Origin: an uncultured Heliomicrobium sp.
GTDB lineage: Bacteria > Acidobacteriota > Blastocatellia > RBC074
NCBI GenBank assembly: GCA_964603695.1
Contig: CAZRXE010000825.1
Coordinates: 30,642 to 94,641 of the forward strand
Length of the DNA stretch: 64,000 bases
Direction of reading: 5' to 3'
Shown here: positions 1 to 64,000 of the stretch, one piece after another
Numbering within the stretch: the stretch's first letter is position 1
How the letters are laid out: every line of letters begins with the position of its first letter
Translations under genes and position numbers: made by a program
The notes under the pieces: model-generated
What the model was told of the DNA's origin: nothing
Seen by the model: the letters and a program-made list of their open reading frames with translations, nothing else
The model's database searches: none

Positions 1-46
1 GACAGGACTTGAATTCACAGGCATCACCAATACGGTCGCTTCAGGC

Positions 47-2272
47 TTGCAGAGCATCGAGCCTGAACTGGCGCTACTGCTTGATAAACTGACCGACGAC
101 AGCAACATCAACGCTGCAGTGGTTTATCATCGCGCGCCAACCACTGCCGATTTTGAAGATTTGCGCCAGATAGGAGTATTGGGCGGCACGCGCTATCGCG
201 TTTTGCCCCTGGTTTCGCTGACTGTGACTAAATCGCAGCTTCTGCGAATTTCGCGCCTGCCGGCGGTGCGCGCGATTTACAGCAACCGCACGCTGAAACT
301 GGCCGGCGAGCCGGGCAACGACTTAACCGGCTCGGCGCGCGTCAAGACGGACGCCGATTTGACGGCGCGTCATGGCGGCAAACCACTCACAGGGCGCGGC
401 GTGACGGTGGCTGTGCTTGACACAGGTGTGGACGGCACTCACGCCGATCTGGCCGGGCGCGTGGTCAAAAACGTCAAGCTGGCAGGTACGCTGGGCTTGG
501 GGGTGGGCTTCAATTACCCGCCCAGCATTGAAGGGTTGCCCAGCACTGACCTGGTTTATGGGCACGGCACGTTTGTCGCCGGCGTCATCGCGGGCAACGG
601 CGCGCGTTCCAGCGGCAAATACTCCGGCGTCGCGCCTGGAGTAAAGATCGTCGGGCTCGGCGCGGGCGATGTCACGTTGCTGTCCATTGTCGAAGGCCTT
701 GATTATTTGCTGTGGAAAGGCCCGTCGCTTGGCGTGCGCGTTCTCAACTGCAGCTTTTCCGCCAATACCGTTTACGACCCAAATGACCCGGTCAACATCG
801 GCGTCAAAATGCTGACCGAGCGCGGCGTCAATGTGGTTTTCTCGGCGGGCAATACGGGGCCGGGAATGGATACGCTCAATCCTTACGCGCTTGCGCCGTG
901 GGTGATTAGTGTTGGGGCAACAGATGAAAAGGGCCGATTGGCCGGTTTTTCTGCGCGAGGTTCATTGCCGAAGTTGAGCGGCCCGACGCTGGTTGCGCCG
1001 GGCGTCAACGTTGTCAGTTTGCGCGCCAGCGGTGTCAATGCGTCCGCTTTGCTCAATCTTGGTTTGGGCGGCGACTTGTCTCGGTTGTCGCTGCTTGAAT
1101 TGCCTTTTTACACTGTGGGCAGCGGCACGAGCTTTTCCGCGCCGCAGGTGGCCGGCGCAATTGCATTGATGCTTGAAGCCAACCCGCTGCTGATGCCTTC
1201 CCAAGTGCGCGACATCTTGCAACGTACGGCTACGCCGATGCCGCCTTATCTGCGGTACGAAGTCGGCGCGGGAATGCTTAATGCGCACGCCGCGACGTTG
1301 GAAGCAGCCTTTCCGCAACGCCGTATGGGAATGTTTCGGGCAACGCTTGACCGTGGGCAAGTGCGCTTCGTCAATGATTCGCCAAAGGTGTTTTCAGGAA
1401 TCGTCGCGCCGAGTACTGCTTATGCCGCCAACTTGACGATGCCTCGCAACGTCTTGCTGGCTTCGGTGCAAATCGCCTGGGGACCGCCGCTTTCCAGCAA
1501 CGATCTGGCTTTGCGTTTAACTGATCCGCTTGGCGCAGCGCGCCCTGAAGCGAACACGCTCAATCTGCTGGGATTGACCGGACAACGCGAGCGCGACGTG
1601 CTCAATTTGCCAGCGGACGGAATCTGGCGTGTTCAGGTGAGAAATACCCTGGGCCTTCTCGGCACCTCGCAGCCTTTCACCGGCGCGCTTGAAGTGACAC
1701 GGGCGGAGTATGCTGCGCTGACGGACTTGTCTGAATTGAGTGCGACGGCGCAGTCAGAGGTTTATCAGAACCTGCGCTCGTTTGTGATGCAGGCGTTCGG
1801 CAATCGTTTTCGCCCGCAATTTTCAGTTTCGCGACTAGACCTGGCTTTAGTCTTGGTGCTTGGCGGACGCATTCCGCAGTACCTGCCAAGCCAGCCGCGC
1901 TTCTCAGATGCGCGCGATCAGGCGACGATGTTGATGGTTGAGAGCGTGCAAGCTGCGCCCGATGGCGCGCTGTTCACGGACGCAGTGCCGGGAGGACGAT
2001 TCCGTCCTGACGATTCTGCCACGCGGCTGACGGCGGCAATGGCGCTGGTTCGCGCTGCGGGGTTGCGGGCAGAAGCCGAATCAAAAGCCGGCATTTCGCT
2101 TTCGGTGGGCGATGCGTCGGCCATTCCTTCCGGCTTGCGAGGCTATGTCTGGGTTGCCCTCAATCGTGGTTTGATGACGGCAGACGGCGGCTCTTTCCGT
2201 CCCAATGACGCATTGACGCGAATCGAACTTGCTCACGCAATGGTCGCCCTGGCCAGACTTGCCACGCTCTAA
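47..2272 (+). CDS. Subtilisin-like S8 serine peptidase with C-terminal SLH cell-surface anchoring domains. The 5' end is probably truncated or uses a TTG start.
   Basis: Catalytic triad motifs 'VAVLDTGVD', 'GHGTFVAGVIAG', 'GTSFSAPQVAGAIALM'. C-terminal SLH-like repeats ('FRPDDSATRLTAAMALV', 'FRPNDALTRIELAHAMV'). The reading frame is open back to position 2. Confidence 0.85.
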   Translation: MQSIEPELALLLDKLTDDSNINAAVVYHRAPTTADFEDLRQIGVLGGTRYRVLPLVSLTVTKSQLLRISRLPAVRAIYSNRTLKLAGEPGNDLTGSARVKTDADLTARHGGKPLTGRGVTVAVLDTGVDGTHADLAGRVVKNVKLAGTLGLGVGFNYPPSIEGLPSTDLVYGHGTFVAGVIAGNGARSSGKYSGVAPGVKIVGLGAGDVTLLSIVEGLDYLLWKGPSLGVRVLNCSFSANTVYDPNDPVNIGVKMLTERGVNVVFSAGNTGPGMDTLNPYALAPWVISVGATDEKGRLAGFSARGSLPKLSGPTLVAPGVNVVSLRASGVNASALLNLGLGGDLSRLSLLELPFYTVGSGTSFSAPQVAGAIALMLEANPLLMPSQVRDILQRTATPMPPYLRYEVGAGMLNAHAATLEAAFPQRRMGMFRATLDRGQVRFVNDSPKVFSGIVAPSTAYAANLTMPRNVLLASVQIAWGPPLSSNDLALRLTDPLGAARPEANTLNLLGLTGQRERDVLNLPADGIWRVQVRNTLGLLGTSQPFTGALEVTRAEYAALTDLSELSATAQSEVYQNLRSFVMQAFGNRFRPQFSVSRLDLALVLVLGGRIPQYLPSQPRFSDARDQATMLMVESVQAAPDGALFTDAVPGGRFRPDDSATRLTAAMALVRAAGLRAEAESKAGISLSVGDASAIPSGLRGYVWVALNRGLMTADGGSFRPNDALTRIELAHAMVALARLATL

Positions 2273-2301
2273 AACCGCGAGCACGGACATCTTGCTTGTG
2301 G

Positions 2302-4071
2302 TTAGGGCTTGCGCACGAATAAGTCTTCCGCGTTCCACAGCGCGTAAGGCAACAGCGCGCTCGGATTGTAATTTCCGACGCGCTGATTGGCCGCCGCAGT
2401 GGTGTGACGGGCAACAATCGGGATGATCGGCAACTGTTCCGCGAGGATTCGTTGAATTTCAAAAAACGCTGCGCGGCGACGTTCGGCATCGGTTTCGCGA
2501 GCTTGCGCTGCCAGCAATTCGTCAATCCTTGCTTCCCATTCGGTGGCAGGCCGCGTTTGTTTCGGATGCCATTGATGCGTTGGGCTGCTGCTGCGCAGAA
2601 AATTGGCGTAAGCAGAAGGGTCTGGTTCGCTGACTGAAGCGCCGAGCAGCGCCGCGTCATAATCGAAGCTCTGGCTGATTCGCCGATTGAATTCGCCGAA
2701 CTCAATCGGCGCGACGTTTAATTTGATTCCCAACCGCGCCAGGTCTTCCTGTATAACGGTCGCCATTTGAATGCGCGCCTGACTTTCGGCGGGAACGATC
2801 AAGGTGAACTCCACACGGTTTCCGCCGGCGTCGTATAACTCCGGTTGGGCCGTTTGGCCGCGCGTGACAACGCCCACTTCGCGCAACAGCGATTGAGCCT
2901 TGTTGAGGTCATACGGCGTGCGCGGCAAATCCGGGGCGAGCCAGGCGCGATTTCCAGGTGAAACAAATCCGACAAGAGGCGTGGCCAATCCTTGCAAAGT
3001 GGCGGCAGCCAGGGTTTCGCGATCAATAGCGTAGGAAATCGCCCGGCGAAATCGAACATTGGCAAACCAGGCTTGCTTGATTGGAAGCGTGCCTTTCCCG
3101 TTGAGATTGAACCACAGGTGATCCGTATTCAGCCCCGGACCTAAATCGTAAGCGCGCGCCGTCTGCGTTGAAGCGCGCAAGGCTGCGTAATCAGTGGTTC
3201 GCAGGCGATCCAGCAAATCCAGCGATCCTCCGCGCAACTGTGTCATGGCATTGTTCGCGTCACTGATAACTTCAACCACCAATTGATCCAGGTAGGGCAG
3301 GGAAGCGCCGGCCTGATCTTTTTTCCAGTAATGAGGATTTCGTTTGAGCGTGATGCGCTCGCCCGGCACGGCAGAGTCAGCGGCAAAGGCTCCCGCAGTG
3401 ACGATCTGCGCCGGATTGACGCTCAAGCCGTAAGCTTCGCGAAGCGCGCCGCGATCCAGTTTTGCTTCCAGAAGATGGCGCGGCAGAATCGCCAGATTGG
3501 AAAGGTAATTTTCCGGCGTGACCACAAGTTCAGGAAACACCCACTTCAAATGGCGCGCATCTTTGATGATCACTTCGATCTGCCGCCCGCCAATCATCAT
3601 GGCATCGCGGAAAATAGGCGATGCCGTGCGTTCGTCATAAATCGCGCGCAGCGTGAACTGAAGGTCTTGTGCCGTGATGGGCTGGCCGTCCGAAAATTTG
3701 ATGCCTTCGCGCAAGACAATTTCCAGCGTGCGTCCGTCTTCGCCTCGTTGCCAGGATTCGGCCAAACCCGACACATAACGTTGCGCATTGTGATCGAACT
3801 CGACGAGTCGCCCGCCTATCAGATAAAAAGAGACAATCAATGAAGCTTCGTCCGCAGCGATCAGGTAATTCCAGGTTTGCGGCGGTGACGCGACTCGATA
3901 AGTGAGCGCGCCGCCGGTCTGGCCGGCTGTTCGTTGATGCTGTCTTCCCGGTTCAGGCGTTGTCGCCGGTTGTTGTGTCGTGCGACAAGCCGCGGTCAGC
4001 CAAACAACGGCAAAGACCGCGATTAGGAAGAATCTCCCGGAAAATGTTGGTCTTCTCATTTGGTTTTTCAT
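2302..4071 (-). CDS. ABC transporter substrate-binding protein, family 5 (DppA/OppA-like, peptide/nickel). Probably a lipoprotein.
   Basis: 595-aa ORF with SBP_bac_5-like length and composition. N-terminal signal with 'LTAAC' lipobox. The ATG at 4071 is preferred over the TTG at 4089. It sits divergent to the Dpp/Opp-like permeases. Confidence 0.8.
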   Translation of the reverse strand: MKNQMRRPTFSGRFFLIAVFAVVWLTAACRTTQQPATTPEPGRQHQRTAGQTGGALTYRVASPPQTWNYLIAADEASLIVSFYLIGGRLVEFDHNAQRYVSGLAESWQRGEDGRTLEIVLREGIKFSDGQPITAQDLQFTLRAIYDERTASPIFRDAMMIGGRQIEVIIKDARHLKWVFPELVVTPENYLSNLAILPRHLLEAKLDRGALREAYGLSVNPAQIVTAGAFAADSAVPGERITLKRNPHYWKKDQAGASLPYLDQLVVEVISDANNAMTQLRGGSLDLLDRLRTTDYAALRASTQTARAYDLGPGLNTDHLWFNLNGKGTLPIKQAWFANVRFRRAISYAIDRETLAAATLQGLATPLVGFVSPGNRAWLAPDLPRTPYDLNKAQSLLREVGVVTRGQTAQPELYDAGGNRVEFTLIVPAESQARIQMATVIQEDLARLGIKLNVAPIEFGEFNRRISQSFDYDAALLGASVSEPDPSAYANFLRSSSPTHQWHPKQTRPATEWEARIDELLAAQARETDAERRRAAFFEIQRILAEQLPIIPIVARHTTAAANQRVGNYNPSALLPYALWNAEDLFVRKP

Positions 4072-4127
4072 GATAAGCAATAGACGCAAGTTCGATTTGC
4101 GCCGAAGACTATCACTGTTGTGCAGCT

Positions 4128-5051
4128 ATGCTGAAGCTGATTTTTTCAAGATTCTTGCAGGGAATTTTCGTGTTGCTGGCCATCTCGCTGCTGGTGTTTG
4201 TGCTGCTGGCGATGGCGGGAGGCGACGCGCTCAGCGCCTTGCGAGACAATCCGCAGATTTCGGCGGAAACGCTTGCCCGACTGGAGCGCGTTTATGGGCT
4301 GGATCGTCCGTTACCGGTTCGTTATGCAAGCTGGCTGGCTGATTTATTGCGCGGCAATCTGGGGCAATCCATTTATTTTCAAACGCCGGTTTGGAGCATC
4401 ATCTGGCCGAGACTTTTGCGAACGGCTGCGCTGGCGTTGTTGGCGCTGACGTTTGCCTGGACGGTTGCGCTCACATTGGGTCTGGCTGCTGCGCAACGAC
4501 GCGGGGACTGGATGGATCGCCTGTGCAATTGGGTCATTATGGCTGGGTCTTCCACGCCGCGTCTGGTGTTGGCTTTGTTGGCGCTGGCGTTGCTTTCCCG
4601 TGTTTCCTGGGTTCAGTCGCACCATTTCAGCGATGGGAATTGGGTTTTGCGCCTCCTGCCGCCTGCATTCATTCTTTCGGTGCCACTGATGGCATTGTTT
4701 CTGGCGCAAACACGTACAGCTATCATCACGGCACTCAACAAGGAGTTTGTCCGAACGGCGAGGGCCAAAGGATTGCCTGAACGCTCACTGCTGTGGCGGC
4801 ATGTGCTGCGTCCGGCACTCAATCCGCTGATTACTCTCTTCGGTTATTCGTTGGGCGGATTGTTGAGCGGTTCGGTGATTGTCGAAAAAGTGATGAATTG
4901 GCCCGGCCTGGGTCAGTTGAGCGCCACCGCCGTGCAGAGCCGCGATTTGCCGCTGTTGATGGGCGTTGTGTTGGTGGCGTCTGCGGCAACGCTGACCGGG
5001 AACCTGCTGGCGGATGTCTTGCTGCGATTGAACGATCCGCGATTGCGTTGA
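4128..5051 (+). CDS. ABC transporter permease, DppB/OppB-like (BPD_transp_1).
   Basis: 307 aa, six predicted TM helices, typical N-terminal 'MLKLIFSRFLQGIFVLLAISLLVF' and the EAA-loop region of Dpp/Opp permeases. Confidence 0.85.
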   Translation: MLKLIFSRFLQGIFVLLAISLLVFVLLAMAGGDALSALRDNPQISAETLARLERVYGLDRPLPVRYASWLADLLRGNLGQSIYFQTPVWSIIWPRLLRTAALALLALTFAWTVALTLGLAAAQRRGDWMDRLCNWVIMAGSSTPRLVLALLALALLSRVSWVQSHHFSDGNWVLRLLPPAFILSVPLMALFLAQTRTAIITALNKEFVRTARAKGLPERSLLWRHVLRPALNPLITLFGYSLGGLLSGSVIVEKVMNWPGLGQLSATAVQSRDLPLLMGVVLVASAATLTGNLLADVLLRLNDPRLR

Positions 5052-5065
5052 GTCTTGACCATCTC

Positions 5066-6136
5066 ATGAACTGGCCAAACCGACAACTTGTGACTGGCGC
5101 TATGATTGTCTGCGGCTTTTACCTGATGGCGCTTTTCAGCGATGTGCTTGCGCCTTATGACTATCGCACTCAATCGCGCCGCGAGCCGTTGATGCCGCCG
5201 TCGCCTCTTCATTTTCGTGACGTGCAGGGCCGATGGTGCCTGCGGCCATTCATTTACGCGCGGCAGTTGGTTGATGCCTTGGCGCGCCGTTACGAGGAAA
5301 ACACCGAACGCGCTTATCCGATTTCGTTTTTCACGCGTGGCGATTCCTACCGATTTCTGGGAATTTTCGAGACGAATCTGCATTTGTTCGGGATTGAGGG
5401 CGAAAGCAACAAAGACGTGCCGCGCATCTATCTGCTGGGCGCGGACGAATTGGGGCGCGACCGCTTCTCCCGATTGCTCGCCGCTACGCACTTTTCGTTG
5501 CTGGTCGGACCGCTTGGATCTGCATTGGCCAGTGTGCTTGGCGTATTGATCGGCTTGGCAGCAGGCTTTTCGGGAAGATGGATTGACGCGATATTGATGC
5601 GAGCCGCGGATGTGATGATGGCGCTTCCGACGCTTGCCTTGATCCTGGCGGCGCGCGCGACGTTCCCGCTCGAACTGCCTCCGGCACGCGCGGCGACTTT
5701 GTTGATCAGTCTGTTCATTGCGCTGGGCTGGGCGGAAATGGCACGTCTGGCGCGCGGCTTGACGCTGGAATTGCGACAGCGCGAATTTTCGTTGGCGGCC
5801 GTCAGCCTGGGCTGTTCTCCTGTACGTCTGCTGTTTCGGCACATTCTGCCGAACGCTGCGCCTGCGCTTTTAACACAGGCCTTTTTGCTGCTCCCGGCCT
5901 TTCTGTTGGCCGAAACCTCGCTTTCTTTTCTCGGTGTCGGTTTGCAAGAGCCAGAGGCAAGCTGGGGTAGTTTGTTGACGGCGGTGGCGGACATCAATTT
6001 ACTTGAGCGCAAAGATGCCTGGGCAATGCTCACTCCAGCCTTTGCCATGACGCTTTTCGCGTTGGGCGTGCGACTGCTCGGCGATGGCTTCACAAATCTG
6101 CGCCGAACAGCGGCACCAGGGCAAAAGCTCCGGTAA
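5066..6136 (+). CDS. ABC transporter permease, DppC/OppC-like.
   Basis: Membrane protein with OppC-like N-terminus 'MNWPNRQLVTGAMIVCGFYLMALFSDVLAPYDY'. The ATG at 5066 is chosen 15 nt after the upstream stop. The ORF-track start at 4793 would overlap the previous gene. Confidence 0.8.
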   Translation: MNWPNRQLVTGAMIVCGFYLMALFSDVLAPYDYRTQSRREPLMPPSPLHFRDVQGRWCLRPFIYARQLVDALARRYEENTERAYPISFFTRGDSYRFLGIFETNLHLFGIEGESNKDVPRIYLLGADELGRDRFSRLLAATHFSLLVGPLGSALASVLGVLIGLAAGFSGRWIDAILMRAADVMMALPTLALILAARATFPLELPPARAATLLISLFIALGWAEMARLARGLTLELRQREFSLAAVSLGCSPVRLLFRHILPNAAPALLTQAFLLLPAFLLAETSLSFLGVGLQEPEASWGSLLTAVADINLLERKDAWAMLTPAFAMTLFALGVRLLGDGFTNLRRTAAPGQKLR

Positions 6137-6526
6137 GCATTGGGAGAACGTGGAAGATTGGAAGGGATTGGCTTGAGAGCGGACGTCTTCAGTTCTTACC
6201 TGACTGGCGGCGTCAATCGGTTCGGCCGATCTGGCGAACTGCCCTAGGATTCGCCGCCATGGCCAAGCAGGGTGACATTTCCAAAACTGACCCTTCCGGC
6301 TGATTGAGCGCGTCAAACACTCCGATATGGTGCCGCGCGGAGACTGCCGTTGAATAGTGGCCACTTCGCGCCGGAGGCCTTGGCTGTCGCGCCGCCGTCG
6401 CCTACATACAAAATGCTGGGGGTCGTTTGGATTGATCAAAATCAAGCGCAGTTGGCGGCCTTGGCCGGCCAGCGGCTTGCAAGCTTTTCGGGAAAAGCCA
6501 CGGGGGCCACCTCGAAAGGCGGCAAG

Positions 6527-6741
6527 ATGTCAGAAGAGGCGAAAGCGAAAATCAGTGCTGCTGCCATAAAGTCAGGAAGGCTAAGACAGAGGCGGCCAAA
6601 ACCCTTTCCGCAGTCAAGAAGATGCCAGCCAAGAAAACCGCCGTGAAAGCTCAGCCGGTGTCAAAGGAGGCTAAGAAAGTCCCATCGAAAAAGGCCCGGC
6701 ACACGCCAGTGTCTCCAACGATTGAAGCCGCATCGGAGTAG
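6527..6741 (+). pseudogene. Small Lys/Ala-rich basic protein (histone-H1-like tail composition), apparently split by a single-nucleotide frameshift.
   Basis: Frame-2 'MSEEAKAKISAAAIKSG..' stops at 6646. Frame-1 continues with the same composition, 'KAKTEAAKTLSAVKKMPAKKTAVKAQPVSKEAKKVPSKKA..', to the TAG at 6739-6741. Confidence 0.25.
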
Positions 6742-6755
6742 GTCAAGCGTTGAAT

Positions 6756-6775
6756 CAAAGGCGGGAGGGGCCTTT

Positions 6776-6777
<2 letters not shown>
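6756..6777. terminator. Candidate bidirectional intrinsic terminator between two convergent genes.
   Basis: 'AAAGGCGGGAGGGGCCTTTTT' forms a short GC stem with a T-run. It overlaps the stop codon of the minus-strand kinase gene. Confidence 0.35.
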
Positions 6778-9769
<2,992 letters not shown>

Positions 9770-9778
9770 TCCGATTCC

Positions 9779-10336
9779 TCACTTGGCTGAAGAGGGTTGA
9801 TGTTTGATGGAGAAAAGTACGCCGGCACCGCGCGCGTCGGAAATGTACTGGCGATTGATGCTCAGGGTTTCTCTGAAATGTTCTCCGCAGCCTTGAATCA
9901 GGCCTTCAGCCAAATCCGCCATCCCTCGATTGGAATGGTAAAGCATCGTCAACTCATCCGCCGCCGGTCGCGAACATTCAAACGATGGCAGTTCCGCATC
10001 CGGATAAAGTTTGCGCACCTCCACGTGAATGTGGCTGTCTATTTTTTCCAGAAACGAAAATGCAGAGTCCTTCCCTTCGAACATTTCCGGGTAGCGAATG
10101 ACGAATCGTTTGAACAGATGCCGACCAAAGGCTTTCAACAAATCCTCCAACGGCATGCCCGTCAAGTGATGCAGTTGCTGCACCAACTGCACAATTTCCT
10201 GGTGATCGTAGGTTCCCACCGCCGTGTACGCTCCGCCGGAAGGCAGGTCACAAGCTGTAATCATTTGATCGGTGATTTCCAAACCAAAGGTCTTTTCGAC
10301 CATATCCAAGTACTCCGTAAACACCATGCCTTTCAT
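9779..10336 (-). CDS. hnoX: H-NOX (heme-nitric oxide/oxygen binding) sensor protein, Shewanella/Vibrio HnoX type.
   Basis: N-terminus 'MKGMVFTEYLDMVEKTFG' parallels 'MKGIIFNVLEDMVVAQCG' of Shewanella HnoX. Proximal His in 'IDSHIHVEVRKLY'. Y-x-S-x-R heme-propionate motif 'YHSNR'. Its stop lies 6 nt before the kinase start. Confidence 0.85.
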   Translation of the reverse strand: MKGMVFTEYLDMVEKTFGLEITDQMITACDLPSGGAYTAVGTYDHQEIVQLVQQLHHLTGMPLEDLLKAFGRHLFKRFVIRYPEMFEGKDSAFSFLEKIDSHIHVEVRKLYPDAELPSFECSRPAADELTMLYHSNRGMADLAEGLIQGCGEHFRETLSINRQYISDARGAGVLFSIKHQPSSAK

Positions 10337-10352
10337 TCAGATGAACTCCTAA

Positions 10353-10418
10353 TTTGTACGGTGGACTCCTTAGTCCGCCGTGAGTCTATGTACAGCGGAT
10401 CCGCCAGTTCGCTGTACA
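10353..10418. repeat. Copy A of a small palindromic repeat family (two adjacent hairpin units).
   Basis: 'TTTGTACGGTGGACTCCTTAGTCCGCCG' plus 'TGTACAGCGgatccgccagttCGCTGTACA'. Related copies occur at 21037-21073 and 42043-42080. Confidence 0.5.
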
Positions 10419-10431
10419 GTGTCGTTGTACT

Positions 10432-11922
10432 TCAGCCGTCGGATTCGTTCTGCCATTCGCGCGACCTGGCGGCGGAGGGGGTAAACAGATTGCCCAGATA
10501 TTCGAGCATCAGCTTGAAATCCTGCCAGCCGCCGGCGGTCGCGGAATAAAATGCTTCGGAAGAAAACAGTTCGTCTTCATCCGCCTGTGGGCCGTACCGC
10601 ACTTCGGCTTCAGTGACGATCCCGGCTTTGGCGCGCAGATAAAGCGCCTGCCAGTCCGAAGAAAGCTTTTTGATTTCCTCTTTCGACCGAGGCGCAACGC
10701 CGACAAATCGTAATTCGCCTCTGGCGACATTGACTATCGCCGGCAGGAACTTCAGAAAAAATACGCTCCAACGATTGGCGGATGTCGAAGCCTTCGATTG
10801 AAAACTCCAAAGCTGACAGGTCTTCCACTGCGCTTCGTGTTTAGGCGCAGGCAGCCCGACGTATGGCCGTTTGACCAGCACCGGGCCTGAACGCACGAGT
10901 TTCAAAATCAACGCCGTCAACAGCAGCAAAGGCCAGGTCAGTAACAACAACAATATTCCGGTCAGCCTTGAGCGGAATGCGCCAAGCCCCGCGCGCAGAT
11001 TGGTATCTGACAAACTGCCCAGAATGAAATCGTCGGCGACCGAAATCGCCGCGCCCAGTCGCGCATTGATAAGCAGGTTTTTGTCCACGATGACATCACG
11101 CAATTCCAGCGCTTCGCCGACATAACTGCCGGGGAAAACGACAGAGTTCGCCACCGTGCAGCGCGCGCCCAAAATGCCGTTGTGTCCGACGACGGCTCCC
11201 GGCCCCAGTTCAATACCTTCGCCGATGCGGCAGTTTTCGCCCAAAAAGACCGGCGCGGTGACGCGCGCAGTGGGATGCAACGTGACGTTGCGCGAAATCC
11301 AGATTCCCGGCTCGACTTCCTGCGCGCCGAGCGAAACGCAGGGAAACACCCTGGAAAAAACGGCAGCGTGCGCGTCCAGCAATTCCTGATACGACCGCAG
11401 CCCGACAATTCGCGGAACGGTGACGGTTTTGCCTGCGCGCAAATGCGCCAGCAACGCGGCTTCATCGAAATCTTCCCTGACCGCCGCGCAACTTTCCGGC
11501 GACAGCCACGCCCAGCCAGTCCAGGCGGCGGCGTCCGGCAGGCAATACAATGCTGCGGGCCGCGCCTGCTCCGCCTGCTCGCGCAGATTTTCCGGCAAAT
11601 GCGGAAAGCGGTCGGCGTGGCCCAACAAGATCGCTTCCCGCGCCGGCAAGGTTTTCAGCACGCCATAAGGCCGCGCGGCATCGCGCGCCAAATGAAAGCG
11701 AAACTTGCAGCCCCACCGCGCGCCATCGCCCAAAAAATGTTCCAGCTTTTCCGGCAAATGGTGCAGCACGAAATCAAATTCCGTCACGCCCCGTTCGACC
11801 AATGCTTCGATTTGCAATTGAATAAACGGCCTGTCTCCCAAGGGAAGCAACGGTACGGGATACCTTTCATTCAACTCCGGCAATTCAGCGTTCAGCCCTG
11901 TGGCAATCAAAACAGCTCGCAT
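10432..11922 (-). CDS. Three-part fusion protein: nucleotidyltransferase-like N-domain, left-handed beta-helix (hexapeptide) domain, and a C-terminal Bac_transf (polyprenyl-phosphate sugar transferase)-like domain.
   Basis: N-terminus resembles NTP_transferase ('LIATGL..PLLPLGDRPFI'). Hexapeptide run 'ISRNVTLHPTARVTAPVFLGENCRIGEGIELGPGAVVGHNGILGARCTV'. TM segment 'LLLLLTWPLLLLTALILKLVRSGPVLV' followed by 'ARGELRFVGVAPR', the analogue of 'KGDMSLVGPRP'. Confidence 0.6.
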   Translation of the reverse strand: MRAVLIATGLNAELPELNERYPVPLLPLGDRPFIQLQIEALVERGVTEFDFVLHHLPEKLEHFLGDGARWGCKFRFHLARDAARPYGVLKTLPAREAILLGHADRFPHLPENLREQAEQARPAALYCLPDAAAWTGWAWLSPESCAAVREDFDEAALLAHLRAGKTVTVPRIVGLRSYQELLDAHAAVFSRVFPCVSLGAQEVEPGIWISRNVTLHPTARVTAPVFLGENCRIGEGIELGPGAVVGHNGILGARCTVANSVVFPGSYVGEALELRDVIVDKNLLINARLGAAISVADDFILGSLSDTNLRAGLGAFRSRLTGILLLLLTWPLLLLTALILKLVRSGPVLVKRPYVGLPAPKHEAQWKTCQLWSFQSKASTSANRWSVFFLKFLPAIVNVARGELRFVGVAPRSKEEIKKLSSDWQALYLRAKAGIVTEAEVRYGPQADEDELFSSEAFYSATAGGWQDFKLMLEYLGNLFTPSAARSREWQNESDG

Positions 11923-11933
11923 AAATCTCTCAC

Positions 11934-13313
11934 TTAAAAGTCCGAATCAGATTGTTGACCACGCTCTCTCAACACACGGTAAAGAAACACAGCGTTGCCG
12001 ACGAAATAGCGTTTCCACATCCGGCGCGGTTCCTGCCAGAAGCGGTAAAACCATTCCAGTCCCATTTCGCGCAGCCATTGTGGCGCGCGCGGAATGTTCC
12101 CCGAATAAAAATCAAATAGGCCCCCAACGCCCATTGCGACTTTGACGCCGATGGCCTGCAAATGCTCGTGAATCCATTTGTCCTGCCGCGGCGCGCCGAA
12201 TGCGACCAGCAACAGCGATGCGCCGGAATCCGCGATTTGCCGAATGACCTCCGGTTCTTCCGCAGGCGTGAAATAACCGTGTCGCGTTCCGGCCAGCTTC
12301 ACGCCGGGATAATTCTGCTTGATCCAATCTCCGACAGCTTCTGTGACGCCGGGTTTTGCGCCCAACAAATACAGTCCCTGGCCGGTGTTTTCCAACGCTG
12401 CGCAAAGCCTCGGAAACATGTCCGTGCCATTGACGTTTTGTTTGATTTCGCGACCCAGCAGCTTGCCGGCCAGTTTCAGCCCGATGCCGTCTGCCAGGGT
12501 CATGGCCGCCTGATTGAGCACGGCGCGGTAATCGGCATCGCGAAAGGAAATGTTGGCGCAATCGGCGTTGACGAAACAGACCTGCCCGGCTTCCTTGCCG
12601 ACGAGCCGCGCGATGATGTCTTCAATGGCTTCGCTCATCGTCAGATTGTGCATGCGAATGCCTAGAACGCGGATCACGTCCGCGACGTTCGGCAAGCCTT
12701 CGCCATAAAGCAGCGCCGGCAACGCGCGCGCCAGAATGCCCAGATCGCCCATCACGCTTTGGGTTTCGACGTATTCGGCGTCGGAATCGGCTTCGCTGTT
12801 GAAGGCAATATTGGCGCGCCGCCGCACCCACCATAAACAAATCAAACCAGGACGCACATTGTAACGTTTGCGCGCTGCGCGCTGGTGCGGACTCAAATCG
12901 CCCGGCGCCACCGCGCGCGGCCCGACAAAAGACATTTCGCCGCGAAAAATGTTGAACAGCGCCGGCAGGTGCATCAATCGCAAACGCGCTGCCCAGCTTG
13001 TCTCCGGCAAATTGAAGGAAAACTCCTCGTAGGTTTCGCAATAGCGTCCAGTGCGCGGTGTACGGCGAAATCTGCCTCCGCCAAGCAACAAACCTGCAAT
13101 TAACAAAGGCGATAGCAAGCCCAGCAACAGAAGCGCGCCCCAGACATCCAGCGCCCGTTTGACGCCGGAAATCAGCAGCAAACTGATGGAAACGGAAAAC
13201 CCGTGCCGCCAACGCTGGATTTTCTGACGACGTAAACCGTAGTCGGAAAAGCGTTGGTATAACTCTTCCTTGAGTTGTTCCCGCGTTTGTTGTGATGGCG
13301 TTTCGTTGTGCAT
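11934..13313 (-). CDS. Fusion of an N-terminal Bac_transf-like membrane domain with a C-terminal WecB/TagA/CpsF-family glycosyltransferase.
   Basis: 'KRALDVWGALLLLGLLSPLLIAGLLL...FRGEMSFVGPRA' is Bac_transf-like. C-terminal 'GVGGLFDFYSGNIPRAPQWLREMGLEWFYRFWQEPRRMWKRYFVGNAVFL' is the WecG/TagA signature. Confidence 0.75.
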   Translation of the reverse strand: MHNETPSQQTREQLKEELYQRFSDYGLRRQKIQRWRHGFSVSISLLLISGVKRALDVWGALLLLGLLSPLLIAGLLLGGGRFRRTPRTGRYCETYEEFSFNLPETSWAARLRLMHLPALFNIFRGEMSFVGPRAVAPGDLSPHQRAARKRYNVRPGLICLWWVRRRANIAFNSEADSDAEYVETQSVMGDLGILARALPALLYGEGLPNVADVIRVLGIRMHNLTMSEAIEDIIARLVGKEAGQVCFVNADCANISFRDADYRAVLNQAAMTLADGIGLKLAGKLLGREIKQNVNGTDMFPRLCAALENTGQGLYLLGAKPGVTEAVGDWIKQNYPGVKLAGTRHGYFTPAEEPEVIRQIADSGASLLLVAFGAPRQDKWIHEHLQAIGVKVAMGVGGLFDFYSGNIPRAPQWLREMGLEWFYRFWQEPRRMWKRYFVGNAVFLYRVLRERGQQSDSDF

Positions 13314-13320
13314 CGCAGAG

Positions 13321-14055
13321 TTAATAAGCGCCTTTGCCCAGCAACACTGCCGGAACGGTTTTGAATAACAGCTTCAGATCGAGCCACAGGCTTTGACTGG
13401 CAATGTATTGCACGTCGAGTTCCACCTGTTGATCGAAAGGGATGTCGCCGCGTCCGCTGACTTGCCAGATGCAGGTCAGCCCCGGCGTCACGTCCAGGCG
13501 GCGGCGGTCGGAAAGCGTATAGAGCGCTACTTCGCGCGGGACGGGCGGACGCGGCCCAACCAGCGACATGTCGCCTTTGAGCACAGACCAAAGCTGCGGC
13601 AATTCATCAATGCTCAATTTGCGAATGATGCGGCCAATCCAGGTCACGCGCGGATCGCGCTTCATTTTGAAGGTGATGCTTTGTTGATGATCGTTTTGCT
13701 TCAGCAATTGATCTTTCAACGCCTCGGCGTTGAGTACCATCGAACGGAATTTCGGAAAAGGGAATTCGCGTCCCCAGCGTCCAACGCGCTTTTGCCAGAA
13801 AAGGATCGGCCCGCCGTCCGTCAGTTTGATGCACAACGCCACGGCCAGAAACAGCGGCGACAGGCAAATGAGTGCCGCGCTCGCCACCACAATATCCAGC
13901 AGCCGTTTGAGCAGCCGCGCGCCGCCCAGCACAATCAGCCAGGCGTATTTTTTCTGCCAATATCGCCAGCGCAGTTTGAATTGGCCGCCGCCGCCATAAC
14001 GGCGGTGCAACTCTTCGATCAAAGACAAGCGGTGAGTTTGATCCGTCATACGCAC
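13321..14055 (-). CDS. Polyprenyl-phosphate sugar phosphotransferase (small PglC/WcaJ-C-terminal type). The canonical initiating enzyme of the locus.
   Basis: 'KFRSM', 'DPRVTWIGRIIRKLSIDELPQLWSVLKGDMSLVGPRPP', 'PGLTCIWQVSGR': a complete Bac_transf signature including the Asp-Glu dyad. Confidence 0.85.
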   Translation of the reverse strand: MRMTDQTHRLSLIEELHRRYGGGGQFKLRWRYWQKKYAWLIVLGGARLLKRLLDIVVASAALICLSPLFLAVALCIKLTDGGPILFWQKRVGRWGREFPFPKFRSMVLNAEALKDQLLKQNDHQQSITFKMKRDPRVTWIGRIIRKLSIDELPQLWSVLKGDMSLVGPRPPVPREVALYTLSDRRRLDVTPGLTCIWQVSGRGDIPFDQQVELDVQYIASQSLWLDLKLLFKTVPAVLLGKGAY

Positions 14056-14072
14056 TTACCTCCTGCTACGAG

Positions 14073-15068
14073 CTACCACGGGCGCGGCGGCGAGACTTGT
14101 CCGCCTTGGGTTTCGCGCCAGGCCTGTTCCATCAGGGCAACGGTGGCGGCGGATTGTTTCGCTTTGATTTGAGCGTCGGGCGTTGGCTGTTTGGCGTTTT
14201 TGCCGGCGCGCAGAGCGTGCCAGCGTGTTTCCAGTTCTTTGGCCATCCAGGCGCCGCGTCGCCCGTGGTGTTTGCGGTAATAGAGCAACGCGCTGCGCAT
14301 GCGCCACAAGGTCAATTGCGAACCCGCCGAAGACATCTCCAGATGTTTGACCGTTTTGGAAGATTCGCCGCCCAAATGCACGACAACCACGTCCGGCCAA
14401 TACCAGACCGTATAGCCTGCGGCCTTGATGCGGCGGCACAAATCCACTTCCTCGTAATACAAAAAGAAGCTTTCGTCGAAATAGCCGACTTCTTCCAGCA
14501 CTTTGCGCGGGACGATGGAAAACGCGCCGGGAACCCAATCCACTTCCGCCGCCTGATTTTGATCGGCCCAGGTTCGGTCAAAACGGCCAAATAAACGCGA
14601 GTTCGGATATTTGGCCGACAGGCCCGAAAGCGTAAACAGATCGTTGGTGAACGACGGAAACATGCGCGCGGAGGGTTGCCAGGAATCATCGCGCCCTATC
14701 AGACGCGCGCCACCCACGCCAATGCGCGGATCGGCTTTCATGCGCTCGACGGCCAGCGGCAATGCTCCGGGACGCAAAAACGCATCCGAATTGAGCAGCA
14801 CCACAAATTCCCCGCGCGCGATTTCAAAGCCGCGATTATTGGCCGCCGCAAAGCCCAGATTGACGGAACTGCGAATCAATCCGGCGTCGGGAAATTCGCG
14901 CTCGACCATGTCCGCGGAACCATCTTTGGAGGCGTTGTCCACCACGATGGTTTCGTAATTGACGCCGCCCGCTTCGCGCGCGAGCGTTTGCAAACAATCG
15001 CGTAACAAATCGCGCGTGTTGAACGAAACGACGACCACAGAGACTTCCGGCGTTGATTTAGTTTCCAT
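14073..15068 (-). CDS. Glycosyltransferase family 2.
   Basis: 'VSVVVVSFNTRDLLRDCLQTL..ETIVVDNASKDGS' GT-A fold start. The ATG at 15068 is preceded by 'GGAGGG'. The longer ORF start at 15158 was rejected. Confidence 0.8.
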   Translation of the reverse strand: METKSTPEVSVVVVSFNTRDLLRDCLQTLAREAGGVNYETIVVDNASKDGSADMVEREFPDAGLIRSSVNLGFAAANNRGFEIARGEFVVLLNSDAFLRPGALPLAVERMKADPRIGVGGARLIGRDDSWQPSARMFPSFTNDLFTLSGLSAKYPNSRLFGRFDRTWADQNQAAEVDWVPGAFSIVPRKVLEEVGYFDESFFLYYEEVDLCRRIKAAGYTVWYWPDVVVVHLGGESSKTVKHLEMSSAGSQLTLWRMRSALLYYRKHHGRRGAWMAKELETRWHALRAGKNAKQPTPDAQIKAKQSAATVALMEQAWRETQGGQVSPPRPW

Positions 15069-16296
15069 ACGGAGTCCCTCCTTTCTGATTTGACTTGTTA
15101 TCGGCCTGCATTCCAGAGCCTGGCGTTGCGCGTTCAGTGCGTACCCATTCGGCGTCACGCCGCGCCGTACGCCACATCGCCGGAATGAGCATGACTTTCC
15201 AGATTACATAAAATGGCGCAGTCAAAAGCGCGCCCACATCTTTCCAGCCGCCGCCGCCCACGCGCAGCGCCGCCAGAATGTGCAGGCCAACCATTCCCAA
15301 TCCAATCGCCGCGTAAAGCCGCGACGGCGCGAAGGGCACGGTCAGCGCAGCCAGCAATAACAAAACATGAAAGGCGAGCGGCAACAACAGCAGATCAAAC
15401 AGCGGTTCGAGCATTCGCAAGCGCCCACGCGCCAGATCGCCAAGCAGTGTCGGGCCGACTTGCGCCAGCATGCGAAAGCGTCCTCCTTCCCAACGCGCCC
15501 GCTGTGTTTTTGCGCCGCGTCCGCCGGTGGGCATGTCCGCGCGCACCGTGGTTGTTTCGATGAATTCCACGCGCCGTCCGGCACGCACCAGACGCAGGTG
15601 ATATTCAAGGTCTTCGACGACCGAAACCGCATCGTACGGAATCGCCTGCAAGGTTGCGGCGCTCAGGCCGAAGCCATTGCCGAACAAACCCGCAGACAGG
15701 CTCAGACGATCACGCCCGCGCGGACGCAGCACGTTGAAAGCGCACAGAGCCACGTTCATCAAGCGCGTGCGCAGCGAAGCTTCCGTGTTGCTGACCAGAT
15801 AACGGCACTGCGCGGCGTCTGCGCCTGCGGCAAAGACGCGGCTGAATTCCGCCACAAAATTTGTTTCAACAACCGTGTCGGCATCCACCACAATCGCTGC
15901 GTCGAAACCTTCGGCCAGCACGGTTTGAAAGGCAAAATCCAGCGCGTAGCCCTTGCCGCGCTCTTCCGGATTGTGCCGCACCAGCGCGCGCGCGCCTGCG
16001 GCTTGCGCCAAAGCCGCTGTGTCATCCGTGCAATTGTCCGCCACGACCAGCACCGTGAAGTCATTGCCGTCCGCATTGCAGCGCAACAGACTTTGCACAC
16101 AGCGCGCAATGCCCGAAGCTTCGTTGTGCGCCGGAACAACGATGGCCAGCCGCAGGGATTTCGTTTGCGCCGCGCGGCGATTGCGCGGCAGGAATGCGCC
16201 AAAAGTCAGCAGCGCCAGTTCCAGCGTTCCCGGCAAGCTCAGCAACGCCAATCCCGCGCCGCACACTGCCCAAAACATGGTCAGTAATTCAGTCAT
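15058..16296 (-). CDS. Membrane-bound glycosyltransferase family 2 (GT-A domain followed by C-terminal TM helices).
   Basis: N-terminal TM, then 'LAIVVPAHNEASGIARCVQSL...LVVADNCTDDT', D-x-D 'VDAD', and C-terminal hydrophobic helices. Confidence 0.75.
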   Translation of the reverse strand: MTELLTMFWAVCGAGLALLSLPGTLELALLTFGAFLPRNRRAAQTKSLRLAIVVPAHNEASGIARCVQSLLRCNADGNDFTVLVVADNCTDDTAALAQAAGARALVRHNPEERGKGYALDFAFQTVLAEGFDAAIVVDADTVVETNFVAEFSRVFAAGADAAQCRYLVSNTEASLRTRLMNVALCAFNVLRPRGRDRLSLSAGLFGNGFGLSAATLQAIPYDAVSVVEDLEYHLRLVRAGRRVEFIETTTVRADMPTGGRGAKTQRARWEGGRFRMLAQVGPTLLGDLARGRLRMLEPLFDLLLLPLAFHVLLLLAALTVPFAPSRLYAAIGLGMVGLHILAALRVGGGGWKDVGALLTAPFYVIWKVMLIPAMWRTARRDAEWVRTERATPGSGMQADNKSNQKGGTPYGN

Positions 16297-18502
16297 CGCG
16301 CCTTCTCTCCTTTGGCAACAGCGTCACCAGGCCATACGCCGGCAAACGAACCGTGACCGAATTGCCCTCTGCCGACAAAGGCTCTTTGACGATGCGCACT
16401 TCTTCCGCCGTTTCGTTCGTGGCCCAGGGATCAGGCGCATCCAATCGCCAGAGCTGCGCGGGCAATTGCGCGTTGCGTGGAAAACTGATGGTGATTTCCT
16501 GCGGCAGCGGTGAAGTTGAAATCAGCGCCGCTGACCAATCCGAGCCGGAATGAAAGGCATACAGTGTGGCCTGCGCTTCGACTTGCTGACTGACTTTCAT
16601 CAAATCGCCGGCAATGACTTGATTGAGCATCGAAATCGCCAAGCCCGTCGGGCGAAAACGTCGCGTGTCGCCGACATCCCGCATCACGCCCCACAATCTG
16701 ACCAGCCCGGAATAGTTCGGCAGATAAGAATCGAAGCCCGCAAAAGTATAGGCACATTGCCGCTGCGCACCGTGTGTCAGCGCATCAAGCATGGTTTTGG
16801 CAACGGCGCTGCCTGCTGCGGCTCCGGCGGTGACTGGCAAACGCTCTGCGGCGAAAGCAGTGCCTTCCGTCGTGTGCAGATTGACTTCGTAAACGGCCAG
16901 CTCCTTGTTTTGAGCTTTAATCTCGTGCGCGATGCTGGCCAGTCTGCCATCGTCTCCGGCAAACAGTTCAGGCAGCCATAGAGAAGAGGGTATGCCCGCC
17001 ATCAGCGAATATTGAAAGTAAGGCCCCAGCGCCAGCACATTCGCGCCTTCGGCGTAGCGCGCAAACCGCAGCGCATATTCGGGATTGGCGTGCTGTCCGT
17101 TGACAGCCATTTGCAATCGAACGCGCTGGCCAGCCGCCGTACGAATTTTCTGAAACGCCCTGGAAGCGGCTTGTCCGTGCGCCATCGGATCGGAAATGCC
17201 CGCCGGTCTGAACATTCCGTTCCAGTTTTCGTTGCCGAATTCCAGCAGGATTTCTTCGAACCGGCGCTGCGAAGCCAGATAACGCCCCAGTCCTGTTAAT
17301 TCTTCGTCGGTGAAGGTCGTTGGAACAACGACCCACGGCGACGCTCCGATGGTGGCGCACAAGTCCAAAAATTCCGGCAGGGAATAGCCAAAATCCGTGC
17401 CGTCCACATCCGGTCTGTAACGCGAAGCGCGGCGCGCAAATGACGTGGCCAGCCGATTGTCCAGCGTATCGCCCAATTGCCCCTGCCAATCGCGCAAGTA
17501 TCCCGGGTGCAATTGCCGCAAGGCGCTCACCACTTGTTCACGAAACGGAGAAGGCCTGCTTTGTACTGCGCCGAGTTCCACATCGTCCAGCAAAACGCAG
17601 GCGGCGTCGCCCGTCGCCTGAAAACGCAATTCCAACGCGCCCGGCGGCCCGTCGTCTTTGGCCGTGAAATCGAAAGTCTGCTTTTCCCATTGCGACGTTG
17701 GCGCAATGCTGCGGCTCAAAAATGCTGGCGAACCGGCGCGGCGGAATTGCACATTGAGCGCGGGTTTTCCGGCGCAACTCTTCGTCCAGAACGAAAGCCG
17801 CCACGCGCCGTTGACGGGCAACAGCTTTCCGGCGCGGTCTGTGATGGTGTCCAGATACGAAAGAACTTCCACCGTGCGGCCTGCCACTGGTTTCAAGGCC
17901 AAAGCCCTTTGCCCAGAGCTGCCGGTGCGTTTGTCTCGTAATTCCGGCACAACGAAACCGGTAGATTCCGGCGGATACCACCATTGCGTGGGCAGGGCTG
18001 AATCTGTGCGGCGGGTCAATGAAATCACATCGCCCGCGTTGAGCAGCGGCGCAGCGCCTTCAGTTGTGAATTCAGGCAAACCGTCCACGCCTGTTTTTCG
18101 CGACGCGGCAATTCTGCCCTGCGCACCGGCGGAAACGCCGGTGCGTACCTCAAAGCTTGCATCTATCCAAAAACCGTCCGCGCGTCCCAGCCATTCGGTG
18201 TCATCACTGAAGCTTTGCGCGTCTGCGCGCCGAACGATGACGATGGCGCGGTCAAGCAGACCTTCAAAGCCAGGATTTTTCAGGACGTTGTTCATCAATT
18301 GTTCCGCGCCCCAGTACGTCCAATTGCCCAGATTGATGCCCAGCGGTTTGACATCAGCCACGCTGGTTGTCGTTTCAACGGCGAACGTCGTCGCGTCCGC
18401 CGCCGCGTGGAATCGCTTCGCCGGGTTGAAGACAAACGCAGAAGCGGTCAACAAACCTGCGCAAAGCGAAGCCGATAAAATCAACGAAGTTCTGCTTCTC
18501 AT
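16289..18502 (-). CDS. Secreted 737-aa protein, possibly a clan GH-A-like glycoside hydrolase acting on the polysaccharide.
   Basis: Signal peptide 'MRSRTSLILSASLCAGLLTASA'. 'EFGNENWNG' resembles the N-E-x catalytic acid motif of TIM-barrel glycosidases. This placement is not certain. Confidence 0.45.
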   Translation of the reverse strand: MRSRTSLILSASLCAGLLTASAFVFNPAKRFHAAADATTFAVETTTSVADVKPLGINLGNWTYWGAEQLMNNVLKNPGFEGLLDRAIVIVRRADAQSFSDDTEWLGRADGFWIDASFEVRTGVSAGAQGRIAASRKTGVDGLPEFTTEGAAPLLNAGDVISLTRRTDSALPTQWWYPPESTGFVVPELRDKRTGSSGQRALALKPVAGRTVEVLSYLDTITDRAGKLLPVNGAWRLSFWTKSCAGKPALNVQFRRAGSPAFLSRSIAPTSQWEKQTFDFTAKDDGPPGALELRFQATGDAACVLLDDVELGAVQSRPSPFREQVVSALRQLHPGYLRDWQGQLGDTLDNRLATSFARRASRYRPDVDGTDFGYSLPEFLDLCATIGASPWVVVPTTFTDEELTGLGRYLASQRRFEEILLEFGNENWNGMFRPAGISDPMAHGQAASRAFQKIRTAAGQRVRLQMAVNGQHANPEYALRFARYAEGANVLALGPYFQYSLMAGIPSSLWLPELFAGDDGRLASIAHEIKAQNKELAVYEVNLHTTEGTAFAAERLPVTAGAAAGSAVAKTMLDALTHGAQRQCAYTFAGFDSYLPNYSGLVRLWGVMRDVGDTRRFRPTGLAISMLNQVIAGDLMKVSQQVEAQATLYAFHSGSDWSAALISTSPLPQEITISFPRNAQLPAQLWRLDAPDPWATNETAEEVRIVKEPLSAEGNSVTVRLPAYGLVTLLPKERRRDD

Positions 18503-19755
18503 GATTGGCCCTCCAGACGACGACGGAAAATGGCCGCCAGCCGTGCCGTGTTGCGGTCGAGATTGTAACGATCCATCACGCGCCGGCGGCCTTGCGCGCC
18601 CAGCCGTTGCCGCAACTCTGCATCGTCCATCAACCGGCCAATTGCCGCCGCGAGGTCTTCCACGGCGGAAGGTGCAACCAACAATCCGTCTATTTCGTGG
18701 CGAATCAATTCCGGTATGCCAGTGATAAAAGTCGTCACGCAGGGAATTTCCATGGCCATCGCCTCCATCAGCACCACTGGAATGCCTTCGGCAAAGCTCG
18801 CCAGCACGAACGCATCCGCCTGCGCATACAGAGCGCGAATGCGATCCTGATTGACCGCGCCTTCAAAGGTGACGCAACGGCGCAGGTTCAGCCGATCCAC
18901 CTGCGCTTCCAGGCTGGCGCGATCCGGCCCGTCACCCACCAGTCGCAAATGCACCGGGCGTTTTTGTTCCGCCAGCAAGTGCATTGCATTAATCAAAATG
19001 TGTTGTCCTTTGGCCGGAACCAGACGCCCGACGCAGATCAATTCAAAGCTTTCCGGCGCAGCGCGAAATGGACGCGGCGCAAAGGCCGTGGGGTCTACGC
19101 CAAGCGGCGAAACCTCGAATTTGTCCCATTCGGAAATCGGCGAAAGCTTCATCAACTGGCTACGGGCATACGCGCCAATCGTGCAAAGAAACGATGCGCC
19201 GCGAATCTTTTCGGCCAGCCTGTATTGCGACACATCGTAAAACTCATCCGGCCCGTGAACGGTGATCGAAAAAGTAATCGGAAAGATTTGCGCCGCAATC
19301 AGAGCCACCTGCGACGCCGGCGTCGCAAAATGAACGTGCAGATGCGTCAGCTTTTTGCCCTGCATCCAGCGGCCCAGCATCACGGCTTCGATGAAATAAA
19401 ACACGCCGTAAACCCAGGCTTTGACATCCGTGCCGCCCAGCCGCAGCGCAAACAGCAATCCGCGCAGCCACGCCAACGGACGCGCCACCAGCGTAGCCAG
19501 ATGTGCGCTCGCTGCGCCGACAGCGCCGTGCGCTTTGACGTAATAAGTTTCTTTAGCTTCGGCGCGCTCATCTGCTGTCAATTGCTCTGCCGGGCGATCC
19601 GGCGAATTGATAGAAGCGACGTGCAGGTCGAAACCCTGCGCGCGCAGTTGCAGCACTTCGCGCAAAATGAAGGTATGCGACACCGCCGGATAGCGGCTGA
19701 CCAGATAGGCCATCCGAATGGTTCGTTGGGATTGTTGCTCCTGATTCACATTCAT
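18499..19755 (-). CDS. Glycosyltransferase family 4 (WcaL-like).
   Basis: 'MAYLVSRYPAVSHTFILREV' N-terminus typical of WcaL-type GT4. C-terminal 'E..G.P..EAMA' GT-B motif 'EGIPVVLMEAMAMEIPCV'. Confidence 0.8.
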   Translation of the reverse strand: MNVNQEQQSQRTIRMAYLVSRYPAVSHTFILREVLQLRAQGFDLHVASINSPDRPAEQLTADERAEAKETYYVKAHGAVGAASAHLATLVARPLAWLRGLLFALRLGGTDVKAWVYGVFYFIEAVMLGRWMQGKKLTHLHVHFATPASQVALIAAQIFPITFSITVHGPDEFYDVSQYRLAEKIRGASFLCTIGAYARSQLMKLSPISEWDKFEVSPLGVDPTAFAPRPFRAAPESFELICVGRLVPAKGQHILINAMHLLAEQKRPVHLRLVGDGPDRASLEAQVDRLNLRRCVTFEGAVNQDRIRALYAQADAFVLASFAEGIPVVLMEAMAMEIPCVTTFITGIPELIRHEIDGLLVAPSAVEDLAAAIGRLMDDAELRQRLGAQGRRRVMDRYNLDRNTARLAAIFRRRLEGQS

Positions 19756-19794
19756 GATTTCGATCCTGACTGACAGTCAACCCTGACTGGTTGC

Positions 19795-21012
19795 TTACCA
19801 TTCACACAACACCAAAAGCGCGCTGCCTGAATGGGCCAGTGTCCTGGCCCATTGCCGCAATCCGACAGGCACGTAATGACTGGCAATTCTGCGCAACAGC
19901 GCCAGCAGCAACAGCGGATCGCGCCAGGGAAGATTGGTGCCCGCCCGCAACAGCAGCATCAGGTTGCGATCATCAACCGCCCGGAAAACGCATTGCGGAA
20001 ACATATAAATGGTCTGGGCGGAAACCTCTTTGTTTGTTGCCGGCCCATCCATCAACAGATGCGCGTGGCCGTGGAGCATGGCGGCCATCGCCGCAGAAAG
20101 TTTTTTGTTGGAATACCAGCCCGGCGTAGGACGCGCGTTGAATTCAATCAAGCTCAACTCGCCTGTTGTTTCATCAATCACCCAATCCACGCCGCCCAGC
20201 CCGTGAAAACCGGTCAGCGCGCCAATGCCCGCCAGCAAAGGTTCTATGCTCGGATGATCCATTTCCTGACGCACGCACGAGGCCGCCAGTTCGGTCGGCC
20301 AGGAAATCAGCGTTTGCGAAGATTCCCAGCAGATTGGCTGCCCGTGATCGAAAAGCACTTCCGTCTGTCCGCGCACTCCGCTGATGCACTGCTGCACCAT
20401 CACCGGCTGTCCGCAGGAAATCGCTGCAAATTGCGGCGCAAAATCTTCCATTCCCCAAACCTTGCGCACGCCGGAACCGGACATGCTGGTAGGCTGTTTG
20501 AGCATCAGCGGAAAGCCATATTCGCCGGCCAGTTTCTGCGCTTCAGGAAAACCGGCGCAGATTTGAAACTTCGGGACTGGCAGGCCTGCGTCCGCCGATG
20601 CCTGCAAAAACGTGAACTTCGACGTGATTGACTCAATCGCCCGGCTGCGATGATCCACGGGAAACCAGCCCTCCAGCCACGCTTCGCCTTTGTATCGCGC
20701 CAAATCCTGCAGCAGCGTTTCATCAGCGATGATGATCCAGCAGTACTCCTGCAAATGTTCGGACAAGTGCTGCTTGAGCTGTCCAATCAGCTCCGCATTC
20801 GATGGCGGCGCGGCAATGTGTTGATCTACATACCGCGACTGGCTAACGGCCACGCCCGGCGGCGCAAACAGTGTGACGTGGCAGCCCGCCGCCCTCAAAA
20901 TTTGCGGCAGGCGAATGATGCCCATCAAATCCAGACGAAGAATTAACAATACCTTTTTGCTTTTAGCTTGATTCAACATACGGGGGTACTGCGTTGATAG
21001 AAAAGCTTCCAA
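19795..21012 (-). CDS. ATP-grasp domain protein (carboxylate-amine ligase family).
   Basis: 'FPLMLKQPTSMSGSGVRKVWGMEDF' (ATP-grasp B-loop region). 'GVDWVIDETTGELSLIEFNARPTPGW' (C-terminal Mg/ATP-binding E-x-N motif). Confidence 0.7.
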   Translation of the reverse strand: MEAFLSTQYPRMLNQAKSKKVLLILRLDLMGIIRLPQILRAAGCHVTLFAPPGVAVSQSRYVDQHIAAPPSNAELIGQLKQHLSEHLQEYCWIIIADETLLQDLARYKGEAWLEGWFPVDHRSRAIESITSKFTFLQASADAGLPVPKFQICAGFPEAQKLAGEYGFPLMLKQPTSMSGSGVRKVWGMEDFAPQFAAISCGQPVMVQQCISGVRGQTEVLFDHGQPICWESSQTLISWPTELAASCVRQEMDHPSIEPLLAGIGALTGFHGLGGVDWVIDETTGELSLIEFNARPTPGWYSNKKLSAAMAAMLHGHAHLLMDGPATNKEVSAQTIYMFPQCVFRAVDDRNLMLLLRAGTNLPWRDPLLLLALLRRIASHYVPVGLRQWARTLAHSGSALLVLCEW

Positions 21013-21036
21013 TTCAGCGAGCGTCAGATCAACAAT

Positions 21037-21073
21037 TCTCAGTATGTACAGCGAACTGTCAGTCCGCTGTACA
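21037..21073. repeat. Copy B of the palindromic repeat family, in the 64-bp spacer between the flippase and ATP-grasp genes.
   Basis: 'CAATTCTCagtaTGTACAGCGAACTgtcAGTCCGCTGTACA'. Confidence 0.5.
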
Positions 21074-21076
21074 CGT

Positions 21077-22783
21077 TCAGGCAGGCTGTTTTTTCAACCT
21101 GCGCAGCCGGTTAAAGACAGGGGATAGCTGCGCTTGCAAGTTGCGCCGCTCGTCTTCGCTGTGAAACCCGCGATAAAGCAGCGCCGCCACCAGCACGACG
21201 TAAACCACACCACACACCGCCAGCACAGGCAGAATCTGCCAGCGTCCCGTGCCCGCCCACACCAACGCTGGACGCGCCAGCCAGGCACAGAGGAATCCAA
21301 CGAAATACGGAGCAACACCCGGCACAAGCACTTGTCGTGTGTAGACGCTCATCCGCAAACCTAGATAACGATTGGTGAACGCCTGATAGAACAGCGCGCT
21401 CAGCACCATGCTCAACGCCACCGCCACGCAAATGACGATCACCGTTTTGCCGAACCAAACAAATCCCAGCCCGACTGTCAGTGCCACCAGCGCCAATTGC
21501 GTGCAGGGGTAAAACAATTCGCGCGACGGTTTGCCCGCGCTGCGATGAAAGGCTGAAGCCGGCCCGGTTAGTTCGTTCATCTGATACGGCAGACAAACCA
21601 GCGACAAAATCAGCGAAGCGGTTTGAAACTTCTCGTCCGCGCCGATCCAGGCCGCCAGCACCGGCGCGGCAAAGGCGGCCAGAAAGCCTAACACCGCGCC
21701 CATCATCATGTTCAGGTAGCGCGCGCCGCGCAGGTACAACGCCACGACTTCGTTGTGTTTTTCCAGGCTTTGCATCTGCGCCATGGCCGGCAGAAAAACG
21801 CTGTTCATCGAAGCCGGCATCTGGCTGGCCATGACGGGCAGCTTTTCGCCCACATCGAGCAAACCCGTCGCCTGCACGCCAATGAACACGCCCGCAATCA
21901 GTTTTTCGACCGAATACAAAAACATGCCCATCAACCCCGAAAGCTGGACGATGGCCCCGTAGCCGTAAAACAACCGCAACATCGCCCGGTCGAAATAACG
22001 CGGCCCCAGCGACAATCCCGGCATGGCGCGATAGCACAAAACCACATACGCCGCCGTCGCAAACAGGTAACGAATGACAAACGCCCAGAGCAGCGCATAA
22101 ATCCCGAATCCGCCAATGAGCAGGCCAACAATCAACAATGCTTCCAGGCAGTACGAAATCACCCAGACCACATTTTGTTTGGTGATTTGCTGCAACCCGC
22201 TCAGCACGTAAGCGAACGCCCCGAAGCTGAGATCGAGCATGAAGGTCGCCGCCGTTCCGAACATCAGCACAAATGCCGTTTGCCGCTGCGCTTCCGGTAC
22301 GTTCAGCCGCACAATGAACGACGGCAGCACAAACCAGAGCGTCGCCAGTAACACCAAACAAACCGCCGACACTACCGCCAGCCCGGTCGAAAGCAGCCGA
22401 TTGATTTTTTCTTGCTCGCCGTGCGTGTGGTATTCGGCAATGTAGCGCACGTAAACGTTGGAAACGCCGAACGCGCTCATTCCCAGATAGCCGATCAAAA
22501 TGAAGCAACTGGCCCAGATGCCGTATTCGGCCAGCGACACGTAACTGAGCGTCAACGGAGGCAGAAAAAATCGCGTGGCCATGTAAAACACTCGCGCCAC
22601 CAGATTGGACGAGACGTTTTGAAACAACGCTTTTTTTCGCGCTGCCTTGCCGTCGTCGCTGTCTTGCAGAACGGGCGCAGGTTGCGGCGTGTCTTCATTT
22701 GAAGCCGCGATGGAATCGGCCTTTGCGTTCATTTCATCACCTGTTGATAGAGCCGTGAGGCTGCTTCGATTTTGGCATCCCAC
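21077..22783 (-). CDS. Polysaccharide biosynthesis protein, Wzx-like flippase (PST/MOP family).
   Basis: 568 aa, about 12-14 predicted TM helices. It lies among the glycosyltransferases of a Wzx/Wzy-type locus. Confidence 0.75.
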   Translation of the reverse strand: MGCQNRSSLTALSTGDEMNAKADSIAASNEDTPQPAPVLQDSDDGKAARKKALFQNVSSNLVARVFYMATRFFLPPLTLSYVSLAEYGIWASCFILIGYLGMSAFGVSNVYVRYIAEYHTHGEQEKINRLLSTGLAVVSAVCLVLLATLWFVLPSFIVRLNVPEAQRQTAFVLMFGTAATFMLDLSFGAFAYVLSGLQQITKQNVVWVISYCLEALLIVGLLIGGFGIYALLWAFVIRYLFATAAYVVLCYRAMPGLSLGPRYFDRAMLRLFYGYGAIVQLSGLMGMFLYSVEKLIAGVFIGVQATGLLDVGEKLPVMASQMPASMNSVFLPAMAQMQSLEKHNEVVALYLRGARYLNMMMGAVLGFLAAFAAPVLAAWIGADEKFQTASLILSLVCLPYQMNELTGPASAFHRSAGKPSRELFYPCTQLALVALTVGLGFVWFGKTVIVICVAVALSMVLSALFYQAFTNRYLGLRMSVYTRQVLVPGVAPYFVGFLCAWLARPALVWAGTGRWQILPVLAVCGVVYVVLVAALLYRGFHSEDERRNLQAQLSPVFNRLRRLKKQPA

Positions 22784-23964
22784 GAATAATCTTTTTCCGC
22801 GCGGCGACGGCCTTCGAGTCCGCGTGCGCGCCAGTCGTCCGGACGCTGCACCACGTCGCGCAAGGCGCGGATGAATCCGTCAATCACCGCTTGCGGCCCG
22901 CTGGGTGCAATGCCGCATCCCACGCCGTCATCCACAATTTCCGCCGGCCCGCCATACGCCACGGCAATCACAGGCCGCGCTGAAGCCATCGCTTCCAACA
23001 ACACAGCGCCGCCAGATTCGCGCACCGAAGGCAGACAAAACACGTGCGCCGCCCGCATGTGTTCGGCCACTTGATCGAGCGTCTGCGCGCCGACGAAGCG
23101 AATTTGATTGGCAAGGCCCATTTTTTCGGCTTGTGCCTTCCATTCCGTTTCCATTGGGCCGTCACCGGCGACGGTTAATTCCATCGGGAACTCCTGGCGC
23201 AACTGCACCATCGCTTCAAACAACAGCGGCAAGGCTTTGGCCGGGATCAATCGCCCGACAAACAGCAATCGCAGCGGATTTGTTGCGGAAGGCGGTTCCG
23301 GCCATTCCATCGCGGTGAAGCGCGACAGTTCCACGCCGTTTTCGAGCATTGGCACAATCCGCGCGCGATGGCGTTGTGCGATGCTGTTAACCGTTGCTTC
23401 GGTCGCCGTCAAAAAACGCGCCGCATTGCGCGAAGAACCAATTACCCAATCCAGCACGCGCCCGAAATACCGAATCGGATACAGCCAGGTGGATTCGCCG
23501 CGCAGCGTTTCGCGAAAGGCGCTGGGCGTTTCCAGACCCGCATTCAAAGGCCCCAGCAGCACAGGGCAGCCCAGTTGATGCAATCGCGTCGGCGCAGAAG
23601 TCGAAACCGGCGAGACCATGTGCGCCACGTCCCATTGCTGGCCCCGCTGTTTCAGCCGCTTGACGGCCACGTAATCGAAGACGAAAAAATCCAGCGACGA
23701 CACCAGAAAGACCGAATGCTGGCTTTTCGGAAACAGTTTTGACGCCAGCCGGTACAGCGGCCCGGCAAACCATTCCGTGTCAACGTAAAGGATTTCCGGC
23801 CCGTTCCAGGGAGCGTTTGTCTTGCTGATGGCTTCGCGGTTGCGGACGTGTGTGACCAGCGTGACGCGGTGTTTGGCGGCCAGTCGCGCATACCATTCCC
23901 AACCGATTTGTGAAACGGAACCCATGCCCGGCCCGCATTGATAAGCCATCAACAAAATATTCAT
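22729..23964 (-). CDS. Glycosyltransferase family 4.
   Basis: GT-B architecture with C-terminal '[20 protein letters not shown]' (E-x7-E motif region). Confidence 0.8.
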
Positions 23965-24545
23965 GCCGCTCCTTTGGCCGCCAGCGGTTTGGCCGGAACG
24001 CCCGCGACGATTGCGCCGGTGGGCACATCGCGCGTGACCACGGCGTTTGCGCCAATCACCGCGCCTTCGCCGATGGTGACGCCGGGCAGGACTGTCACGC
24101 CGCGTCCGATCCAGACGTTTCGCTCAATCGTGATGGGCGCGGAATCGTGTCCGGTATGGCGCACCGAACCGCCATCATTTAACCGGTGGTTGGCGTCGCG
24201 GATGCTGGTGTATTCGCCAATCATCGCGCCTTCGCCAATGGTGATGCGCGCAAACGAAACGATGTGCGTGCCGCGCGAAATCACCACGCCATTGCCGATT
24301 GTGATGCTGCCTTGTTCCTGCGTTTCCAGATACAGCTCGCGGTACAGATACAAGTCTTCGCCCAGACGGATGCGCCCTGTGCCGTGAATTTCCGGCACGC
24401 CCAGCACGACCACCGAAGCGGGCAGCGGCCCGTCAATGCGCGCCGACAAACGCGCGTGCGCCCAGGCTCGGCGCAAGGGTTCAAGCGCGTCCACCAATCG
24501 CGCCACAGGTTTGAGCAATGCCGTTATGAGTGTTTTCAGCATCAC
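23961..24545 (-). CDS. Hexapeptide-repeat (LbH) acetyltransferase, WcaF/WbbJ-like.
   Basis: '[60 protein letters not shown]'. 4-bp overlaps with both neighbouring genes. Confidence 0.8.
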
Positions 24546-25555
24546 GATTCCGTTTTCTTGTATTCGATCAGCCGTCGCCGCCGCCCGGCTTTTCGGTCGC
24601 GCCAGTAACTCAATTGGCCGAAGAGTATCGGCACCTGCTGCACGTGCGAATGGATTCCGTAAAGCAGGCGGGTCAGCGGTTCCGGCGATTTCCAGCCGAC
24701 TTTAAGCGCCGTGCGCAGCGCCAGCAGCAGAAAAAGTCCCAACGCAATCAGCAACGGCCACACCGACAGCAACACGAGCGAACCGAGCAGACCGGCTGCG
24801 CCCAATCCCAAAATGACTGAGCCGTGAATCAGTGTTCGTTTGACTTCGCGTTCCCACAGCGGCTGGCCTGTGCCGCGAAAACGGTCGGAGACTTCGGCAT
24901 AAGCGTGGCCGGCGCGAAAGGCTCTGCGCCAATACTGCGACCAGCGCGTCATCGCCAGATCGTGACCGGTCATGGGCAAATCCAGATGTTGAATGACGTA
25001 GCCGCGTGAACGCATGCGGCGGCACATTTCCGGCTCTTCGCCCGCAATCAGCGTTTCGTCGTAACCGCTCACTTCTGCCAGCACCGCGCGCCGCATCAGC
25101 GCATCGCCGCCGCAAAATTCCGAAGGCCCCGGCGGATACACCCAATCCAGATCGAGCACGCGGTTGTAAATGGAATTTTCAGGATGCAATTCGCGGCGGT
25201 GTCCCCAAACAACAGCGACCTGCGGGTCGGCAAAGGCGCGGCTTGCTTCGGCAACGAAATCAGGATGCAAAACGGTGTCGCCATCCAGAAACAAAATCAC
25301 GGGTGCCTGGGCTGCGCGCCAGCCGGCATTGCGTCCCAACGCCGCCGATGGGCGTTCGGGGTGAACGACGATGACCTGCGCGCCGAGTTCGCGTGCGCGC
25401 TGCGGGCTGCCGTCGGTCGAATCCGAATCCACATAAATGATTTCGACGCCGCCAGAAAGAGGCCTGGCGGCTTTGACCGATTCGATGCAACGGACAAGCC
25501 GCGCGCCTTCGTTGCGCCCAATGATGACCACCGAAAGAGCAGGCGTTTGGTTCAT
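24542..25555 (-). CDS. Glycosyltransferase family 2.
   Basis: '[21 protein letters not shown]', '[10 protein letters not shown]', 'LDGDTV'. Confidence 0.8.
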
Positions 25556-26610
25556 CGCAATCCTCCCATCAACAATCGTCTGTAATCCGCCGAACGCGCC
25601 GCCGCAGAAAAGCGCGTCGCCAATGCCTGTCGCGCGCCGGCCACCACGCGATTGATCAAGTCCGCCGGAGCCTGACTCAATTCGCGCAAACGCGCTGCCA
25701 GCGCATCGGCCTGATTCGCCGCAAAGCGAAAGCCCGTTACGCCGTCTTCGATCAACGAACCCGCGCCGCCGCTGTCCGGCGCAAGCACCGGCACATTGGC
25801 GGCCATCGCTTCGATGATGGCCAGTCCGAAAGGCTCTTCCGGGCAGGTGTGAACCAGCAAATCCGCCTGCGCCAGTTCGCCGGCGACATCGTTGTGAAAA
25901 CCCGCAAAGTGAATGTTGGGATTGTTGGCCGCTGCGCGCGCGCGCATTTCGTCGAGTTGCCAGCCTGTGCCGTAAACGGACACCGGCAGCGTTTTAAGTT
26001 CAGTGTGCCGGTCAAACGCGTCCAGCAACACGTCCAGCCGCTTGATCGGGTCTACACGGGAAATGACGATCAGCTTGCGCACGCCGGCTTGCGTAAATTC
26101 CGCACGTTTGGGCGCGGCGGCAATTTGCGCATCAGGCAGGAAATTTTCGATGACGGTGATTTGTTCGGGCGCGACGCCATTGGCGATCAAACGCTCTTTG
26201 ACAAAACCGGAAACGGCCACAAAGGTGACGGGCGCGCCGTTCAATTTGCGTTTGCGCCCATAACTCAGCGCTTCATCCGTGCCGCCATGCACCATATGCA
26301 GATGCACGACCTTGCGGCGGTAAAGTTTGTTCCAGGCCAGACAGGCCAGCGAATGCGTAACGCCGGTGGCGACAAAGGCCAGTGTTTTATGTTGACCCAA
26401 AAAAGGACGCAGCTTCCAGGCGAATTCCAGCGGACTTGTGAAAGCTTCGGCGGCAAAGCCCATTTGCGCGGCTTCTCCAAGCGCGGGGCCGGGCGGCGCG
26501 AAAATGACCGGCTCGAATTCATCGGCCAGACTGGCCGCCGTTGCCAGCGCCATGCGCTCTGTGCCGTACAGATTGCCGCTGTGCAGCGCGTAGATGAGGG
26601 GGAGTTTCAT
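25552..26610 (-). CDS. Glycosyltransferase family 4.
   Basis: GT-B. 'EEPFGLAIIEAMAANVPVLAPDSGG'. Confidence 0.8.
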   Translation of the reverse strand: MKLPLIYALHSGNLYGTERMALATAASLADEFEPVIFAPPGPALGEAAQMGFAAEAFTSPLEFAWKLRPFLGQHKTLAFVATGVTHSLACLAWNKLYRRKVVHLHMVHGGTDEALSYGRKRKLNGAPVTFVAVSGFVKERLIANGVAPEQITVIENFLPDAQIAAAPKRAEFTQAGVRKLIVISRVDPIKRLDVLLDAFDRHTELKTLPVSVYGTGWQLDEMRARAAANNPNIHFAGFHNDVAGELAQADLLVHTCPEEPFGLAIIEAMAANVPVLAPDSGGAGSLIEDGVTGFRFAANQADALAARLRELSQAPADLINRVVAGARQALATRFSAAARSADYRRLLMGGLR

Positions 26611-26763
26611 ACGCTACTCTAAAATGTAAGTAGTCGAACAGAGGTTTGTCCGTAATTTCATTTCCCATTTGTTATTTGTGATTTGTCATTGGTCATCGCC
26701 TGAAGCCATCACAGCAATGACAAATGACAATTGAAAAATGGCAAATGGAAAATGGAAAAATCC
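26611..26763. promoter_or_regulatory. AT-rich 153-bp intergenic element inside the locus, with a 26-bp imperfect inverted repeat and AAATGG tandem repeats. Candidate internal promoter or operator.
   Basis: 'CCATTTGTTATTTGTGATTTGTCATT' is mirrored by the reverse complement of 'AATGACAAATGACAATTGAAAAATGG'. 'AAATGGCAAATGGAAAATGGAAAAA' follows. Composition is far below the GC of the flanking genes. Confidence 0.45.
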
Positions 26764-29019
26764 TTACTTCCACAACCAGGGGGAAAGCAGTTTGCGCGCA
26801 GGCAGCCGCTTGCCGGTTTTGTATTCCTGCAATTGCTCGGCAAATGCGCCGCCTGCTTCGACAAGCTGCACGCGATTCAAAATTGCGCCGAAGGTTGGCG
26901 GTGCCAGTCGTTCCAGCGCCTGCAGGGCGCGTTTGATTTCGCCTTTGGACAGCGCGCCTGCTTCGACGACGAGCAGTGTGGCATCGGCCAATCCAATCAG
27001 CAGTTCCGCATCCACCGAAAGCAGCAACGGCGCGCAATCCAGCAGCACGAATTCATATTGCTCGGCCAATTGGCGGAGCGCCTGCCGATACTGGTCGAGC
27101 GTGGCCAGCGGGCGTTGTGCTGAAATTTCGCCAACCGCCAAACGATCCGGCAGCGTTTCATCGCCTGCAAGCACGGCTTTGCGCACGGTGGTTTGGTCAG
27201 TCAGCACTTCGATCAGACCTTCCTTGTTGGCCCCGCGACTTTGATAACGTTTGTCTGGCGTCAGCGGATTGGCTTCGACGGCGACGGCCTGCACGCCGAG
27301 TTTGGCCAGGAATCGCGCCGTTTCCAGCACAAGAGTGGATGAACCTTCGCCGTTTTTGGTCGAGGTAAAAGCGATGACGCGCGTGCCTTGCGCCAGACGA
27401 TCCTGATTTAACCGCGTTGCCAGACGCAGCAATTGATCCTGCGCGAACTGCTTCGTCTGTTCATCCCGCTGATCCAGAATCCAGGCGACCGGCGGAAATC
27501 CCAGCAGTTTTTGCAACTGCCCGGCCACGTGAATGCGCGGATCGAGTAGATCCACCGCAATAGGCGCAACGGCGGCCAGCGAAATCGCCGCCAGCATCAC
27601 CAGCGCCAGAAGCTTCTTTTTTCCGCCTTTGATCGGCAAATCCGGCACGCGCGCCTCAGACACCACGCGCACCCAGCCCGGCGCTGTGGATTCGAGCGAA
27701 AAGAAATCCACCCGCTCATCCATCGTCGCCAGCCGTTTTTGCAACCGGTCAATGTCCTCGCTCAAGGACACTGCTTCGTAATAGCGCGTGATGAACCAGG
27801 AAGCCTTTTCGCCGAGTGCCGTCACCTGCGCATCCAATTCGCGCTCGACGCGCTGGGTCTGTGCCAGCTCCGCACGGCGTTGATCCAGATAAATTGAGCG
27901 ATAGGATTTCGACAGCGTCCCGGTGGCGCGGGCGATTTCCTCTTCGATGTCGTTCAATTCGCGTTCAATGGCGGGGCGGCCCGGATGTTCTTTGGAAATG
28001 CCGCTCAATTTGGACAGCAACAGGCTGCGGCGGATGTACAGGTTGGATTTCAAACTGTTCAGCCCGGCGTCTTTGCCGGCCTGTTCCTCAGCCAGTGCTT
28101 CCACTGCGGGACGGTCGTTGGCTTCCAGTTTCTTTTCCAGCGCGTTTAATTTCGCTTCGGCCTGAATGCGTTCGCGGCGGGCGTTTTCCAAAGCGTCTTT
28201 GCTTTTGAACAGCAATTGGTCGTAAGGGTTCAACAGCGTGCCGCTGAAAGTGGTCACTCCGATTTCCTGCCCCAAAGCCGTCCGCCGGTCAAACAAGGTT
28301 TTCAATTCCTGCCGCAACCGGTCGCGTTCCTGATTGAGGTTTTCGCGCCGCTGATCCGCGCCGTACAGTTCTTCAGTTTTGGCGTGTTCCAGGTAAGTCG
28401 TCACCACCGAATTGACCACATCGGCGAGTCCTTCGGCCTTGCTGCCTTCCAGACCGATGGTGATTAAATACGAATCCGGCACAGGCTTGATGGACAGTTC
28501 GCGGGCCAGACGTTCCGTCGCGCGGCGGTCGTTTTCGGCTGGCAATTGATACAGCCGCCGTTTGTCGCCCAATCGCTGCAAGGCTTCCGAAACAATGTCG
28601 AAACGGTTGATGGTGTAAATCTGCTGCTGCACGAATTCGCGATACTGGCTGTTGGATTGCAATTCCAACTCCTGATCCGAATTCAGGTTTTTCAGAAAGC
28701 GCGAAGACACGCGAATCGCAGCTTCGGTATAGAATGCCGGTTTGCCCATCATCCAGGCGACAGGCGCGCCCGCTCCCAAAACAATCACGAAAATCGCCAG
28801 CGCCAATCCTTTATGCCGCTTCCAACTGAGTACTGGATTAATGCCGCGTCCGGGTGCGGTGGAAACCACACCTTTGCCCGCCACGGTGGCCACCGCCGGT
28901 TGAGGACTCCATTTTTCCTGTGGTGCGTCGGTCATACTTGGCGCACTTGCTTTCACCGCCAAACTTGCCGCAGCGGCGGCGGAAGCAACAGATTGATTGG
29001 AATCAGACTTCGCCTTCAT
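26764..29019 (-). CDS. Wzc/ExoP/GumC-like polysaccharide co-polymerase with C-terminal BY-kinase (P-loop) domain.
   Basis: Wzz-like periplasmic coiled-coil region between two TM segments. C-terminal 'VIAFTSTKNGEGSSTL', 'VLLDCAPLLLSVDAELL', 'LVVEAG' AAA_31/CbiA-like motifs. Confidence 0.85.
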   Translation of the reverse strand: MKAKSDSNQSVASAAAAASLAVKASAPSMTDAPQEKWSPQPAVATVAGKGVVSTAPGRGINPVLSWKRHKGLALAIFVIVLGAGAPVAWMMGKPAFYTEAAIRVSSRFLKNLNSDQELELQSNSQYREFVQQQIYTINRFDIVSEALQRLGDKRRLYQLPAENDRRATERLARELSIKPVPDSYLITIGLEGSKAEGLADVVNSVVTTYLEHAKTEELYGADQRRENLNQERDRLRQELKTLFDRRTALGQEIGVTTFSGTLLNPYDQLLFKSKDALENARRERIQAEAKLNALEKKLEANDRPAVEALAEEQAGKDAGLNSLKSNLYIRRSLLLSKLSGISKEHPGRPAIERELNDIEEEIARATGTLSKSYRSIYLDQRRAELAQTQRVERELDAQVTALGEKASWFITRYYEAVSLSEDIDRLQKRLATMDERVDFFSLESTAPGWVRVVSEARVPDLPIKGGKKKLLALVMLAAISLAAVAPIAVDLLDPRIHVAGQLQKLLGFPPVAWILDQRDEQTKQFAQDQLLRLATRLNQDRLAQGTRVIAFTSTKNGEGSSTLVLETARFLAKLGVQAVAVEANPLTPDKRYQSRGANKEGLIEVLTDQTTVRKAVLAGDETLPDRLAVGEISAQRPLATLDQYRQALRQLAEQYEFVLLDCAPLLLSVDAELLIGLADATLLVVEAGALSKGEIKRALQALERLAPPTFGAILNRVQLVEAGGAFAEQLQEYKTGKRLPARKLLSPWLWK

Positions 29020-30056
29020 TTCGTCAAACTGGAAAACACCAGCAGCAGCGAAGCGAAAGGATTGACCTTTTCGAGCACGTAGCCCACTTTCGCCAGCCGC
29101 CGGGGCGGCAGGTAAACAATGTCGCCTTCGTTTAACGAGTAATTGAGTTTTGAGTCAGGTTTGAGCAGTTTGTCGAACGTGAATTCGGCTTCAATCTGTT
29201 TGCCTTGCCGAATAATGTGCAGCTTGTTGGTGGAAGCATCGCGCGTCGGGCCGCCGGCCAGCGACAGCGCATCCAGAAACGACATGTTGGGCGTCAGGCG
29301 GTACGCGCCCGGCGTTTTCACTTCGCCCAGCACATAAACAAGCTGATCGTCCGAATCCGGCAAATAGACCAGATCATTGCGCTTCAAACGGATGTTCAGG
29401 GAAAGGTCTGTCGCGTTGAGCAGATTTTTCAGTTCAATCCAGACGACTTTGTCGCGGCCACGGAAGATGGCGCAGCGTGCCAACGCGGCTTTTTCCGCGC
29501 CGACGCCGCCAATCGGCAAACCGCCCGCCCGTGTAATCACTTCCAGCAGGGTCGGCGGATTGTCGAAGTAAAGCGTGCCGGGATTGGTGACACGGCCCAG
29601 AATCATGACGCGATTTGAGGTGTATTTGTCCACGCGCACCGTCACCAGCAAATTGTAGTAATACCGTTCCAGGGATTTTTTAATTTCTTCGGCGGCAGCG
29701 TCGCGTGTCAGCCCGGACACGATCAGCGAACCGGCGTGCTGCAAGGTGATTTTGCCATCCGGCCCAATGATGTGTTTGCCCGAAAGTTCCGGGTGATCCC
29801 ACACCTCTATGCTCAACTCGTCGCCCACGCCCAGCGAATAATCAATTTCATCGCCCGCATCGAACTGCGCCAGCAATTCGGCAGGCGTGAAGCTTTTGGA
29901 TTTATTCGGTGTGTTGAATGTGTCCTGCGGCACAGGTTTGGGCGCGTCCTGCGCAAACAGCGATGTCGCCAACAACAGCAACAGCGTTGGCAACAGCGCC
30001 GGCAGGAAACAATGAGAGCTAATTTTTTTCAGTACCTCGTGCATTCCTCGTTCCAC
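29016..30056 (-). CDS. Polysaccharide export protein, Wza/GumB-like (Poly_export plus SLBB).
   Basis: Signal peptide. 'YSLGVGDELSIEVWDHPELSG' Poly_export motif. SLBB-like repeats. 4-bp overlap with Wzc. Confidence 0.85.
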   Translation of the reverse strand: MERGMHEVLKKISSHCFLPALLPTLLLLLATSLFAQDAPKPVPQDTFNTPNKSKSFTPAELLAQFDAGDEIDYSLGVGDELSIEVWDHPELSGKHIIGPDGKITLQHAGSLIVSGLTRDAAAEEIKKSLERYYYNLLVTVRVDKYTSNRVMILGRVTNPGTLYFDNPPTLLEVITRAGGLPIGGVGAEKAALARCAIFRGRDKVVWIELKNLLNATDLSLNIRLKRNDLVYLPDSDDQLVYVLGEVKTPGAYRLTPNMSFLDALSLAGGPTRDASTNKLHIIRQGKQIEAEFTFDKLLKPDSKLNYSLNEGDIVYLPPRRLAKVGYVLEKVNPFASLLLVFSSLTK

Positions 30057-30074
30057 TCTGAAGCAGAAACATTG

Positions 30075-30755
30075 TCAGCGCAGCGCCGCTGTCAGCATTC
30101 CTTCAATGTCGGCAAAGCGCGTCAGATAGTCCTGATGACTATCTTCAATCACGGCCAGCGCCTCTGTATATCCGTAGATATGCGTGATTTCGACTTTGGC
30201 CGGCTCATCGCCCGGCACATTTTTGTAAGTCAGAAAGTAATGGCGCAGCCGTTCGATTAATGAAGCCGGACAATCGCTGATGTCCCGCCACGCGCCGTAA
30301 GCGGCGTCGCCTTCCATTACGGCAATGATTTTGTCGTCGGCTTCATCTCCATCAATCATGCTCAGGCCGCCAATCGGCACGGCCTGCAACAGAATATCGC
30401 CGTGCGGAATGACTTTTTCGGTCAGCACGCAAATGTCCAGCGGGTCGCCGTCGCCGACCAGTCCTTCGCGCCCGGCGCGTTGCGCCATTCGCGCCGCTAC
30501 GCGCTCGCCGCAATACGTTTGCGGAACCAAGCCATAATTTGACGGGCAGACGTTGGAAAATTTCTGCGGGCGATCCACTTTCAGCAGGCCTGTGGTTTTG
30601 TCCAATTCATATTTGACCGTGTCGCTGGGCACGATCTCGATATAGGCCGTCAACACGCGCGGAGCGTTTTCGCCCATTTCCACCCCGTGCCAGGGATGTG
30701 CCTTGAAAAGCAATCCCATCAATTTCCATAACGGATCGGGTTTGTCTGTTGCCAT
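30075..30755 (-). CDS. ppa: Inorganic pyrophosphatase, family I.
   Basis: 'DGDPLDICVL', 'YIEIVPSDTVKYELDK', 'NYGLVPQTY' signature residues. Confidence 0.9.
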   Translation of the reverse strand: MATDKPDPLWKLMGLLFKAHPWHGVEMGENAPRVLTAYIEIVPSDTVKYELDKTTGLLKVDRPQKFSNVCPSNYGLVPQTYCGERVAARMAQRAGREGLVGDGDPLDICVLTEKVIPHGDILLQAVPIGGLSMIDGDEADDKIIAVMEGDAAYGAWRDISDCPASLIERLRHYFLTYKNVPGDEPAKVEITHIYGYTEALAVIEDSHQDYLTRFADIEGMLTAALR

Positions 30756-30784
30756 TTCTGCTCGCTTTCCTCTTACAAAATGGA

Positions 30785-32017
30785 TTATTGCGCGCGGTAC
30801 TGCACCGAAGCTGCGGCGGGGACAACTTCGGATTTGGTTCGCGCGGCCTGGGCAATCAGTTGGAGCGCGGCGCTCCAGCCTTGTGCCGGATCGTAAAACT
30901 GTTCCTGGTAGGACAAACAGGCGCGGCGTTTGGCTTCATAAAAATTGTCGTCTGCCTGTAACCGCAAAATCGCATCGCCATACGCCGCCACATCGTCCGG
31001 CGGGACTTCGACCACAGCCTCTCGCACGCAGGCAATCGCCGGACAGACTGAAGACGTAATGACCGGACGCCCAGCCAACACGCTTTCAACCACGACCTGA
31101 TTGAAGCCTTCAATGAAATCCGTCGTAGTCGGGACGATGATGACATGCGATTGGCAAAGCATTTGTTGCATCACGTCGCGCGAACAATGGCCATGCGTGC
31201 GAAACCGTGCGCTGACGCCGGCCTGTTCCACAGCGGCACGCAACGCTTCGAGCGCAGAGCCTGTGCCGCATAAATCAAATTCGACCTGCGGTTGCTCTTC
31301 GCGTTGAAAGCGTCGGGCAATTTCCAGCAGATCAAAGACGCCTTTGTTGCGTTCAATTCTGCCGGCAAACAACACGCGGAACGGTGCGCGTTCCGCGGAC
31401 GGCAAAACCGCGTTGGCAAATGTTTCCCGGCGATACGTTGGCAAAAACGGCACCACGGGGCGCGGCTGGCCGCCGGTGATTTGCCGAATCTGTTCGGTGA
31501 TGTCTTCCGACGCGCTCATCACTGCAAAGCAGAATCGCCGAAACAACACGCCCGCCATTCGATTGAGCAACTGTTGCGCCTTGCCGGGCGCTTTGAATTT
31601 CGGCCACAACACGCAATGCACTGTGGGCACAAGCTTGATGCCGAGCAGCGGCAGCAAAAACAAAACAAACCAATGCGTTGTGCCTTCTGCAATCACCGCC
31701 AGATCGGCGCGAAAGCGCCAGGCTGTCCACGCCAGATGCAACCCATAGCGGATTTCCGTCAGGTGATAACCGATGCCGCGCGCAATGGGTTTCGGACGGT
31801 TTTCCAAAGTCATCTGCGCATCCTGAAACCGGTCAACGCGCGGGCACGATGACAACACGAACCCCGTCGCGTCCAGCTCGCGGCAGGCGTCAAAAAACTG
31901 CCCGCTGTAGGTCATCGAAACCTGCGAAGGATCGTCCTGCCCGTTGAGCCAATGCCGGTACGTGCCGACGACATCGCCCGGCCCAGCGGCATAGAAAATT
32001 CGCAAAGAATTGCTCAC
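30785..32017 (-). CDS. Glycosyltransferase family 4.
   Basis: GT-B. 'IEGFNQVVVESVLAGRPVITS'. Confidence 0.8.
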   Translation of the reverse strand: MSNSLRIFYAAGPGDVVGTYRHWLNGQDDPSQVSMTYSGQFFDACRELDATGFVLSSCPRVDRFQDAQMTLENRPKPIARGIGYHLTEIRYGLHLAWTAWRFRADLAVIAEGTTHWFVLFLLPLLGIKLVPTVHCVLWPKFKAPGKAQQLLNRMAGVLFRRFCFAVMSASEDITEQIRQITGGQPRPVVPFLPTYRRETFANAVLPSAERAPFRVLFAGRIERNKGVFDLLEIARRFQREEQPQVEFDLCGTGSALEALRAAVEQAGVSARFRTHGHCSRDVMQQMLCQSHVIIVPTTTDFIEGFNQVVVESVLAGRPVITSSVCPAIACVREAVVEVPPDDVAAYGDAILRLQADDNFYEAKRRACLSYQEQFYDPAQGWSAALQLIAQAARTKSEVVPAAASVQYRAQ

Positions 32018-32580
32018 CGTTCTCCCTGATACTGTAAGCGCAAGTCTTCCTGCTCGTTTGAGGGCGCAGTGCCTGCTGGCTTTTTCTTCGGTTTGATGAT
32101 GGCCGGCACGCCCACGGCGATGGAACCGGCAGGCACATCTGTCAGCACCACGGCGTTTGCGCCAATCGCCACGTCATCGCCAATGCGAATCGGCCCCAGG
32201 ATTTTCGCGCCTGCGCCGATGTCCACACGATTGCCGATGTTGGGCGCGCCGCGCACGCCTGTGCGCCGCAAGCCCACGGTGACGCCGTTGCGAATCGTCA
32301 CGTCATCGCCAAAGACTGCGTCGCCGCTGATGATGATGTCGCCGAAATGCTCGATCCTGAACCGCCGGCCAAGCGTCACTTCACAAGGCAGGTCAATGCC
32401 GGTCAAAATCTGACTGAGCACCTTCAGCCAGCGATAAACGAAGGAAAACGGCATCCGCAGCAACGCTGGTCGAATGCCATATCGCCAGCGTCCGAAGCGA
32501 TACACGGCCATCACCCACAAACCTTGCCGCGCAAGGTCTCGTTCGTAGGTTTCCCAATCCTGGCGCAGATTCGCGAACAT
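32014..32580 (-). CDS. Serine-O-acetyltransferase-like hexapeptide acetyltransferase (CysE/WcaB family).
   Basis: 'ILTGIDLPCEVTLGRRFRIEHFGDIIISGDAVFGDDVTIRNGVTVG...RVDIGAGAKILGPIRIGDDVAIGANAVV'. The ATG at 32580 follows 'GGAGG'. Confidence 0.75.
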   Translation of the reverse strand: MFANLRQDWETYERDLARQGLWVMAVYRFGRWRYGIRPALLRMPFSFVYRWLKVLSQILTGIDLPCEVTLGRRFRIEHFGDIIISGDAVFGDDVTIRNGVTVGLRRTGVRGAPNIGNRVDIGAGAKILGPIRIGDDVAIGANAVVLTDVPAGSIAVGVPAIIKPKKKPAGTAPSNEQEDLRLQYQGER

Positions 32581-32611
32581 GCTTCCTCCTCGCTCCTCGA
32601 TTGCCGATGCC

Positions 32612-32950
32612 TTATTCGCGAAACGCCGCCAGCGCTTCTTCGCGGGTGTTGTAAATGTCAAAGACGCGATGCATGCGCACCAGTTCAAACAGCGCCCGCA
32701 CGGGTTTCTGCATGCCGGTCAGTTTCAAATCACCGCCGCCAGCGTTCAGTTGTCGCAAACAAGACAGGATTGCGCCCAGGCCGGAACTGTCCACGAATTT
32801 CAATCCGCTCATATCGAAAATGACTCGCGCCTTTCCGTTCAGTGCGGGCAGCACGTCGCGCTTGAATTCTTTGGCATTTCCCGCATCCAGCGATTCGACT
32901 GGAATCTGAAAAATCGTCGTGTTCTCGACGGTTTCAAATGTTGCTTCCAT
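32612..32950 (-). CDS. STAS-domain anti-sigma-factor antagonist (SpoIIAA/RsbV/SypA-like).
   Basis: 112 aa. 'LDAGNAKEFKRDVLPALNGKARVIFDMSGLKFVDSSGLGAI' contains the conserved phosphorylatable Ser in the 'DSSGLG' context. The ATG at 32950 follows 'GGAGG'. Confidence 0.8.
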   Translation of the reverse strand: MEATFETVENTTIFQIPVESLDAGNAKEFKRDVLPALNGKARVIFDMSGLKFVDSSGLGAILSCLRQLNAGGGDLKLTGMQKPVRALFELVRMHRVFDIYNTREEALAAFRE

Positions 32951-35021
32951 GAATTCCTCCATCAATGGTTTTGAATAAAGAAATGGTGTGACGCCCCTGG
33001 CGATCCGTTTCGTAAACGACCTTGTCCACCAATTCTGAAATAATGAACAGGCCGAAGCCGCCATCTTTTGAACCATCAAAAGTCGGTTCCGGGGCCGTTG
33101 CCGGATCGAAGGGCAAGCCTTGATGACGAATGACAAAACTGATCTGGTTTGCCTCTGTCGAACTAAAAAGCTGTATCGGTTGATCTTCCTGCTCTCGATA
33201 CGCGTGTTCCATGACGTTGGCGACCGCTTCATTAACGGCCAGTTCCAACTCGCTGATAACTTCTTCTCCAACCTCTGGGCAGGCTGTTAGGCAGGCTTGC
33301 CGTACGAAATCGCGGCACAGGGTCAGGCTTCGCGGATCGCTCAGCAGGCGCAGTTCCGCCAGTGGAGTAGGATTGGCTTGTGCCAGGACGCGCACGGCCA
33401 CACAGGTCAGGTCATCGCCCAGAGTTTCGCGGCCTGCGAAAGCCAGCACAGTTCGATGCACATCGGCAACAAGCGATTCGGGATCAAGCCTGCAATTACG
33501 CCGGAGCATTTCCAGCATTCGTTCTTCACCGAAAACTTCGCCGTCGGCATTGGTCGCCTCGGTCAATCCGTCCGAGTAAAAAAAGAACAGATCGCCCGGC
33601 ACCAGCGGATACGTGGATTGCTCGTACCTTTCATCCTCAATAAAGCCAATCGGCAGATTGACGCCTTTCAGCAATTCATAGGCGTATGCATCAGGACGAC
33701 AGCGCACTGCGGCGGTGTGTCCGCAATCTACAATTCGCACCTGTTGCGCGGCCAGATCAAAGCGCGCGTAACAAAGCGTCACGAAACTTTCCAGGGTGAT
33801 GAGTTGATGAACAACTTCTTCATGCACGCGGGCGACGATTTCATGCGGTTCCGGCAGGGTTTGTTGCCCGGTCGAGAAAAGCTGGTTCAAGGCGCGTTGA
33901 AAGGCACTTTTAGTGGCTGCGCCGACCAACGCCGCCGGAATGCCTTTGCCCATTACGTCGCCATTGATGATGTCCAGACAGTTCTTGTGCGGCTGAATGA
34001 ATTCATAAAAGTCGCCGTCAATCATCCGCGAAGGAACCGAAAGCACGGCGACTTGCAGGCCGGAAAACGAATCCGGGATTTTTCCGCGCAATAGCATTTG
34101 CTGGATTCTGGAGCCGATCTCGATTTCCTGGCGCAACCGTTCGCTTTCCAATTCCGTGCGGTGCAGCCGTTCGTTTTCGATGATAATCGCTGATTGAGTG
34201 GCCAGAGCGGACAAAAAACGCATGTCGTGCGAATCAAATTCGCCGCCGACCTCTTCCTGCCAGACCACGAGGATGCCGAGGGTTTTCAGGCCGGTGGTCA
34301 GCGGCACAATGGCCACATTGCAGGCAACGGACAACTCCGGTTCCAGGTCGGGTTGCGCGGCAATGCGGTCCCGGCCATTTAACAACAGCCCGTTCCTTTC
34401 CGCAGTGACTTTGCCCAGCAAGCCGCCCGCAATCGAACGCGGGATCAGGTTTTCCACGCCCTGCGCCATCGGATGGTAATTCCCGTCCCGTTCCAGCCAG
34501 AGTACGGCCTTCAACCCGGCGCGATAAGACGTGGCGCGGTGCAAAATGCGCGGCAGAAATTCCAGCGGCTTAATCAAGGAATTCAGGTCTGTGCTGATTT
34601 CATAAATGGCTTCCAGGCTTTCCCAACTGGCACTCAGTTCATCCAGCAACATCTCTTCCTGTTGTTCCAGCCCCGCCTGCCGGTCAAGCAGCACCAGTAA
34701 CTGTTGGACGGAGGCGAACAGCGTTGGTTGCGATTCCGGCGCGCAAACCAGCAATTGTCCTGCACCACATTTCAGTGTCTGACAGGTTCGATTTGCCGGA
34801 CAGGCTTCGATCACGCAATCCGGCGTCAAATCTTTTTGAGAAGAGCAGGGACAAAACGCCCCGCGAGCCAACCAGATTGGCAGTTGACCAACGCAATAAA
34901 CCAAGCCGGTACTGGCTGCCTGAGCAAACGGCACAATGACTTTGTGCAATTCGCTCAGCAGTCTTTGCTCAGCAGGGCTGAGAACAGACAGCAGTTCCAC
35001 GGCTGGGCCAATCGTTGTCAT
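32934..35021 (-). CDS. Partner-switching enzyme fusion: Cys-rich N-terminal region, GAF domain, PP2C (SpoIIE-type) phosphatase, and a C-terminal RsbW-like GHKL serine kinase.
   Basis: Eight Cys in residues 43-93. PP2C motifs 'GDFYEF', 'GDVMGKG', 'FFFYSDGLTEA'. C-terminal HATPase_c 'LAVNEAVANVMEHAY', 'GGFGLFIISELVD'. Confidence 0.8.
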   Translation of the reverse strand: MTTIGPAVELLSVLSPAEQRLLSELHKVIVPFAQAASTGLVYCVGQLPIWLARGAFCPCSSQKDLTPDCVIEACPANRTCQTLKCGAGQLLVCAPESQPTLFASVQQLLVLLDRQAGLEQQEEMLLDELSASWESLEAIYEISTDLNSLIKPLEFLPRILHRATSYRAGLKAVLWLERDGNYHPMAQGVENLIPRSIAGGLLGKVTAERNGLLLNGRDRIAAQPDLEPELSVACNVAIVPLTTGLKTLGILVVWQEEVGGEFDSHDMRFLSALATQSAIIIENERLHRTELESERLRQEIEIGSRIQQMLLRGKIPDSFSGLQVAVLSVPSRMIDGDFYEFIQPHKNCLDIINGDVMGKGIPAALVGAATKSAFQRALNQLFSTGQQTLPEPHEIVARVHEEVVHQLITLESFVTLCYARFDLAAQQVRIVDCGHTAAVRCRPDAYAYELLKGVNLPIGFIEDERYEQSTYPLVPGDLFFFYSDGLTEATNADGEVFGEERMLEMLRRNCRLDPESLVADVHRTVLAFAGRETLGDDLTCVAVRVLAQANPTPLAELRLLSDPRSLTLCRDFVRQACLTACPEVGEEVISELELAVNEAVANVMEHAYREQEDQPIQLFSSTEANQISFVIRHQGLPFDPATAPEPTFDGSKDGGFGLFIISELVDKVVYETDRQGRHTISLFKTIDGGIHGSNI

Positions 35022-35461
35022 TGTTTACTTACCTCCGCCACTTCAGTAGCAGAAATGGGAATTCGCGGCGGAATGCCTCCCGCTGCCAGTTGATTGAGCA
35101 GCGATGACGGCGCAACGGGTTTTTCGCAGTGCAAATTGGCTCCGGCCTGCAACATCTCTCCAGCGCGTTCCTCGAACGAGCGCGCCGATAAGACTGCAAT
35201 GAACAGATGTTCATAACGAGTTTGCGCTCGCAAGTATTGCAAGACATCCAGGCCGGACAGTTTGGGCATAACCAAATCCAGCAACACTGCATCAGGCTTA
35301 AATTGTTCAACCTGCGCCAGCGCTTCTTCACCGTCAGAAGCGACACAGACTTCATAGCCTGCTTTTTTCAGGACAAATTCCAAAAACCTGGCAATGTGAC
35401 GTTCGTCATCAACAACCAGCACACGGGCTGCGCGCAAAGGACTGATCGTTATTGCTTGCAT
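35018..35461 (-). CDS. Stand-alone response-regulator receiver (REC) protein.
   Basis: 'RVLVVDDERHIARFLEFVLKKAGYEV', 'DAVLLDLVMPKLSG', 'EKP'. 4-bp overlap with the downstream phosphatase-kinase gene. Confidence 0.8.
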   Translation of the reverse strand: MQAITISPLRAARVLVVDDERHIARFLEFVLKKAGYEVCVASDGEEALAQVEQFKPDAVLLDLVMPKLSGLDVLQYLRAQTRYEHLFIAVLSARSFEERAGEMLQAGANLHCEKPVAPSSLLNQLAAGGIPPRIPISATEVAEVSKQ

Positions 35462-36099
35462 GATCCTCCTTATACTGTGTGGAAGGGACGTGCGTGTTTC
35501 TCAAAAAGGGAAAACGCCTCGGTTCGTGGTCGGACGAGAATTCCGGGAAGAGGCATCGCGGCAAATGCCCTTATTCCGGTGGCTTTGGCCCAACAAGAAA
35601 ATTGCTCCATCAAAACTTCAACCCATTTCCGTTGATGAGGGGGCATTGAATATAGCGGCGAATTGTGGCGAATCGCGTCAGACAGCCAAGTCGCATTTGG
35701 GGGAACAAACGAACTCATCAGTATAATCCTATGGTATGTGTTTTTCTCTGTTCGCGTGGGATAGCCTCAGGCCGAGACTGCAAACATTTAGAATGTAAGA
35801 CGAACGCAACCTTAACTTTATTACGATTCTGTTATTTGTCGGAATTTTTCCGTCAGAGGCAGCTCCATTTTTACAGCATTGAGAGGAAGCACTCACAAAA
35901 ACTTTCTTTATCAGGTCTTTTCAAAGGTTCATTGCCGGACTTAAACCTATAAATTACAAATCTTCCAAAGCTTCATTCCAAATCCATCTCAACTTGTAAA
36001 ATGCCATCTGACATTGAGCGAAGTATACGGTATTCACGCCAGTGTACAACCAGAAAGCATAACAAAATCTATTGTGGGAAGTTTTTGGGCAGGGAAGGT
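35462..36099 (-). promoter_or_regulatory. 638-bp AT-rich intergenic region upstream of the REC, phosphatase/kinase, STAS and EPS transcription unit.
   Basis: Sharp GC drop relative to the flanking genes. No credible ORF. This is the only place a promoter for the minus-strand operon can lie. Confidence 0.4.
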
Positions 36100-37482
36100 T
36101 TACGACAAAGTTCGGCGAAACCTGTAAGGTAAAACTTGAGCCATCAGGCCAGTCGCAGCTTGTGTTGTCGTGGATTTTGTTTCCTTCCCCCAAAGCAGAT
36201 AACCTTCCGCCCACCCGGTCAGCAGGAAAAAGATAGGGATCAACTGATTGCCCATAAAAACCGTGGCGATGGAAAAGAGAATCACCCAGTAAATACCCAG
36301 CAAAGTGAAATTGAGCGAGCTGCCGGGCGGATACGAGGGCGTTTCGTTCATGCCGCGCCAGAACAATCGTCCCATAAACCAGATGAAGATCGCGAGAAAC
36401 AGACCCAGCGCCAGCAATCCGTGCATGAGCGCCAGCAGCAGGTAGTAATTGTCAATTGAAGTCATGCCATCTACCTTGGGCCAGTAGTTCCGTCCCCAGC
36501 CAAACACACTTTTTTGCAAAGCAATGTCCAGGTATTTATCAATCAATTCCTTGCGGTAGGCCGCTGATTCCTGGGCAACGGTTTTCGCTCCTGCGCGGCC
36601 CACCGAAACGTATTGCCAAAACGCAATGCCTATGGGCGTGCCGATGACTACCAGCGTTACCAAAATCACCGTGACTGTTTTCCAGCGATTTTTTTGCCTG
36701 CCGATGGCCGTGACCACTGCGCCCAACACACCACCAATCCAGGGGCCGCGTACCATCGTCATCACTACGCCGCTGAGAATTCCTAACGTAATCAACCGCG
36801 CCTTGCTTACAAGTTTAATAGGGTGAAACCTTTTGAATTGCGGTTCCCAATAACCTGACCATTCCAGCCATCTTTGCAAACGATAGGCAATAATCAGAAT
36901 AATGCCCGCCAAAATGGCGTGTCCGTATGGGCCTGCCACGCGCGCAAAGCCCCAGCGGAAGGTTGTCACCCAACCCGCCCCTTGTCCCGGAAAAAAGCGA
37001 TCCAATATCATTCGCCAGGGAGTGGCCCCCATTTTGAATTCGTAGGCTGAAATCAGCGAAATGATGAACAGCAGCCAGGTCAGCCGCCTGGCGAACTCAA
37101 CGCGCAACCCATTTGGTTCCACCAGGCCTTTGGCCAGAGCATAGGGCAGCGCCACCCAACAGATCATTTCAAACATCAGGTTCTGCGCATCGTTGTACCC
37201 CGCATTCAGGTACTCTGAATAACCCACGGCAAGCGCATACCCGCCAACCAGAATATCCGCAAATGAGAAGCGCCATCGCCTGCCCTGTTGGATAAAGAAG
37301 AACGCAGCAATAGGCAAAATCGCGGACATGCTGAAGGTTGGATCAGGCAATCCTGGCGCAATCCAACGGTAATAGTCCGGCATAAGCAACAAGGTCGGCA
37401 GGTACACGTCAAAAAAGGCATGCCGCGGAGACTTTACCCAGGCAATGTAAATAGCAATCAAGCTTGGTAATAAGGCAATCAT
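36100..37482 (-). CDS. Wzy-type polymerase / O-antigen-ligase-family membrane protein.
   Basis: 460 aa, 10 or more TM helices, a large periplasmic loop, Wzy_C-like region 'YLLLALMHGLLALGLFLAIFIWFMG'. Confidence 0.7.
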   Translation of the reverse strand: MIALLPSLIAIYIAWVKSPRHAFFDVYLPTLLLMPDYYRWIAPGLPDPTFSMSAILPIAAFFFIQQGRRWRFSFADILVGGYALAVGYSEYLNAGYNDAQNLMFEMICWVALPYALAKGLVEPNGLRVEFARRLTWLLFIISLISAYEFKMGATPWRMILDRFFPGQGAGWVTTFRWGFARVAGPYGHAILAGIILIIAYRLQRWLEWSGYWEPQFKRFHPIKLVSKARLITLGILSGVVMTMVRGPWIGGVLGAVVTAIGRQKNRWKTVTVILVTLVVIGTPIGIAFWQYVSVGRAGAKTVAQESAAYRKELIDKYLDIALQKSVFGWGRNYWPKVDGMTSIDNYYLLLALMHGLLALGLFLAIFIWFMGRLFWRGMNETPSYPPGSSLNFTLLGIYWVILFSIATVFMGNQLIPIFFLLTGWAEGYLLWGKETKSTTTQAATGLMAQVLPYRFRRTLS

Positions 37483-37978
37483 TCGTGCCTGCGTTTACCC
37501 AACTCGACGGAGTTGGGAACCGGTAGGTTTTCCCTCGCGTTCATTGTTCCATTGAACTTTTGTGTTGAGATTACGCCCACGGCGATATCTGGAACACCCA
37601 TTTTCTAAACTGAGAATTGCTGTCGTCAAGGTAATTTTTCGTTCTGAATCGCTTGTCAGCGCGGGAATTGTTTCGCAAACTTGTTCACCCAATAACACAA
37701 CTTGGTTTGATTCAGACGACCCTGCAACGCTGCGATACAGGGCTTAACCAAAAAAGACAGAATAATAAACGGTGTGTACTCTTGGATTTTGCGTCAGTCT
37801 TGCAATAAATGGAAATCAGCGCCGGTTGGGATTAAAGCGAGTACTCCGATCAATTGTAGGCCTATACAGCAATTTGCAGGTGTCTGCGGCTTCTTGATTG
37901 GGTGTAACAGGTTTCGAACCTGTCACACCTCTGAATGTGCAGGTCGCACTCGGCTGAAAACCGCTATAAGGAGAAAAC
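37483..37978. promoter_or_regulatory. Divergent AT-rich promoter region between wzy and hnoX2. Contains the palindrome GGTGTAACAGG-N7-CCTGTCACACC at 37896-37924.
   Basis: Imperfect inverted repeat with 11-bp arms, one mismatch, centred about 70 bp upstream of the hnoX2 ATG. SD 'AAGGAG' lies before the ATG at 37979. Confidence 0.4.
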
Positions 37979-38545
37979 ATGTACGGCTTGGTAAACAAAG
38001 CTATTGAAGGATTGGTATGTCAGGTCGCAGGTCAGGACGCCTGGCAGGACATTAAGCGGGTCGCAGGAATAGACGTGGACTATTTTATCAGTATGAATCC
38101 GTATCCTGATGACGTGACTTACAAGCTGGTCGGCGCGGCAAGCCAGGTACTTGGCTTGCCAGCCGAAGACATCTTACAGAAATTTGGTGAATACTGGATT
38201 TTGTACACCGGGCAAGAAGGCTACGGGGATTTGTTGACACGCTCTGGGCGAAATTTGAAAGAGTTTCTGATGAACCTGGACAACATACATGCGCAGGTGG
38301 GATTAAGCTTTGAAAAGCTGCAACCGCCGTCGTTCCGCTGCACGGAAGTGGACGACAATTCATTAGTCCTACACTATTATTCGGCGCGCCCGGGACTTGG
38401 CCCAATGATCATTGGTTTATTGCAAGGGTTGGGCAAAATGATGAATACGCGCGTTGAAGTCGCCTACATACTCAATCGCGCTGAGGGGGCAAGCCACGAC
38501 GAATTCCTGGTTCGCTACAATGCAATCAACAGTGAGGTGACTTAA
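37979..38545 (+). CDS. hnoX: H-NOX sensor protein, sGC-beta1 / Nostoc type.
   Basis: 'MYGLVNKAIEGLV' canonical start. Proximal His in 'LDNIHAQV'. 'PSFRCTEVDDNSLVLHYYSARPGL' matches sGC beta1 '[25 protein letters not shown]' including the Y-x-S-x-R motif. Confidence 0.9.
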   Translation: MYGLVNKAIEGLVCQVAGQDAWQDIKRVAGIDVDYFISMNPYPDDVTYKLVGAASQVLGLPAEDILQKFGEYWILYTGQEGYGDLLTRSGRNLKEFLMNLDNIHAQVGLSFEKLQPPSFRCTEVDDNSLVLHYYSARPGLGPMIIGLLQGLGKMMNTRVEVAYILNRAEGASHDEFLVRYNAINSEVT

Positions 38546-38550
38546 TTTAT

Positions 38551-41500
38551 ATGGGTGAGCCGCGTTTCGGACTTTCTCCAAAGCATTTCGCGGAGGCATT
38601 TCCATTCCATTTCGTGCTGGATCGCGACCTGCGGATTGTGCAAGCGGGCAAGGCGCTGGAGCAAATCTGCCGGATCAAGCTGGGAGTAGCCTTTTCCGTT
38701 GCCTTTTATATTGTCCGTCCCAATCTTCACCCTACCTTTGAAGCGATTGGTGACCGACAAAATACGCTGTTTTTGTTGCGGCCAAATAGTGTCCCCATTC
38801 AATTAAAGGGCCAATTCCTGAAAACGGATGCAACGCTCATTTTTCTCGGCTCGCCCAAAATCACTGAACTCAGGGAATTGGATGAACTGGAACTGTCGTT
38901 GATTGATTTTCCCGTGCATGATTCGACCACGCACTATCTGCCGTTGCTGCAAACTTCCAAAATGGCCTTGCGAGAGGCAAATAACCTGGCGGAAATGTTG
39001 GCCAAACAGCGTGCGGAACAGAGCCGGATTAATAGCGAACTGACGGTGCAATTTGAAGTCACGCGGGTTTTGGAAATCGCCGCCTCGCTCGAAGATGCTA
39101 TTCCCAGATTGCTAAGCGCGATTGGCGGCGGATTGGATTGCGGGGTCGGCGAGTTCTGGCAGGTGGATGAAGCAAAGGGGCGGCTTTACTGCGTTGAAAT
39201 GTGGAGCCAATCGCCGGAAAAACATGCGGCCTTTGCACCGGGAACACAGCATTTTAACTTTGCAAAAGGCGAAGGCTTACCAGGTATTACCTGGGAATGC
39301 GGGGAACCTGTTGGTTTTGAGAATGTGACTACCAACCCACGATTTTTACGGGCGGAAGCGGCTCAGGCTGCCGGACTACAAAGTGCTTGGGCGTTTCCTT
39401 TGCAAAGCGGAGGCGACGTGTCAGGTGTGATGGCATTTTACTGCGCTCAGTCTCTCTACTCTGATGAGCGGCTCCAGGCGCTGCTTCGAAACCTCAGCAG
39501 CCAGATTTCACAATTCATTGAGCGAAAACAGGCCGAAAAAGCCTCGCGCGAGGTTGAAACCCGGTATCGCGTGGTCGCCGAAACCGCTTCGGATGCCATT
39601 ATTACGCTGGACCAGGAAAGTCATATTTTGTTTGCCAATCAGGCCGTGGAGCGTATTTTCGGCCATTCTCGCGAATTCCTGATCGGTCAGAAAATCACCT
39701 GTCTGATGCCGAAGGAAATGCAGACCGCGCACAATCGTGGCATTACACGCTATCTCAGGATCAAAAAAAGGCACATTTCGTGGAGCGGGGTTGAAGTGTG
39801 GGGACTGCATCGCGATGGGCACCAGATTCCGCTTGAAGTTTCCTTTTCCGATTACGTCCTCAAAGATCAGCATTTGTTCACAGGTTTTGTTCGTGATATT
39901 TCGCAGCGCAAGCAGGCGGAAGAGCAGTTGCGCGCGGCCAATTCGCGGCTGGCCGCGCTACTGTCAAACTTACAAGACGGCATTCTGGTCGAAGATGAAG
40001 AGCGCCGCCTCGTGCTGGTCAATCAGGAATTCTGCCGCATCTTTGGGATTGAAGCTTCACCGAAGGCCATGGTGGGCGCAGACTGCGCCCAAGCCGCCGA
40101 AAATCTGAAAGGGATTTTTGCCGATTCTGCGCTGTTTCTTTCGCGCATTACAGCGATCCTGGCTGAGCGTCAAGTCGTCGTCAATGAAGAGATTGCACTG
40201 CTTGATGGACGAACGCTGGAACGCAATTACGTGCCGATTTTCGCGGGCGAGATTTACCGAGGACATCTGTGGTCATACCGCGACATCACAACTCGAAAGC
40301 GCATTAAAGAAGAACTGAAAGAGGCCAAAGATTTAGCTGAAAGTGCCAATCTGGCGAAGAGCCAGTTTCTGGCCAATATGAGCCACGAAATTCGCACGCC
40401 GATGAATGCAGTCATTGGCTTGACCGGGCTGTTGCTTGATACGGAATTAAACGCCCAGCAGCGCGATTACCTGCAAACGATTCGCAGCAGCGGCGAGGAC
40501 TTGCTGACGATCATCAATGACATTCTGGATTTCTCGAAGATCGAATCGGGCCGGCTCGAATTAGACTGGCATCCCTGCGATCTACGCCTTTGCCTGGAAG
40601 AAGCCCTGGACTTGCTCGCCACGCGGGCCGCCGAAAAGAAACTGGAGCTTGCCTGCGTGATTGAAAGCGGCACGCCCGCGCACGTGGTCACGGATGCGAC
40701 TCGTTTACGGCAAATTCTGGTCAACCTGCTCAGCAACGCCGTCAAATTCACCGAAGCCGGTGAAGTGGTGGTTCAGGTGCTGGCAGAACCGCTTGACAAC
40801 GGCCAATACGAAATCCGTTTTTCGGTCCGAGACTCTGGCATAGGCATTCCGGCAGAGCGCATGGACAGGCTGTTCCGTTCGTTTTCGCAAGTAGACGCTT
40901 CGACAACACGCACGTATGGCGGCACGGGTCTGGGACTGGCCGTCTGCAAACGACTGACGAAAATGTTGGGCGGCAAAATCTGGGCGGAAAGCGAATTCGG
41001 AGCCGGCTCGACCTTCTTTTTCACCATTCGCGCGGAACCGGCCGCGCCGCTCAATCCACCTTCCGAACAAGGCGCGGCTGAGTCTTTGCGCCACAAACGT
41101 GTGCTGGTAGTGGACGACAATGCGACCAGTCGTCTGATTCTGCGGCGTCAGATGCAGGATTGGGAAATGCTGCCGCGCGTGACCGCTTCAGCCCACGAAG
41201 CGCTGAGCTGGATCCGCGCCGGGGAAACATTCGACGTGGCGCTTCTGGATATGCGCATGCCGGAAATGGACGGATTGCGGCTGGCCTCACTAATTCAGGC
41301 CGAGCGCGGGAACTCACTGCCCATTGCCATTTTCAGTTCCATCAACCGCCGCGAATTGGAAAACGAACGTGATGAATTGGCTGGCGCGACTCTGCCAGAA
41401 GTGGCCGGTGTGTTGACCAAGCCGATCAAGTCTGGCCAGTTGCGCACCTTGTTGCTGAACATCCTGGCCAAGAGTTCGACCGCCGCCAAACCCTTGCTCG

Positions 41501-41922
41501 CTCCACGCCCCGTTTCCGCCAGCCCCAAGTCGCAATCGCGACTGCGCGTGCTGGTGGCGGAAGACAATATCGTCAATCAACGAGTGGCAGCTCTGATGTT
41601 GCAAAAACTGGGGTATGGGGCCGATATCGTCGGCAACGGTCTGGAAGCTTTGGAAGCCCTGCGCCGCCAGCCCTACGATATCGTCTTGATGGATTTACAA
41701 ATGCCTGAAATGGACGGCATGGAAGCCACCCGCCAAATTCGCGCCCAAAGTGCGGCCTGGAAACAGCCACGCATTATCGCCCTCACCGCCAATGCCATGA
41801 GAGGCGACCGGGAATTATGTCTGGCAGCGGGCATGGACGATTATCTGAGCAAACCCTTGCGGCTCGAAGATCTGCAAGCCGCGTTGCGGCGTTGCAGCGA
41901 GACGCCTTATAGCGATTTGTAG
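38551..41922 (+). CDS. Hybrid sensor histidine kinase with N-terminal HNOBA (H-NOX-associated PAS-like) domain. Domain order: HNOBA, GAF, PAS, PAS, HisKA, HATPase_c, REC, REC.
   Basis: 'FPFHFVLDRDLRIVQAGKAL', 'LKGQFLKTDATLIFLGSP', 'LIDFPVHDSTTHYLPLL' parallel the sGC beta1 HNOBA 'FPFHIIFDRDL', '[20 protein letters not shown]', 'LSDIPLHDATRDLVLL'. The PAS/HisKA/HATPase core is paralogous to the 6776-9769 kinase. Start is 5 nt after the H-NOX stop. Confidence 0.85.
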   Translation: MGEPRFGLSPKHFAEAFPFHFVLDRDLRIVQAGKALEQICRIKLGVAFSVAFYIVRPNLHPTFEAIGDRQNTLFLLRPNSVPIQLKGQFLKTDATLIFLGSPKITELRELDELELSLIDFPVHDSTTHYLPLLQTSKMALREANNLAEMLAKQRAEQSRINSELTVQFEVTRVLEIAASLEDAIPRLLSAIGGGLDCGVGEFWQVDEAKGRLYCVEMWSQSPEKHAAFAPGTQHFNFAKGEGLPGITWECGEPVGFENVTTNPRFLRAEAAQAAGLQSAWAFPLQSGGDVSGVMAFYCAQSLYSDERLQALLRNLSSQISQFIERKQAEKASREVETRYRVVAETASDAIITLDQESHILFANQAVERIFGHSREFLIGQKITCLMPKEMQTAHNRGITRYLRIKKRHISWSGVEVWGLHRDGHQIPLEVSFSDYVLKDQHLFTGFVRDISQRKQAEEQLRAANSRLAALLSNLQDGILVEDEERRLVLVNQEFCRIFGIEASPKAMVGADCAQAAENLKGIFADSALFLSRITAILAERQVVVNEEIALLDGRTLERNYVPIFAGEIYRGHLWSYRDITTRKRIKEELKEAKDLAESANLAKSQFLANMSHEIRTPMNAVIGLTGLLLDTELNAQQRDYLQTIRSSGEDLLTIINDILDFSKIESGRLELDWHPCDLRLCLEEALDLLATRAAEKKLELACVIESGTPAHVVTDATRLRQILVNLLSNAVKFTEAGEVVVQVLAEPLDNGQYEIRFSVRDSGIGIPAERMDRLFRSFSQVDASTTRTYGGTGLGLAVCKRLTKMLGGKIWAESEFGAGSTFFFTIRAEPAAPLNPPSEQGAAESLRHKRVLVVDDNATSRLILRRQMQDWEMLPRVTASAHEALSWIRAGETFDVALLDMRMPEMDGLRLASLIQAERGNSLPIAIFSSINRRELENERDELAGATLPEVAGVLTKPIKSGQLRTLLLNILAKSSTAAKPLLAPRPVSASPKSQSRLRVLVAEDNIVNQRVAALMLQKLGYGADIVGNGLEALEALRRQPYDIVLMDLQMPEMDGMEATRQIRAQSAAWKQPRIIALTANAMRGDRELCLAAGMDDYLSKPLRLEDLQAALRRCSETPYSDL

Positions 41923-41940
41923 TTGAGTGCAACCGAGAGA

Positions 41941-42003
41941 TCACAGATGAACACGGATGAACTCTCAACTTTCATCTGTGTTCACCCGTGTTCATCCGTG
42001 GTT
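41941..42003 (+). terminator. Long imperfect stem-loop immediately after the kinase stop. Candidate terminator or RNA element.
   Basis: 'GATGAACACGGATGAAC' ..17 nt.. 'GTTCACCCGTGTTCATC' (17-bp arms, one mismatch). No clear U-tract follows. Confidence 0.3.
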
Positions 42004-42042
42004 GCAGATTGCACGCATCTGAAAATTGCTGTAACAACCCAG

Positions 42043-42080
42043 CAATTCTCGATTTGTACAGCGGACTCCTCAGTCCGCTG
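42043..42080. repeat. Copy C of the palindromic repeat family. The cleanest copy.
   Basis: 'CAATTCTCgattTGTACAGCGGACTcctcAGTCCGCTG' has a perfect 9-bp stem and a 4-nt loop. Confidence 0.5.
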
Positions 42081-42240
42081 CGTTCAGCAACCAAAACTCT
42101 CGCGAGTTGAACTCATTGCAGTTATAAAAAATCTTGCTGGAGGTGTTTCCCGGTATCGTTATCAGATGCTGGGTTATCCTATTAAGTAAATGCTCCGGTA
42201 AGTGGTTGATTTTCTCCCACTTGCCGGGTAACTTTCGGCC

Positions 42241-43512
42241 ATGTACGAAAGAACAATTAAACCTCAATTGTTAAAGGCTTTATCGGATACACCGGTCGTT
42301 TTGCTCAACGGAGCGAGGCAGACTGGCAAAAGCACACTAGCGCGAATGTTGTCGGACACGCATCCGGCACAGTACGTTACGCTGGATGACGCTTCGACTT
42401 TGGCGGCGGCGCGGTACGACGCGCAAGGTTTCGTGGCGGGGTTTGGCGGGGCGATCATTCTTGACGAGATTCAGCGCGCACCGGAATTGTTTCTGGCGAT
42501 CAAGGCAGCAGTGGATCAGGACAGGCGGCCGGGCAGGTTTTTGTTGACGGGTTCCGCCAACGTCATGCTGTTGCCTGATTTATCTGATTCGCTGGCCGGG
42601 CGGATGGAGATTTTGACGCTCTGGCCGTTTTCACAAGGCGAGTTGGAAGGCGTTCAGGAAGATTTTATTGACAGGCTTTTCGGCGATGAGTTCAAACCAG
42701 CGGTGACGAGCGTTTTGGAACGCGCGCAACTATTGCAGCGAATTCTGCGCGGCGGCTATCCGGAAGTGTTGATGCGCGCGGAGGAAGACCGCCGCAATGC
42801 CTGGTTCGGAGCGTATCTGACGACCATTCTTCAACGCGACGTGCGCGACCTGGCAAATATAGAAGGGCTGACGGCGCTTCCCAGATTGTTGGCGCTGCTG
42901 GCGACGCGGGCTTGTTCACTGCTCAACCTGGCGGACATTTCGCGCGGAACGGAAATCGCGCAAACCACGCTCAAACGGTATCTGACTTTGCTTGAGGCGA
43001 CTTACCTGGTGACGCTCAATCCCGCCTGGGCCTCCAATCTGGGAAAGCGATTGGTCAAAGCGCCTAAATTGATGCTCAACGACACTGGATTACTGGGCTA
43101 TCTGTTAGGGCTGGGCGTGGATCGTTTGATGAACGACGGCAACTTATTGGGCGGCTTGCTGGAAAACTTCGTCGCCCTCGAATTGAGAAAGCAAATCGGC
43201 TGGAGCCGCACGCGCCCGCAGATGTTTCACTTCCGCACGCAGAACGGGCAGGAAGTGGACATCGTTCTGGAAAACAGAAGAGGCGACATTGCCGCCATCG
43301 AAGTCAAAGCGGGTGCCAGCGTCAACAGCGCGGATTTTAAAGGATTGCGCGCCCTGCAGGAAATCGCCGGAGAACGTTTCAAACGGGGCGTTCTGCTGCA
43401 CACCGGAACTGCCTCCATTCCCTTTGGCGAAAACCTGTTTGCGTTGCCGGTTTCGGCTTTATGGCAAAGGCAGGATTCCCATTTGTCCTTTACTCAAGAC
43501 ACGGCAAATTAA
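42241..43512 (+). CDS. AAA+ ATPase with DUF4143 (COG1373 family).
   Basis: Walker A 'LLNGARQTGKSTLARML'. 423-aa length. C-terminal DUF4143-like region 'LLHTG'. Confidence 0.75.
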   Translation: MYERTIKPQLLKALSDTPVVLLNGARQTGKSTLARMLSDTHPAQYVTLDDASTLAAARYDAQGFVAGFGGAIILDEIQRAPELFLAIKAAVDQDRRPGRFLLTGSANVMLLPDLSDSLAGRMEILTLWPFSQGELEGVQEDFIDRLFGDEFKPAVTSVLERAQLLQRILRGGYPEVLMRAEEDRRNAWFGAYLTTILQRDVRDLANIEGLTALPRLLALLATRACSLLNLADISRGTEIAQTTLKRYLTLLEATYLVTLNPAWASNLGKRLVKAPKLMLNDTGLLGYLLGLGVDRLMNDGNLLGGLLENFVALELRKQIGWSRTRPQMFHFRTQNGQEVDIVLENRRGDIAAIEVKAGASVNSADFKGLRALQEIAGERFKRGVLLHTGTASIPFGENLFALPVSALWQRQDSHLSFTQDTAN

Positions 43513-43514
43513 GC

Positions 43515-43979
43515 TTACTTGCGTTTGCCTGGAACCCAATCAGGCGATAGCTCTACATTCAATCGTGGACATCGCCACAACCACGTCTGCACCTGAATGA
43601 CCCTGGCAACCCAAATGACCAAGCCTTGTGCTTTGACACGTAACTCATCGGCCTGGGCTTGTCCCAACGGACACGGTCGCTCGACCAAATGCTCATGCAC
43701 CGTCTGACAATGCTGACCGCTGTCATCCAGCCAGTCCCGTACCGTGCGTTCGTCGAGCCGGAAGGCGACGACAATCGCTGGCACCGGACAACTGTGCGCT
43801 AACAACGTGACGACACGCTCCAGTAGTTCGGCTTCTTTTTGCCGCCGGTAGAAGATCGTGCCTGTGGTCGTGCTGAACGTCTGACAGACATCGCGGCGCT
43901 CTTTCCCGAAATGTTGCCTCTGTGGCTGAGAAGGAATAGATCTGGCAAGGTCAGCCAAGTGCTTGTCAGCAGCCTTCAA
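43515..43979 (-). mobile_element. Truncated IS-family transposase gene (N-terminal 154-aa fragment only).
   Basis: 'VPAIVVAFRLDERTVRDWLDDSGQHCQTVHEHLV...GQAQADELRVKAQG' resembles the N-terminal HTH region of IS4/IS701-like transposases. No DDE domain follows. The ORF ends 3 nt from the ATPase stop. Confidence 0.4.
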
Positions 43980-44004
43980 TCCATCGCATCGCCTTCCCCT
44001 CTTG

Positions 44005-44052
44005 TTGACAATCTACAAAAGGGTGCTAGACTCGCGCCCGCTTTTGTAGATT
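44005..44052 (+). promoter_or_regulatory. Candidate sigma70-type promoter (TTGACA-16-TAGACT) embedded in a perfect 12-bp inverted repeat AATCTACAAAAG-N19-CTTTTGTAGATT. It is related to the PadR promoter at 58906-58946.
   Basis: Read directly from the sequence. It lies upstream of the 13.5-kb plus-strand array that begins at 44225. Confidence 0.4.
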
Positions 44053-44224
44053 ATCTAGGAAACAGACTTGCGCAACCGGCTGCATAAGGTCGAAATCGCG
44101 CGCGGCCACTTCGCAGCTAAAACTAAAGATGATGAGGGGAGGTCGTGGCCGGGCGAAGTCCGGCCACGACCCACGATCGAAATAACTCAAGCGGCGTACC
44201 ACAAGGCTGCTGGCGTGGAAACCA

Positions 44225-45313
44225 ATGAGGCAAAGAAGCACGACGATGTTTCAGGCGGTTTGGTTAAGTATTGCGCTTCTGTGCGACCTGCCGGCGGTGG
44301 CGGCGCAAACGCCGACGGAACCGCAAATCACGCGCGCCAACGTGCCGCAACAAGTGGCCGAGGGCGTGTATGTCATCCGCCATCGCGGCGCGGCGGCGAA
44401 CAGCGGCAACACCGTTATCATCATCGGCGAGCGCGAAATACTGGTCGTGGATTCATGTTTTCAGCCCTCGGTTGCGCGCCGTGACATAGCCCAGCTCCGC
44501 CAATTGTCCGATAAGCCTGTGCGTTACTTGCTGAACACTCACTGGCACAACGACCATAACGCGGGCAATGGCGTATATCTGGAAACCTTCCCCGGTCTGG
44601 CTGTCATCGCGCACGTCGAAACTAAAAAAGACATGGACTTGCACATCCGCAGTTATCCGGCACGGCTGCTGGCGGGCATTGCCGCGCAACGGCAGCGACT
44701 GGCGGCAAGCAAGGACGAGGACGGCAAGCCGCTGACCGAAGACGGCAAGGCGGAACTCGCGGTGCTGCTGGCGCAACGGCAGTCTTTGGCGGACGAATAC
44801 AAAACGACTGTTTACCAATCACCCACGCTGACTTTCGAGCACGAAATGAATATTGATCTTGGCAATCGTGAAGTACAGATCAAATACCTCGGACGCGGCA
44901 ATACGAGCGGCGATGCAGTGGCTTACCTGCCAAAAGAGCGGGTGTTGATTACGGGCGATTTGCTGGTGCATCCGCTGCCTTACACCTATGACGGTTATCC
45001 CACCGATTGGATCAAGACGCTCGACCGGCTGAGGCAATTCGATGCGCAAGTGATCGTGCCGGGGCACGGCGAGGTGTTGCGCGATAAGACTTACCTTCAC
45101 GCAGTGCGCGACCTGCTCAGCAGCGCGGTCGAACAGATCAATGCGCGATTGCGTCAGGTTGGGCCTGCCGAATTTCTGACCTTCGACGCCGTCAAAGGGA
45201 GCATTGACTTGACGCCGCTCCAGCAAAGTTTTGTCGGCGCATCCGCCGAGTCCTTCGAGGCGATGGCCGCACGTTTAATCAAGCTGGTCTTCAATGAAGC
45301 GGTATTGAGATAG
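44225..45313 (+). CDS. Secreted metallo-beta-lactamase-fold hydrolase.
   Basis: Signal peptide. 'LLNTHWHNDHNAGN' (H-x-H-x-D-H zinc motif). 'PGHG' distal His. Confidence 0.8.
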   Translation: MRQRSTTMFQAVWLSIALLCDLPAVAAQTPTEPQITRANVPQQVAEGVYVIRHRGAAANSGNTVIIIGEREILVVDSCFQPSVARRDIAQLRQLSDKPVRYLLNTHWHNDHNAGNGVYLETFPGLAVIAHVETKKDMDLHIRSYPARLLAGIAAQRQRLAASKDEDGKPLTEDGKAELAVLLAQRQSLADEYKTTVYQSPTLTFEHEMNIDLGNREVQIKYLGRGNTSGDAVAYLPKERVLITGDLLVHPLPYTYDGYPTDWIKTLDRLRQFDAQVIVPGHGEVLRDKTYLHAVRDLLSSAVEQINARLRQVGPAEFLTFDAVKGSIDLTPLQQSFVGASAESFEAMAARLIKLVFNEAVLR

Positions 45314-45327
45314 CAGACCGAAACAAG

Positions 45328-46338
45328 TTGATGATGAAAGCAATCCTGACATTTGGGAGCTGGTTATTCCTGGCGCTCTGCAACATCGTTTCACCGCCGG
45401 AAACGGCGTTGATCGCTGGCAGGCAGGCTGCGGCAAAACCCGGCGAGCGCGAGGGGCATTGTCTGGTTTACGACGGGCAGCGCCGCCAAGTCATTCTGCT
45501 GGACGGTTACCAACCGCCGGACCTGCCGGAGCGCGGAGAAGTGTGGAGTTGGGACGGGCGGCAGTGGCATTTGATTCCCGGCACAGGCCCGGCGGCGCGC
45601 AGTTTGAGCGGAGCAGTCTTTGATTCGCGCCGCAAAAAGATCGTTGAGTTTGGCGGAGTCGGCAACAGCGGCTACGACGACACCAAAGGCGACACTTGGG
45701 AGTGGGACGGCAAAAACTGGCGGCAGATGACGGACACCGGCATCGGCACGCGCGATCATCACGCCATGGCTTATGACGCGGTGCGCGGCAAGACTGTGCT
45801 GTACGGCGGACAACATGCCGACCGTTCGTGGGCGAAAGACACCTGGGAATGGGACAGCAAGCAATGGACGAAGTTCGCAGTGCCTGGCCCGGGCGGACGT
45901 GTGCATGCGGCGATGGCCTATGACGGCAAGCGCAAAAAAGTGATTCTCTTCGGCGGCGGCACCGAAGACGGCCGCGCGCGCAACGATACTTGGGAGTGGG
46001 ATGGCCGCGCCTGGCACAAGCTGAGTGACGACGGGCCGCCGCCGCGTTCACATCATCGTCTGGCTTTCGATAGCCGCGCCGGCGTCATGCTTTTGTACGG
46101 CGGCAACGGAGTTCGTCCGCCGAACATGCTAGGCCTCAGCGTGCTGGCCGATATGTGGCAATGGGACGGTCAGCATTGGGCTGAGATAAAAGCGACGGGG
46201 CCGGGCAAACGCTTGCTGCATGCGATGGTTTACGACGAAGCGCGCGGCAAACTGGTTTTGTATGGCGGCGGCAACGGCCGGAAGTCGCTGGCTGATACGT
46301 GGGAATGGGACGGCCGGCAGTGGAAACAGATCAAATAG
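45328..46338 (+). CDS. Secreted Kelch-repeat beta-propeller protein.
   Basis: Six repeats of '[GK]DTWEWDG+xW' with 'YGG' / 'FGG' blade motifs. N-terminal signal peptide. Confidence 0.75.
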   Translation: MMMKAILTFGSWLFLALCNIVSPPETALIAGRQAAAKPGEREGHCLVYDGQRRQVILLDGYQPPDLPERGEVWSWDGRQWHLIPGTGPAARSLSGAVFDSRRKKIVEFGGVGNSGYDDTKGDTWEWDGKNWRQMTDTGIGTRDHHAMAYDAVRGKTVLYGGQHADRSWAKDTWEWDSKQWTKFAVPGPGGRVHAAMAYDGKRKKVILFGGGTEDGRARNDTWEWDGRAWHKLSDDGPPPRSHHRLAFDSRAGVMLLYGGNGVRPPNMLGLSVLADMWQWDGQHWAEIKATGPGKRLLHAMVYDEARGKLVLYGGGNGRKSLADTWEWDGRQWKQIK

Positions 46339-46381
46339 TCTCATCCGGTTTTATTGTGAAGCGGTCGGAGAGAAGAAGAGC

Positions 46382-47848
46382 ATGAAAAGACTGGTAAGCC
46401 ATAGACTCCTAGTCGTAATGCTGACGCTGTCGGTAGCCCTGATTGGATTGACCGGAAAAGTGACGAGTGGCGGTGCTTCCATTTGGAGAAAAGATTCAGT
46501 CACCACGCCGGTGCAGCCGCTCAGCCCGCGCCTTGCAGCCTTGCTCCGGGAGCTTCAGTCCGGCAATCGCGGTGCGCTCGAAACCTTCTGGCAGGAAGTC
46601 GCCAAACGATGCACGCCGCTTGTCGAGCCGACGCCGGACACTCCTCATTATCTTTACGTAACGTTTTTATGGCGTGGCAAGAAAGATACTCGGAACGTCA
46701 TTGTTAATGCCTTCGATGAAAACAATCAATTGGCCGATCCCGGATTTCTCGCTCAAGCCACAATGACGCTCTTGCCTGACTCCGACGTTTGGTACAGAAC
46801 TTATCGCCTGCGCGATGACGCCCGCTTCAGCTATCGCATCTCACCGAACGATGCGTTGACACTGCTCTCCACGCTCAAGCCCGAAGAGCAATCCAAGCGA
46901 TTGGGTACGCTGCAAGCTGATCCGTTCAATCCTCACCATTATCAGAGCCGCAACGGCGATTCGTCGGTGGTCGAATTGCCGCACGCGCCGCCGCAACCGT
47001 GGATCGAGCCGCTGCCGGGCGTGCCGAAGGGCAAAGTCGAAGAGATAAAATTCAAGAGTACGATCCTGAATAACGAGCGTCCGGTTTGGGTCTATACCCC
47101 GCCCGGCTATAAAACAGGCGGTCAGCCGTATCACCTGCTCGTTACTTTTGACGGCATAACCTATGTGACGAAAGCCTCAGAAGGAGGTGTTTCCTTGCCG
47201 ACAACGCTCAATAATTTGTTGGCCAGGGGAAAACTGTCGCCGATGGTCGCCGTCATGATCGGCAACGCGCCGGGAGCGCGGATCAAAGAGTTGTGGTACC
47301 ACGAACCATTCAACAATTTTTTGGCCAAAGAAATAATCTTCTGGGTCAGGCGGCACTATCACGTGACTTCCAATCCGCAACAAACTGTCGTTGCGGGACT
47401 CAGTTTGGGCGGAGGGGCCGCGCTGTTTGCGGGCTTCAGACATTCTGAAATCTTCGGCAATGTCATCTCGCAATCGGGTGGGTATATGTATCGGCAAACT
47501 CCTGAAGAAATGTCGCCGCTTATCCGGCCCGGCCAGCCTTTCAATGAAGAAGACTTTCCAGACTCGGAATGGCTGACCCGACAAATTGCGACCAAACCCA
47601 CAGTCTGGTTGCGTGTCTATCTGGAGGCCGGATTGCTGGAAGATTTGCATTATCAGGTGGAGTTGCCCCGCTTCGCATACCCATCGCTGATTCTGGCGAC
47701 AAGACATTTGCGCGACGTTCTGCAAGCAAAGGGCTATTCAACTTTCTACAACGAATACAACGGCCCACACGAGACCTTGAATTGGCGCGGCACGCTGGCC
47801 GATGGCTTGCTTGCTCTACTGGGCAAAGAACAAAGGGCGGCCAAGTGA
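46382..47848 (+). CDS. Secreted esterase, enterochelin-esterase (Fes)-like alpha/beta hydrolase.
   Basis: Signal peptide 'MKRLVSHRLLVVMLTLSVALIGL'. Nucleophile elbow 'GLSLGGGAAL'. Length and N-domain consistent with the PF00756 family. The ATG at 46382 is preferred over 46220, which overlaps the upstream gene. Confidence 0.7.
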   Translation: MKRLVSHRLLVVMLTLSVALIGLTGKVTSGGASIWRKDSVTTPVQPLSPRLAALLRELQSGNRGALETFWQEVAKRCTPLVEPTPDTPHYLYVTFLWRGKKDTRNVIVNAFDENNQLADPGFLAQATMTLLPDSDVWYRTYRLRDDARFSYRISPNDALTLLSTLKPEEQSKRLGTLQADPFNPHHYQSRNGDSSVVELPHAPPQPWIEPLPGVPKGKVEEIKFKSTILNNERPVWVYTPPGYKTGGQPYHLLVTFDGITYVTKASEGGVSLPTTLNNLLARGKLSPMVAVMIGNAPGARIKELWYHEPFNNFLAKEIIFWVRRHYHVTSNPQQTVVAGLSLGGGAALFAGFRHSEIFGNVISQSGGYMYRQTPEEMSPLIRPGQPFNEEDFPDSEWLTRQIATKPTVWLRVYLEAGLLEDLHYQVELPRFAYPSLILATRHLRDVLQAKGYSTFYNEYNGPHETLNWRGTLADGLLALLGKEQRAAK

Positions 47849-47859
47849 GCTGAAACACT

Positions 47860-50349
47860 ATGAAATCTATCCCGACACTCGTAGCAGCCGCGCAGCTCTC
47901 GCGTGGCAACGTTGCCAATCACTTGCTGCAAGACCTGCGCTTTGGCGCGCGAATGTTGTTCAAACAACCTGGCTTTACGCTGGTTGCCGTCGTCACTCTC
48001 GCGCTCGGCATCGGCGCGACGACGGCGTTGTTCAGTGTCGTCAACGGCGTGCTGCTGCGTTCGCTGCCGTATCGAGACCCGGCGCAGTTGATGATGATTT
48101 CAATGTACGGCAAGCAGGACAACGCCGCGCCGACGGTGTCCGGGCCGGACTTTCACGATTTCCGCGAGCGTAGCCGCGCGTTTGCCGGGTTCGCGGGAAT
48201 GCTGGCGATCACGGGGACACTGACGGGCGACACTCTGCCGGAGACGGTGGATTTGGGCATTACGACCTGGAATCTGTTTCCGCTGCTGGGCGTCGAATTG
48301 GCGCAGGGCCGCAACTTCACGGCGGCGGAAGATGTCGCCAACGGCCCCAAAGTCGTCGTCATCAGCCACGGTCTGTGGCAGCGGCGGTACGGCGCGCGTG
48401 CTGATTTGATCGGCCAAACGATTCTGGTGAACGATGAACCGTGGCAGGTGATCGGCGTGCTGCCGGCGGATTTCAAATTGCATCTGCCGCCCGACGCGCA
48501 TCGCTGGAAAGACAAGCAGCCCGATTTGTGGAAGCTGATGCAGCGTGATTTTTCGGCGGAGGAACGCGGCCTCAATTACATGACCGCGCTGGGCCGCCTG
48601 AAATCGGGCGTTGCGCTGACGCAGGGACAAGCCGAGATGGACGGCATCGCCGCGCAATTGCGCGCCGAGCACACAGAGTATCAGGACACCCATTTGCGGA
48701 TTCGCGTCGTGTCGCTGCAACAAAAGATCGTCAGCGGTGTGCGGCCCGCGCTGTTGGTGCTGTTGGCGGCAGTCGGTTTCGTGTTGCTGATTGCCTGCGC
48801 CAATGTCGCAGGGCTGTTGCTGGTGCGCACGCTGGCGCGCGGCAAGGAACTGGCGATTCGCGCGGCGCTCGGTGCAACGCGGGCGCGGCTGATGCGGCAG
48901 GCATTGACCGAAAGCTTATTGCTGGCTCTGTGCGGCGGCGCGGCGGGTTTGTTGCTCGCGTTTTGGGGCGTGCGGCTGTTGCATTGGCTCAAGCCCGCGA
49001 ATTTGCCGCATCTGGAAAATGTGACGATCAATTGGCGCGTGCTGGCCTTCAGTCTGGCGGCGTGCGTGTTGACGGCGTTGCTGGCGGGATTGGCTCCGGC
49101 GCTCAGGCTCTCGCGCCCGGATTTGCAGACGGCGCTCAAAGAAGGCGGTAAGACTTCCGCCGCGCCGGACAGTCGCAGCTTGCACAACGTGTTCGTGACG
49201 GTGCAGATGGCGTTGTCGTTGCTTTTGTTGATCGGCGCGGCGCTGCTGATGCGCAGCTTTGCGGCGCTGCAAAAAGTGCAACCAGGCTTTCAAACGGAAA
49301 ACGTGCTGACGTTTCAAATCAATTTGCCTTATGCGCGTTATGGCGTGCCGCGCAATGCCGGCTTCTTTCAGCAGCTTGAAGCGCGCCTTGCGCGGCTGCC
49401 CGGCGTGATGGCGGTCGGCACGATTTCGCAACTGCCGTTCACGGGCAAAGGCTACGGCACGGGGTATTCGTGGGATGAGCCGTCCGCGCGCGACGATCTG
49501 TCGGCGGACTGGCGCTTCATCACACCGCCGTATTTGCAGGCGACCGGTACGCGCCTGCTGGCTGGTCGCTGGTTCACCGAGCAGGACGATTCGCAGCATC
49601 CGCGCGTCGTGATCGTGGACGAAACGCTGGCGCGCAAAGCCTGGCCGCATGAAAGCGCCATCGGCAAACGCCTGCTGGTGGGCGATTCGACGCCGCCTGT
49701 ACCGGTCTGGATGGAAGTCGTCGGCGTGGTCGAACACACGCAGAACCACGCGCTCGGCGTGCCGGGGCGCGAACAGCTTTACATGCCCTATGCGCAAAAA
49801 CCTGTCGTGCCGTTGATGAACGTCGCCGTGCGCACGACCGTGCCGCCGCTCACACTAACCAAAGCGATAGAGCAGGAAGTGCAGGCGCTCGACAAAAACC
49901 TGCCCGTCAACAATGTGCGCTTGCTGGAAAGTTACGTGGCCGACGCGCTGGCACCCGCGCGCTTCAGCCTGACATTGATGGGCGTGTTCAGCACCGTGGC
50001 GCTCGCGCTCGCGGCCATCGGCGTGTATGGCGTGATGGCATACGCGGTCAGCCGCCGCACGCAGGAAATCGGCGTGCGGCTGGCGCTGGGCGCGCAACCG
50101 GCGGACATCCTGAAGTTGATGATGCGGCATGGATTGACGTTGGCGTGCTGCGGCGTTGCGCTGGGCCTGACGGCGGCTCTGATTTTTACACGCTGGCTGG
50201 ACAGTTTGTTGTACAACGTGGGCGCGCGCGATCCGCTGACGTTCGGCGGCGGAGCAGTTGCGCTGATCGTCGTGGCGCTCGTGGCGTGTTGGATTCCGGC
50301 ACGACGCGCGACGAAAGTTGATCCGCTGATTGCGCTTCGCACTGAATAG
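47860..50349 (+). CDS. ADOP-family MacB/FtsX-like ABC permease with no cognate ATPase, paralog 1.
   Basis: '[46 protein letters not shown]'. Two FtsX-like 4-TM modules. C-terminal '[13 protein letters not shown]'. Confidence 0.85.
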
Positions 50350-50358
50350 GAAAAAACT

Positions 50359-52782
50359 ATGCAAACCCTCTGGCAAGATCTGCGCTACGGCGCGCGAATG
50401 TTATTCAGGCAACCCGGCTTCACGCTGATTGCCGTGGTCACACTGGCGCTTGGCATTGGCGCGACGACGGCGCTTTTCAGCTTCGTTAATGGCCTGTTCT
50501 GGCGCGCCTTGCCTTACCGTGACGACGCGCGGCTGGTGACGCTGGGGCAGAGCAATCGGCAAACCGGCGTCGCACGCGAAGGCGTTGCGCCCGCCAACTT
50601 CCTGGATTGGCGAGCGCAGGCGCAGTCGTTTGAAGCACTCGCCGCCGCCGAACAATTTGGGTTCACGCTAACGGGCGTCGGCGAACCGGAAGTCTTTCGC
50701 GGCTGGGTGGTGACGAAAGGCTTCTTCGAGATTTTGGGAACGACGCCGGTCGCAGGCCGGACGCCGTTGCCGCGGGAATACGAACCGGGGAACGCGCAGG
50801 TCGTCGTGCTCAGTCATGGGTTGTGGCAGCGCCGCTTCGGCGGTGATCTACAAGTCATCGGGCGGCGGTTCACGTTCAACGACCAGCCTTTCACTGTCGT
50901 CGGGGTGATGCCGCCGGAGTTTCAGTATCCGCCTGGCCGCGAGGCGTCAGGCCTTGAACTGTGGGCACCGCGTCTTGACCGTCCGAGCGATCCGCAAATG
51001 CGCGGCGGCAGCCTGTTCCGTGTCATTGGGCGCTTGAAAGCCGGCGTCGCGCCTGAGCAGGCGCAACAAGAGATGAAAGGCATTGCCGCGCGTCTCGGTC
51101 AGCAGTATCCGCAAACCAATGCGGAAGTCGGCGCGGTTGTAGTGTCGTTGCGCGAACAACTGGTCGGGCACGTCCGGCTGGCTTCGTATGTGTTGCTGGG
51201 CGCGGTCAGTTTGGTGTTGCTGATTGCTTGCGCCAACGTCGCCGGATTGCTGATGACGCGCACGGCTGGGCGGCAACGTGAGTTTGCCTTGCGCGCCGCT
51301 TTGGGAGCGGGAAGCGGACGGTTGCGGCGGCAGTTACTGACGGAAAGTTTGTTGCTCGCGCTGCCCGGCGGGTTGCTGGGTACGCTGTTGGCAAGCTGGT
51401 TGATGACGGCGATGCTGGCGCTCAGCCCCGCCAATCTGCCGTTGACGCAAATCCGGCTTGACTGGCGTGTGCTGCTTTTCGCGCTGGGCATTTCCGTTTT
51501 GACGGCGGTGGTTTTCGGTTTGGCTCCGGGTTGGCAGGCAGCGCGCACCGATCTGCAAATGGCGTTGAAAGAAGGCGGGCGCACAGAAACCGCCGGACAC
51601 GGAAAGCAGCGGCTATGGCAAGCTCTGGTCGTGGCGGAAATCGCGATGGCGTTGATCGTGCTTACCGGCGCCGGATTGCTCGTTCGCAGCTTCAGCACCT
51701 TGCTCAATACCGATCCCGGTTTCACCGCTGCCGAAGGGCTGGCGTTGGAGATTCAATTGGGTCGCCGTCCCGCCGCCGAGCGTGTGGTTTTCTTCGATCA
51801 AGTGCTGGAAAAAGTGTCTGCGCTGCCGGGCGTCGAAGCCGTTGCGGTTTCCTCCGCGCTGCCCTTTCACGATAACCAGGTTCCGCTGCTGACTACACTC
51901 AGTCTGGCTGATCGTCCCGCCGCGTCCAATGGCAATGAACCGGCGGCGTATCTGATTCGCGTGACCGCAGGGTATTTTCGCGCGCTCGGCATCCCGCTGT
52001 TGCAAGGCCGTTTGTTCGCGCGGGAAGACCGGGGCGAGTCTGCCCCCGTCGCGCTCATCAATCAAACGCTGGCGCGTCGTTACTGGCCGAATGAATCTCC
52101 ACTGGGACGCAAGTTTTCGTTTACGGCGTCAGGACAAACCATGACGGCGGAGATCGTCGGCGTCGTCGGCGCGGTGCGGCCTACGGGTTTTGACAGCGAA
52201 CCGCGCCCGGAATTTTATCTGCACTACCCGCAATCGCCTGCGCCGCTGGCGACGCTGTTTGTCCGCACCGCCCACGCTCCTGCCTCGTTATTGCCCGGTG
52301 TCAAGGGGCGAATTCGAGAAGTGAATCCGCAGCAGGTTTTCCTGAGCGTCAACACGGTCGCACAACTCGTGGAGAAAACGCTGGCCGAACGGCGCTTCAA
52401 TCTGCTATGGCTCGGCGCGTTTGCGGCGCTCGCGCTTATTCTGGCAGCGATTGGTTTGTACGGCCTGCTCAGTTTTTCGACCGCGCGACGCACACAGGAA
52501 ATCGGTGTGCGTCTGGCGCTCGGCGCGCAGCCTGCCGATGTTTTGAAACTCGTCATCCGCGAGGGACTAACACTGGCTCTGATCGGCGTGGCCGTGGGAT
52601 TGGTCGCCGCCGCCGGATTGACCCGGCTGATGTCCAGTTTGCTCTTTGGCGTCAGCACTACTGACCCGCTGACGTTTGCAGCCATTGCGGTGTTTCTGCT
52701 GTTGGTGGCGCTCGTCGCTTGTTATCTGCCCGCGCGTCGCGCCACGAAGGTGGATCCAATGATTGCGCTTCGCTGTGAATGA
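50359..52782 (+). CDS. ADOP-family permease, paralog 2.
   Basis: '[35 protein letters not shown]'. C-terminal '[13 protein letters not shown]'. 10-nt spacer from paralog 1. Confidence 0.85.
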
Positions 52783-52886
52783 TGAACGCCGAACGATGGA
52801 CGCGGAATCATGGAAGCTGTGCGCCGACGAATGGGTTTTATTCATCGCTCATCGTTCATCCTTCCTCGTTTTTTTGGGAGAACTTT

Positions 52887-55340
52887 ATGCAAACCCTTTT
52901 CCAAGACCTGCGCTATGGTGCGCGTATGCTGCGCAAGCAGCCGGGCTTTACGCTCATCGCTGTGTTGACGCTGGCGCTGGGCATCGGCGCGAACACGACC
53001 ATTTTCAGTCTGGCGAATGCAGTGTTGCTGCGGCCTTTGCCGGTGGCGGAGCCGGAGCGCGTAATGAGTGTCTATTCCGTCGCGGCGGACGGCACGCGCT
53101 CCGGGCGGTTTTCGTGGCTGGATTTTGCCGACTACCGCGCGCAGAACGCAGCCTTCGCGGGCCTGAGCGCGCAAATGCAAACCTTGCTGATGCTCGGCGC
53201 GGGCGAGCAGGCGGAACCGATCTTCGGCGAAGTGGCGGACGGCCATTACTTCGCGTTGCTCGGCGTCAACGCGGCGCTCGGTCGCACGTTCACACCGGAC
53301 GATGACAAAACCAGCGCGAACCGCGTGGCCGTCATCAGCTTCACGCTGTGGCAAAGGCGCTTCGCGGGCGATCCGGCGGTGATCGGCCAAACGATTCACC
53401 TGAATGGCGTAGCGTTCACGATCATCGGCGTGGCGAAAGCGGGCTACACGGGAACACGCGTCGTGCCGCCCGTCGAAGCCTGGGTGCCGTTGCAACAAAG
53501 CGGGACGTGGCTGGGCGCGGATTGGCAAACGAATCGCGCGCAAGCCGCATTGCAAGTGACCGGTCGCTTGCAACCGGGCGTGAGCCGCGCGCAGGCACAA
53601 GCCGCGCTGCAAACCATCGCGCAACGCCTCGCGCAAACTTATCCCGCGCGTAACAACCCAACCGGCGCGGCTCCGCGCATCGAGCTTGAACGCACCTCGT
53701 TAGCCGAGGGGCGGCGGCGCACGCTGATCTCCGCGTTTGTGGCCTTGCTGTTGGCCGTGACGGGACTCGTGTTGTTGCTAGCCTGCGCGAATGTGGCGAA
53801 CCTGTTGCTGGTGCGCGCGGCGGGGCGACGGCGCGAAATGGCGGTGCGCCAGGCGCTCGGCGCCAGTCGTTGGCGCTTGTTGCGACAAGCCGTCACCGAA
53901 GGCGTGTTGCTCGCTTTGCCGGGCGGTTTGCTGGGCGTGGCATTGTCGCTATATGCGGGGAACTGGCTTTCCGATGTCAGCCCGATTCCGACGTTTCGCC
54001 TGCAATTCGATTTGAGCGTAGACCGGCGCGTGCTCGTCTTTTCGCTGCTGCTATCGCTGTTGACGGGCGTGGTGTTGAGCGTCGCACCGGCGCTGCAATT
54101 CGGTAAACCGGAACTGGTAGCGGCGCTGAAAGACGATGCGCGCAGCGGCGGCAATCCACACAAAGCGCGGTTGCGCAACTTCCTCGTTGTGGCGCAAACG
54201 GCGATTTCGCTGTTGTTGTTGATCGGCGCGGGACTGTTGTTGCGCAGTCTGCAAAATATGCAATCCGCGTCGCCCGGCTTCGATCCGAACAATGTCGTGG
54301 CGCTGGATTTCGATTTGTCGCCAAAGGGCTTCAACGAAGAGCAGGGGCAACGCTACTTCCAAACGATGCGCGAACGCATCGCGCGCCTGCCCGGCGTCGA
54401 AGCCGTCAGCCTGAGCAATCGCGCGCCGCTCGACATTTCCACGCCGACGGCCGGTGTGCAGATCGCAGGCCATTTTCCGCCGCCGGGCCGCATGGACATT
54501 CCGCTCTCGTTTTATCGCATCACTCCGGGTTACTTTCAGACGTTGAAAATACCTCTGGCGCAGGGGCGCGATTTCAGCGAGCGCGACCACGCCAGTGCGC
54601 CGCGCGTGGCGGTCATCAACGAAACGATGGCGCGCCGTTACTGGCCGGGCGTGGACGCGCTGGGCCAACGATTTCGGCTCACGGCGAAAAGCGCGAACCA
54701 GGAAATCGAAATCATCGGCATTGCCAAAGACGCGAAATATCGCACGCTCGGCGAAGAGCCGACGCCGCTGGCGTATTTGCCGTTCGCGCAAAATTACGAT
54801 GAAGGGATGACCCTGCTCGTTCGCGCGACAGCCGCGTCAGAACAGGTAATGCGTGCCGTACGCGGCGAACTTCTGGCCTTCGACCAGAACGCGCAAGGCT
54901 TCTTTGCGCGCACGATGCACGAACACATGGCAGTCGTGATTGCGCCCGGCCAAATCGCGGCGGCGATCATCGGTCTGTCCGGCGTGATTGCGCTGCTGCT
55001 CGCGGCGCTGGGTTTATACGGTGTGATGGCGTATGCGGTCAGCCAGCGCCTGCCGGAGCTGGGCCTTCGGCTGGCGCTGGGCGCACAGGCGCGCGACATT
55101 TACCGGCTGATTCTCGGACAAGGCGTGCGGCTGGCGTTGCTCGGCATTGGCGCGGGCTGGCTGGCGGCAGCGGGATTGACGCGCTTTTTGGCGAGCCTGT
55201 TGTTCGGCGTAAGCGCGCTTGACCCGCTGGTGTTCGCAGGCGTCGCGTTGCTGTTGGCGTTGGTCGCGGCTCTGGCCTGTTGGCTGCCCGCACGACGCGC
55301 AACGAAAATTGATCCGCTGATGGCGCTTCGCACGGAATAG
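52887..55340 (+). CDS. ADOP-family permease, paralog 3.
   Basis: '[21 protein letters not shown]'. The ATG at 52887 follows 'GGGAG'. The ORF-track start at 52779 overlaps paralog 2. Confidence 0.85.
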
Positions 55341-55349
55341 GAAAAATCT

Positions 55350-57758
55350 ATGCAAACTCTTTGGCAAGACCTGCGCTACGGCGCACGAATGTTGGTGAAG
55401 CAACCCGGCTTCACACTGATTGCCGTTGTCACGCTCGCGCTTGGTATCGGCGCGACGACAGCGATTTTCAGCGTGGTCAATGGCGTGTTGCTGCGTCCGC
55501 TGGCGTTCACCGAGCCGCAGCAGTTAGTCCGCCTCTGGGAGACCAATCAGGACAAAGGCGGCGCGCACGAAATGACTTCGCTCTCGAACCTGCGCGATTG
55601 GCAAAGCCGCAATCAATCGTTCGCGGGCATCGCCGCGTGGCAACGCCTCAGTTCGCTCACCCTGACGGGGCAAACGCCTGCTGTGGAACTGACCGCGAGT
55701 TTGGTGACGACGGATTTCTTCGCCTTGCTCGGCGTGCAGCCGGTGCTCGGCAGAACCTTCACCGCCGCAGAAAGTCAGCCCGGCCATACGCGCGTCGCGG
55801 TGCTGAGCCATGCGCTTTGGCAGCAACTCGGCGCACCCGCACAACTCACGACGATTCAATTGGAAAAGACCGAGTTTCAACTCATCGGCGTGCTGCCCCC
55901 GGAGTTCCAAAGCCCTGCGGGCGCAGCCGACCTCTGGCTGCCGATGCGCTTCACGCCCAATGAAATTGATCGCGGGCAAACCTATTTGTCGGCGCTCGCG
56001 CGCTTGCAACCCGGCGTCACGCAGACGCAGGCGCAGAGCGAATTGGACGGCATCGCGGCGCAACTGGCGCGGGAATATCCGGCCAGCAATCGCGGGCGCG
56101 GTCTGGTGCTGGTGTCGTTGCTGGACGAAACCGTCGGACACGTGCGTCCGGCCTTGTGGCTGGTGTTCGTGGCGGTGGCGCTGTTGCTGTTGCTGGCCTG
56201 CGCGAACACCGCGAATCTGTTGCTGGTGCGTGCGGCAGGACGCCGCCGTGAATTGGCCGTGCGGCAGGCGCTGGGCGCGGCGCGCGGGCGCATCGTGCGG
56301 CAACTGGTGACGGAAAGTTTGCTGCTGTTTGCGGCAGGCGGCGCGGGCGGATTACTGGTTGCGAATGGGTCGCTCAAGCTGCTGCGCGTCCTGAGTCCGG
56401 TGAATCTGCCGCGCATGAATGAAGTCGTGATGGATGCGACAGCGCTGCTGTTTGCGGCAGGCGCGGCGTTGGTAACCGGTCTCGTCTTCGGCCTCGCACC
56501 CGCGTTTTTCAGCAGCGTCACCGATCTTAACCTGGCGCTGAAAGCGGGACAGCGCAACGCCACGCGCGGACGCGGCGAACAGCGATTGCAGCAGGGCTTA
56601 GTCGTCTCGCAACTGGCGCTGGCCTGCGTGCTGCTGACGGGAGCGGGCTTGCTGGTCAGAAGTTATGCGCGCCTCGGCGCAGTCCCGCCGGGTTTCGAGC
56701 CGCACAATTTACTGGTGGTGCGCGCGCAACTGGATAACGAATACCGCGAGCAGCGGCGCGAGGTCGCCTACTTCCGCACCTTGACCGAACGCTTGCGCGC
56801 GCTGCCAGGTGTACGTGAGGCGGGCGCGGCCACCGTGCTGCCGCTCAATCCGGTCGGCATTGATTTTGATGTTCCCTGGCAGAGCGGCGGCGCAACCGAC
56901 CCGTCGCGCGCCAATGCGCCAAAGGCACGCTTCCGCGCGGCGACGCCGGACTATTTGCAAACCATCGGCGCGCCGTTGTTGCGCGGCAGAAGCTTTTCCG
57001 AACTCGATGACAACAACGCGCCGCGCGTCGTCATCATCAATCAAACCTTAGCCGCACAAGCGTGGCCGGGCGAGAATCCGATTGGCAAACCACTGCGCTT
57101 TCACTGGGCAGATTGGCAAAGCTACGAAGTCGTGGGCGTCGTCGGCGATATGAAATCGTATGGCCTGGCGGCACCAACACGCGCGGAACTTTTCGTGCCG
57201 CACGCACAAATTCCGTACACGGTGATGAATGTCGTGGTGCGCACCACTCAGGATGCGGCGCAGGTTGCCCCCGACGTGCGCCGCGTGATGCTGGAACTGG
57301 ATGCCGCGCAGCCGCCAAACAGCATCGTCACGATGAATGAATTGTTCGCCGCCGCGCTGGCGCGCGAACGGTTCGCCCGCACGTTGCTCGAAATCCTGGC
57401 AGGACTGGCGCTCGCGCTGGCGGCGGTGGGCGTGTACGGCGTGCTGGCATTCGCCGTGACGCAACGTACGCCGGAAATCGGCTTGCGCGTGGCGCTGGGC
57501 GCTGGGCGCGCGGACGTGCTGCGACTGTTTCTTGCGCAGGCTCTGAAACTGTCGTTGCTCGGCGTCGCCATCGCGCTGCTTGTTTCTCTGGCGCTGGCGC
57601 GTTTGGCGCAAGGTCTGTTGTTCGGCATCAGAGCGACCGACCCGCTCACGCTGGTGGCCGCCGTGCTGCTAACGGTGCTGGTGGCGTTGCTGGGGTGCTG
57701 GCTGCCGGCACGGCGCGCGCTGAAAGTTGACCCGCTGGTTGCGCTGCGGACGGAATAG
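55350..57758 (+). CDS. ADOP-family permease, paralog 4.
   Basis: '[21 protein letters not shown]'. C-terminal '[13 protein letters not shown]'. The spacer 'AGGAAAAATCTATG' is identical in form to the one before paralog 2. Confidence 0.85.
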
Positions 57759-57881
57759 CAACCAGAGAACCCAGACTCTTACTTCGTAGCAGCAAAGCAA
57801 GTGACCAGCGCTGGCTTTGCCGTTCAACCGTTCACTCATCTATAAGGCATCTATCAGGCATCTATCAGGAGACAAACAACC

Positions 57882-58448
57882 ATGACCGATTTGGCGAAAG
57901 CGCGCGCCACGCAACTGGCGAACATCGAAAAACGCAGCGGGAAATCATTGACCGAACTCGACGCCTTCATCCGCGCCAGCGGCTTAAGCAAGCACGGCGA
58001 GATCCGTGACATGCTCAAACGCGAGCTTGGCCTCGGCCACGGCGACGCCAATGCACTGACCCATCACGTACTCAACGCAGGTGAATCGAGTACGGCCGAT
58101 GCCGGTACTGAAGACGCCATCGCCGGATTTTATGCGGGCGCGAAGGCGGCGCTGCGACCGATTCACGACCGGCTGATGCAGGAAATTAACCAGTTCGGCG
58201 AATTCGAGGTCGCGCCGAAAAAGACCTACGTGAGTCTGCGTCGCAAAAAACAGTTTGCAATGATCGGGCCGGCGACCAATACGCAGGTGGAAGTCGGCTT
58301 GAACATGAAAGACGTCACGCCGACCTCGCGCCTGATCGAGCAGCCGCCCAAAAGCATGTGCAATTACAAAGTCCGGCTCGCCAGCGTGGCCGAAGTGGAT
58401 GCCGCGCTCGTGGGCTGGCTCAGGCAGGCGTACGACTGCGCCGGATAG
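57882..58448 (+). CDS. DUF4287/DUF5655-type hypothetical protein.
   Basis: 'ANIEKRSGKSLTELDAFIRASGLSKHGEIRDMLKRELGLGHGDANALTHHVL' matches the DUF4287 N-terminal pattern. Confidence 0.6.
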   Translation: MTDLAKARATQLANIEKRSGKSLTELDAFIRASGLSKHGEIRDMLKRELGLGHGDANALTHHVLNAGESSTADAGTEDAIAGFYAGAKAALRPIHDRLMQEINQFGEFEVAPKKTYVSLRRKKQFAMIGPATNTQVEVGLNMKDVTPTSRLIEQPPKSMCNYKVRLASVAEVDAALVGWLRQAYDCAG

Positions 58449-58678
58449 TTGCAGGCGGGCGTGAAAGAACTCCGGTTGGCCGTTCGGCGGCTGGGGCAAC
58501 TTAAGTGAACAACAAAATTCGTCACGGGCTGGCCGCGCTGGCGCTGAGCCAGTTTTGTCTGCCAGTCGCCTTCGCGCAAAGCACGAACGCCGGTGCGGCG
58601 ACATCGAATGCCACGCCGCCGGAACGTATCGCCATTCACCTTGCCTAATAGAAGCGCTCGCGGGTTGGCGTACAGATC

Positions 58679-58894
58679 GTGGGCCAATTACCGCCGCCGG
58701 GACGCACGGACATTCCGCTATCGTTTTACCGCATCACGCCCGACTATTTTCGGACGATGAAAATACCGCTTGTGCAAGGCCGCGATTTCAGCGAGTACGA
58801 CAACGCCTTGTCGCCGCGCGTAGCCATCATCAACGAAACGATGGCGCGCCGCGCGACGCAGGTAGGCCCGCGCAGCGCTTTGCGTTCGGAGTAG
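58679..58894 (+). pseudogene. Decayed ADOP permease remnant: an internal segment fused to a C-terminal stub.
   Basis: '[51 protein letters not shown]' is about 75-80% identical to residues in paralog 3 (54471-54650). The trailing 'ALRSE' mimics the family C-terminus. A signal-peptide stub with no downstream gene lies upstream at 58506-58650. Confidence 0.6.
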
Positions 58895-58905
58895 GCTGCT
58901 TTCCC

Positions 58906-58946
58906 TTGACAATCTAAAAGTCAAAGCGCATCCTCTCTACTAGATT
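58906..58946 (+). promoter_or_regulatory. PadR promoter/operator: TTGACA overlapping the palindrome AATCTAAAAG-N20-CTAGATT.
   Basis: It shares 'TTGACAATCTA(C)AAAAG ... TAGATTA(G/T)CTA' with the 44005-44060 element. SD 'AAAGGAG' lies before the GTG at 58966. Confidence 0.4.
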
Positions 58947-58965
58947 AGCTAAAGGAGCATCACTC

Positions 58966-59298
58966 GTGACGAAAAAGAAACCAGATCTGCTGCAAGGCAC
59001 ACTCGACCTATTGATTCTGAAGACGCTGGCGCTGGCACCGATGCACGGCTGGGGCATCACGCAGCGGCTGCAACAGATTTCCGGCGGCGTACTCAACGTC
59101 AATCAAGGCTCGCTGTATCCGGCGCTCTACCGGCTGGAAGAGCAGGGTTGGATCAAGGCTTCGTGGGACGTGTCGGACAATAATCGCCAAGCCAAGTATT
59201 ACGAACTCACCCGCGCCGGGCGCAAACAACTGGAAGCGGAAACCCAGCACTGGGAGCGGCTCTCAACCGCCGTGCGGCAAGTGTTGGAAGCAAGCTAA
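58966..59298 (+). CDS. PadR-family transcriptional regulator.
   Basis: 'GTLDLLILKTLALAPMHGWGITQRLQQISGGVLNVNQGSLYPALYRLEEQGWI' winged-HTH signature. It is followed by an ADOP permease, the typical pairing. Confidence 0.85.
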   Translation: MTKKKPDLLQGTLDLLILKTLALAPMHGWGITQRLQQISGGVLNVNQGSLYPALYRLEEQGWIKASWDVSDNNRQAKYYELTRAGRKQLEAETQHWERLSTAVRQVLEAS

Positions 59299-59315
59299 GG
59301 CAAGAGGAATCCGTT

Positions 59316-61973
59316 ATGAAAAATCCATTGCTGCGCGGTTTGCGGCTCGTCTGGTCAAGCAACCGGATGGAGCGGGAAATGGAGGCCGAGGTGCGTTTTC
59401 ACCTCGAACGCGAAACCGAGGAAAACATCCGTCGGGGCATGTCGCCTGAAGCTGCGCGTGCGGCGGCCTTGCGTGCTTTCGGCGGAGTCGCGCAAGTCAA
59501 AGAAGAATGCCGTGATGCCCGCGGTGGGCGCTGGCTGCCTGATGTGTGGCAGGACGCGCGTTACGGCTGGACGATGCTGCGGCGCAATCCAGGCTTTGCG
59601 CTGGCGGCAGTACTGACGCTGGCGCTGGGCATCGGCGCGAATACAGCGATTTTCAGCGTAATTTACGGCGTGCTGTTGCGTCCGCTGCCTTATCAAAACG
59701 GTGAACGGCTGATTACGCTCAAACAGCAGGCGCCGCTCGCGGGCGTGGACGACATGCGGTTTTCGGTCAAGGAAATTGCCGACTATCGGGCGCAAACGCA
59801 GACGCTGGATGAACTCGTCGAATATCACGCGATGTCGTTTACGCTCTTTGGCCGCAGCGAACCGGAACGCATTCAGGCGGGCGTCGTTTCGGCGAATTTC
59901 TTTGACGTGCTCGGCGTACGCTCGAAACTGGGACGCGGCTTCGTGCCGAGCGATGAACAGCACGGCGCGGACGCTGTGCTGATTCTCAGTCACGAATATT
60001 GGCAGCGCAGTCATCACGGCGACCCGAGCATCGTGGGCAAGGTGTTTCAGATGAACAACCGCCCGCATACAGTCGTCGGCGTGCTACCGCCACTGCCGCA
60101 ATTTCCCGACAGCAACGATGTCTATATGGCGACTTCGGCATGTCCGAATCGTTCGGCGGAATCCTTCAAAGAAAATCGCAACGCGCGAATGATGGTCGTT
60201 TTCGGTCGGCTCAAACCCGGCGCGTCGGAAGCGCAGGCGCAAGCTGATTTGAGCCGCATCGCTGCGCAAGTCAAACAACAACATCCGGCGGCGTATCCGG
60301 ACAATCGCGGCTATCAACTGACGTCGGCTTCGTTGCGCGAAGCGTTGACGAAAGAGGCGCGACCTACGTTGTTGCTGCTGTTGGGCACGGCGGGCTTGGT
60401 ATTGCTGATTGCCTGCGCGAACGTCGCCAATCTGACGTTGGCGCGGCTGATGCGGCGCGAACGCGAACTGGCCGTGCGCGCGGCGCTGGGCGCGAGCCGT
60501 GGACGATTGGTGCGGCAGATGCTGACGGAAAGCGCGTTGCTCTCGCTGGCGGGTGGCGTTGTGGGCGTGCTGCTAGCAGCGCTAAGTTTGCACTTGTTGG
60601 TAGGTTTCGCCGCGCGCTTCACGCCGCGTGCGAGCGAGATCACGTTGGATGGCGCGGTATTGCTCTTCACGCTGCTGATTGCAACAGTGAGCGGCGCGGG
60701 CTTCGGACTCGCGCCCGCGTTGTCGCTCGGCAAGCAATTAACGGCGGCGTTCAAGGAAGGCGGACAAACCACTGCGAGCGGCGTGCGGCAACGGCTGCGC
60801 GGTGCGTTGGTCGTGGCACAAGTCGCGCTCTCTTTCGTGCTGCTGGTCGGCGCGGGCTTGATGTTGCGCAGCTTTTACAAACTGCAACAGGTCAGTCCGG
60901 GCTTTGATCCTGAACGTGTCGTCGTGATGCGGCTTAGCCCGAACTGGTCGAAGTACACGACGAATGAACAGTACCGCGATTTCGCGCTGCGCTTGCTCGA
61001 CCGCGTCAAACCGCTGCCCGGCGTGCTGACGGCGGCAGTGGCGAATAATTATCCGCTCAATCCGCAAGGCATTGCGCGCGGGCCGTTCAATCGCACTTTT
61101 CTCATCGAAGGCCAATCCGCCGCCGCGAGCGAACTTGCGCCGCAAGCCGATTTCCGTGTCGTCAGCCCGGACTATCTGAACACGCTGCGGTTGCCTTTGC
61201 TCAAAGGGCGTTTCATCACGGAAGCCGATCACGACAAGGCGGCGCGTGTCGCGGTCATCAATCAAACGCTGGCGCGTCATCGCTGGGGCAACGAAGACCC
61301 TGTCGGACGCCGCATCAGTTTTGACAACGGCGAACACTGGGCCACGGTTGTCGGCGTCATCGGCGATAGCCGCAATTACGGTTTGGAACATGAGGCGGTG
61401 GATGAAGTTTACACGCCCGTCGCGCAAACGAGCGGCGGCGGTTTCCTGTTGGTGCGCACGGCGGCGGAATCGCTCAGCGTTGTGCGCCAGTTGCGCGACG
61501 CGGTGTATGGGCTGGACGCCGAAACGGCGATTGACCATGTCCGTACGCTCGAAGAAGCGCGCAGCGACGCACTGGCTTCGCCGCGTTTAACAGCGTTGCT
61601 GCTGGGATTGTTCGCGCTGCTGGCGCAGGTCATCACGGCGACAGGGCTGGCGGGCGTGATGGCGCTGCTGGTCAATCAGCGTAAGCGCGAACTCGGCATA
61701 CGGCTGGCGCTGGGCGCTGCGCCGCGCGATGTGTTGCGGATGGTTTTGCGGCAGGGGCTGGCGCTGGTTGCTTGCGGCCTGGCGCTGGGCTTCGTGGGGG
61801 CGCTGGCGTTGCGGCGCGTGATGGCGGGCTTGCTGTTTGCGGTTGGGCCGGGCGACCCGCTGACGTGGCTGGGTGTTTCACTGGTCTTGACTTTGGTGGC
61901 GACGGTGGCGTGTTGGCTGCCCGCACGGCGTGTGACGTTGATTGACCCGTTGCAGGCTTTGCGCAGCGAGTAG
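59316..61973 (+). CDS. ADOP-family permease, paralog 5 (PadR-linked, with an N-terminal extension).
   Basis: '[69 protein letters not shown]'. C-terminal 'IDPLQALRSE'. Confidence 0.85.
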   Translation: MKNPLLRGLRLVWSSNRMEREMEAEVRFHLERETEENIRRGMSPEAARAAALRAFGGVAQVKEECRDARGGRWLPDVWQDARYGWTMLRRNPGFALAAVLTLALGIGANTAIFSVIYGVLLRPLPYQNGERLITLKQQAPLAGVDDMRFSVKEIADYRAQTQTLDELVEYHAMSFTLFGRSEPERIQAGVVSANFFDVLGVRSKLGRGFVPSDEQHGADAVLILSHEYWQRSHHGDPSIVGKVFQMNNRPHTVVGVLPPLPQFPDSNDVYMATSACPNRSAESFKENRNARMMVVFGRLKPGASEAQAQADLSRIAAQVKQQHPAAYPDNRGYQLTSASLREALTKEARPTLLLLLGTAGLVLLIACANVANLTLARLMRRERELAVRAALGASRGRLVRQMLTESALLSLAGGVVGVLLAALSLHLLVGFAARFTPRASEITLDGAVLLFTLLIATVSGAGFGLAPALSLGKQLTAAFKEGGQTTASGVRQRLRGALVVAQVALSFVLLVGAGLMLRSFYKLQQVSPGFDPERVVVMRLSPNWSKYTTNEQYRDFALRLLDRVKPLPGVLTAAVANNYPLNPQGIARGPFNRTFLIEGQSAAASELAPQADFRVVSPDYLNTLRLPLLKGRFITEADHDKAARVAVINQTLARHRWGNEDPVGRRISFDNGEHWATVVGVIGDSRNYGLEHEAVDEVYTPVAQTSGGGFLLVRTAAESLSVVRQLRDAVYGLDAETAIDHVRTLEEARSDALASPRLTALLLGLFALLAQVITATGLAGVMALLVNQRKRELGIRLALGAAPRDVLRMVLRQGLALVACGLALGFVGALALRRVMAGLLFAVGPGDPLTWLGVSLVLTLVATVACWLPARRVTLIDPLQALRSE

Positions 61974-62022
61974 GCGGTTGGTCAATTTTTTATCAATGCA
62001 AAATACAGAAGGAGAAAGAGTG

Positions 62023-63120
62023 ATGTGCAAATGGTTTTTATGCTGCTTCGTGCTGACGCTCGCACTGGCTGCCACTGTAAGCGCGCAGCAGATTGAAGAC
62101 GCTATCGAGGGGCTTGATCCTGTCTTGCTCGTGCAAGGCAAAGAAGAACAGGGCGAATTGAAGATCAACGCCACACGCGGCAGGTTCCGCTACCTGTTCA
62201 AGAACGAAGCGAATAAGGCCGCGTTTGAAAAAGACCCGGCGCGTTACGAAATCCAACTGGACGGCGCGTGCGCGCGGATGGGCCCGCCGGTGCGCGGCAT
62301 CGCTGATTTGTACGCAGTGCATAACGGGCACATCTACATTTTCGGCTCCGAGCAATGCAAGACGCTATTTGTCGCCACGCCGGAAAAGTATTTGCCGCCG
62401 GAGAACAAGCCGGTAAAGGTTACGCCGGAAGCGACGCAGAAAGGACAAGCTCTGCTCGACAAGGCCGTTGCGGCGCTGGGTGGCGCGGCCAGGATTGACG
62501 GACTGACCAGCTATCAGGAAACAAATACGACAACGCAGACGCGCGGCCAGCAGGGTGAAGTCGTCGTCAAGAACAACTTGCGCCTGGCTTGGCCGGAGCG
62601 CGCACGGCTGGAAGTCGAAATGCCTAGTTTCAACGACCCATCCGTGATGATGCGGTTGGTGACGGTGCTGGCCGCTGAATCCTTCGCCGTGAACAGCAGC
62701 GGCAAGACCTTTCCGCTCGCGGATGCGCAACGCGCTGAGCAGGAGCGGCAACTGCAAGGCAAGCCGCTCGCGTTGCTGCGCGGGCGCGCCGGTTTGCACG
62801 CTGCTTATCTCGGCACGGGCAAAGTGGGCGCAACGGCGGTCGAACAAGTCGCGGTCGAATTGGCGGGCACGCCCGCTACGCTGAGCTTTGAAGCTGCGAG
62901 CGGACGATTGCTGAGCTTGTCGTACCGGCGGCGCGGGCCGGTGGGCACTTACGGCGAGTTCATGCAAAGCTTTTCCGACTTTCGCGTGGTGGATGGGTTG
63001 ACGCTGCCGTTCAAAATCACGGCCACGTTCGACGGGCAGCCGTGGAAAGATCTGTCGTCCACTATCGAATCCATCAGCCTCAACGGCGCGATGGACGCGA
63101 AACTGTTTGAGAAACCGTAG
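62023..63120 (+). CDS. Secreted hypothetical protein. Function unassigned; the C-terminal half may be LolA-like.
   Basis: The ATG at 62023 follows 'AAGGAG'. Signal peptide 'MCKWFLCCFVLTLALAATVSA'. No catalytic motif recognised. Confidence 0.55.
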   Translation: MCKWFLCCFVLTLALAATVSAQQIEDAIEGLDPVLLVQGKEEQGELKINATRGRFRYLFKNEANKAAFEKDPARYEIQLDGACARMGPPVRGIADLYAVHNGHIYIFGSEQCKTLFVATPEKYLPPENKPVKVTPEATQKGQALLDKAVAALGGAARIDGLTSYQETNTTTQTRGQQGEVVVKNNLRLAWPERARLEVEMPSFNDPSVMMRLVTVLAAESFAVNSSGKTFPLADAQRAEQERQLQGKPLALLRGRAGLHAAYLGTGKVGATAVEQVAVELAGTPATLSFEAASGRLLSLSYRRRGPVGTYGEFMQSFSDFRVVDGLTLPFKITATFDGQPWKDLSSTIESISLNGAMDAKLFEKP

Positions 63121-63489
63121 GCGAAGCAATGAACCGAATTCCACTCATCATCTTTGCGCTGAGTTGACTGGTTGTTGCCACCGCAGCGCAAACGCCAACC
63201 GATTGAACGTAGTGTGACGGGCCGAACGGCAACTTTATGTTTGAAGCGAAATGACTGGCAACGGCCTGGCCTGAAACCGGCCCGCACCAAATGTGGAGCC
63301 GCGACCTGGGTGATGGCTATTCTGCGATCTCGGTCGAAAAAGACGTACTCTACACGATGTATCGCATTCCTGACCGGACTGGGCGGCGACGGCGCATTCC
63401 GCATCTTCTCTTTGACAACGAATAATTTGGTGATTGACCTGCTGGGCTGCTTCGCCCCTTAAAGAACGGAAGAGACAGTGGGATCAAAG

Positions 63490-63524
63490 CCTGGTACGCC
63501 GGTACAGCACCGCACGCGGCACTG
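63490..63524 (-). terminator. Candidate hairpin terminator downstream of the RND pump gene.
   Basis: 'CCGGTACAGCACCGCACGCGGCACTGTACCGG' forms a stem of 9 bp or more directly 3' of the minus-strand stop at 63548. Confidence 0.3.
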
Positions 63525-63547
63525 TACCGGCTGATTTGACTGCCTGA

Positions 63548-64000
63548 TTACACAGGCTGTTCGACCGGTTTGGATTCCTCCGTCAAACGGTGCGGCGGCA
63601 GCGACGGCAATGGCGATTGGTTTCCTTCAAACACCAGATAGAGCACAGGCAACACAATCAGCGTCAGAATAGTGGCCGAAACCAGTCCGCCGATAATCAC
63701 CACGGCCAGCGGTTTTTGCGTTTCTGAGCCGATGGCGTGCGACAGCGCCATTGGCAACAATCCAAGCATGGCCAGCATCGCCGTCATCAACACCGTGCGC
63801 AGCCTGACCAGTCCGCCTTTCAGCACGGCCTGATAAGGCGACAAGCCTTCGTCGCGCAGTTGATTGAAGTAACTGACCATGACCACGCCGTTGAGTACCG
63901 CCTGCCCAAAGAGCGCGATGAAGCCGATGGCCGCCGAAACGCTGAGGTGAATGCCCGTAAACATCAGCGCAAAGATTCCGCCAATCACTGCAAAAGGTAC
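63548..64000 (-). CDS. RND efflux transporter permease (AcrB/CusA-like). C-terminal portion only; the gene runs off the window.
   Basis: 'MIGGIFALMFTGIHLSVSAAIGFIALFGQAVLNGVVMVSYFNQLRDEG...LAVVIIGGLVSATILTLIVLPVLY' is the characteristic last TM bundle of RND pumps. Confidence 0.8.
   Translation of the reverse strand, partial: VPFAVIGGIFALMFTGIHLSVSAAIGFIALFGQAVLNGVVMVSYFNQLRDEGLSPYQAVLKGGLVRLRTVLMTAMLAMLGLLPMALSHAIGSETQKPLAVVIIGGLVSATILTLIVLPVLYLVFEGNQSPLPSLPPHRLTEESKPVEQPV

Follow-up and report, generated by a model that had tools for sequence, protein, structure and literature searches.

Within the 64-kb stretch of DNA analysed here (the window), which comes from an uncultured acidobacterium of soil type, three genes encoding a receiver (REC), a sensor-phosphatase-kinase fusion and a STAS protein adjoin a 25-kb exopolysaccharide (EPS) gene cluster. 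Our analysis indicates that this triad is probably a phosphorelay-controlled partner-switching serine switch that acts post-transcriptionally upon the downstream polysaccharide machinery, and whose STAS protein would have the initiating glycosyltransferases as its target. Control of this type is already known; the layout of the triad is new – and widely conserved.

The triad comprises three co-directional ORFs on the minus strand (Table 1), for which an independent gene caller applied to the identical public contigs gave the same products (147, 695 and 112 aa). The receiver gene is preceded by an AAGGAGG Shine-Dalgarno sequence and its stop overlaps the start of the fusion gene (ATGA). This is the sole 4-nt overlap in the triad: the original prediction had overlaps of this length joining all three genes, but reading of the sequence places the STAS ATG at 32950, with GGAGG 7 nt 5′ of it and a 17-nt overlap with the 3′ end of the fusion gene (26-32 nt in orthologues). 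Likewise, the proposed coupling of the triad to the head of the EPS operon stands as regards shared strand and close spacing, but a 31-nt spacer containing AGGAGG, not an overlap, separates STAS from the acetyltransferase gene. The co-directional acetyltransferase, GT4, Wza and Wzc genes predicted downstream are borne out by Pfam matches on the same strand; an inorganic pyrophosphatase gene, missing from that list, lies between GT4 and Wza. A scan of positions 26000-38600 for sigma-70 promoters and intrinsic terminators gave counts at chance level, the terminator-like sites all falling within coding sequence and none being intergenic, while an Rfam scan of the whole window returned zero matches. 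NCBIfam matches to the three triad proteins were to generic superfamilies only, all under equivalog cut-offs.

Table 1. Features of the triad and of the surrounding polysaccharide locus (window coordinates).
Feature	Coordinates	Strand	Basis or remark
Stand-alone receiver (REC), 147 aa	35018..35461	-	Pfam PF00072 3e-26
Sensor-phosphatase-kinase fusion, 695 aa	32934..35021	-	Pfam; AF2 model; 3ke6 fold match
N-terminal small alpha/beta sensor-like domain, residues 7-95	34737..35003	-	
GAF domain, residues 154-282	34176..34562	-	PF01590 2e-7, PF13185 2e-6
PP2C/SpoIIE phosphatase domain, residues 348-545	33387..33980	-	PF07228 1e-42
RsbW/SpoIIAB-type GHKL serine-kinase domain, residues 561-678	32988..33341	-	HATPase_c_2 PF13581 3e-25
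Single-domain STAS, 112 aa	32612..32950	-	PF01740 4e-21
Operon first block, whole	26764..32580	-	Pfam, NCBIfam; without intergenic terminator-like site
Hexapeptide acetyltransferase	32580..32014	-	Pfam
GT4	32017..30785	-	Pfam
Inorganic pyrophosphatase	30755..30075	-	Pfam
Wza	30056..29016	-	Pfam
Wzc-like	29019..26764	-	Pfam
Operon middle: GT4, GT2, acetyltransferase, GT4, 568-aa ORF, ATP-grasp, GT4, 737-aa ORF, GT2, GT2	14073..26610	-	Pfam
Initiating trio, whole	10432..14055	-	Pfam, NCBIfam; candidate STAS target
Small priming phosphoglycosyl transferase (PGT)	14055..13321	-	Pfam, NCBIfam
Bac_transf-fragment + WecG/TagA transferase	13313..11934	-	Pfam, NCBIfam
NTP-transferase/hexapeptide/Bac_transf-like protein	11922..10432	-	Pfam, NCBIfam
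H-NOX-2, operon tail	10336..9779	-	HNOB 3e-45
PAS-PAS-HisKA-HATPase-REC-Hpt hybrid kinase, operon tail	9769..6776	-	Hpt 2e-12
Wzy_C / O-antigen-ligase-like membrane protein	36100..37482	-	PF04932 5e-12
H-NOX-1, divergent	37979..38545	+	HNOB 4e-52
HNOBA-GAF-PAS-PAS-HisKA-HATPase-REC-REC hybrid kinase, divergent	38551..41922	+	Pfam incl. HNOBA

The earlier view of these genes as a REC, PP2C/RsbW-kinase and STAS phospho-switch is supported by their domains, by their catalytic residues and by a conserved serine. The STAS motif FVDSSGLG matches FMDSSGLG of SpoIIAA column for column, so that the serine singled out in the original prediction, Ser55 (32788..32786), corresponds to the phosphorylated Ser58 of SpoIIAA; Ser55 also aligns with the S-to-A mutant chain of that protein (1tid_B), and 148 of 150 STAS representatives carry a phosphorylatable Ser at this position. 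The receiver has an acidic pair (D18/D19), S92, K114 and a phospho-acceptor, D62, which alignment places in the phospho-Asp column of RR468/PhoP.

Gene fusions establish that kinase and STAS are a cognate pair. Five orthologues of the fusion protein (P0012, P0016, P0029, P0091 and P0115) have STAS fused to the C-terminus, and the fusions checked within the STAS subfamily are kinase-STAS, REC-kinase-STAS and PP2C-kinase-STAS, plus one with CHASE3. Across phyla, STAS is encoded directly downstream in 47 of 78 related loci. REC, for its part, is fused N-terminally in Desulfobacterota relatives, and single-chain REC-PP2C-kinase proteins with STAS downstream occur at numerous loci (L018, L021, L022, L024, L026, L027, L034, L036, L040-42 and others).

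The AF2 model of the fusion protein has a pLDDT of 89.9, and its top PDB fold match is to the RsbU and RsbW domains of Rv1364c (3ke6; Foldseek E 1e-18; 18-19% identity). The N-terminal domain, which is followed by a long helix (residues 100-146), was originally seen as a possible eight-Cys redox or metal input. All eight cysteines are present (residues 43, 57, 59, 69, 74, 80, 85 and 93), but only C57 (34853..34851), C59 (34847..34845), C69 (34817..34815) and C93 (34745..34743) are conserved, and the 'eight-Cys' sensor is thus partly lineage noise. The pairing of PP2C phosphatase and RsbW-type kinase motifs in one protein is borne out except at the kinase G1 box: the PP2C metal-binding residues D337, D355, D484, D536 and D537 are invariant (120/120 homologues), and the kinase domain has both its N-box (E598/N602/H606; E/N/H in 119 of 120 homologues) and its G2 box (G655/G657), whose glycines, like the N-box, are near-invariant (119-120/120). 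At the position of the canonical G1-box Asp, which in the aligned structures of RsbW (6m36) and SpoIIAB (1th8) contacts adenine, there is instead a histidine, His633 (33125..33123).

The relationship of the triad to known systems bears on how it might work. The original prediction likened it to SypE/SypA of Vibrio fischeri, and the logic of the phospho-switch, the presence of H-NOX and the hybrid kinases uphold the comparison; the Syp system is fed by hybrid kinases and an H-NOX sensor (SypF, HnoX-HahK; PMC12369376). In both cases kinase and phosphatase share one protein and a single-domain STAS is encoded in a Wzx/Wzy-type polysaccharide locus, the window STAS lying inside that locus immediately 5′ of the first EPS gene, with control of EPS predicted. 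The likeness does not extend to architecture: SypE is kinase-REC-PP2C (PMC3610818), whereas here the order is reversed (sensor-PP2C-kinase), REC is separate and not internal, and – going by the described architecture – SypE is without both the GAF and the Cys domain. Unphosphorylated SypA is required for biofilm formation in V. fischeri (PMC3610818), where the target of this STAS protein is unknown (PMC4517449).

The order of phosphatase and kinase domains is that of HsbR/CrsR and Rv1364c. In HsbR and CrsR an RsbW-type kinase/anti-sigma domain comes after PP2C, and in the HptB-HsbR-HsbA system the receiver is fed by hybrid kinases through Hpt, with effects on biofilm (PMC6482189). The Pseudomonas aeruginosa HptB-HsbR-HsbA and Shewanella oneidensis CrsR-CrsA systems share with the window the PP2C-kinase order and an adjacent cognate single-domain STAS gene; moreover, the Desulfobacterota relatives show exactly the REC-PP2C-kinase order, and the Hpt-bearing hybrid kinase in the window's gene array is consistent with a receiver that may be Hpt-fed. 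This likeness is one of domain order: in the window REC is a separate gene, a Cys-containing sensor and GAF occupy the N-terminus of the fusion, and the whole module is embedded in a polysaccharide operon with no evident FlgM, RpoS or diguanylate-cyclase partner. Rv1364c of Mycobacterium tuberculosis (sensor-RsbU-RsbW-RsbV in one chain) has the same sensor-phosphatase-kinase order, provides the top structural match to PP2C plus kinase, and is echoed by those orthologues of the window protein that end in STAS. It differs in that the window STAS is a separate, overlapping gene and the window sensor is GAF-like plus GAF, not PAS; and Rv1364c is tied to the control of SigF and is not known to be associated with polysaccharide genes.

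A parallel of a different kind is found in cyanobacteria. In the Anabaena HenR/Alr3423/All4160 system – and in Synechocystis XssP – a receiver-bearing PP2C and an RsbW-type kinase work upon a STAS serine, and what they switch is a polysaccharide-initiating sugar transferase itself, not a sigma factor; phosphorylation of the serine on the STAS-Bac_transf enzyme turns the enzyme off (PMC13555669). There STAS and Bac_transf are fused while phosphatase and kinase are apart; here STAS is free and it is phosphatase and kinase that are fused.

Evidence that the triad belongs with polysaccharide genes comes from its relatives. The order receiver-fusion-STAS is kept in orthologues of 40-72% identity. 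Hpt-bearing hybrid kinases and polysaccharide genes are their usual neighbours, most notably a conserved trio (priming sugar transferase, WecG-type transferase, hexapeptide protein) that adjoins STAS in other phyla also. The search for co-occurrence with EPS loci called for by the original prediction found the head-of-operon layout retained: in L083-L086, L089 and L090 (40-61% identity) sugar-nucleotide, GT, Wza, Wzc or flippase genes come after REC, fusion and STAS. Among related loci, 17 of 62 have panel genes no more than 6 kb downstream, compared with 5 of 64 on the upstream side (Fisher p = 0.0046). At L089 exactly the PGT-WecG-hexapeptide trio comes after STAS, with HK-Hpt next; Hpt-bearing hybrid kinases stand directly upstream of REC in L083-L085, and an orthologous H-NOX/hybrid-kinase pair comes after the triad in L084. 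A reciprocal search, based upon the neighbourhoods of three PGT homologues picked solely by the length of their contigs (L091, L092 and L093), recovered STAS in 3/3 cases. In L093 the full triad is divergent from the trio, while in L091 and L092 a WecG-STAS-STAS fusion stands beside the PGT, along with a hybrid kinase and Hpt. The WecG transferase that neighbours the orthologous PGT in Desulfobacterota carries fused STAS domains itself, and at least 118 of the best 120 clusters matched by the WecG-STAS-STAS fusion have a WecG+STAS architecture.

The window itself carries two H-NOX/hybrid-kinase pairs, one either side of the polysaccharide cluster; the H-NOX-1/HNOBA-kinase pair retains the heme-ligating His and the YxSxR motif. 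Upstream of REC, co-directional and 638 nt away, is the Wzy_C / O-antigen-ligase-like gene. Orthologues have a kinase in this interval, and a search of the 638-nt gap for a hybrid-kinase remnant found none.

Taken together these features suggest a mechanism. The hybrid histidine kinases of the locus – two of them paired with H-NOX haem gas sensors – would signal through Hpt to Asp62 of the receiver, for which the Hpt-bearing kinase of the operon tail is a candidate phosphodonor. The receiver, together with the Cys-containing domain and GAF, could then tune the balance between the PP2C and kinase activities of the fusion, both of which would target Ser55 of STAS. We infer that unphosphorylated STAS is the active form, and that it binds and activates an initiating complex of the small priming PGT and the WecG-type transferase (14055..11934); phospho-STAS would be inactive, or would return to the kinase domain. 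It is neighbourhood and gene-fusion evidence that points to these glycosyltransferases as the probable target. Set against a direct enzyme target is the finding that STAS-Bac_transf fusions occur neither among the 150 closest STAS representatives nor among the 120 closest PGT homologues, and that the WecG-fused STAS domains are only ~27% identical to the window STAS.

The target might instead be a sigma factor. In a classical partner switch the RsbW-like domain would hold a sigma factor, the product of a gene elsewhere, until unphosphorylated STAS freed it, and control of EPS would be transcriptional. The homology of the kinase domain to RsbW and SpoIIAB, both of them anti-sigma kinases, is in keeping with this, as is the location of the triad at the head of the operon it would control: rsbV and rsbW likewise head the sigB operons that they control. 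The same family, moreover, includes sigma sequesterers that weigh against our reading, namely CrsR and HsbR, which share the domain order and bind RpoS (PMC6482189). We nonetheless judge a sigma switch unlikely, given that neither the large ORFs of the 64-kb window nor ten annotated orthologue neighbourhoods include a sigma-70-family gene, that the conserved neighbours of the triad are enzymes and not regulators, and that two lineages have STAS and glycosyltransferase joined in one protein (PMC13555669; WecG-STAS here). Less probable still is a general stress or signalling role for the triad, its adjacency to polysaccharide genes being coincidental. Polysaccharide genes are absent from the surroundings of the L087 orthologue, and that in L088 has only sugar-nucleotide genes, upstream, which counts to a degree against our proposal; but the recurrence of polysaccharide synteny over the full range of identity and across phyla, the significant downstream enrichment and the consistent recovery of STAS in the reciprocal search all argue against coincidence.

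A further alternative concerns the kinase itself. Absence of the canonical G1-box Asp means that kinase competence is a prediction from sequence, and weighs against the switch. The domain could be dead through His633 and serve for STAS binding only, the protein being a signal-regulated phosphatase and docking scaffold while another kinase phosphorylates STAS. The G1 residue is H, Y or N in most family members (H 88, D 20 and Y 10 among homologues; H 45, D 19, Y 13 and N 3 across related loci), and Anabaena, where phosphatase HenR and kinase Alr3423 are separate proteins, provides a precedent (PMC13555669). Even so, we hold a dead kinase to be rather improbable. Asp occupies the position in the close orthologues P0020, P0022, P0024 and P0026, and this alternation of Asp, His and Tyr suggests that the G1 residues are interchangeable; near-invariance of the N-box and G2 glycines would be hard to explain other than by nucleotide binding; and no RsbW-type kinase gene besides the fusion was found in the window. 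The predicted kinase of the proposed serine switch may well use ATP despite His633.

Extension of these observations beyond the window is more tentative. It is possible, though we would not press the point, that the triad represents a multi-phylum cassette – spanning Acidobacteriota, Planctomycetota, Desulfobacterota, Bdellovibrionota, Chlamydiota and Betaproteobacteria – in which hybrid kinases, sometimes with H-NOX, feed Hpt, the receiver plus PP2C/kinase, and STAS; its direct target would be the highly conserved, ~250-aa priming PGT and its WecG-type partner, and GHKL serine kinases with His or Tyr for Asp in the G1 box would form a branch of their own that has kept its activity. If so, then the STAS-on-enzyme switch recently described in cyanobacteria, and thought to be lineage-specific there, would reach many phyla in both unfused and WecG-fused form, and SypA-type STAS proteins, whose partner has long been unknown, would gain a candidate for it. 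Conservation of the neighbourhood, together with the WecG-STAS fusions, suggests that direct regulation of glycosyltransferases, and not of sigma factors, is a common role of STAS proteins; this would reveal what SypA-like proteins bind and broaden a mechanism demonstrated to date in cyanobacteria alone.

Biofilms, soil aggregation and carbon storage are all shaped by exopolysaccharide production. Acidobacteria rank with the most abundant bacteria of soil; to our knowledge, almost nothing is known of how they regulate this production. The locus offers a concrete putative circuit, running from gas or redox sensing through a phosphorelay and a serine phospho-switch to a polymer-starting enzyme. 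The source organism is represented by metagenomic contigs only, its probable taxon following from homologues labelled 'Blastocatellia bacterium' that are 64-66% identical.

The triad at the head of the polysaccharide genes – receiver, sensor-phosphatase-kinase fusion and STAS protein – is real, and the original prediction described it well; the overlaps, the family assignment and the G1 box of the kinase needed correcting. An independent gene caller returned the same three products, and the trailing 188-aa acetyltransferase, from public contigs identical to the window. As had been claimed, these minus-strand ORFs are co-directional with and directly upstream of the polysaccharide genes: the STAS stop and the acetyltransferase ATG at 32580 lie 31 nt apart, with AGGAGG in the spacer. 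The 4-bp overlaps described earlier hold for the receiver/fusion junction (ATGA) but not for that between fusion and STAS, which is 17 nt in the window and 26-32 nt in orthologues. Polysaccharide genes then follow on the same strand for ~25 kb, no gap exceeding 153 nt, beginning with a hexapeptide acetyltransferase, GT4, inorganic pyrophosphatase, Wza and Wzc-like protein, and continuing with more GT4 and GT2 enzymes, a second acetyltransferase and an ATP-grasp protein. A scan found no intergenic terminator-like site between STAS and the downstream enzymes, and an Rfam scan of the window gave no matches.

Features of the window and of related loci (domain positions are residues of the fusion; percentages are identities to the window's fusion)
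Feature	Position	Strand	Remarks
Receiver (REC) ORF	35461..35018	-	147 aa; Pfam Response_reg 3e-26
Fusion ORF	35021..32934	-	695 aa; Pfam GAF, SpoIIE/PP2C, HATPase_c_2
GAF domain	residues 154-282	-	Pfam
SpoIIE/PP2C domain	residues 348-545	-	Pfam 1e-42
HATPase_c_2 (RsbW-type kinase) domain	residues 561-678	-	Pfam 3e-25
His633 codon	33123-33125	-	G1-box position
STAS ORF	32950..32612	-	112 aa from ATG with GGAGG 7 nt upstream; Pfam 4e-21
Stretch without called gene	35462-36099		638 nt; between Wzy-like gene and receiver
82-aa ORF	35718..35470		ends 8 nt short of receiver start
Inorganic pyrophosphatase	30075-30755	-	between GT4 and Wza
568-aa ORF	21077-22783	-	no Pfam or NCBIfam match
737-aa ORF	16289-18502	-	no Pfam or NCBIfam match
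Initiating trio	10432-14055	-	three adjacent proteins, each with Bac_transf-related sequence
First H-NOX and HNOBA-GAF-PAS hybrid kinase	37979-41922	+	divergent from array
Second H-NOX and PAS-HisKA-HATPase-REC-Hpt hybrid kinase	6776-10336	-	in polysaccharide array
MacB-like permease genes	47860-50349, 50359-52782, 59316-61973	+	MacB_PCD and FtsX; 807-885 aa
Two unannotated ORFs	52779-57758		853 and 802 aa
WecG-STAS-STAS protein	L091 12396-13937; L092 12437-13981	-	513 aa; adjoins PGT and hexapeptide protein
Orthologue locus L083			61%; upstream two hybrid kinases with Hpt; downstream of STAS acetyltransferase, GT4/Wza, Wzc, GTs, flippase
Orthologue locus L084			58%; upstream giant hybrid kinase; downstream NTP-transferase, acetyltransferase, H-NOX, HK-Hpt
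Orthologue locus L085			55%; upstream two Hpt kinases; downstream NTP-transferase, acetyltransferase, GT4
Orthologue locus L086			45%; downstream NTP-transferase, phosphodiesterase, GT2, Wzy, flippase
Orthologue locus L089			40%; upstream GT and sugar-nucleotide genes; downstream Bac_transf, Bac_transf/WecG, hexapeptide protein, HK-Hpt
Orthologue locus L090			41%; downstream GT4, PAS kinase

The phosphorylatable serine predicted for the STAS protein was recovered: its FVDSSGLG aligns exactly with FMDSSGLG of SpoIIAA, and the site – placed via the S-to-A mutant chain 1tid_B – is Ser55, kept in 148 of 150 subfamily representatives. The receiver has D18/D19, D62, S92 and K114, with D62 aligned to the phospho-acceptor of RR468 and PhoP. 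The PP2C aspartates expected of the fusion are likewise present – D337, D355 (GDVMGKG), D484 (SDG) and D536/D537 – and invariant in 120/120 homologues. The RsbW-type kinase motifs fared less evenly: the N-box (E598, N602, H606; 119/120 homologues) and G2 box (G655 in 110/120, G657 in 118/120) are kept, but the G1-box Asp, which in GHKL proteins contacts adenine, is replaced by His633, which shares its alignment column with the Asp in RsbW 'vaDeGdsF' and SpoIIAB 'vrDeGvG'. Among the 120 fusion homologues this position is H in 88, D in 20 and Y in 10; in 81 related loci (within L003-L090) that span many phyla the counts are H 45, D 19, Y 13 and N 3. To judge from these alignments the substitution is a family trait and not a lesion, and since D and H alternate even among close orthologues, kinase competence with His633 is plausible. 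Across the PP2C-kinase fusion family N-box and G2 box stay invariant while the G1 position is mostly His or Tyr.

The N-terminal region had been credited with eight cysteines; all eight exist, but only four are conserved among the 120 homologues (C57 in 91, C59 in 89, C69 in 56, C93 in 107). The AlphaFold2 model is confident (pLDDT 89.9 full length, 89 for residues 1-150) and has residues 7-95 as a small helix plus four-strand domain, from which a long helix (100-146) leads into the GAF domain.

Homologues of the fusion are acidobacterial (Blastocatellia, Pyrinomonadaceae, Bryobacterales), and full-length orthologues occur in 12 loci, with a receiver upstream in all 12 and STAS directly downstream in 11. 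Clear polysaccharide neighbours were absent at two orthologue loci, L087 and L088. When all related loci were screened with a panel of polysaccharide enzymes, 17/62 had a same-strand match no more than 6 kb downstream, against 5/64 upstream (Fisher p = 0.0046). The commonest companions in other phyla are the trio that closes the window's operon: a small priming sugar transferase of 244 aa (PGT; Bac_transf), a WecG/TagA transferase that carries a Bac_transf fragment at its C-terminus, and an NTP-transferase/hexapeptide protein whose tail matches Bac_transf weakly. The three genes stay together across phyla; such companions are found in L023, L034, L036, L040-42, L057, L061, L063 and L073, and the small PGT of related loci is 57-76% identical across phyla.

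Comparison with known systems indicates a known kind of regulator in what its domain arrangement marks as a new variant layout. In the PDB, the whole fusion model is matched best by the RsbU+RsbW pair of M. tuberculosis Rv1364c (3ke6, E 1e-18), whose domain order is shared by those orthologues in which STAS is fused C-terminally (P0012, P0016, P0029, P0091, P0115; 38-55% identity). In all STAS-subfamily fusions examined – kinase-STAS, REC-kinase-STAS and PP2C-kinase-STAS – STAS comes straight after the RsbW-type kinase domain; these fusions establish kinase domain and STAS as cognate partners. The main rival to control of polysaccharide initiation is that the triad is a sigma-factor switch whose sigma factor gene lies elsewhere; the large ORFs of the window include no sigma factor, and we think this rival unlikely. 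Related proteins in Desulfobacterota and other phyla carry REC-PP2C-kinase in one ORF with the STAS gene next, the layout of HsbR/CrsR (PMC6482189), which argues that the window's separate receiver would act on the fusion. The SypA/SypE-like reading survives as logic but not as family, because SypE has the order kinase-REC-PP2C (PMC3610818), opposite to that of the fusion.

A reciprocal test started from the window's PGT, whose family is unusually conserved (its best 120 clusters are 71-93% identical), and took three homologues selected solely for long contigs. One, L093, has a full REC/GAF-PP2C-kinase/STAS triad divergent from PGT-WecG-hexapeptide-kinase, its STAS gene being followed by GT4, GT2, GT2, acetyltransferase, Wza and a Wzc-sized gene. 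The others, L091 and L092, have a hybrid kinase, a free Hpt, then PGT and hexapeptide protein, alongside a WecG-STAS-STAS protein whose WecG domain (residues 72-248) is 32% identical to the window's and whose tandem STAS domains read 'FIDSSGLG' and 'FVDNSGIF'. A search with this protein gave the WecG+STAS architecture in at least 118 of the best 120 clusters, mostly Desulfobacterota, some of which bear the JGI name 'WecB/TagA/CpsF family protein/anti-anti-sigma factor'. A recent paper on Anabaena shows that Ser phosphorylation switches off the STAS domain of a STAS-Bac_transf enzyme, with the REC-PP2C phosphatase HenR and a kinase of the RsbW type setting the switch; its authors reported that proteins with both domains are rare outside cyanobacteria and took the strategy to be lineage-specific (PMC13555669). 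Our data suggest that the Anabaena-type STAS-on-enzyme principle occurs in many phyla, with STAS either free or fused to WecG. Upstream of their PGT, L091 and L092 encode PEP-CTERM (exosortase-sorting) domain proteins together with a hybrid kinase and a free Hpt (1200-3500 and 5700-9000); the sequences hint at a possible link between the PGT cassette of the Desulfobacterota loci and exosortase systems.

We propose that the locus's hybrid kinases, two of them paired with H-NOX, would relay phosphoryl groups via Hpt to D62 of the receiver; that the receiver and the fusion's two sensor domains (N-terminal and GAF) would jointly set the kinase/phosphatase balance of the fusion; and that STAS would engage the initiating glycosyltransferases or not according to the phospho-state of Ser55. 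The polarity of this putative switch is taken by analogy from SypA, All4160 and HsbR: unphosphorylated STAS is the active form of SypA (PMC3610818) and of All4160 (PMC13555669), and in HsbR the phospho-receiver favours the phosphatase (PMC6482189). The conserved cross-phylum linkage of the predicted switch to initiating glycosyltransferases, the STAS-glycosyltransferase fusions and the predicted double H-NOX input give the locus more than routine interest.

On either side of the polysaccharide cluster lies an H-NOX (haem NO/O2-binding) gene adjoining one for a hybrid histidine kinase. Both H-NOX proteins keep the proximal haem-ligating His and the YxSxR motif, and the second pair is orthologous to that downstream of the triad in L084. 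In orthologues a hybrid kinase occupies the position of the 638-nt stretch before the window's receiver; here the stretch has no called gene, contains an 82-aa ORF, and yielded neither an Rfam match nor a kinase remnant.

The pyrophosphatase within the array may drive NDP-sugar synthesis forward; at L088, too, a pyrophosphatase gene lies close to the orthologous triad. The Sulfuritalea locus L057 encodes a relative of the 737-aa protein with 41% identity, and in both L091 and L092 the flippase is followed by unannotated genes of similar size; the 568-aa ORF sits where L083 carries a Polysacc_synt flippase. The stretch 47860-61973, which appears unrelated to the triad, holds three or more MacB-like ABC permease paralogues with two further unannotated ORFs between them.

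Follow-up and report, generated by a model that had tools for sequence, protein, structure and literature searches.

Does a bacterium carry the sensor half of soluble guanylate cyclase (sGC) as two separate proteins, with a histidine kinase as the output, and what might such a sensor control? The question is raised by two adjacent genes, H-NOX2 and HK2, in a 64,000-nucleotide stretch of DNA (the window). Both open reading frames were found where a first-pass annotation had placed them (Table 1). They are separated by 5 nt, with an AGGAG ribosome-binding site 5' of the H-NOX2 gene and GAGGTGA within the 3' end of that gene, ahead of the HK2 start; the pair is probably a two-gene operon with translational coupling. 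The divergent intergenic region upstream contains a palindrome with 13-nt arms at 37901-37929. Promoter and terminator scans stayed at chance level, and no promoter was assigned in this region.

Table 1. Coordinates of the H-NOX2/HK2 pair, its domains and related features in the window
Feature	Position	Strand	Description
H-NOX2	37979..38545	+	188-aa stand-alone haem NO-binding protein, sGC-beta1/Nostoc type; PF07700, PDB matches, tree
HK2	38551..41922	+	1123-aa hybrid sensor histidine kinase, HNOBA-GAF-PAS-PAS-HisKA-HATPase_c-REC-REC (Pfam)
HNOBA/H-NOXA of HK2	38551..39060	+	PF07701; PAS-like core residues ~10-112, long signalling helix 125-169
GAF of HK2	39079..39522	+	residues 177-324; PF13185 E=1.7e-15
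Two PAS of HK2	39562..40305	+	residues 338-452 and 471-585; PF00989, PF13426, PF08448
Kinase core of HK2	40354..41034	+	HisKA 602-667, PF00512 E=6e-24; HATPase_c 715-828, PF02518 E=1e-30
Two receivers of HK2	41098..41886	+	about 850-972 and 1000-1112; PF00072, two stretches, E=2e-44
Intergenic region, Wzy_C / H-NOX2	37483..37978	.	divergent, 496 bp; presumed promoter site
H-NOX1	9779..10336	-	second H-NOX of the window, classical clade; PF07700 E=3e-45
HK1	6776..9769	-	PAS-PAS-HisKA-HATPase-REC-REC-Hpt hybrid kinase adjoining H-NOX1 (Pfam)
Polysaccharide biosynthesis/export cluster	10432..37482	-	between the two H-NOX systems; candidate regulatory target (Pfam)
REC / GAF-PP2C-HATPase_c_2 / STAS partner-switching module	32612-35461		part of the polysaccharide cluster

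Sequence and fold of the two sensor components

H-NOX2 matches the Pfam family PF07700 with E=4e-52. In PDB searches it matches Nostoc Alr2278 with E=1e-65 and sGC beta1 with E=1e-37, but Shewanella and Tt H-NOX with only 1e-7 to 1e-5 (about 1e-7 for the Shewanella structures). It is 54% identical to Alr2278 in a trimmed alignment, 39% to the human beta1 H-NOX domain and 21% to H-NOX1. In the tree it groups with sGC-type rather than facultative-anaerobe H-NOX proteins, in a clade with proteins from Blastocatellia (98% bootstrap, 64-67% identity). The segment PSFRCTEVDDNSLVLHYYSARPGL aligns with the corresponding block of beta1, as the first-pass annotation had claimed; the beta1 sequence used for this comparison was checked against PDB 5MNW. 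Residue mapping locates H104, P117 and Y133-x-S135-x-R137, and finds the hydrophobic M143 at the distal position of the O2-stabilising Tyr140 of Tt H-NOX. The haem ligand, the YxSxR motif and a hydrophobic distal residue are invariant in the H-NOX partners of HNOBA proteins wherever the aligned segment covers them. Cys121 is the equivalent of beta1 Cys122; unlike sGC, which has beta-Asp106, H-NOX2 has Ala105. By these sequence measures H-NOX2 is a member of the Nostoc/sGC-beta1 clade.

The first ~170 residues of HK2 match the HNOBA profile PF07701 with E=2e-23 and 83.4 bits, against a Pfam cutoff of 23.4 bits. The motifs singled out earlier do align: AFPFHFVLDRDL with beta1 AFPFHIIFDRDL, LKGQ with LKGQ, and FPVHDST with IPLHDAT. 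By their PDB E-values, the matches of H-NOX2 and HK2 far exceed chance. PDB searches with the N-terminus return Nostoc STHK (2P04; E=8e-16, 39-40% identity) and sGC beta1 (E=4e-13). An AF2 model of the domain (pLDDT 81) consists of a PAS core plus helix 125-169. All 23 Foldseek matches to this model at E<=1e-3 are sGC alpha/beta or STHK/Manduca PAS domains, the top ones being beta1 chains, coiled-coil included. The model superimposes on 2P04 with an rmsd of 1.4-1.7 Å and TM scores of 0.87-0.91, and generic PAS domains are at least four orders of magnitude worse in E-value. Sequence and fold thus confirm the core of the first-pass reading: the pair is a split sGC-like sensor, made up of a beta1/Nostoc-type H-NOX and, after it, a kinase whose HNOBA domain is genuine.

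Residues that form interfaces in sGC are also recognisable. The PAS dimer-interface residues beta-I208, F213, F217, L320 and L322 (PMC8196705) correspond to L8, F13, F17, I97 and L99 of HK2. The positions of the sGC contact between beta-Asp102 of the H-NOX alphaF helix and beta-Arg258 of the PAS domain are occupied by H-NOX2 D101 and HK2 R56, a D/R combination found in 38 of 44 gene pairs. The two positions have changed together in Sedimenticola (N/T) and in locus L013 (P/L); counter-examples are P/R twice and D/D once, and the co-variation amounts to only two or three independent events.

Relatives and distribution of the pairing

The gene order is that of the Nostoc operon (PCC 7120 Alr2278; N. 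punctiforme STHK H-NOXA, PDB 2P04/2P08), where an sGC-type H-NOX gene lies directly upstream of a kinase that begins with HNOBA; the residues for haem ligation and for the PAS dimer interface are conserved as well. The Nostoc-type partner kinases found in this survey have about 490 residues and comprise HNOBA-HisKA-HATPase only, whereas HK2 has a GAF domain and a PAS pair inserted and carries two receivers in addition. With sGC beta1 (PDB 6JT0/6JT2, 6PAS) the pair shares a homologous sensor module of H-NOX, PAS (HNOBA) and long helix, but here H-NOX and HNOBA belong to two different proteins. In place of a class III cyclase the output is a phosphorelay through a histidine kinase, and Pfam detected no cyclase domain in HK2. 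HK2 is presumably a homodimer, unlike the alpha/beta heterodimer of sGC. A stand-alone H-NOX gene beside a histidine kinase gene is also the arrangement of Shewanella and Vibrio HnoX/HnoK, in which H-NOX controls kinase autophosphorylation and the output is biofilm behaviour (PMC8738867), and of H-NOX1/HK1 in the window. H-NOX1 has 6OCV as its best PDB match (3e-47) and matches sGC beta1 at only 1e-5; H-NOX2 belongs to the other clade. HnoX/HnoK-type kinases, judged from HK1, in which Pfam detects no HNOBA, lack this domain, and their docking surface must therefore differ.

The first-pass annotation had considered the pairing unusual, a view that the survey of relatives contradicts. Proteins starting with HNOBA form 1,813 clusters at 50% identity. 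Forty HNOBA loci span at least five phyla (Cyanobacteria, Acidobacteriota, Planctomycetota, Verrucomicrobiota and Proteobacteria), and in 39 of them an sGC-type H-NOX gene lies directly upstream, whether HNOBA is joined to a kinase, joined to GGDEF or stands alone. HNOBA kinases with no adjacent H-NOX occur in L034 and L049, and a Verrucomicrobial three-gene split places the H-NOX gene beside an HNOBA-only gene. Nor are the added GAF domain and two receivers the rarity they were taken for: among the 150 top-ranking representatives, HNOBA is directly followed by GAF in roughly one in four, and two receivers are present in many.

The nearest counterparts are Blastocatellia-clade operons (loci L050-L054; proteins P0002-P0004), whose kinases read HNOBA-GAF-PAS(-PAS)-HisKA-HATPase-REC(-REC). 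Essentially the same operon is present in L050-L054, with an sGC-type H-NOX directly upstream in all five, and the L054 kinase has the architecture of HK2 end to end, is 53% identical over its full length and ends after REC2. Unlike HK2, P0002-P0004 carry a C-terminal Hpt domain, in a comparison that leaves out the L053 kinase; unlike the window, L050 and L051, which belong to the three nearest relatives that were inspected first, encode REC-GerE downstream. Because the H-NOX/HNOBA pairing is widespread in bacteria, H-NOX2/HK2 is a well-supported but fairly ordinary member of a known family. The literature that could be searched holds no biochemical data on any bacterial H-NOX/HNOBA-kinase pair. 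The placement outside cyanobacteria was probably right: the five ADOP permeases encoded in the window and the 98%-bootstrap clade, where the nearest named relatives are Blastocatellia, indicate that the DNA probably derives from Blastocatellia (Acidobacteriota), and not, as for Nostoc, from a cyanobacterium.

A probable gas-responsive phosphorelay and its likely output

The analysis shows homology and fold, catalytic and haem-binding residues that are intact, and a gene pairing and neighbourhood that are conserved. These features make it likely that the pair works as a Nostoc H-NOX/STHK-type sensor that feeds a gas signal into a phosphorelay. From them we infer which ligand binds, that the two proteins dock physically, in which direction the kinase is regulated, which route phosphotransfer takes and what the regulatory target is. 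Nostoc H-NOX and sGC bind NO, and CO too, but do not bind O2. H-NOX2 would bind b-type haem through His104 and a Y133-S135-R137 propionate clamp, and should have the same ligand range, since it has no distal hydrogen-bonding tyrosine. HK2 would dimerise by its HNOBA PAS domain, and H-NOX2 would dock non-covalently on this dimer and the following helix, much as the beta1 H-NOX packs on PAS and coiled-coil within sGC. Binding of NO would alter this contact, and the change would pass along the 45-residue helix, by way of GAF and the PAS pair, as far as the DHp helix, changing autophosphorylation of His612. In Vibrio and Shewanella, H-NOX in its NO-bound form inhibits the neighbouring kinase from autophosphorylating and has control over biofilm (PMC8738867).

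The H-box of HK2 (SHEIRTP, His612), the N-box at 725, G1 at 761 and G2 at 791 are intact, and both receivers, to which phosphoryl groups would then move, retain the acidic pocket, phospho-acceptor Asp and Lys. The chain ends only 11 residues beyond the second receiver. Since HK2 has no Hpt domain, onward transfer would need one in trans, for which the only candidate in the window is the HK1 C-terminus (about 6785-7036).

The pair probably acts in the end on the exopolysaccharide cluster next to it, and therefore on the biofilm matrix. The operon is divergent from this cluster and not co-transcribed with it, but a glycosyltransferase and Wzy neighbourhood is common to the window and the Blastocatellia-clade loci. 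STAS, Wzy_C and Hexapep lie upstream of the operon in L050; Bac_transf, WecG and Hexapep adjoin it in L051; and GT2 is nearby in L052 and L053. Identity between the Wzy_C genes of the window and L050 is 59%; for Bac_transf and WecG, compared with L051, it is 76% and 58%. Judged by gene neighbourhood only, the cluster is probably regulated by H-NOX2/HK2.

HK2 might instead have no output of its own and serve the H-NOX1/HK1 relay as an accessory branch, its receivers feeding or draining the HK1 Hpt, so that two H-NOX inputs are integrated into a single decision on the polysaccharide cluster. We regard this as unlikely. H-NOX1 itself may belong to one regulatory network with H-NOX2/HK2. HK1 is a paralogue of the HK2 core, PAS region included (HK2 347-1112 is 46.5% identical to HK1 61-877), and carries the sole Hpt of the window; neither an Hpt remnant nor a response regulator gene was found downstream of HK2. 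The two systems bracket one polysaccharide cluster, and H-NOX1/HK1 sits where L051 has its sGC-type H-NOX and HNOBA kinase. However, the L054 homologue also lacks an Hpt and has no second H-NOX system within +/-10 kb; Hpt-less kinases thus apparently work without an adjacent HK1-like partner, and genes for stand-alone Hpt proteins could lie at any other place in the genome.

That H-NOX2 responds not to NO but to CO, O2 or cellular redox (haem or thiol oxidation) seems quite improbable. Redox reporting has reportedly been proposed for haem-free Vibrio cholerae H-NOX. Two reports describe oxidative activation of H-NOX (PMC7108781, PMC12329717), H-NOX2 retains Cys121, and Nostoc H-NOX structures are known with both NO and CO (PMC2576301). 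Against this, Met143 takes the place of a distal tyrosine, and among characterised relatives Nostoc H-NOX and sGC are the closest, the recognised physiological ligand being NO at least for sGC (PMC8196705).

Activation hardly alters the sGC PAS dimer, whose part in signalling has been called ambiguous (PMC8196705), so HNOBA may be mainly a dimerisation and docking scaffold. It is very unlikely, however, that it serves dimerisation alone while H-NOX2 signals to a different protein or to some other region of HK2 such as GAF, PAS or DHp, even though the L034 and L049 kinases stand without an adjacent H-NOX and classical H-NOX proteins regulate kinases that lack HNOBA, such as HK1: adjacency is near-obligate whatever the architecture, HNOBA is the sole domain common to all H-NOX partners in the 39 loci, the Verrucomicrobial split keeps H-NOX beside HNOBA itself, and the Asp/Arg contact pair is conserved.

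Sensor Domains of H-NOX2 and HK2

The H-NOX2/HK2 locus is a clear member of the known H-NOX/HNOBA family, close architectural relatives of which are already public. The first-pass annotation had read the sensor half of soluble guanylate cyclase (sGC) as divided between a stand-alone H-NOX protein, H-NOX2, and the N terminus of the hybrid histidine kinase HK2, and this core homology is borne out in every testable detail, beginning with the two open reading frames, whose proposed coordinates are exact (see the table of features). The genes are separated by 5 nt; a GAGGTGA motif lies within the 3' end of the H-NOX2 gene, and an AGGAG stands 8 nt before the H-NOX2 ATG. With this close spacing and these ribosome-binding sites, the pair looks like a translationally coupled operon.

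Assignment of the HK2 N terminus to the HNOBA (H-NOXA) domain holds, since it matches the Pfam profile PF07701 at 83.4 bits (E = 2.1e-23), far above the curated cutoff of 23.4 bits. When the first 210 residues are compared with the PDB, the H-NOXA domain of the signal-transduction histidine kinase (STHK) of N. punctiforme (2P04) ranks first at E = 8e-16, followed by sGC beta1 (4e-13) and then alpha1. The motifs FPFHxxxDRDL, LKGQ and PxHDxT align between HK2 and sGC just as had been described. An AlphaFold2 model of residues 1–170, made from an 8-sequence alignment (mean pLDDT 81), predicts a five-stranded PAS-like core at about residues 10–112 and then a single long helix at 125–169. A Foldseek search of the PDB with this model gave 23 matches at E ≤ 1e-3, and all 23 are sGC beta1 or alpha1 (PAS and coiled-coil), Nostoc STHK PAS, or Manduca alpha PAS; the STHK PAS superimposes on the predicted fold with an rmsd of 1.4–1.7 Å (TM 0.87–0.91, identity 39–40%). 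Generic PAS domains (PpsR, phytochromes, NifL, DosP) appear only from E = 4e-3. The modelled N terminus is thus of the sGC/STHK kind and not a generic PAS, which agrees with the earlier reading. The hydrophobic interface of the sGC PAS dimer comprises beta-I208, F213, F217, L320 and L322 (PMC8196705); their counterparts in HK2 are L8, F13, F17, I97 and L99.

The catalytic boxes of HK2 are complete: SHEIRTP at 611 (His612), NLLSNAVKFT at 725, DSGIG at 761 and GTGLGL at 791. The acidic pocket, the phospho-acceptor Asp and the Lys are present in each of the two receivers. Pfam detects neither an Hpt nor a nucleotide cyclase domain in the protein. Matches to the NCBIfam equivalogs fall below cutoff (BarA, 446 bits versus 890; TorS, 428 versus 676; ArcB also), so that HK2 is best described as a generic hybrid kinase with no named equivalog. 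A recent truncation, in which insertion of the downstream DUF4143 ATPase removed the Hpt, can be dismissed: the sequence downstream of HK2 holds no trace of an Hpt, and the kinase of the JGI metagenome operon L054, 53% identical to HK2 over residues 3–1117, also ends just after its second receiver, which marks the Hpt-less form as a stable variant.

H-NOX2 matches PF07700 in Pfam at E = 4.4e-52, with residues 2–161 covering profile positions 1–161 of 163. Its closest PDB entry is Nostoc H-NOX Alr2278 (1e-65), followed by sGC beta1 (~1e-37), and the Shewanella and Thermoanaerobacter H-NOX structures follow at 1e-7 to 1e-5. Identity is 54% to Alr2278, 39% to human beta1 (the reference H-NOX sequence being identical to PDB 5MNW over residues 1–188), and 21% to H-NOX1, the second H-NOX protein of the window. 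The PSFRC...LHYYSxRxGL block attributed to beta1 is indeed common to H-NOX2 and the human protein. The heme-ligand His and the Y-x-S-x-R motif are kept, H104, Y133, S135 and R137 aligning with beta1 H105, Y135, S137 and R139, as is Pro117. At the position of the O2-binding Tyr140 of Thermoanaerobacter, the alignment places Met143 in H-NOX2, Met144 in Nostoc and Ile145 in beta1. Because the heme residues are kept and the distal Tyr is absent, H-NOX2 is predicted from the alignment to bind NO or CO at its heme and, as a sensor, to exclude O2. A neighbor-joining tree built from 34 H-NOX sequences, with H-NOX1 as its root and weak support at the deep nodes, puts human beta1 among bacterial sequences of the sGC type; the tree and the PDB E-values both group H-NOX2 with the sGC/Nostoc type and away from the H-NOX of facultative anaerobes, in keeping with the original classification. 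Apart from one NCBI contig, exact copies of the H-NOX2 protein turned up in four short Logan assemblies and nowhere else.

Window positions 37901–37929 hold an inverted repeat with 13-nt arms, GGTGTAACAGGTT-TCG-AACCTGTCACACC, which stands 50 nt before the start codon of H-NOX2 and may serve as an operator or form a hairpin in the 5' UTR. No second copy occurs in the window, where chance would give 0 matches. The repeat was not found in the related loci that were fetched, among which L001–L004 begin too near H-NOX to cover the region. Promoter and terminator scans of the window gave chance-level results, and the window contains no tRNA genes or Rfam families. Downstream of HK2 lie an AAA_14/DUF4143 ATPase gene (42241–43512) and, on the opposite strand, an unannotatable 154-aa open reading frame (43515–43979).

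Features of the window and domains of HK2 (nucleotide positions in the window unless HK2 residues are indicated)
Feature	Position	Strand	Basis or remark
HK1		-	997 aa; PAS-PAS-HisKA-HATPase-REC-REC-Hpt (Pfam), Hpt at about residues 905-997; HK1 and H-NOX1 together span 6776-10336
H-NOX1	9779-10336	-	185 aa; classical clade
Polysaccharide synthesis and export cluster, ~27 kb	10432-37482	-	Pfam; bracketed by the two H-NOX/kinase pairs
Cluster genes: Wzy_C, hexapeptide transferases, GT1/GT2/GT4 glycosyltransferases, Poly_export/SLBB, tyrosine autokinase, Bac_transf, WecG		-	Pfam
Partner-switching module inside cluster	32612-35461	-	receiver + GAF-SpoIIE(PP2C)-HATPase_c_2 + STAS
GAF-SpoIIE(PP2C)-HATPase_c_2 fusion	32934-35021	-	partner-switching module
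Single-domain receiver (REC)	35018-35461	-	partner-switching module
Wzy_C, O-antigen-polymerase-like	36100-37482	-	divergent from H-NOX2/HK2 operon across 496-bp spacer
H-NOX2	37979-38545	+	188 aa
HK2	38551-41922	+	1123 aa
GAF	HK2 177-324		Pfam
PAS, PAS	HK2 338-450, 471-585		Pfam
HisKA, HATPase_c	HK2 602-667, 715-828		Pfam
Two receivers	HK2, second at 1000-1112		Pfam
Five tandem ~800-aa ADOP permeases	47860-61973	+	TIGR03434, 905-951 bits each, cutoff 622
DUF4287/DUF5655 gene, 188 aa	57882-58448		interrupts ADOP permease array

Distribution of the H-NOX/HNOBA Cassette

The first-pass annotation had regarded an HNOBA kinase with a GAF domain and two receivers as unusual outside cyanobacteria. 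This judgment does not stand, given the abundance of the domain, its presence in at least five phyla, and the close architectural relatives in public data. Word-indexed homologue searches with the HNOBA region returned 1 and 7 matches, and an exhaustive search was needed for a census. With HK2 residues 1–170 as query, phmmer against 1.84 billion representatives retrieved HNOBA homologues in 1,813 clusters (50% identity) at E ≤ 1e-3, 785 of them at E ≤ 1e-10. The best 150 of the 1,813 were characterized by local domain assignment with Pfam spot checks. Nearly all carry HNOBA at the extreme N terminus, in proteins of 159–1,588 aa; 26 consist of HNOBA alone (some are fragments), 26 are HNOBA-kinases, 17 are HNOBA-kinase-REC proteins, and about nine have GGDEF or GGDEF-EAL. 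Many of these 150 include PAS, GAF, a second REC or Hpt, and in about one quarter GAF directly follows HNOBA.

A genome scan, covering one genome per GTDB species, used a 4-sequence HNOBA alignment and required AFPFHFV-like or DF[AP][IV][HY]-like motifs. It yielded 40 loci, some 30 of them cyanobacterial, a biased lower bound because the alignment is motif-restricted. The non-cyanobacterial loci belong to an Acidobacteriota MAG (Candidatus Acidiferrales), a Deltaproteobacteria MAG, another proteobacterial MAG, two Verrucomicrobia, three Planctomycetota and two Sedimenticola. None of the loci from the scanned GTDB representatives is near-identical to that of the window. At 39 of these 40 loci the HNOBA gene directly follows a gene for an H-NOX 39–60% identical to H-NOX2, whether the partner is a kinase, a kinase with REC, a GGDEF protein (Sedimenticola) or a 159-aa stand-alone HNOBA (Verrucomicrobiales MAG). 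HNOBA is the sole domain common to all of these partners, and this argues more strongly than any other point for H-NOX acting through it. The split H-NOX/HNOBA pair thus emerges as a widespread cassette with near-obligate pairing and with kinase, GGDEF/EAL and stand-alone HNOBA partners in at least five phyla; this supports an ancient bacterial origin of the sensor half of sGC.

Several loci illustrate the range of arrangements. The Verrucomicrobiales MAG GCA_038126235.1 (L005 7452–10814, the same locus as L013) encodes in succession an H-NOX of 181 aa, an HNOBA of 159 aa and a PAS-PAS-kinase-REC protein of 769 aa, and here HNOBA stands by itself as an adaptor protein. The two Sedimenticola loci (L043, match 3965–5590, and L045) have an sGC-type H-NOX followed by an HNOBA-GGDEF diguanylate cyclase; the same sensor head is coupled to a c-di-GMP output in place of a kinase. 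Exceptions to the near-obligate pairing are L034 (an Acaryochloris MAG) and L049 (GCA_039812885.1, protein P0015), whose HNOBA kinases have no H-NOX directly upstream. The surroundings of the latter, MurJ upstream and a neighbor with a PatA_N domain, suggest a cyanobacterium. In the Candidatus Acidiferrales MAG (L011 3433–3974), the H-NOX match extends over two reading frames near 3630; this frameshift is a pseudogene or an assembly error. An apparent H-NOX-HNOBA-GAF-GAF-kinase fusion of 996 aa (P0013, on an NCBI contig of 6,418 bp) was rejected as a bacterial fusion of H-NOX with HNOBA: only residues 1–93 of H-NOX survive in it, about 90 low-complexity residues follow them, and the heme-binding half (His, YxSxR) is gone. 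The protein is likely to reflect a degenerate fusion or an error of gene calling, not a functional sGC-like fusion.

Host Lineage and Neighboring Genes

The best full-length relatives of HK2, three proteins (P0002–P0004) with 45–47% identity in HNOBA, have the order HNOBA-GAF-PAS(-PAS)-HisKA-HATPase-REC(-REC)-Hpt, and an H-NOX gene precedes each of them (L050–L052). The same operon is present in L053, an NCBI MAG with its H-NOX labelled Blastocatellia, and in L054. The nearest named homologues of H-NOX2, at 69% and 64% identity, come from Blastocatellia MAGs, and in the neighbor-joining tree H-NOX2 forms a clade of 98% bootstrap support with two Blastocatellia bacterium proteins and the H-NOX proteins of L050–L052. 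The window also encodes five permeases of TIGR03434 (ADOP), a family defined as acidobacterial duplicated orphan permeases. Together these observations point to a host in the Acidobacteriota, probably in the class Blastocatellia, so that the HNOBA kinase probably does lie outside the cyanobacteria, as first proposed. A local drop in GC content to 0.50–0.52 over 34–40 kb of the window raised the idea of recent horizontal transfer from cyanobacteria; the well-supported Blastocatellia-specific clade makes such a transfer unlikely. The 188-aa gene within the permease array was considered as the other H-NOX and rejected on its domains.

That other H-NOX is H-NOX1, which serves as a within-window control: a classical H-NOX whose neighboring kinase, HK1, lacks HNOBA and GAF (Pfam). 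Its best PDB match is 6OCV (3e-47), followed by Vibrio and Shewanella structures, with beta1 reached only at 1e-5. HK2 residues 347–1112 are 46.5% identical to HK1 residues 61–877, and the Hpt of HK1 is the only one in the window. The H-NOX1/HK1 genes follow Bac_transf, WecG and Hexapep, the slot held in L051 by the sGC-type H-NOX/HNOBA kinase.

Genes for polysaccharide synthesis recur beside the related operons. The H-NOX/HNOBA-kinase operon is preceded in L050 by STAS, Wzy_C (59% identical to that of the window) and Hexapep, in L051 by Bac_transf (76% identical to that of the window), WecG (58%) and Hexapep (40%), and in L052 and L053 by GT2. L050 and L051 have a REC-GerE regulator right after the kinase, and the window has none at that place. 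Within the window's own cluster, the stand-alone receiver of the partner-switching module could be the acceptor of phosphoryl groups from either of the two hybrid kinases. Three large open reading frames of the cluster (16289–18502, 19795–21012 and 21077–22783) have no Pfam match. The window's gene at 47–2272 (+) codes for a subtilase of the Peptidase_S8 family; a C-terminal SLH domain is matched only weakly, below threshold.

Known Systems and the Proposed Signal Path

Published work places Nostoc H-NOX in a histidine-kinase operon and treats the H-NOXA structure of STHK as a template for the PAS dimer of sGC (PMC2576301; PMC2828450; PMC8196705). HK2 differs from this Nostoc prototype in its longer sensor array. 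Unlike sGC, HK2 has no class III cyclase domain and H-NOX2 is a separate gene; with the sensor parts split and the cyclase domain absent, H-NOX2/HK2 is not an sGC. Nor, lacking a C-terminal Hpt and scoring below the equivalog cutoffs, is HK2 a tripartite kinase of the BarA type, in contrast to BarA, ArcB and TorS. The pair differs from HnoX/HnoK in that H-NOX2 scores no better than 1e-7 against the Shewanella structures and HK2 has HNOBA; the HnoX/HnoK description fits the H-NOX1/HK1 pair. A 2022 census recorded HNOB and HNOBA in GGDEF proteins (PMC8846402). The literature searched contained neither a functional study on a bacterial H-NOX/HNOBA pair nor a paper that deals with both H-NOX and Acidobacteria.

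In the classical H-NOX/kinase systems, which control biofilm, autophosphorylation of the kinase is inhibited by H-NOX in its NO-bound state (PMC8738867). Given this role and the conserved neighborhood, control of the matrix polysaccharide cluster is the most plausible output of H-NOX2/HK2, the conserved neighborhood being the sole ground for assigning it to this pair. What makes the locus valuable is that it plausibly connects NO sensing with the control of exopolysaccharide in Acidobacteria; it adds no new principle. A more elaborate alternative joins both pairs in one branched phosphorelay, in which HK2 would feed, or compete for, the Hpt of HK1 and two gas or redox inputs of different affinities would converge on matrix production. 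The similarity of the two kinase cores and the single Hpt of the window make such a branch conceivable, though we consider it improbable. If true, it would also give the H-NOX-to-PAS step of sGC its first tractable model outside the cyanobacteria, one whose partners are separate polypeptides.

That step is among the less understood parts of sGC activation, and a review calls the signaling role of the sGC PAS domains ambiguous (PMC8196705). Split bacterial pairs, being separate proteins with an easily assayed kinase output, are attractive experimental models for it. In sGC the heme-bearing H-NOX packs on the PAS dimer and coiled-coil; NO binding moves the alphaF helix of H-NOX, contacts are released and the helices straighten (PMC8196705). 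By analogy, H-NOX2 may bind HK2 in trans, docking on its HNOBA dimer and helix, whence the ligand state of H-NOX2 would be relayed through the 125–169 helix, the GAF domain and the two PAS domains to the DHp helix, altering autophosphorylation at His612. The sGC contact between beta-Asp102 of the alphaF helix and beta-Arg258 of PAS has its counterparts in D101 of H-NOX2 and R56 of HK2. Asp and Arg are both present in 38 of 44 H-NOX/HNOBA gene pairs; both give way to other residues in three pairs, N/T in the two from Sedimenticola and P/L in the Verrucomicrobiales locus L013, and the other three pairs are discordant. This pattern, with two or three independent events of paired change, fits an sGC-like docking mode and is only suggestive of it.
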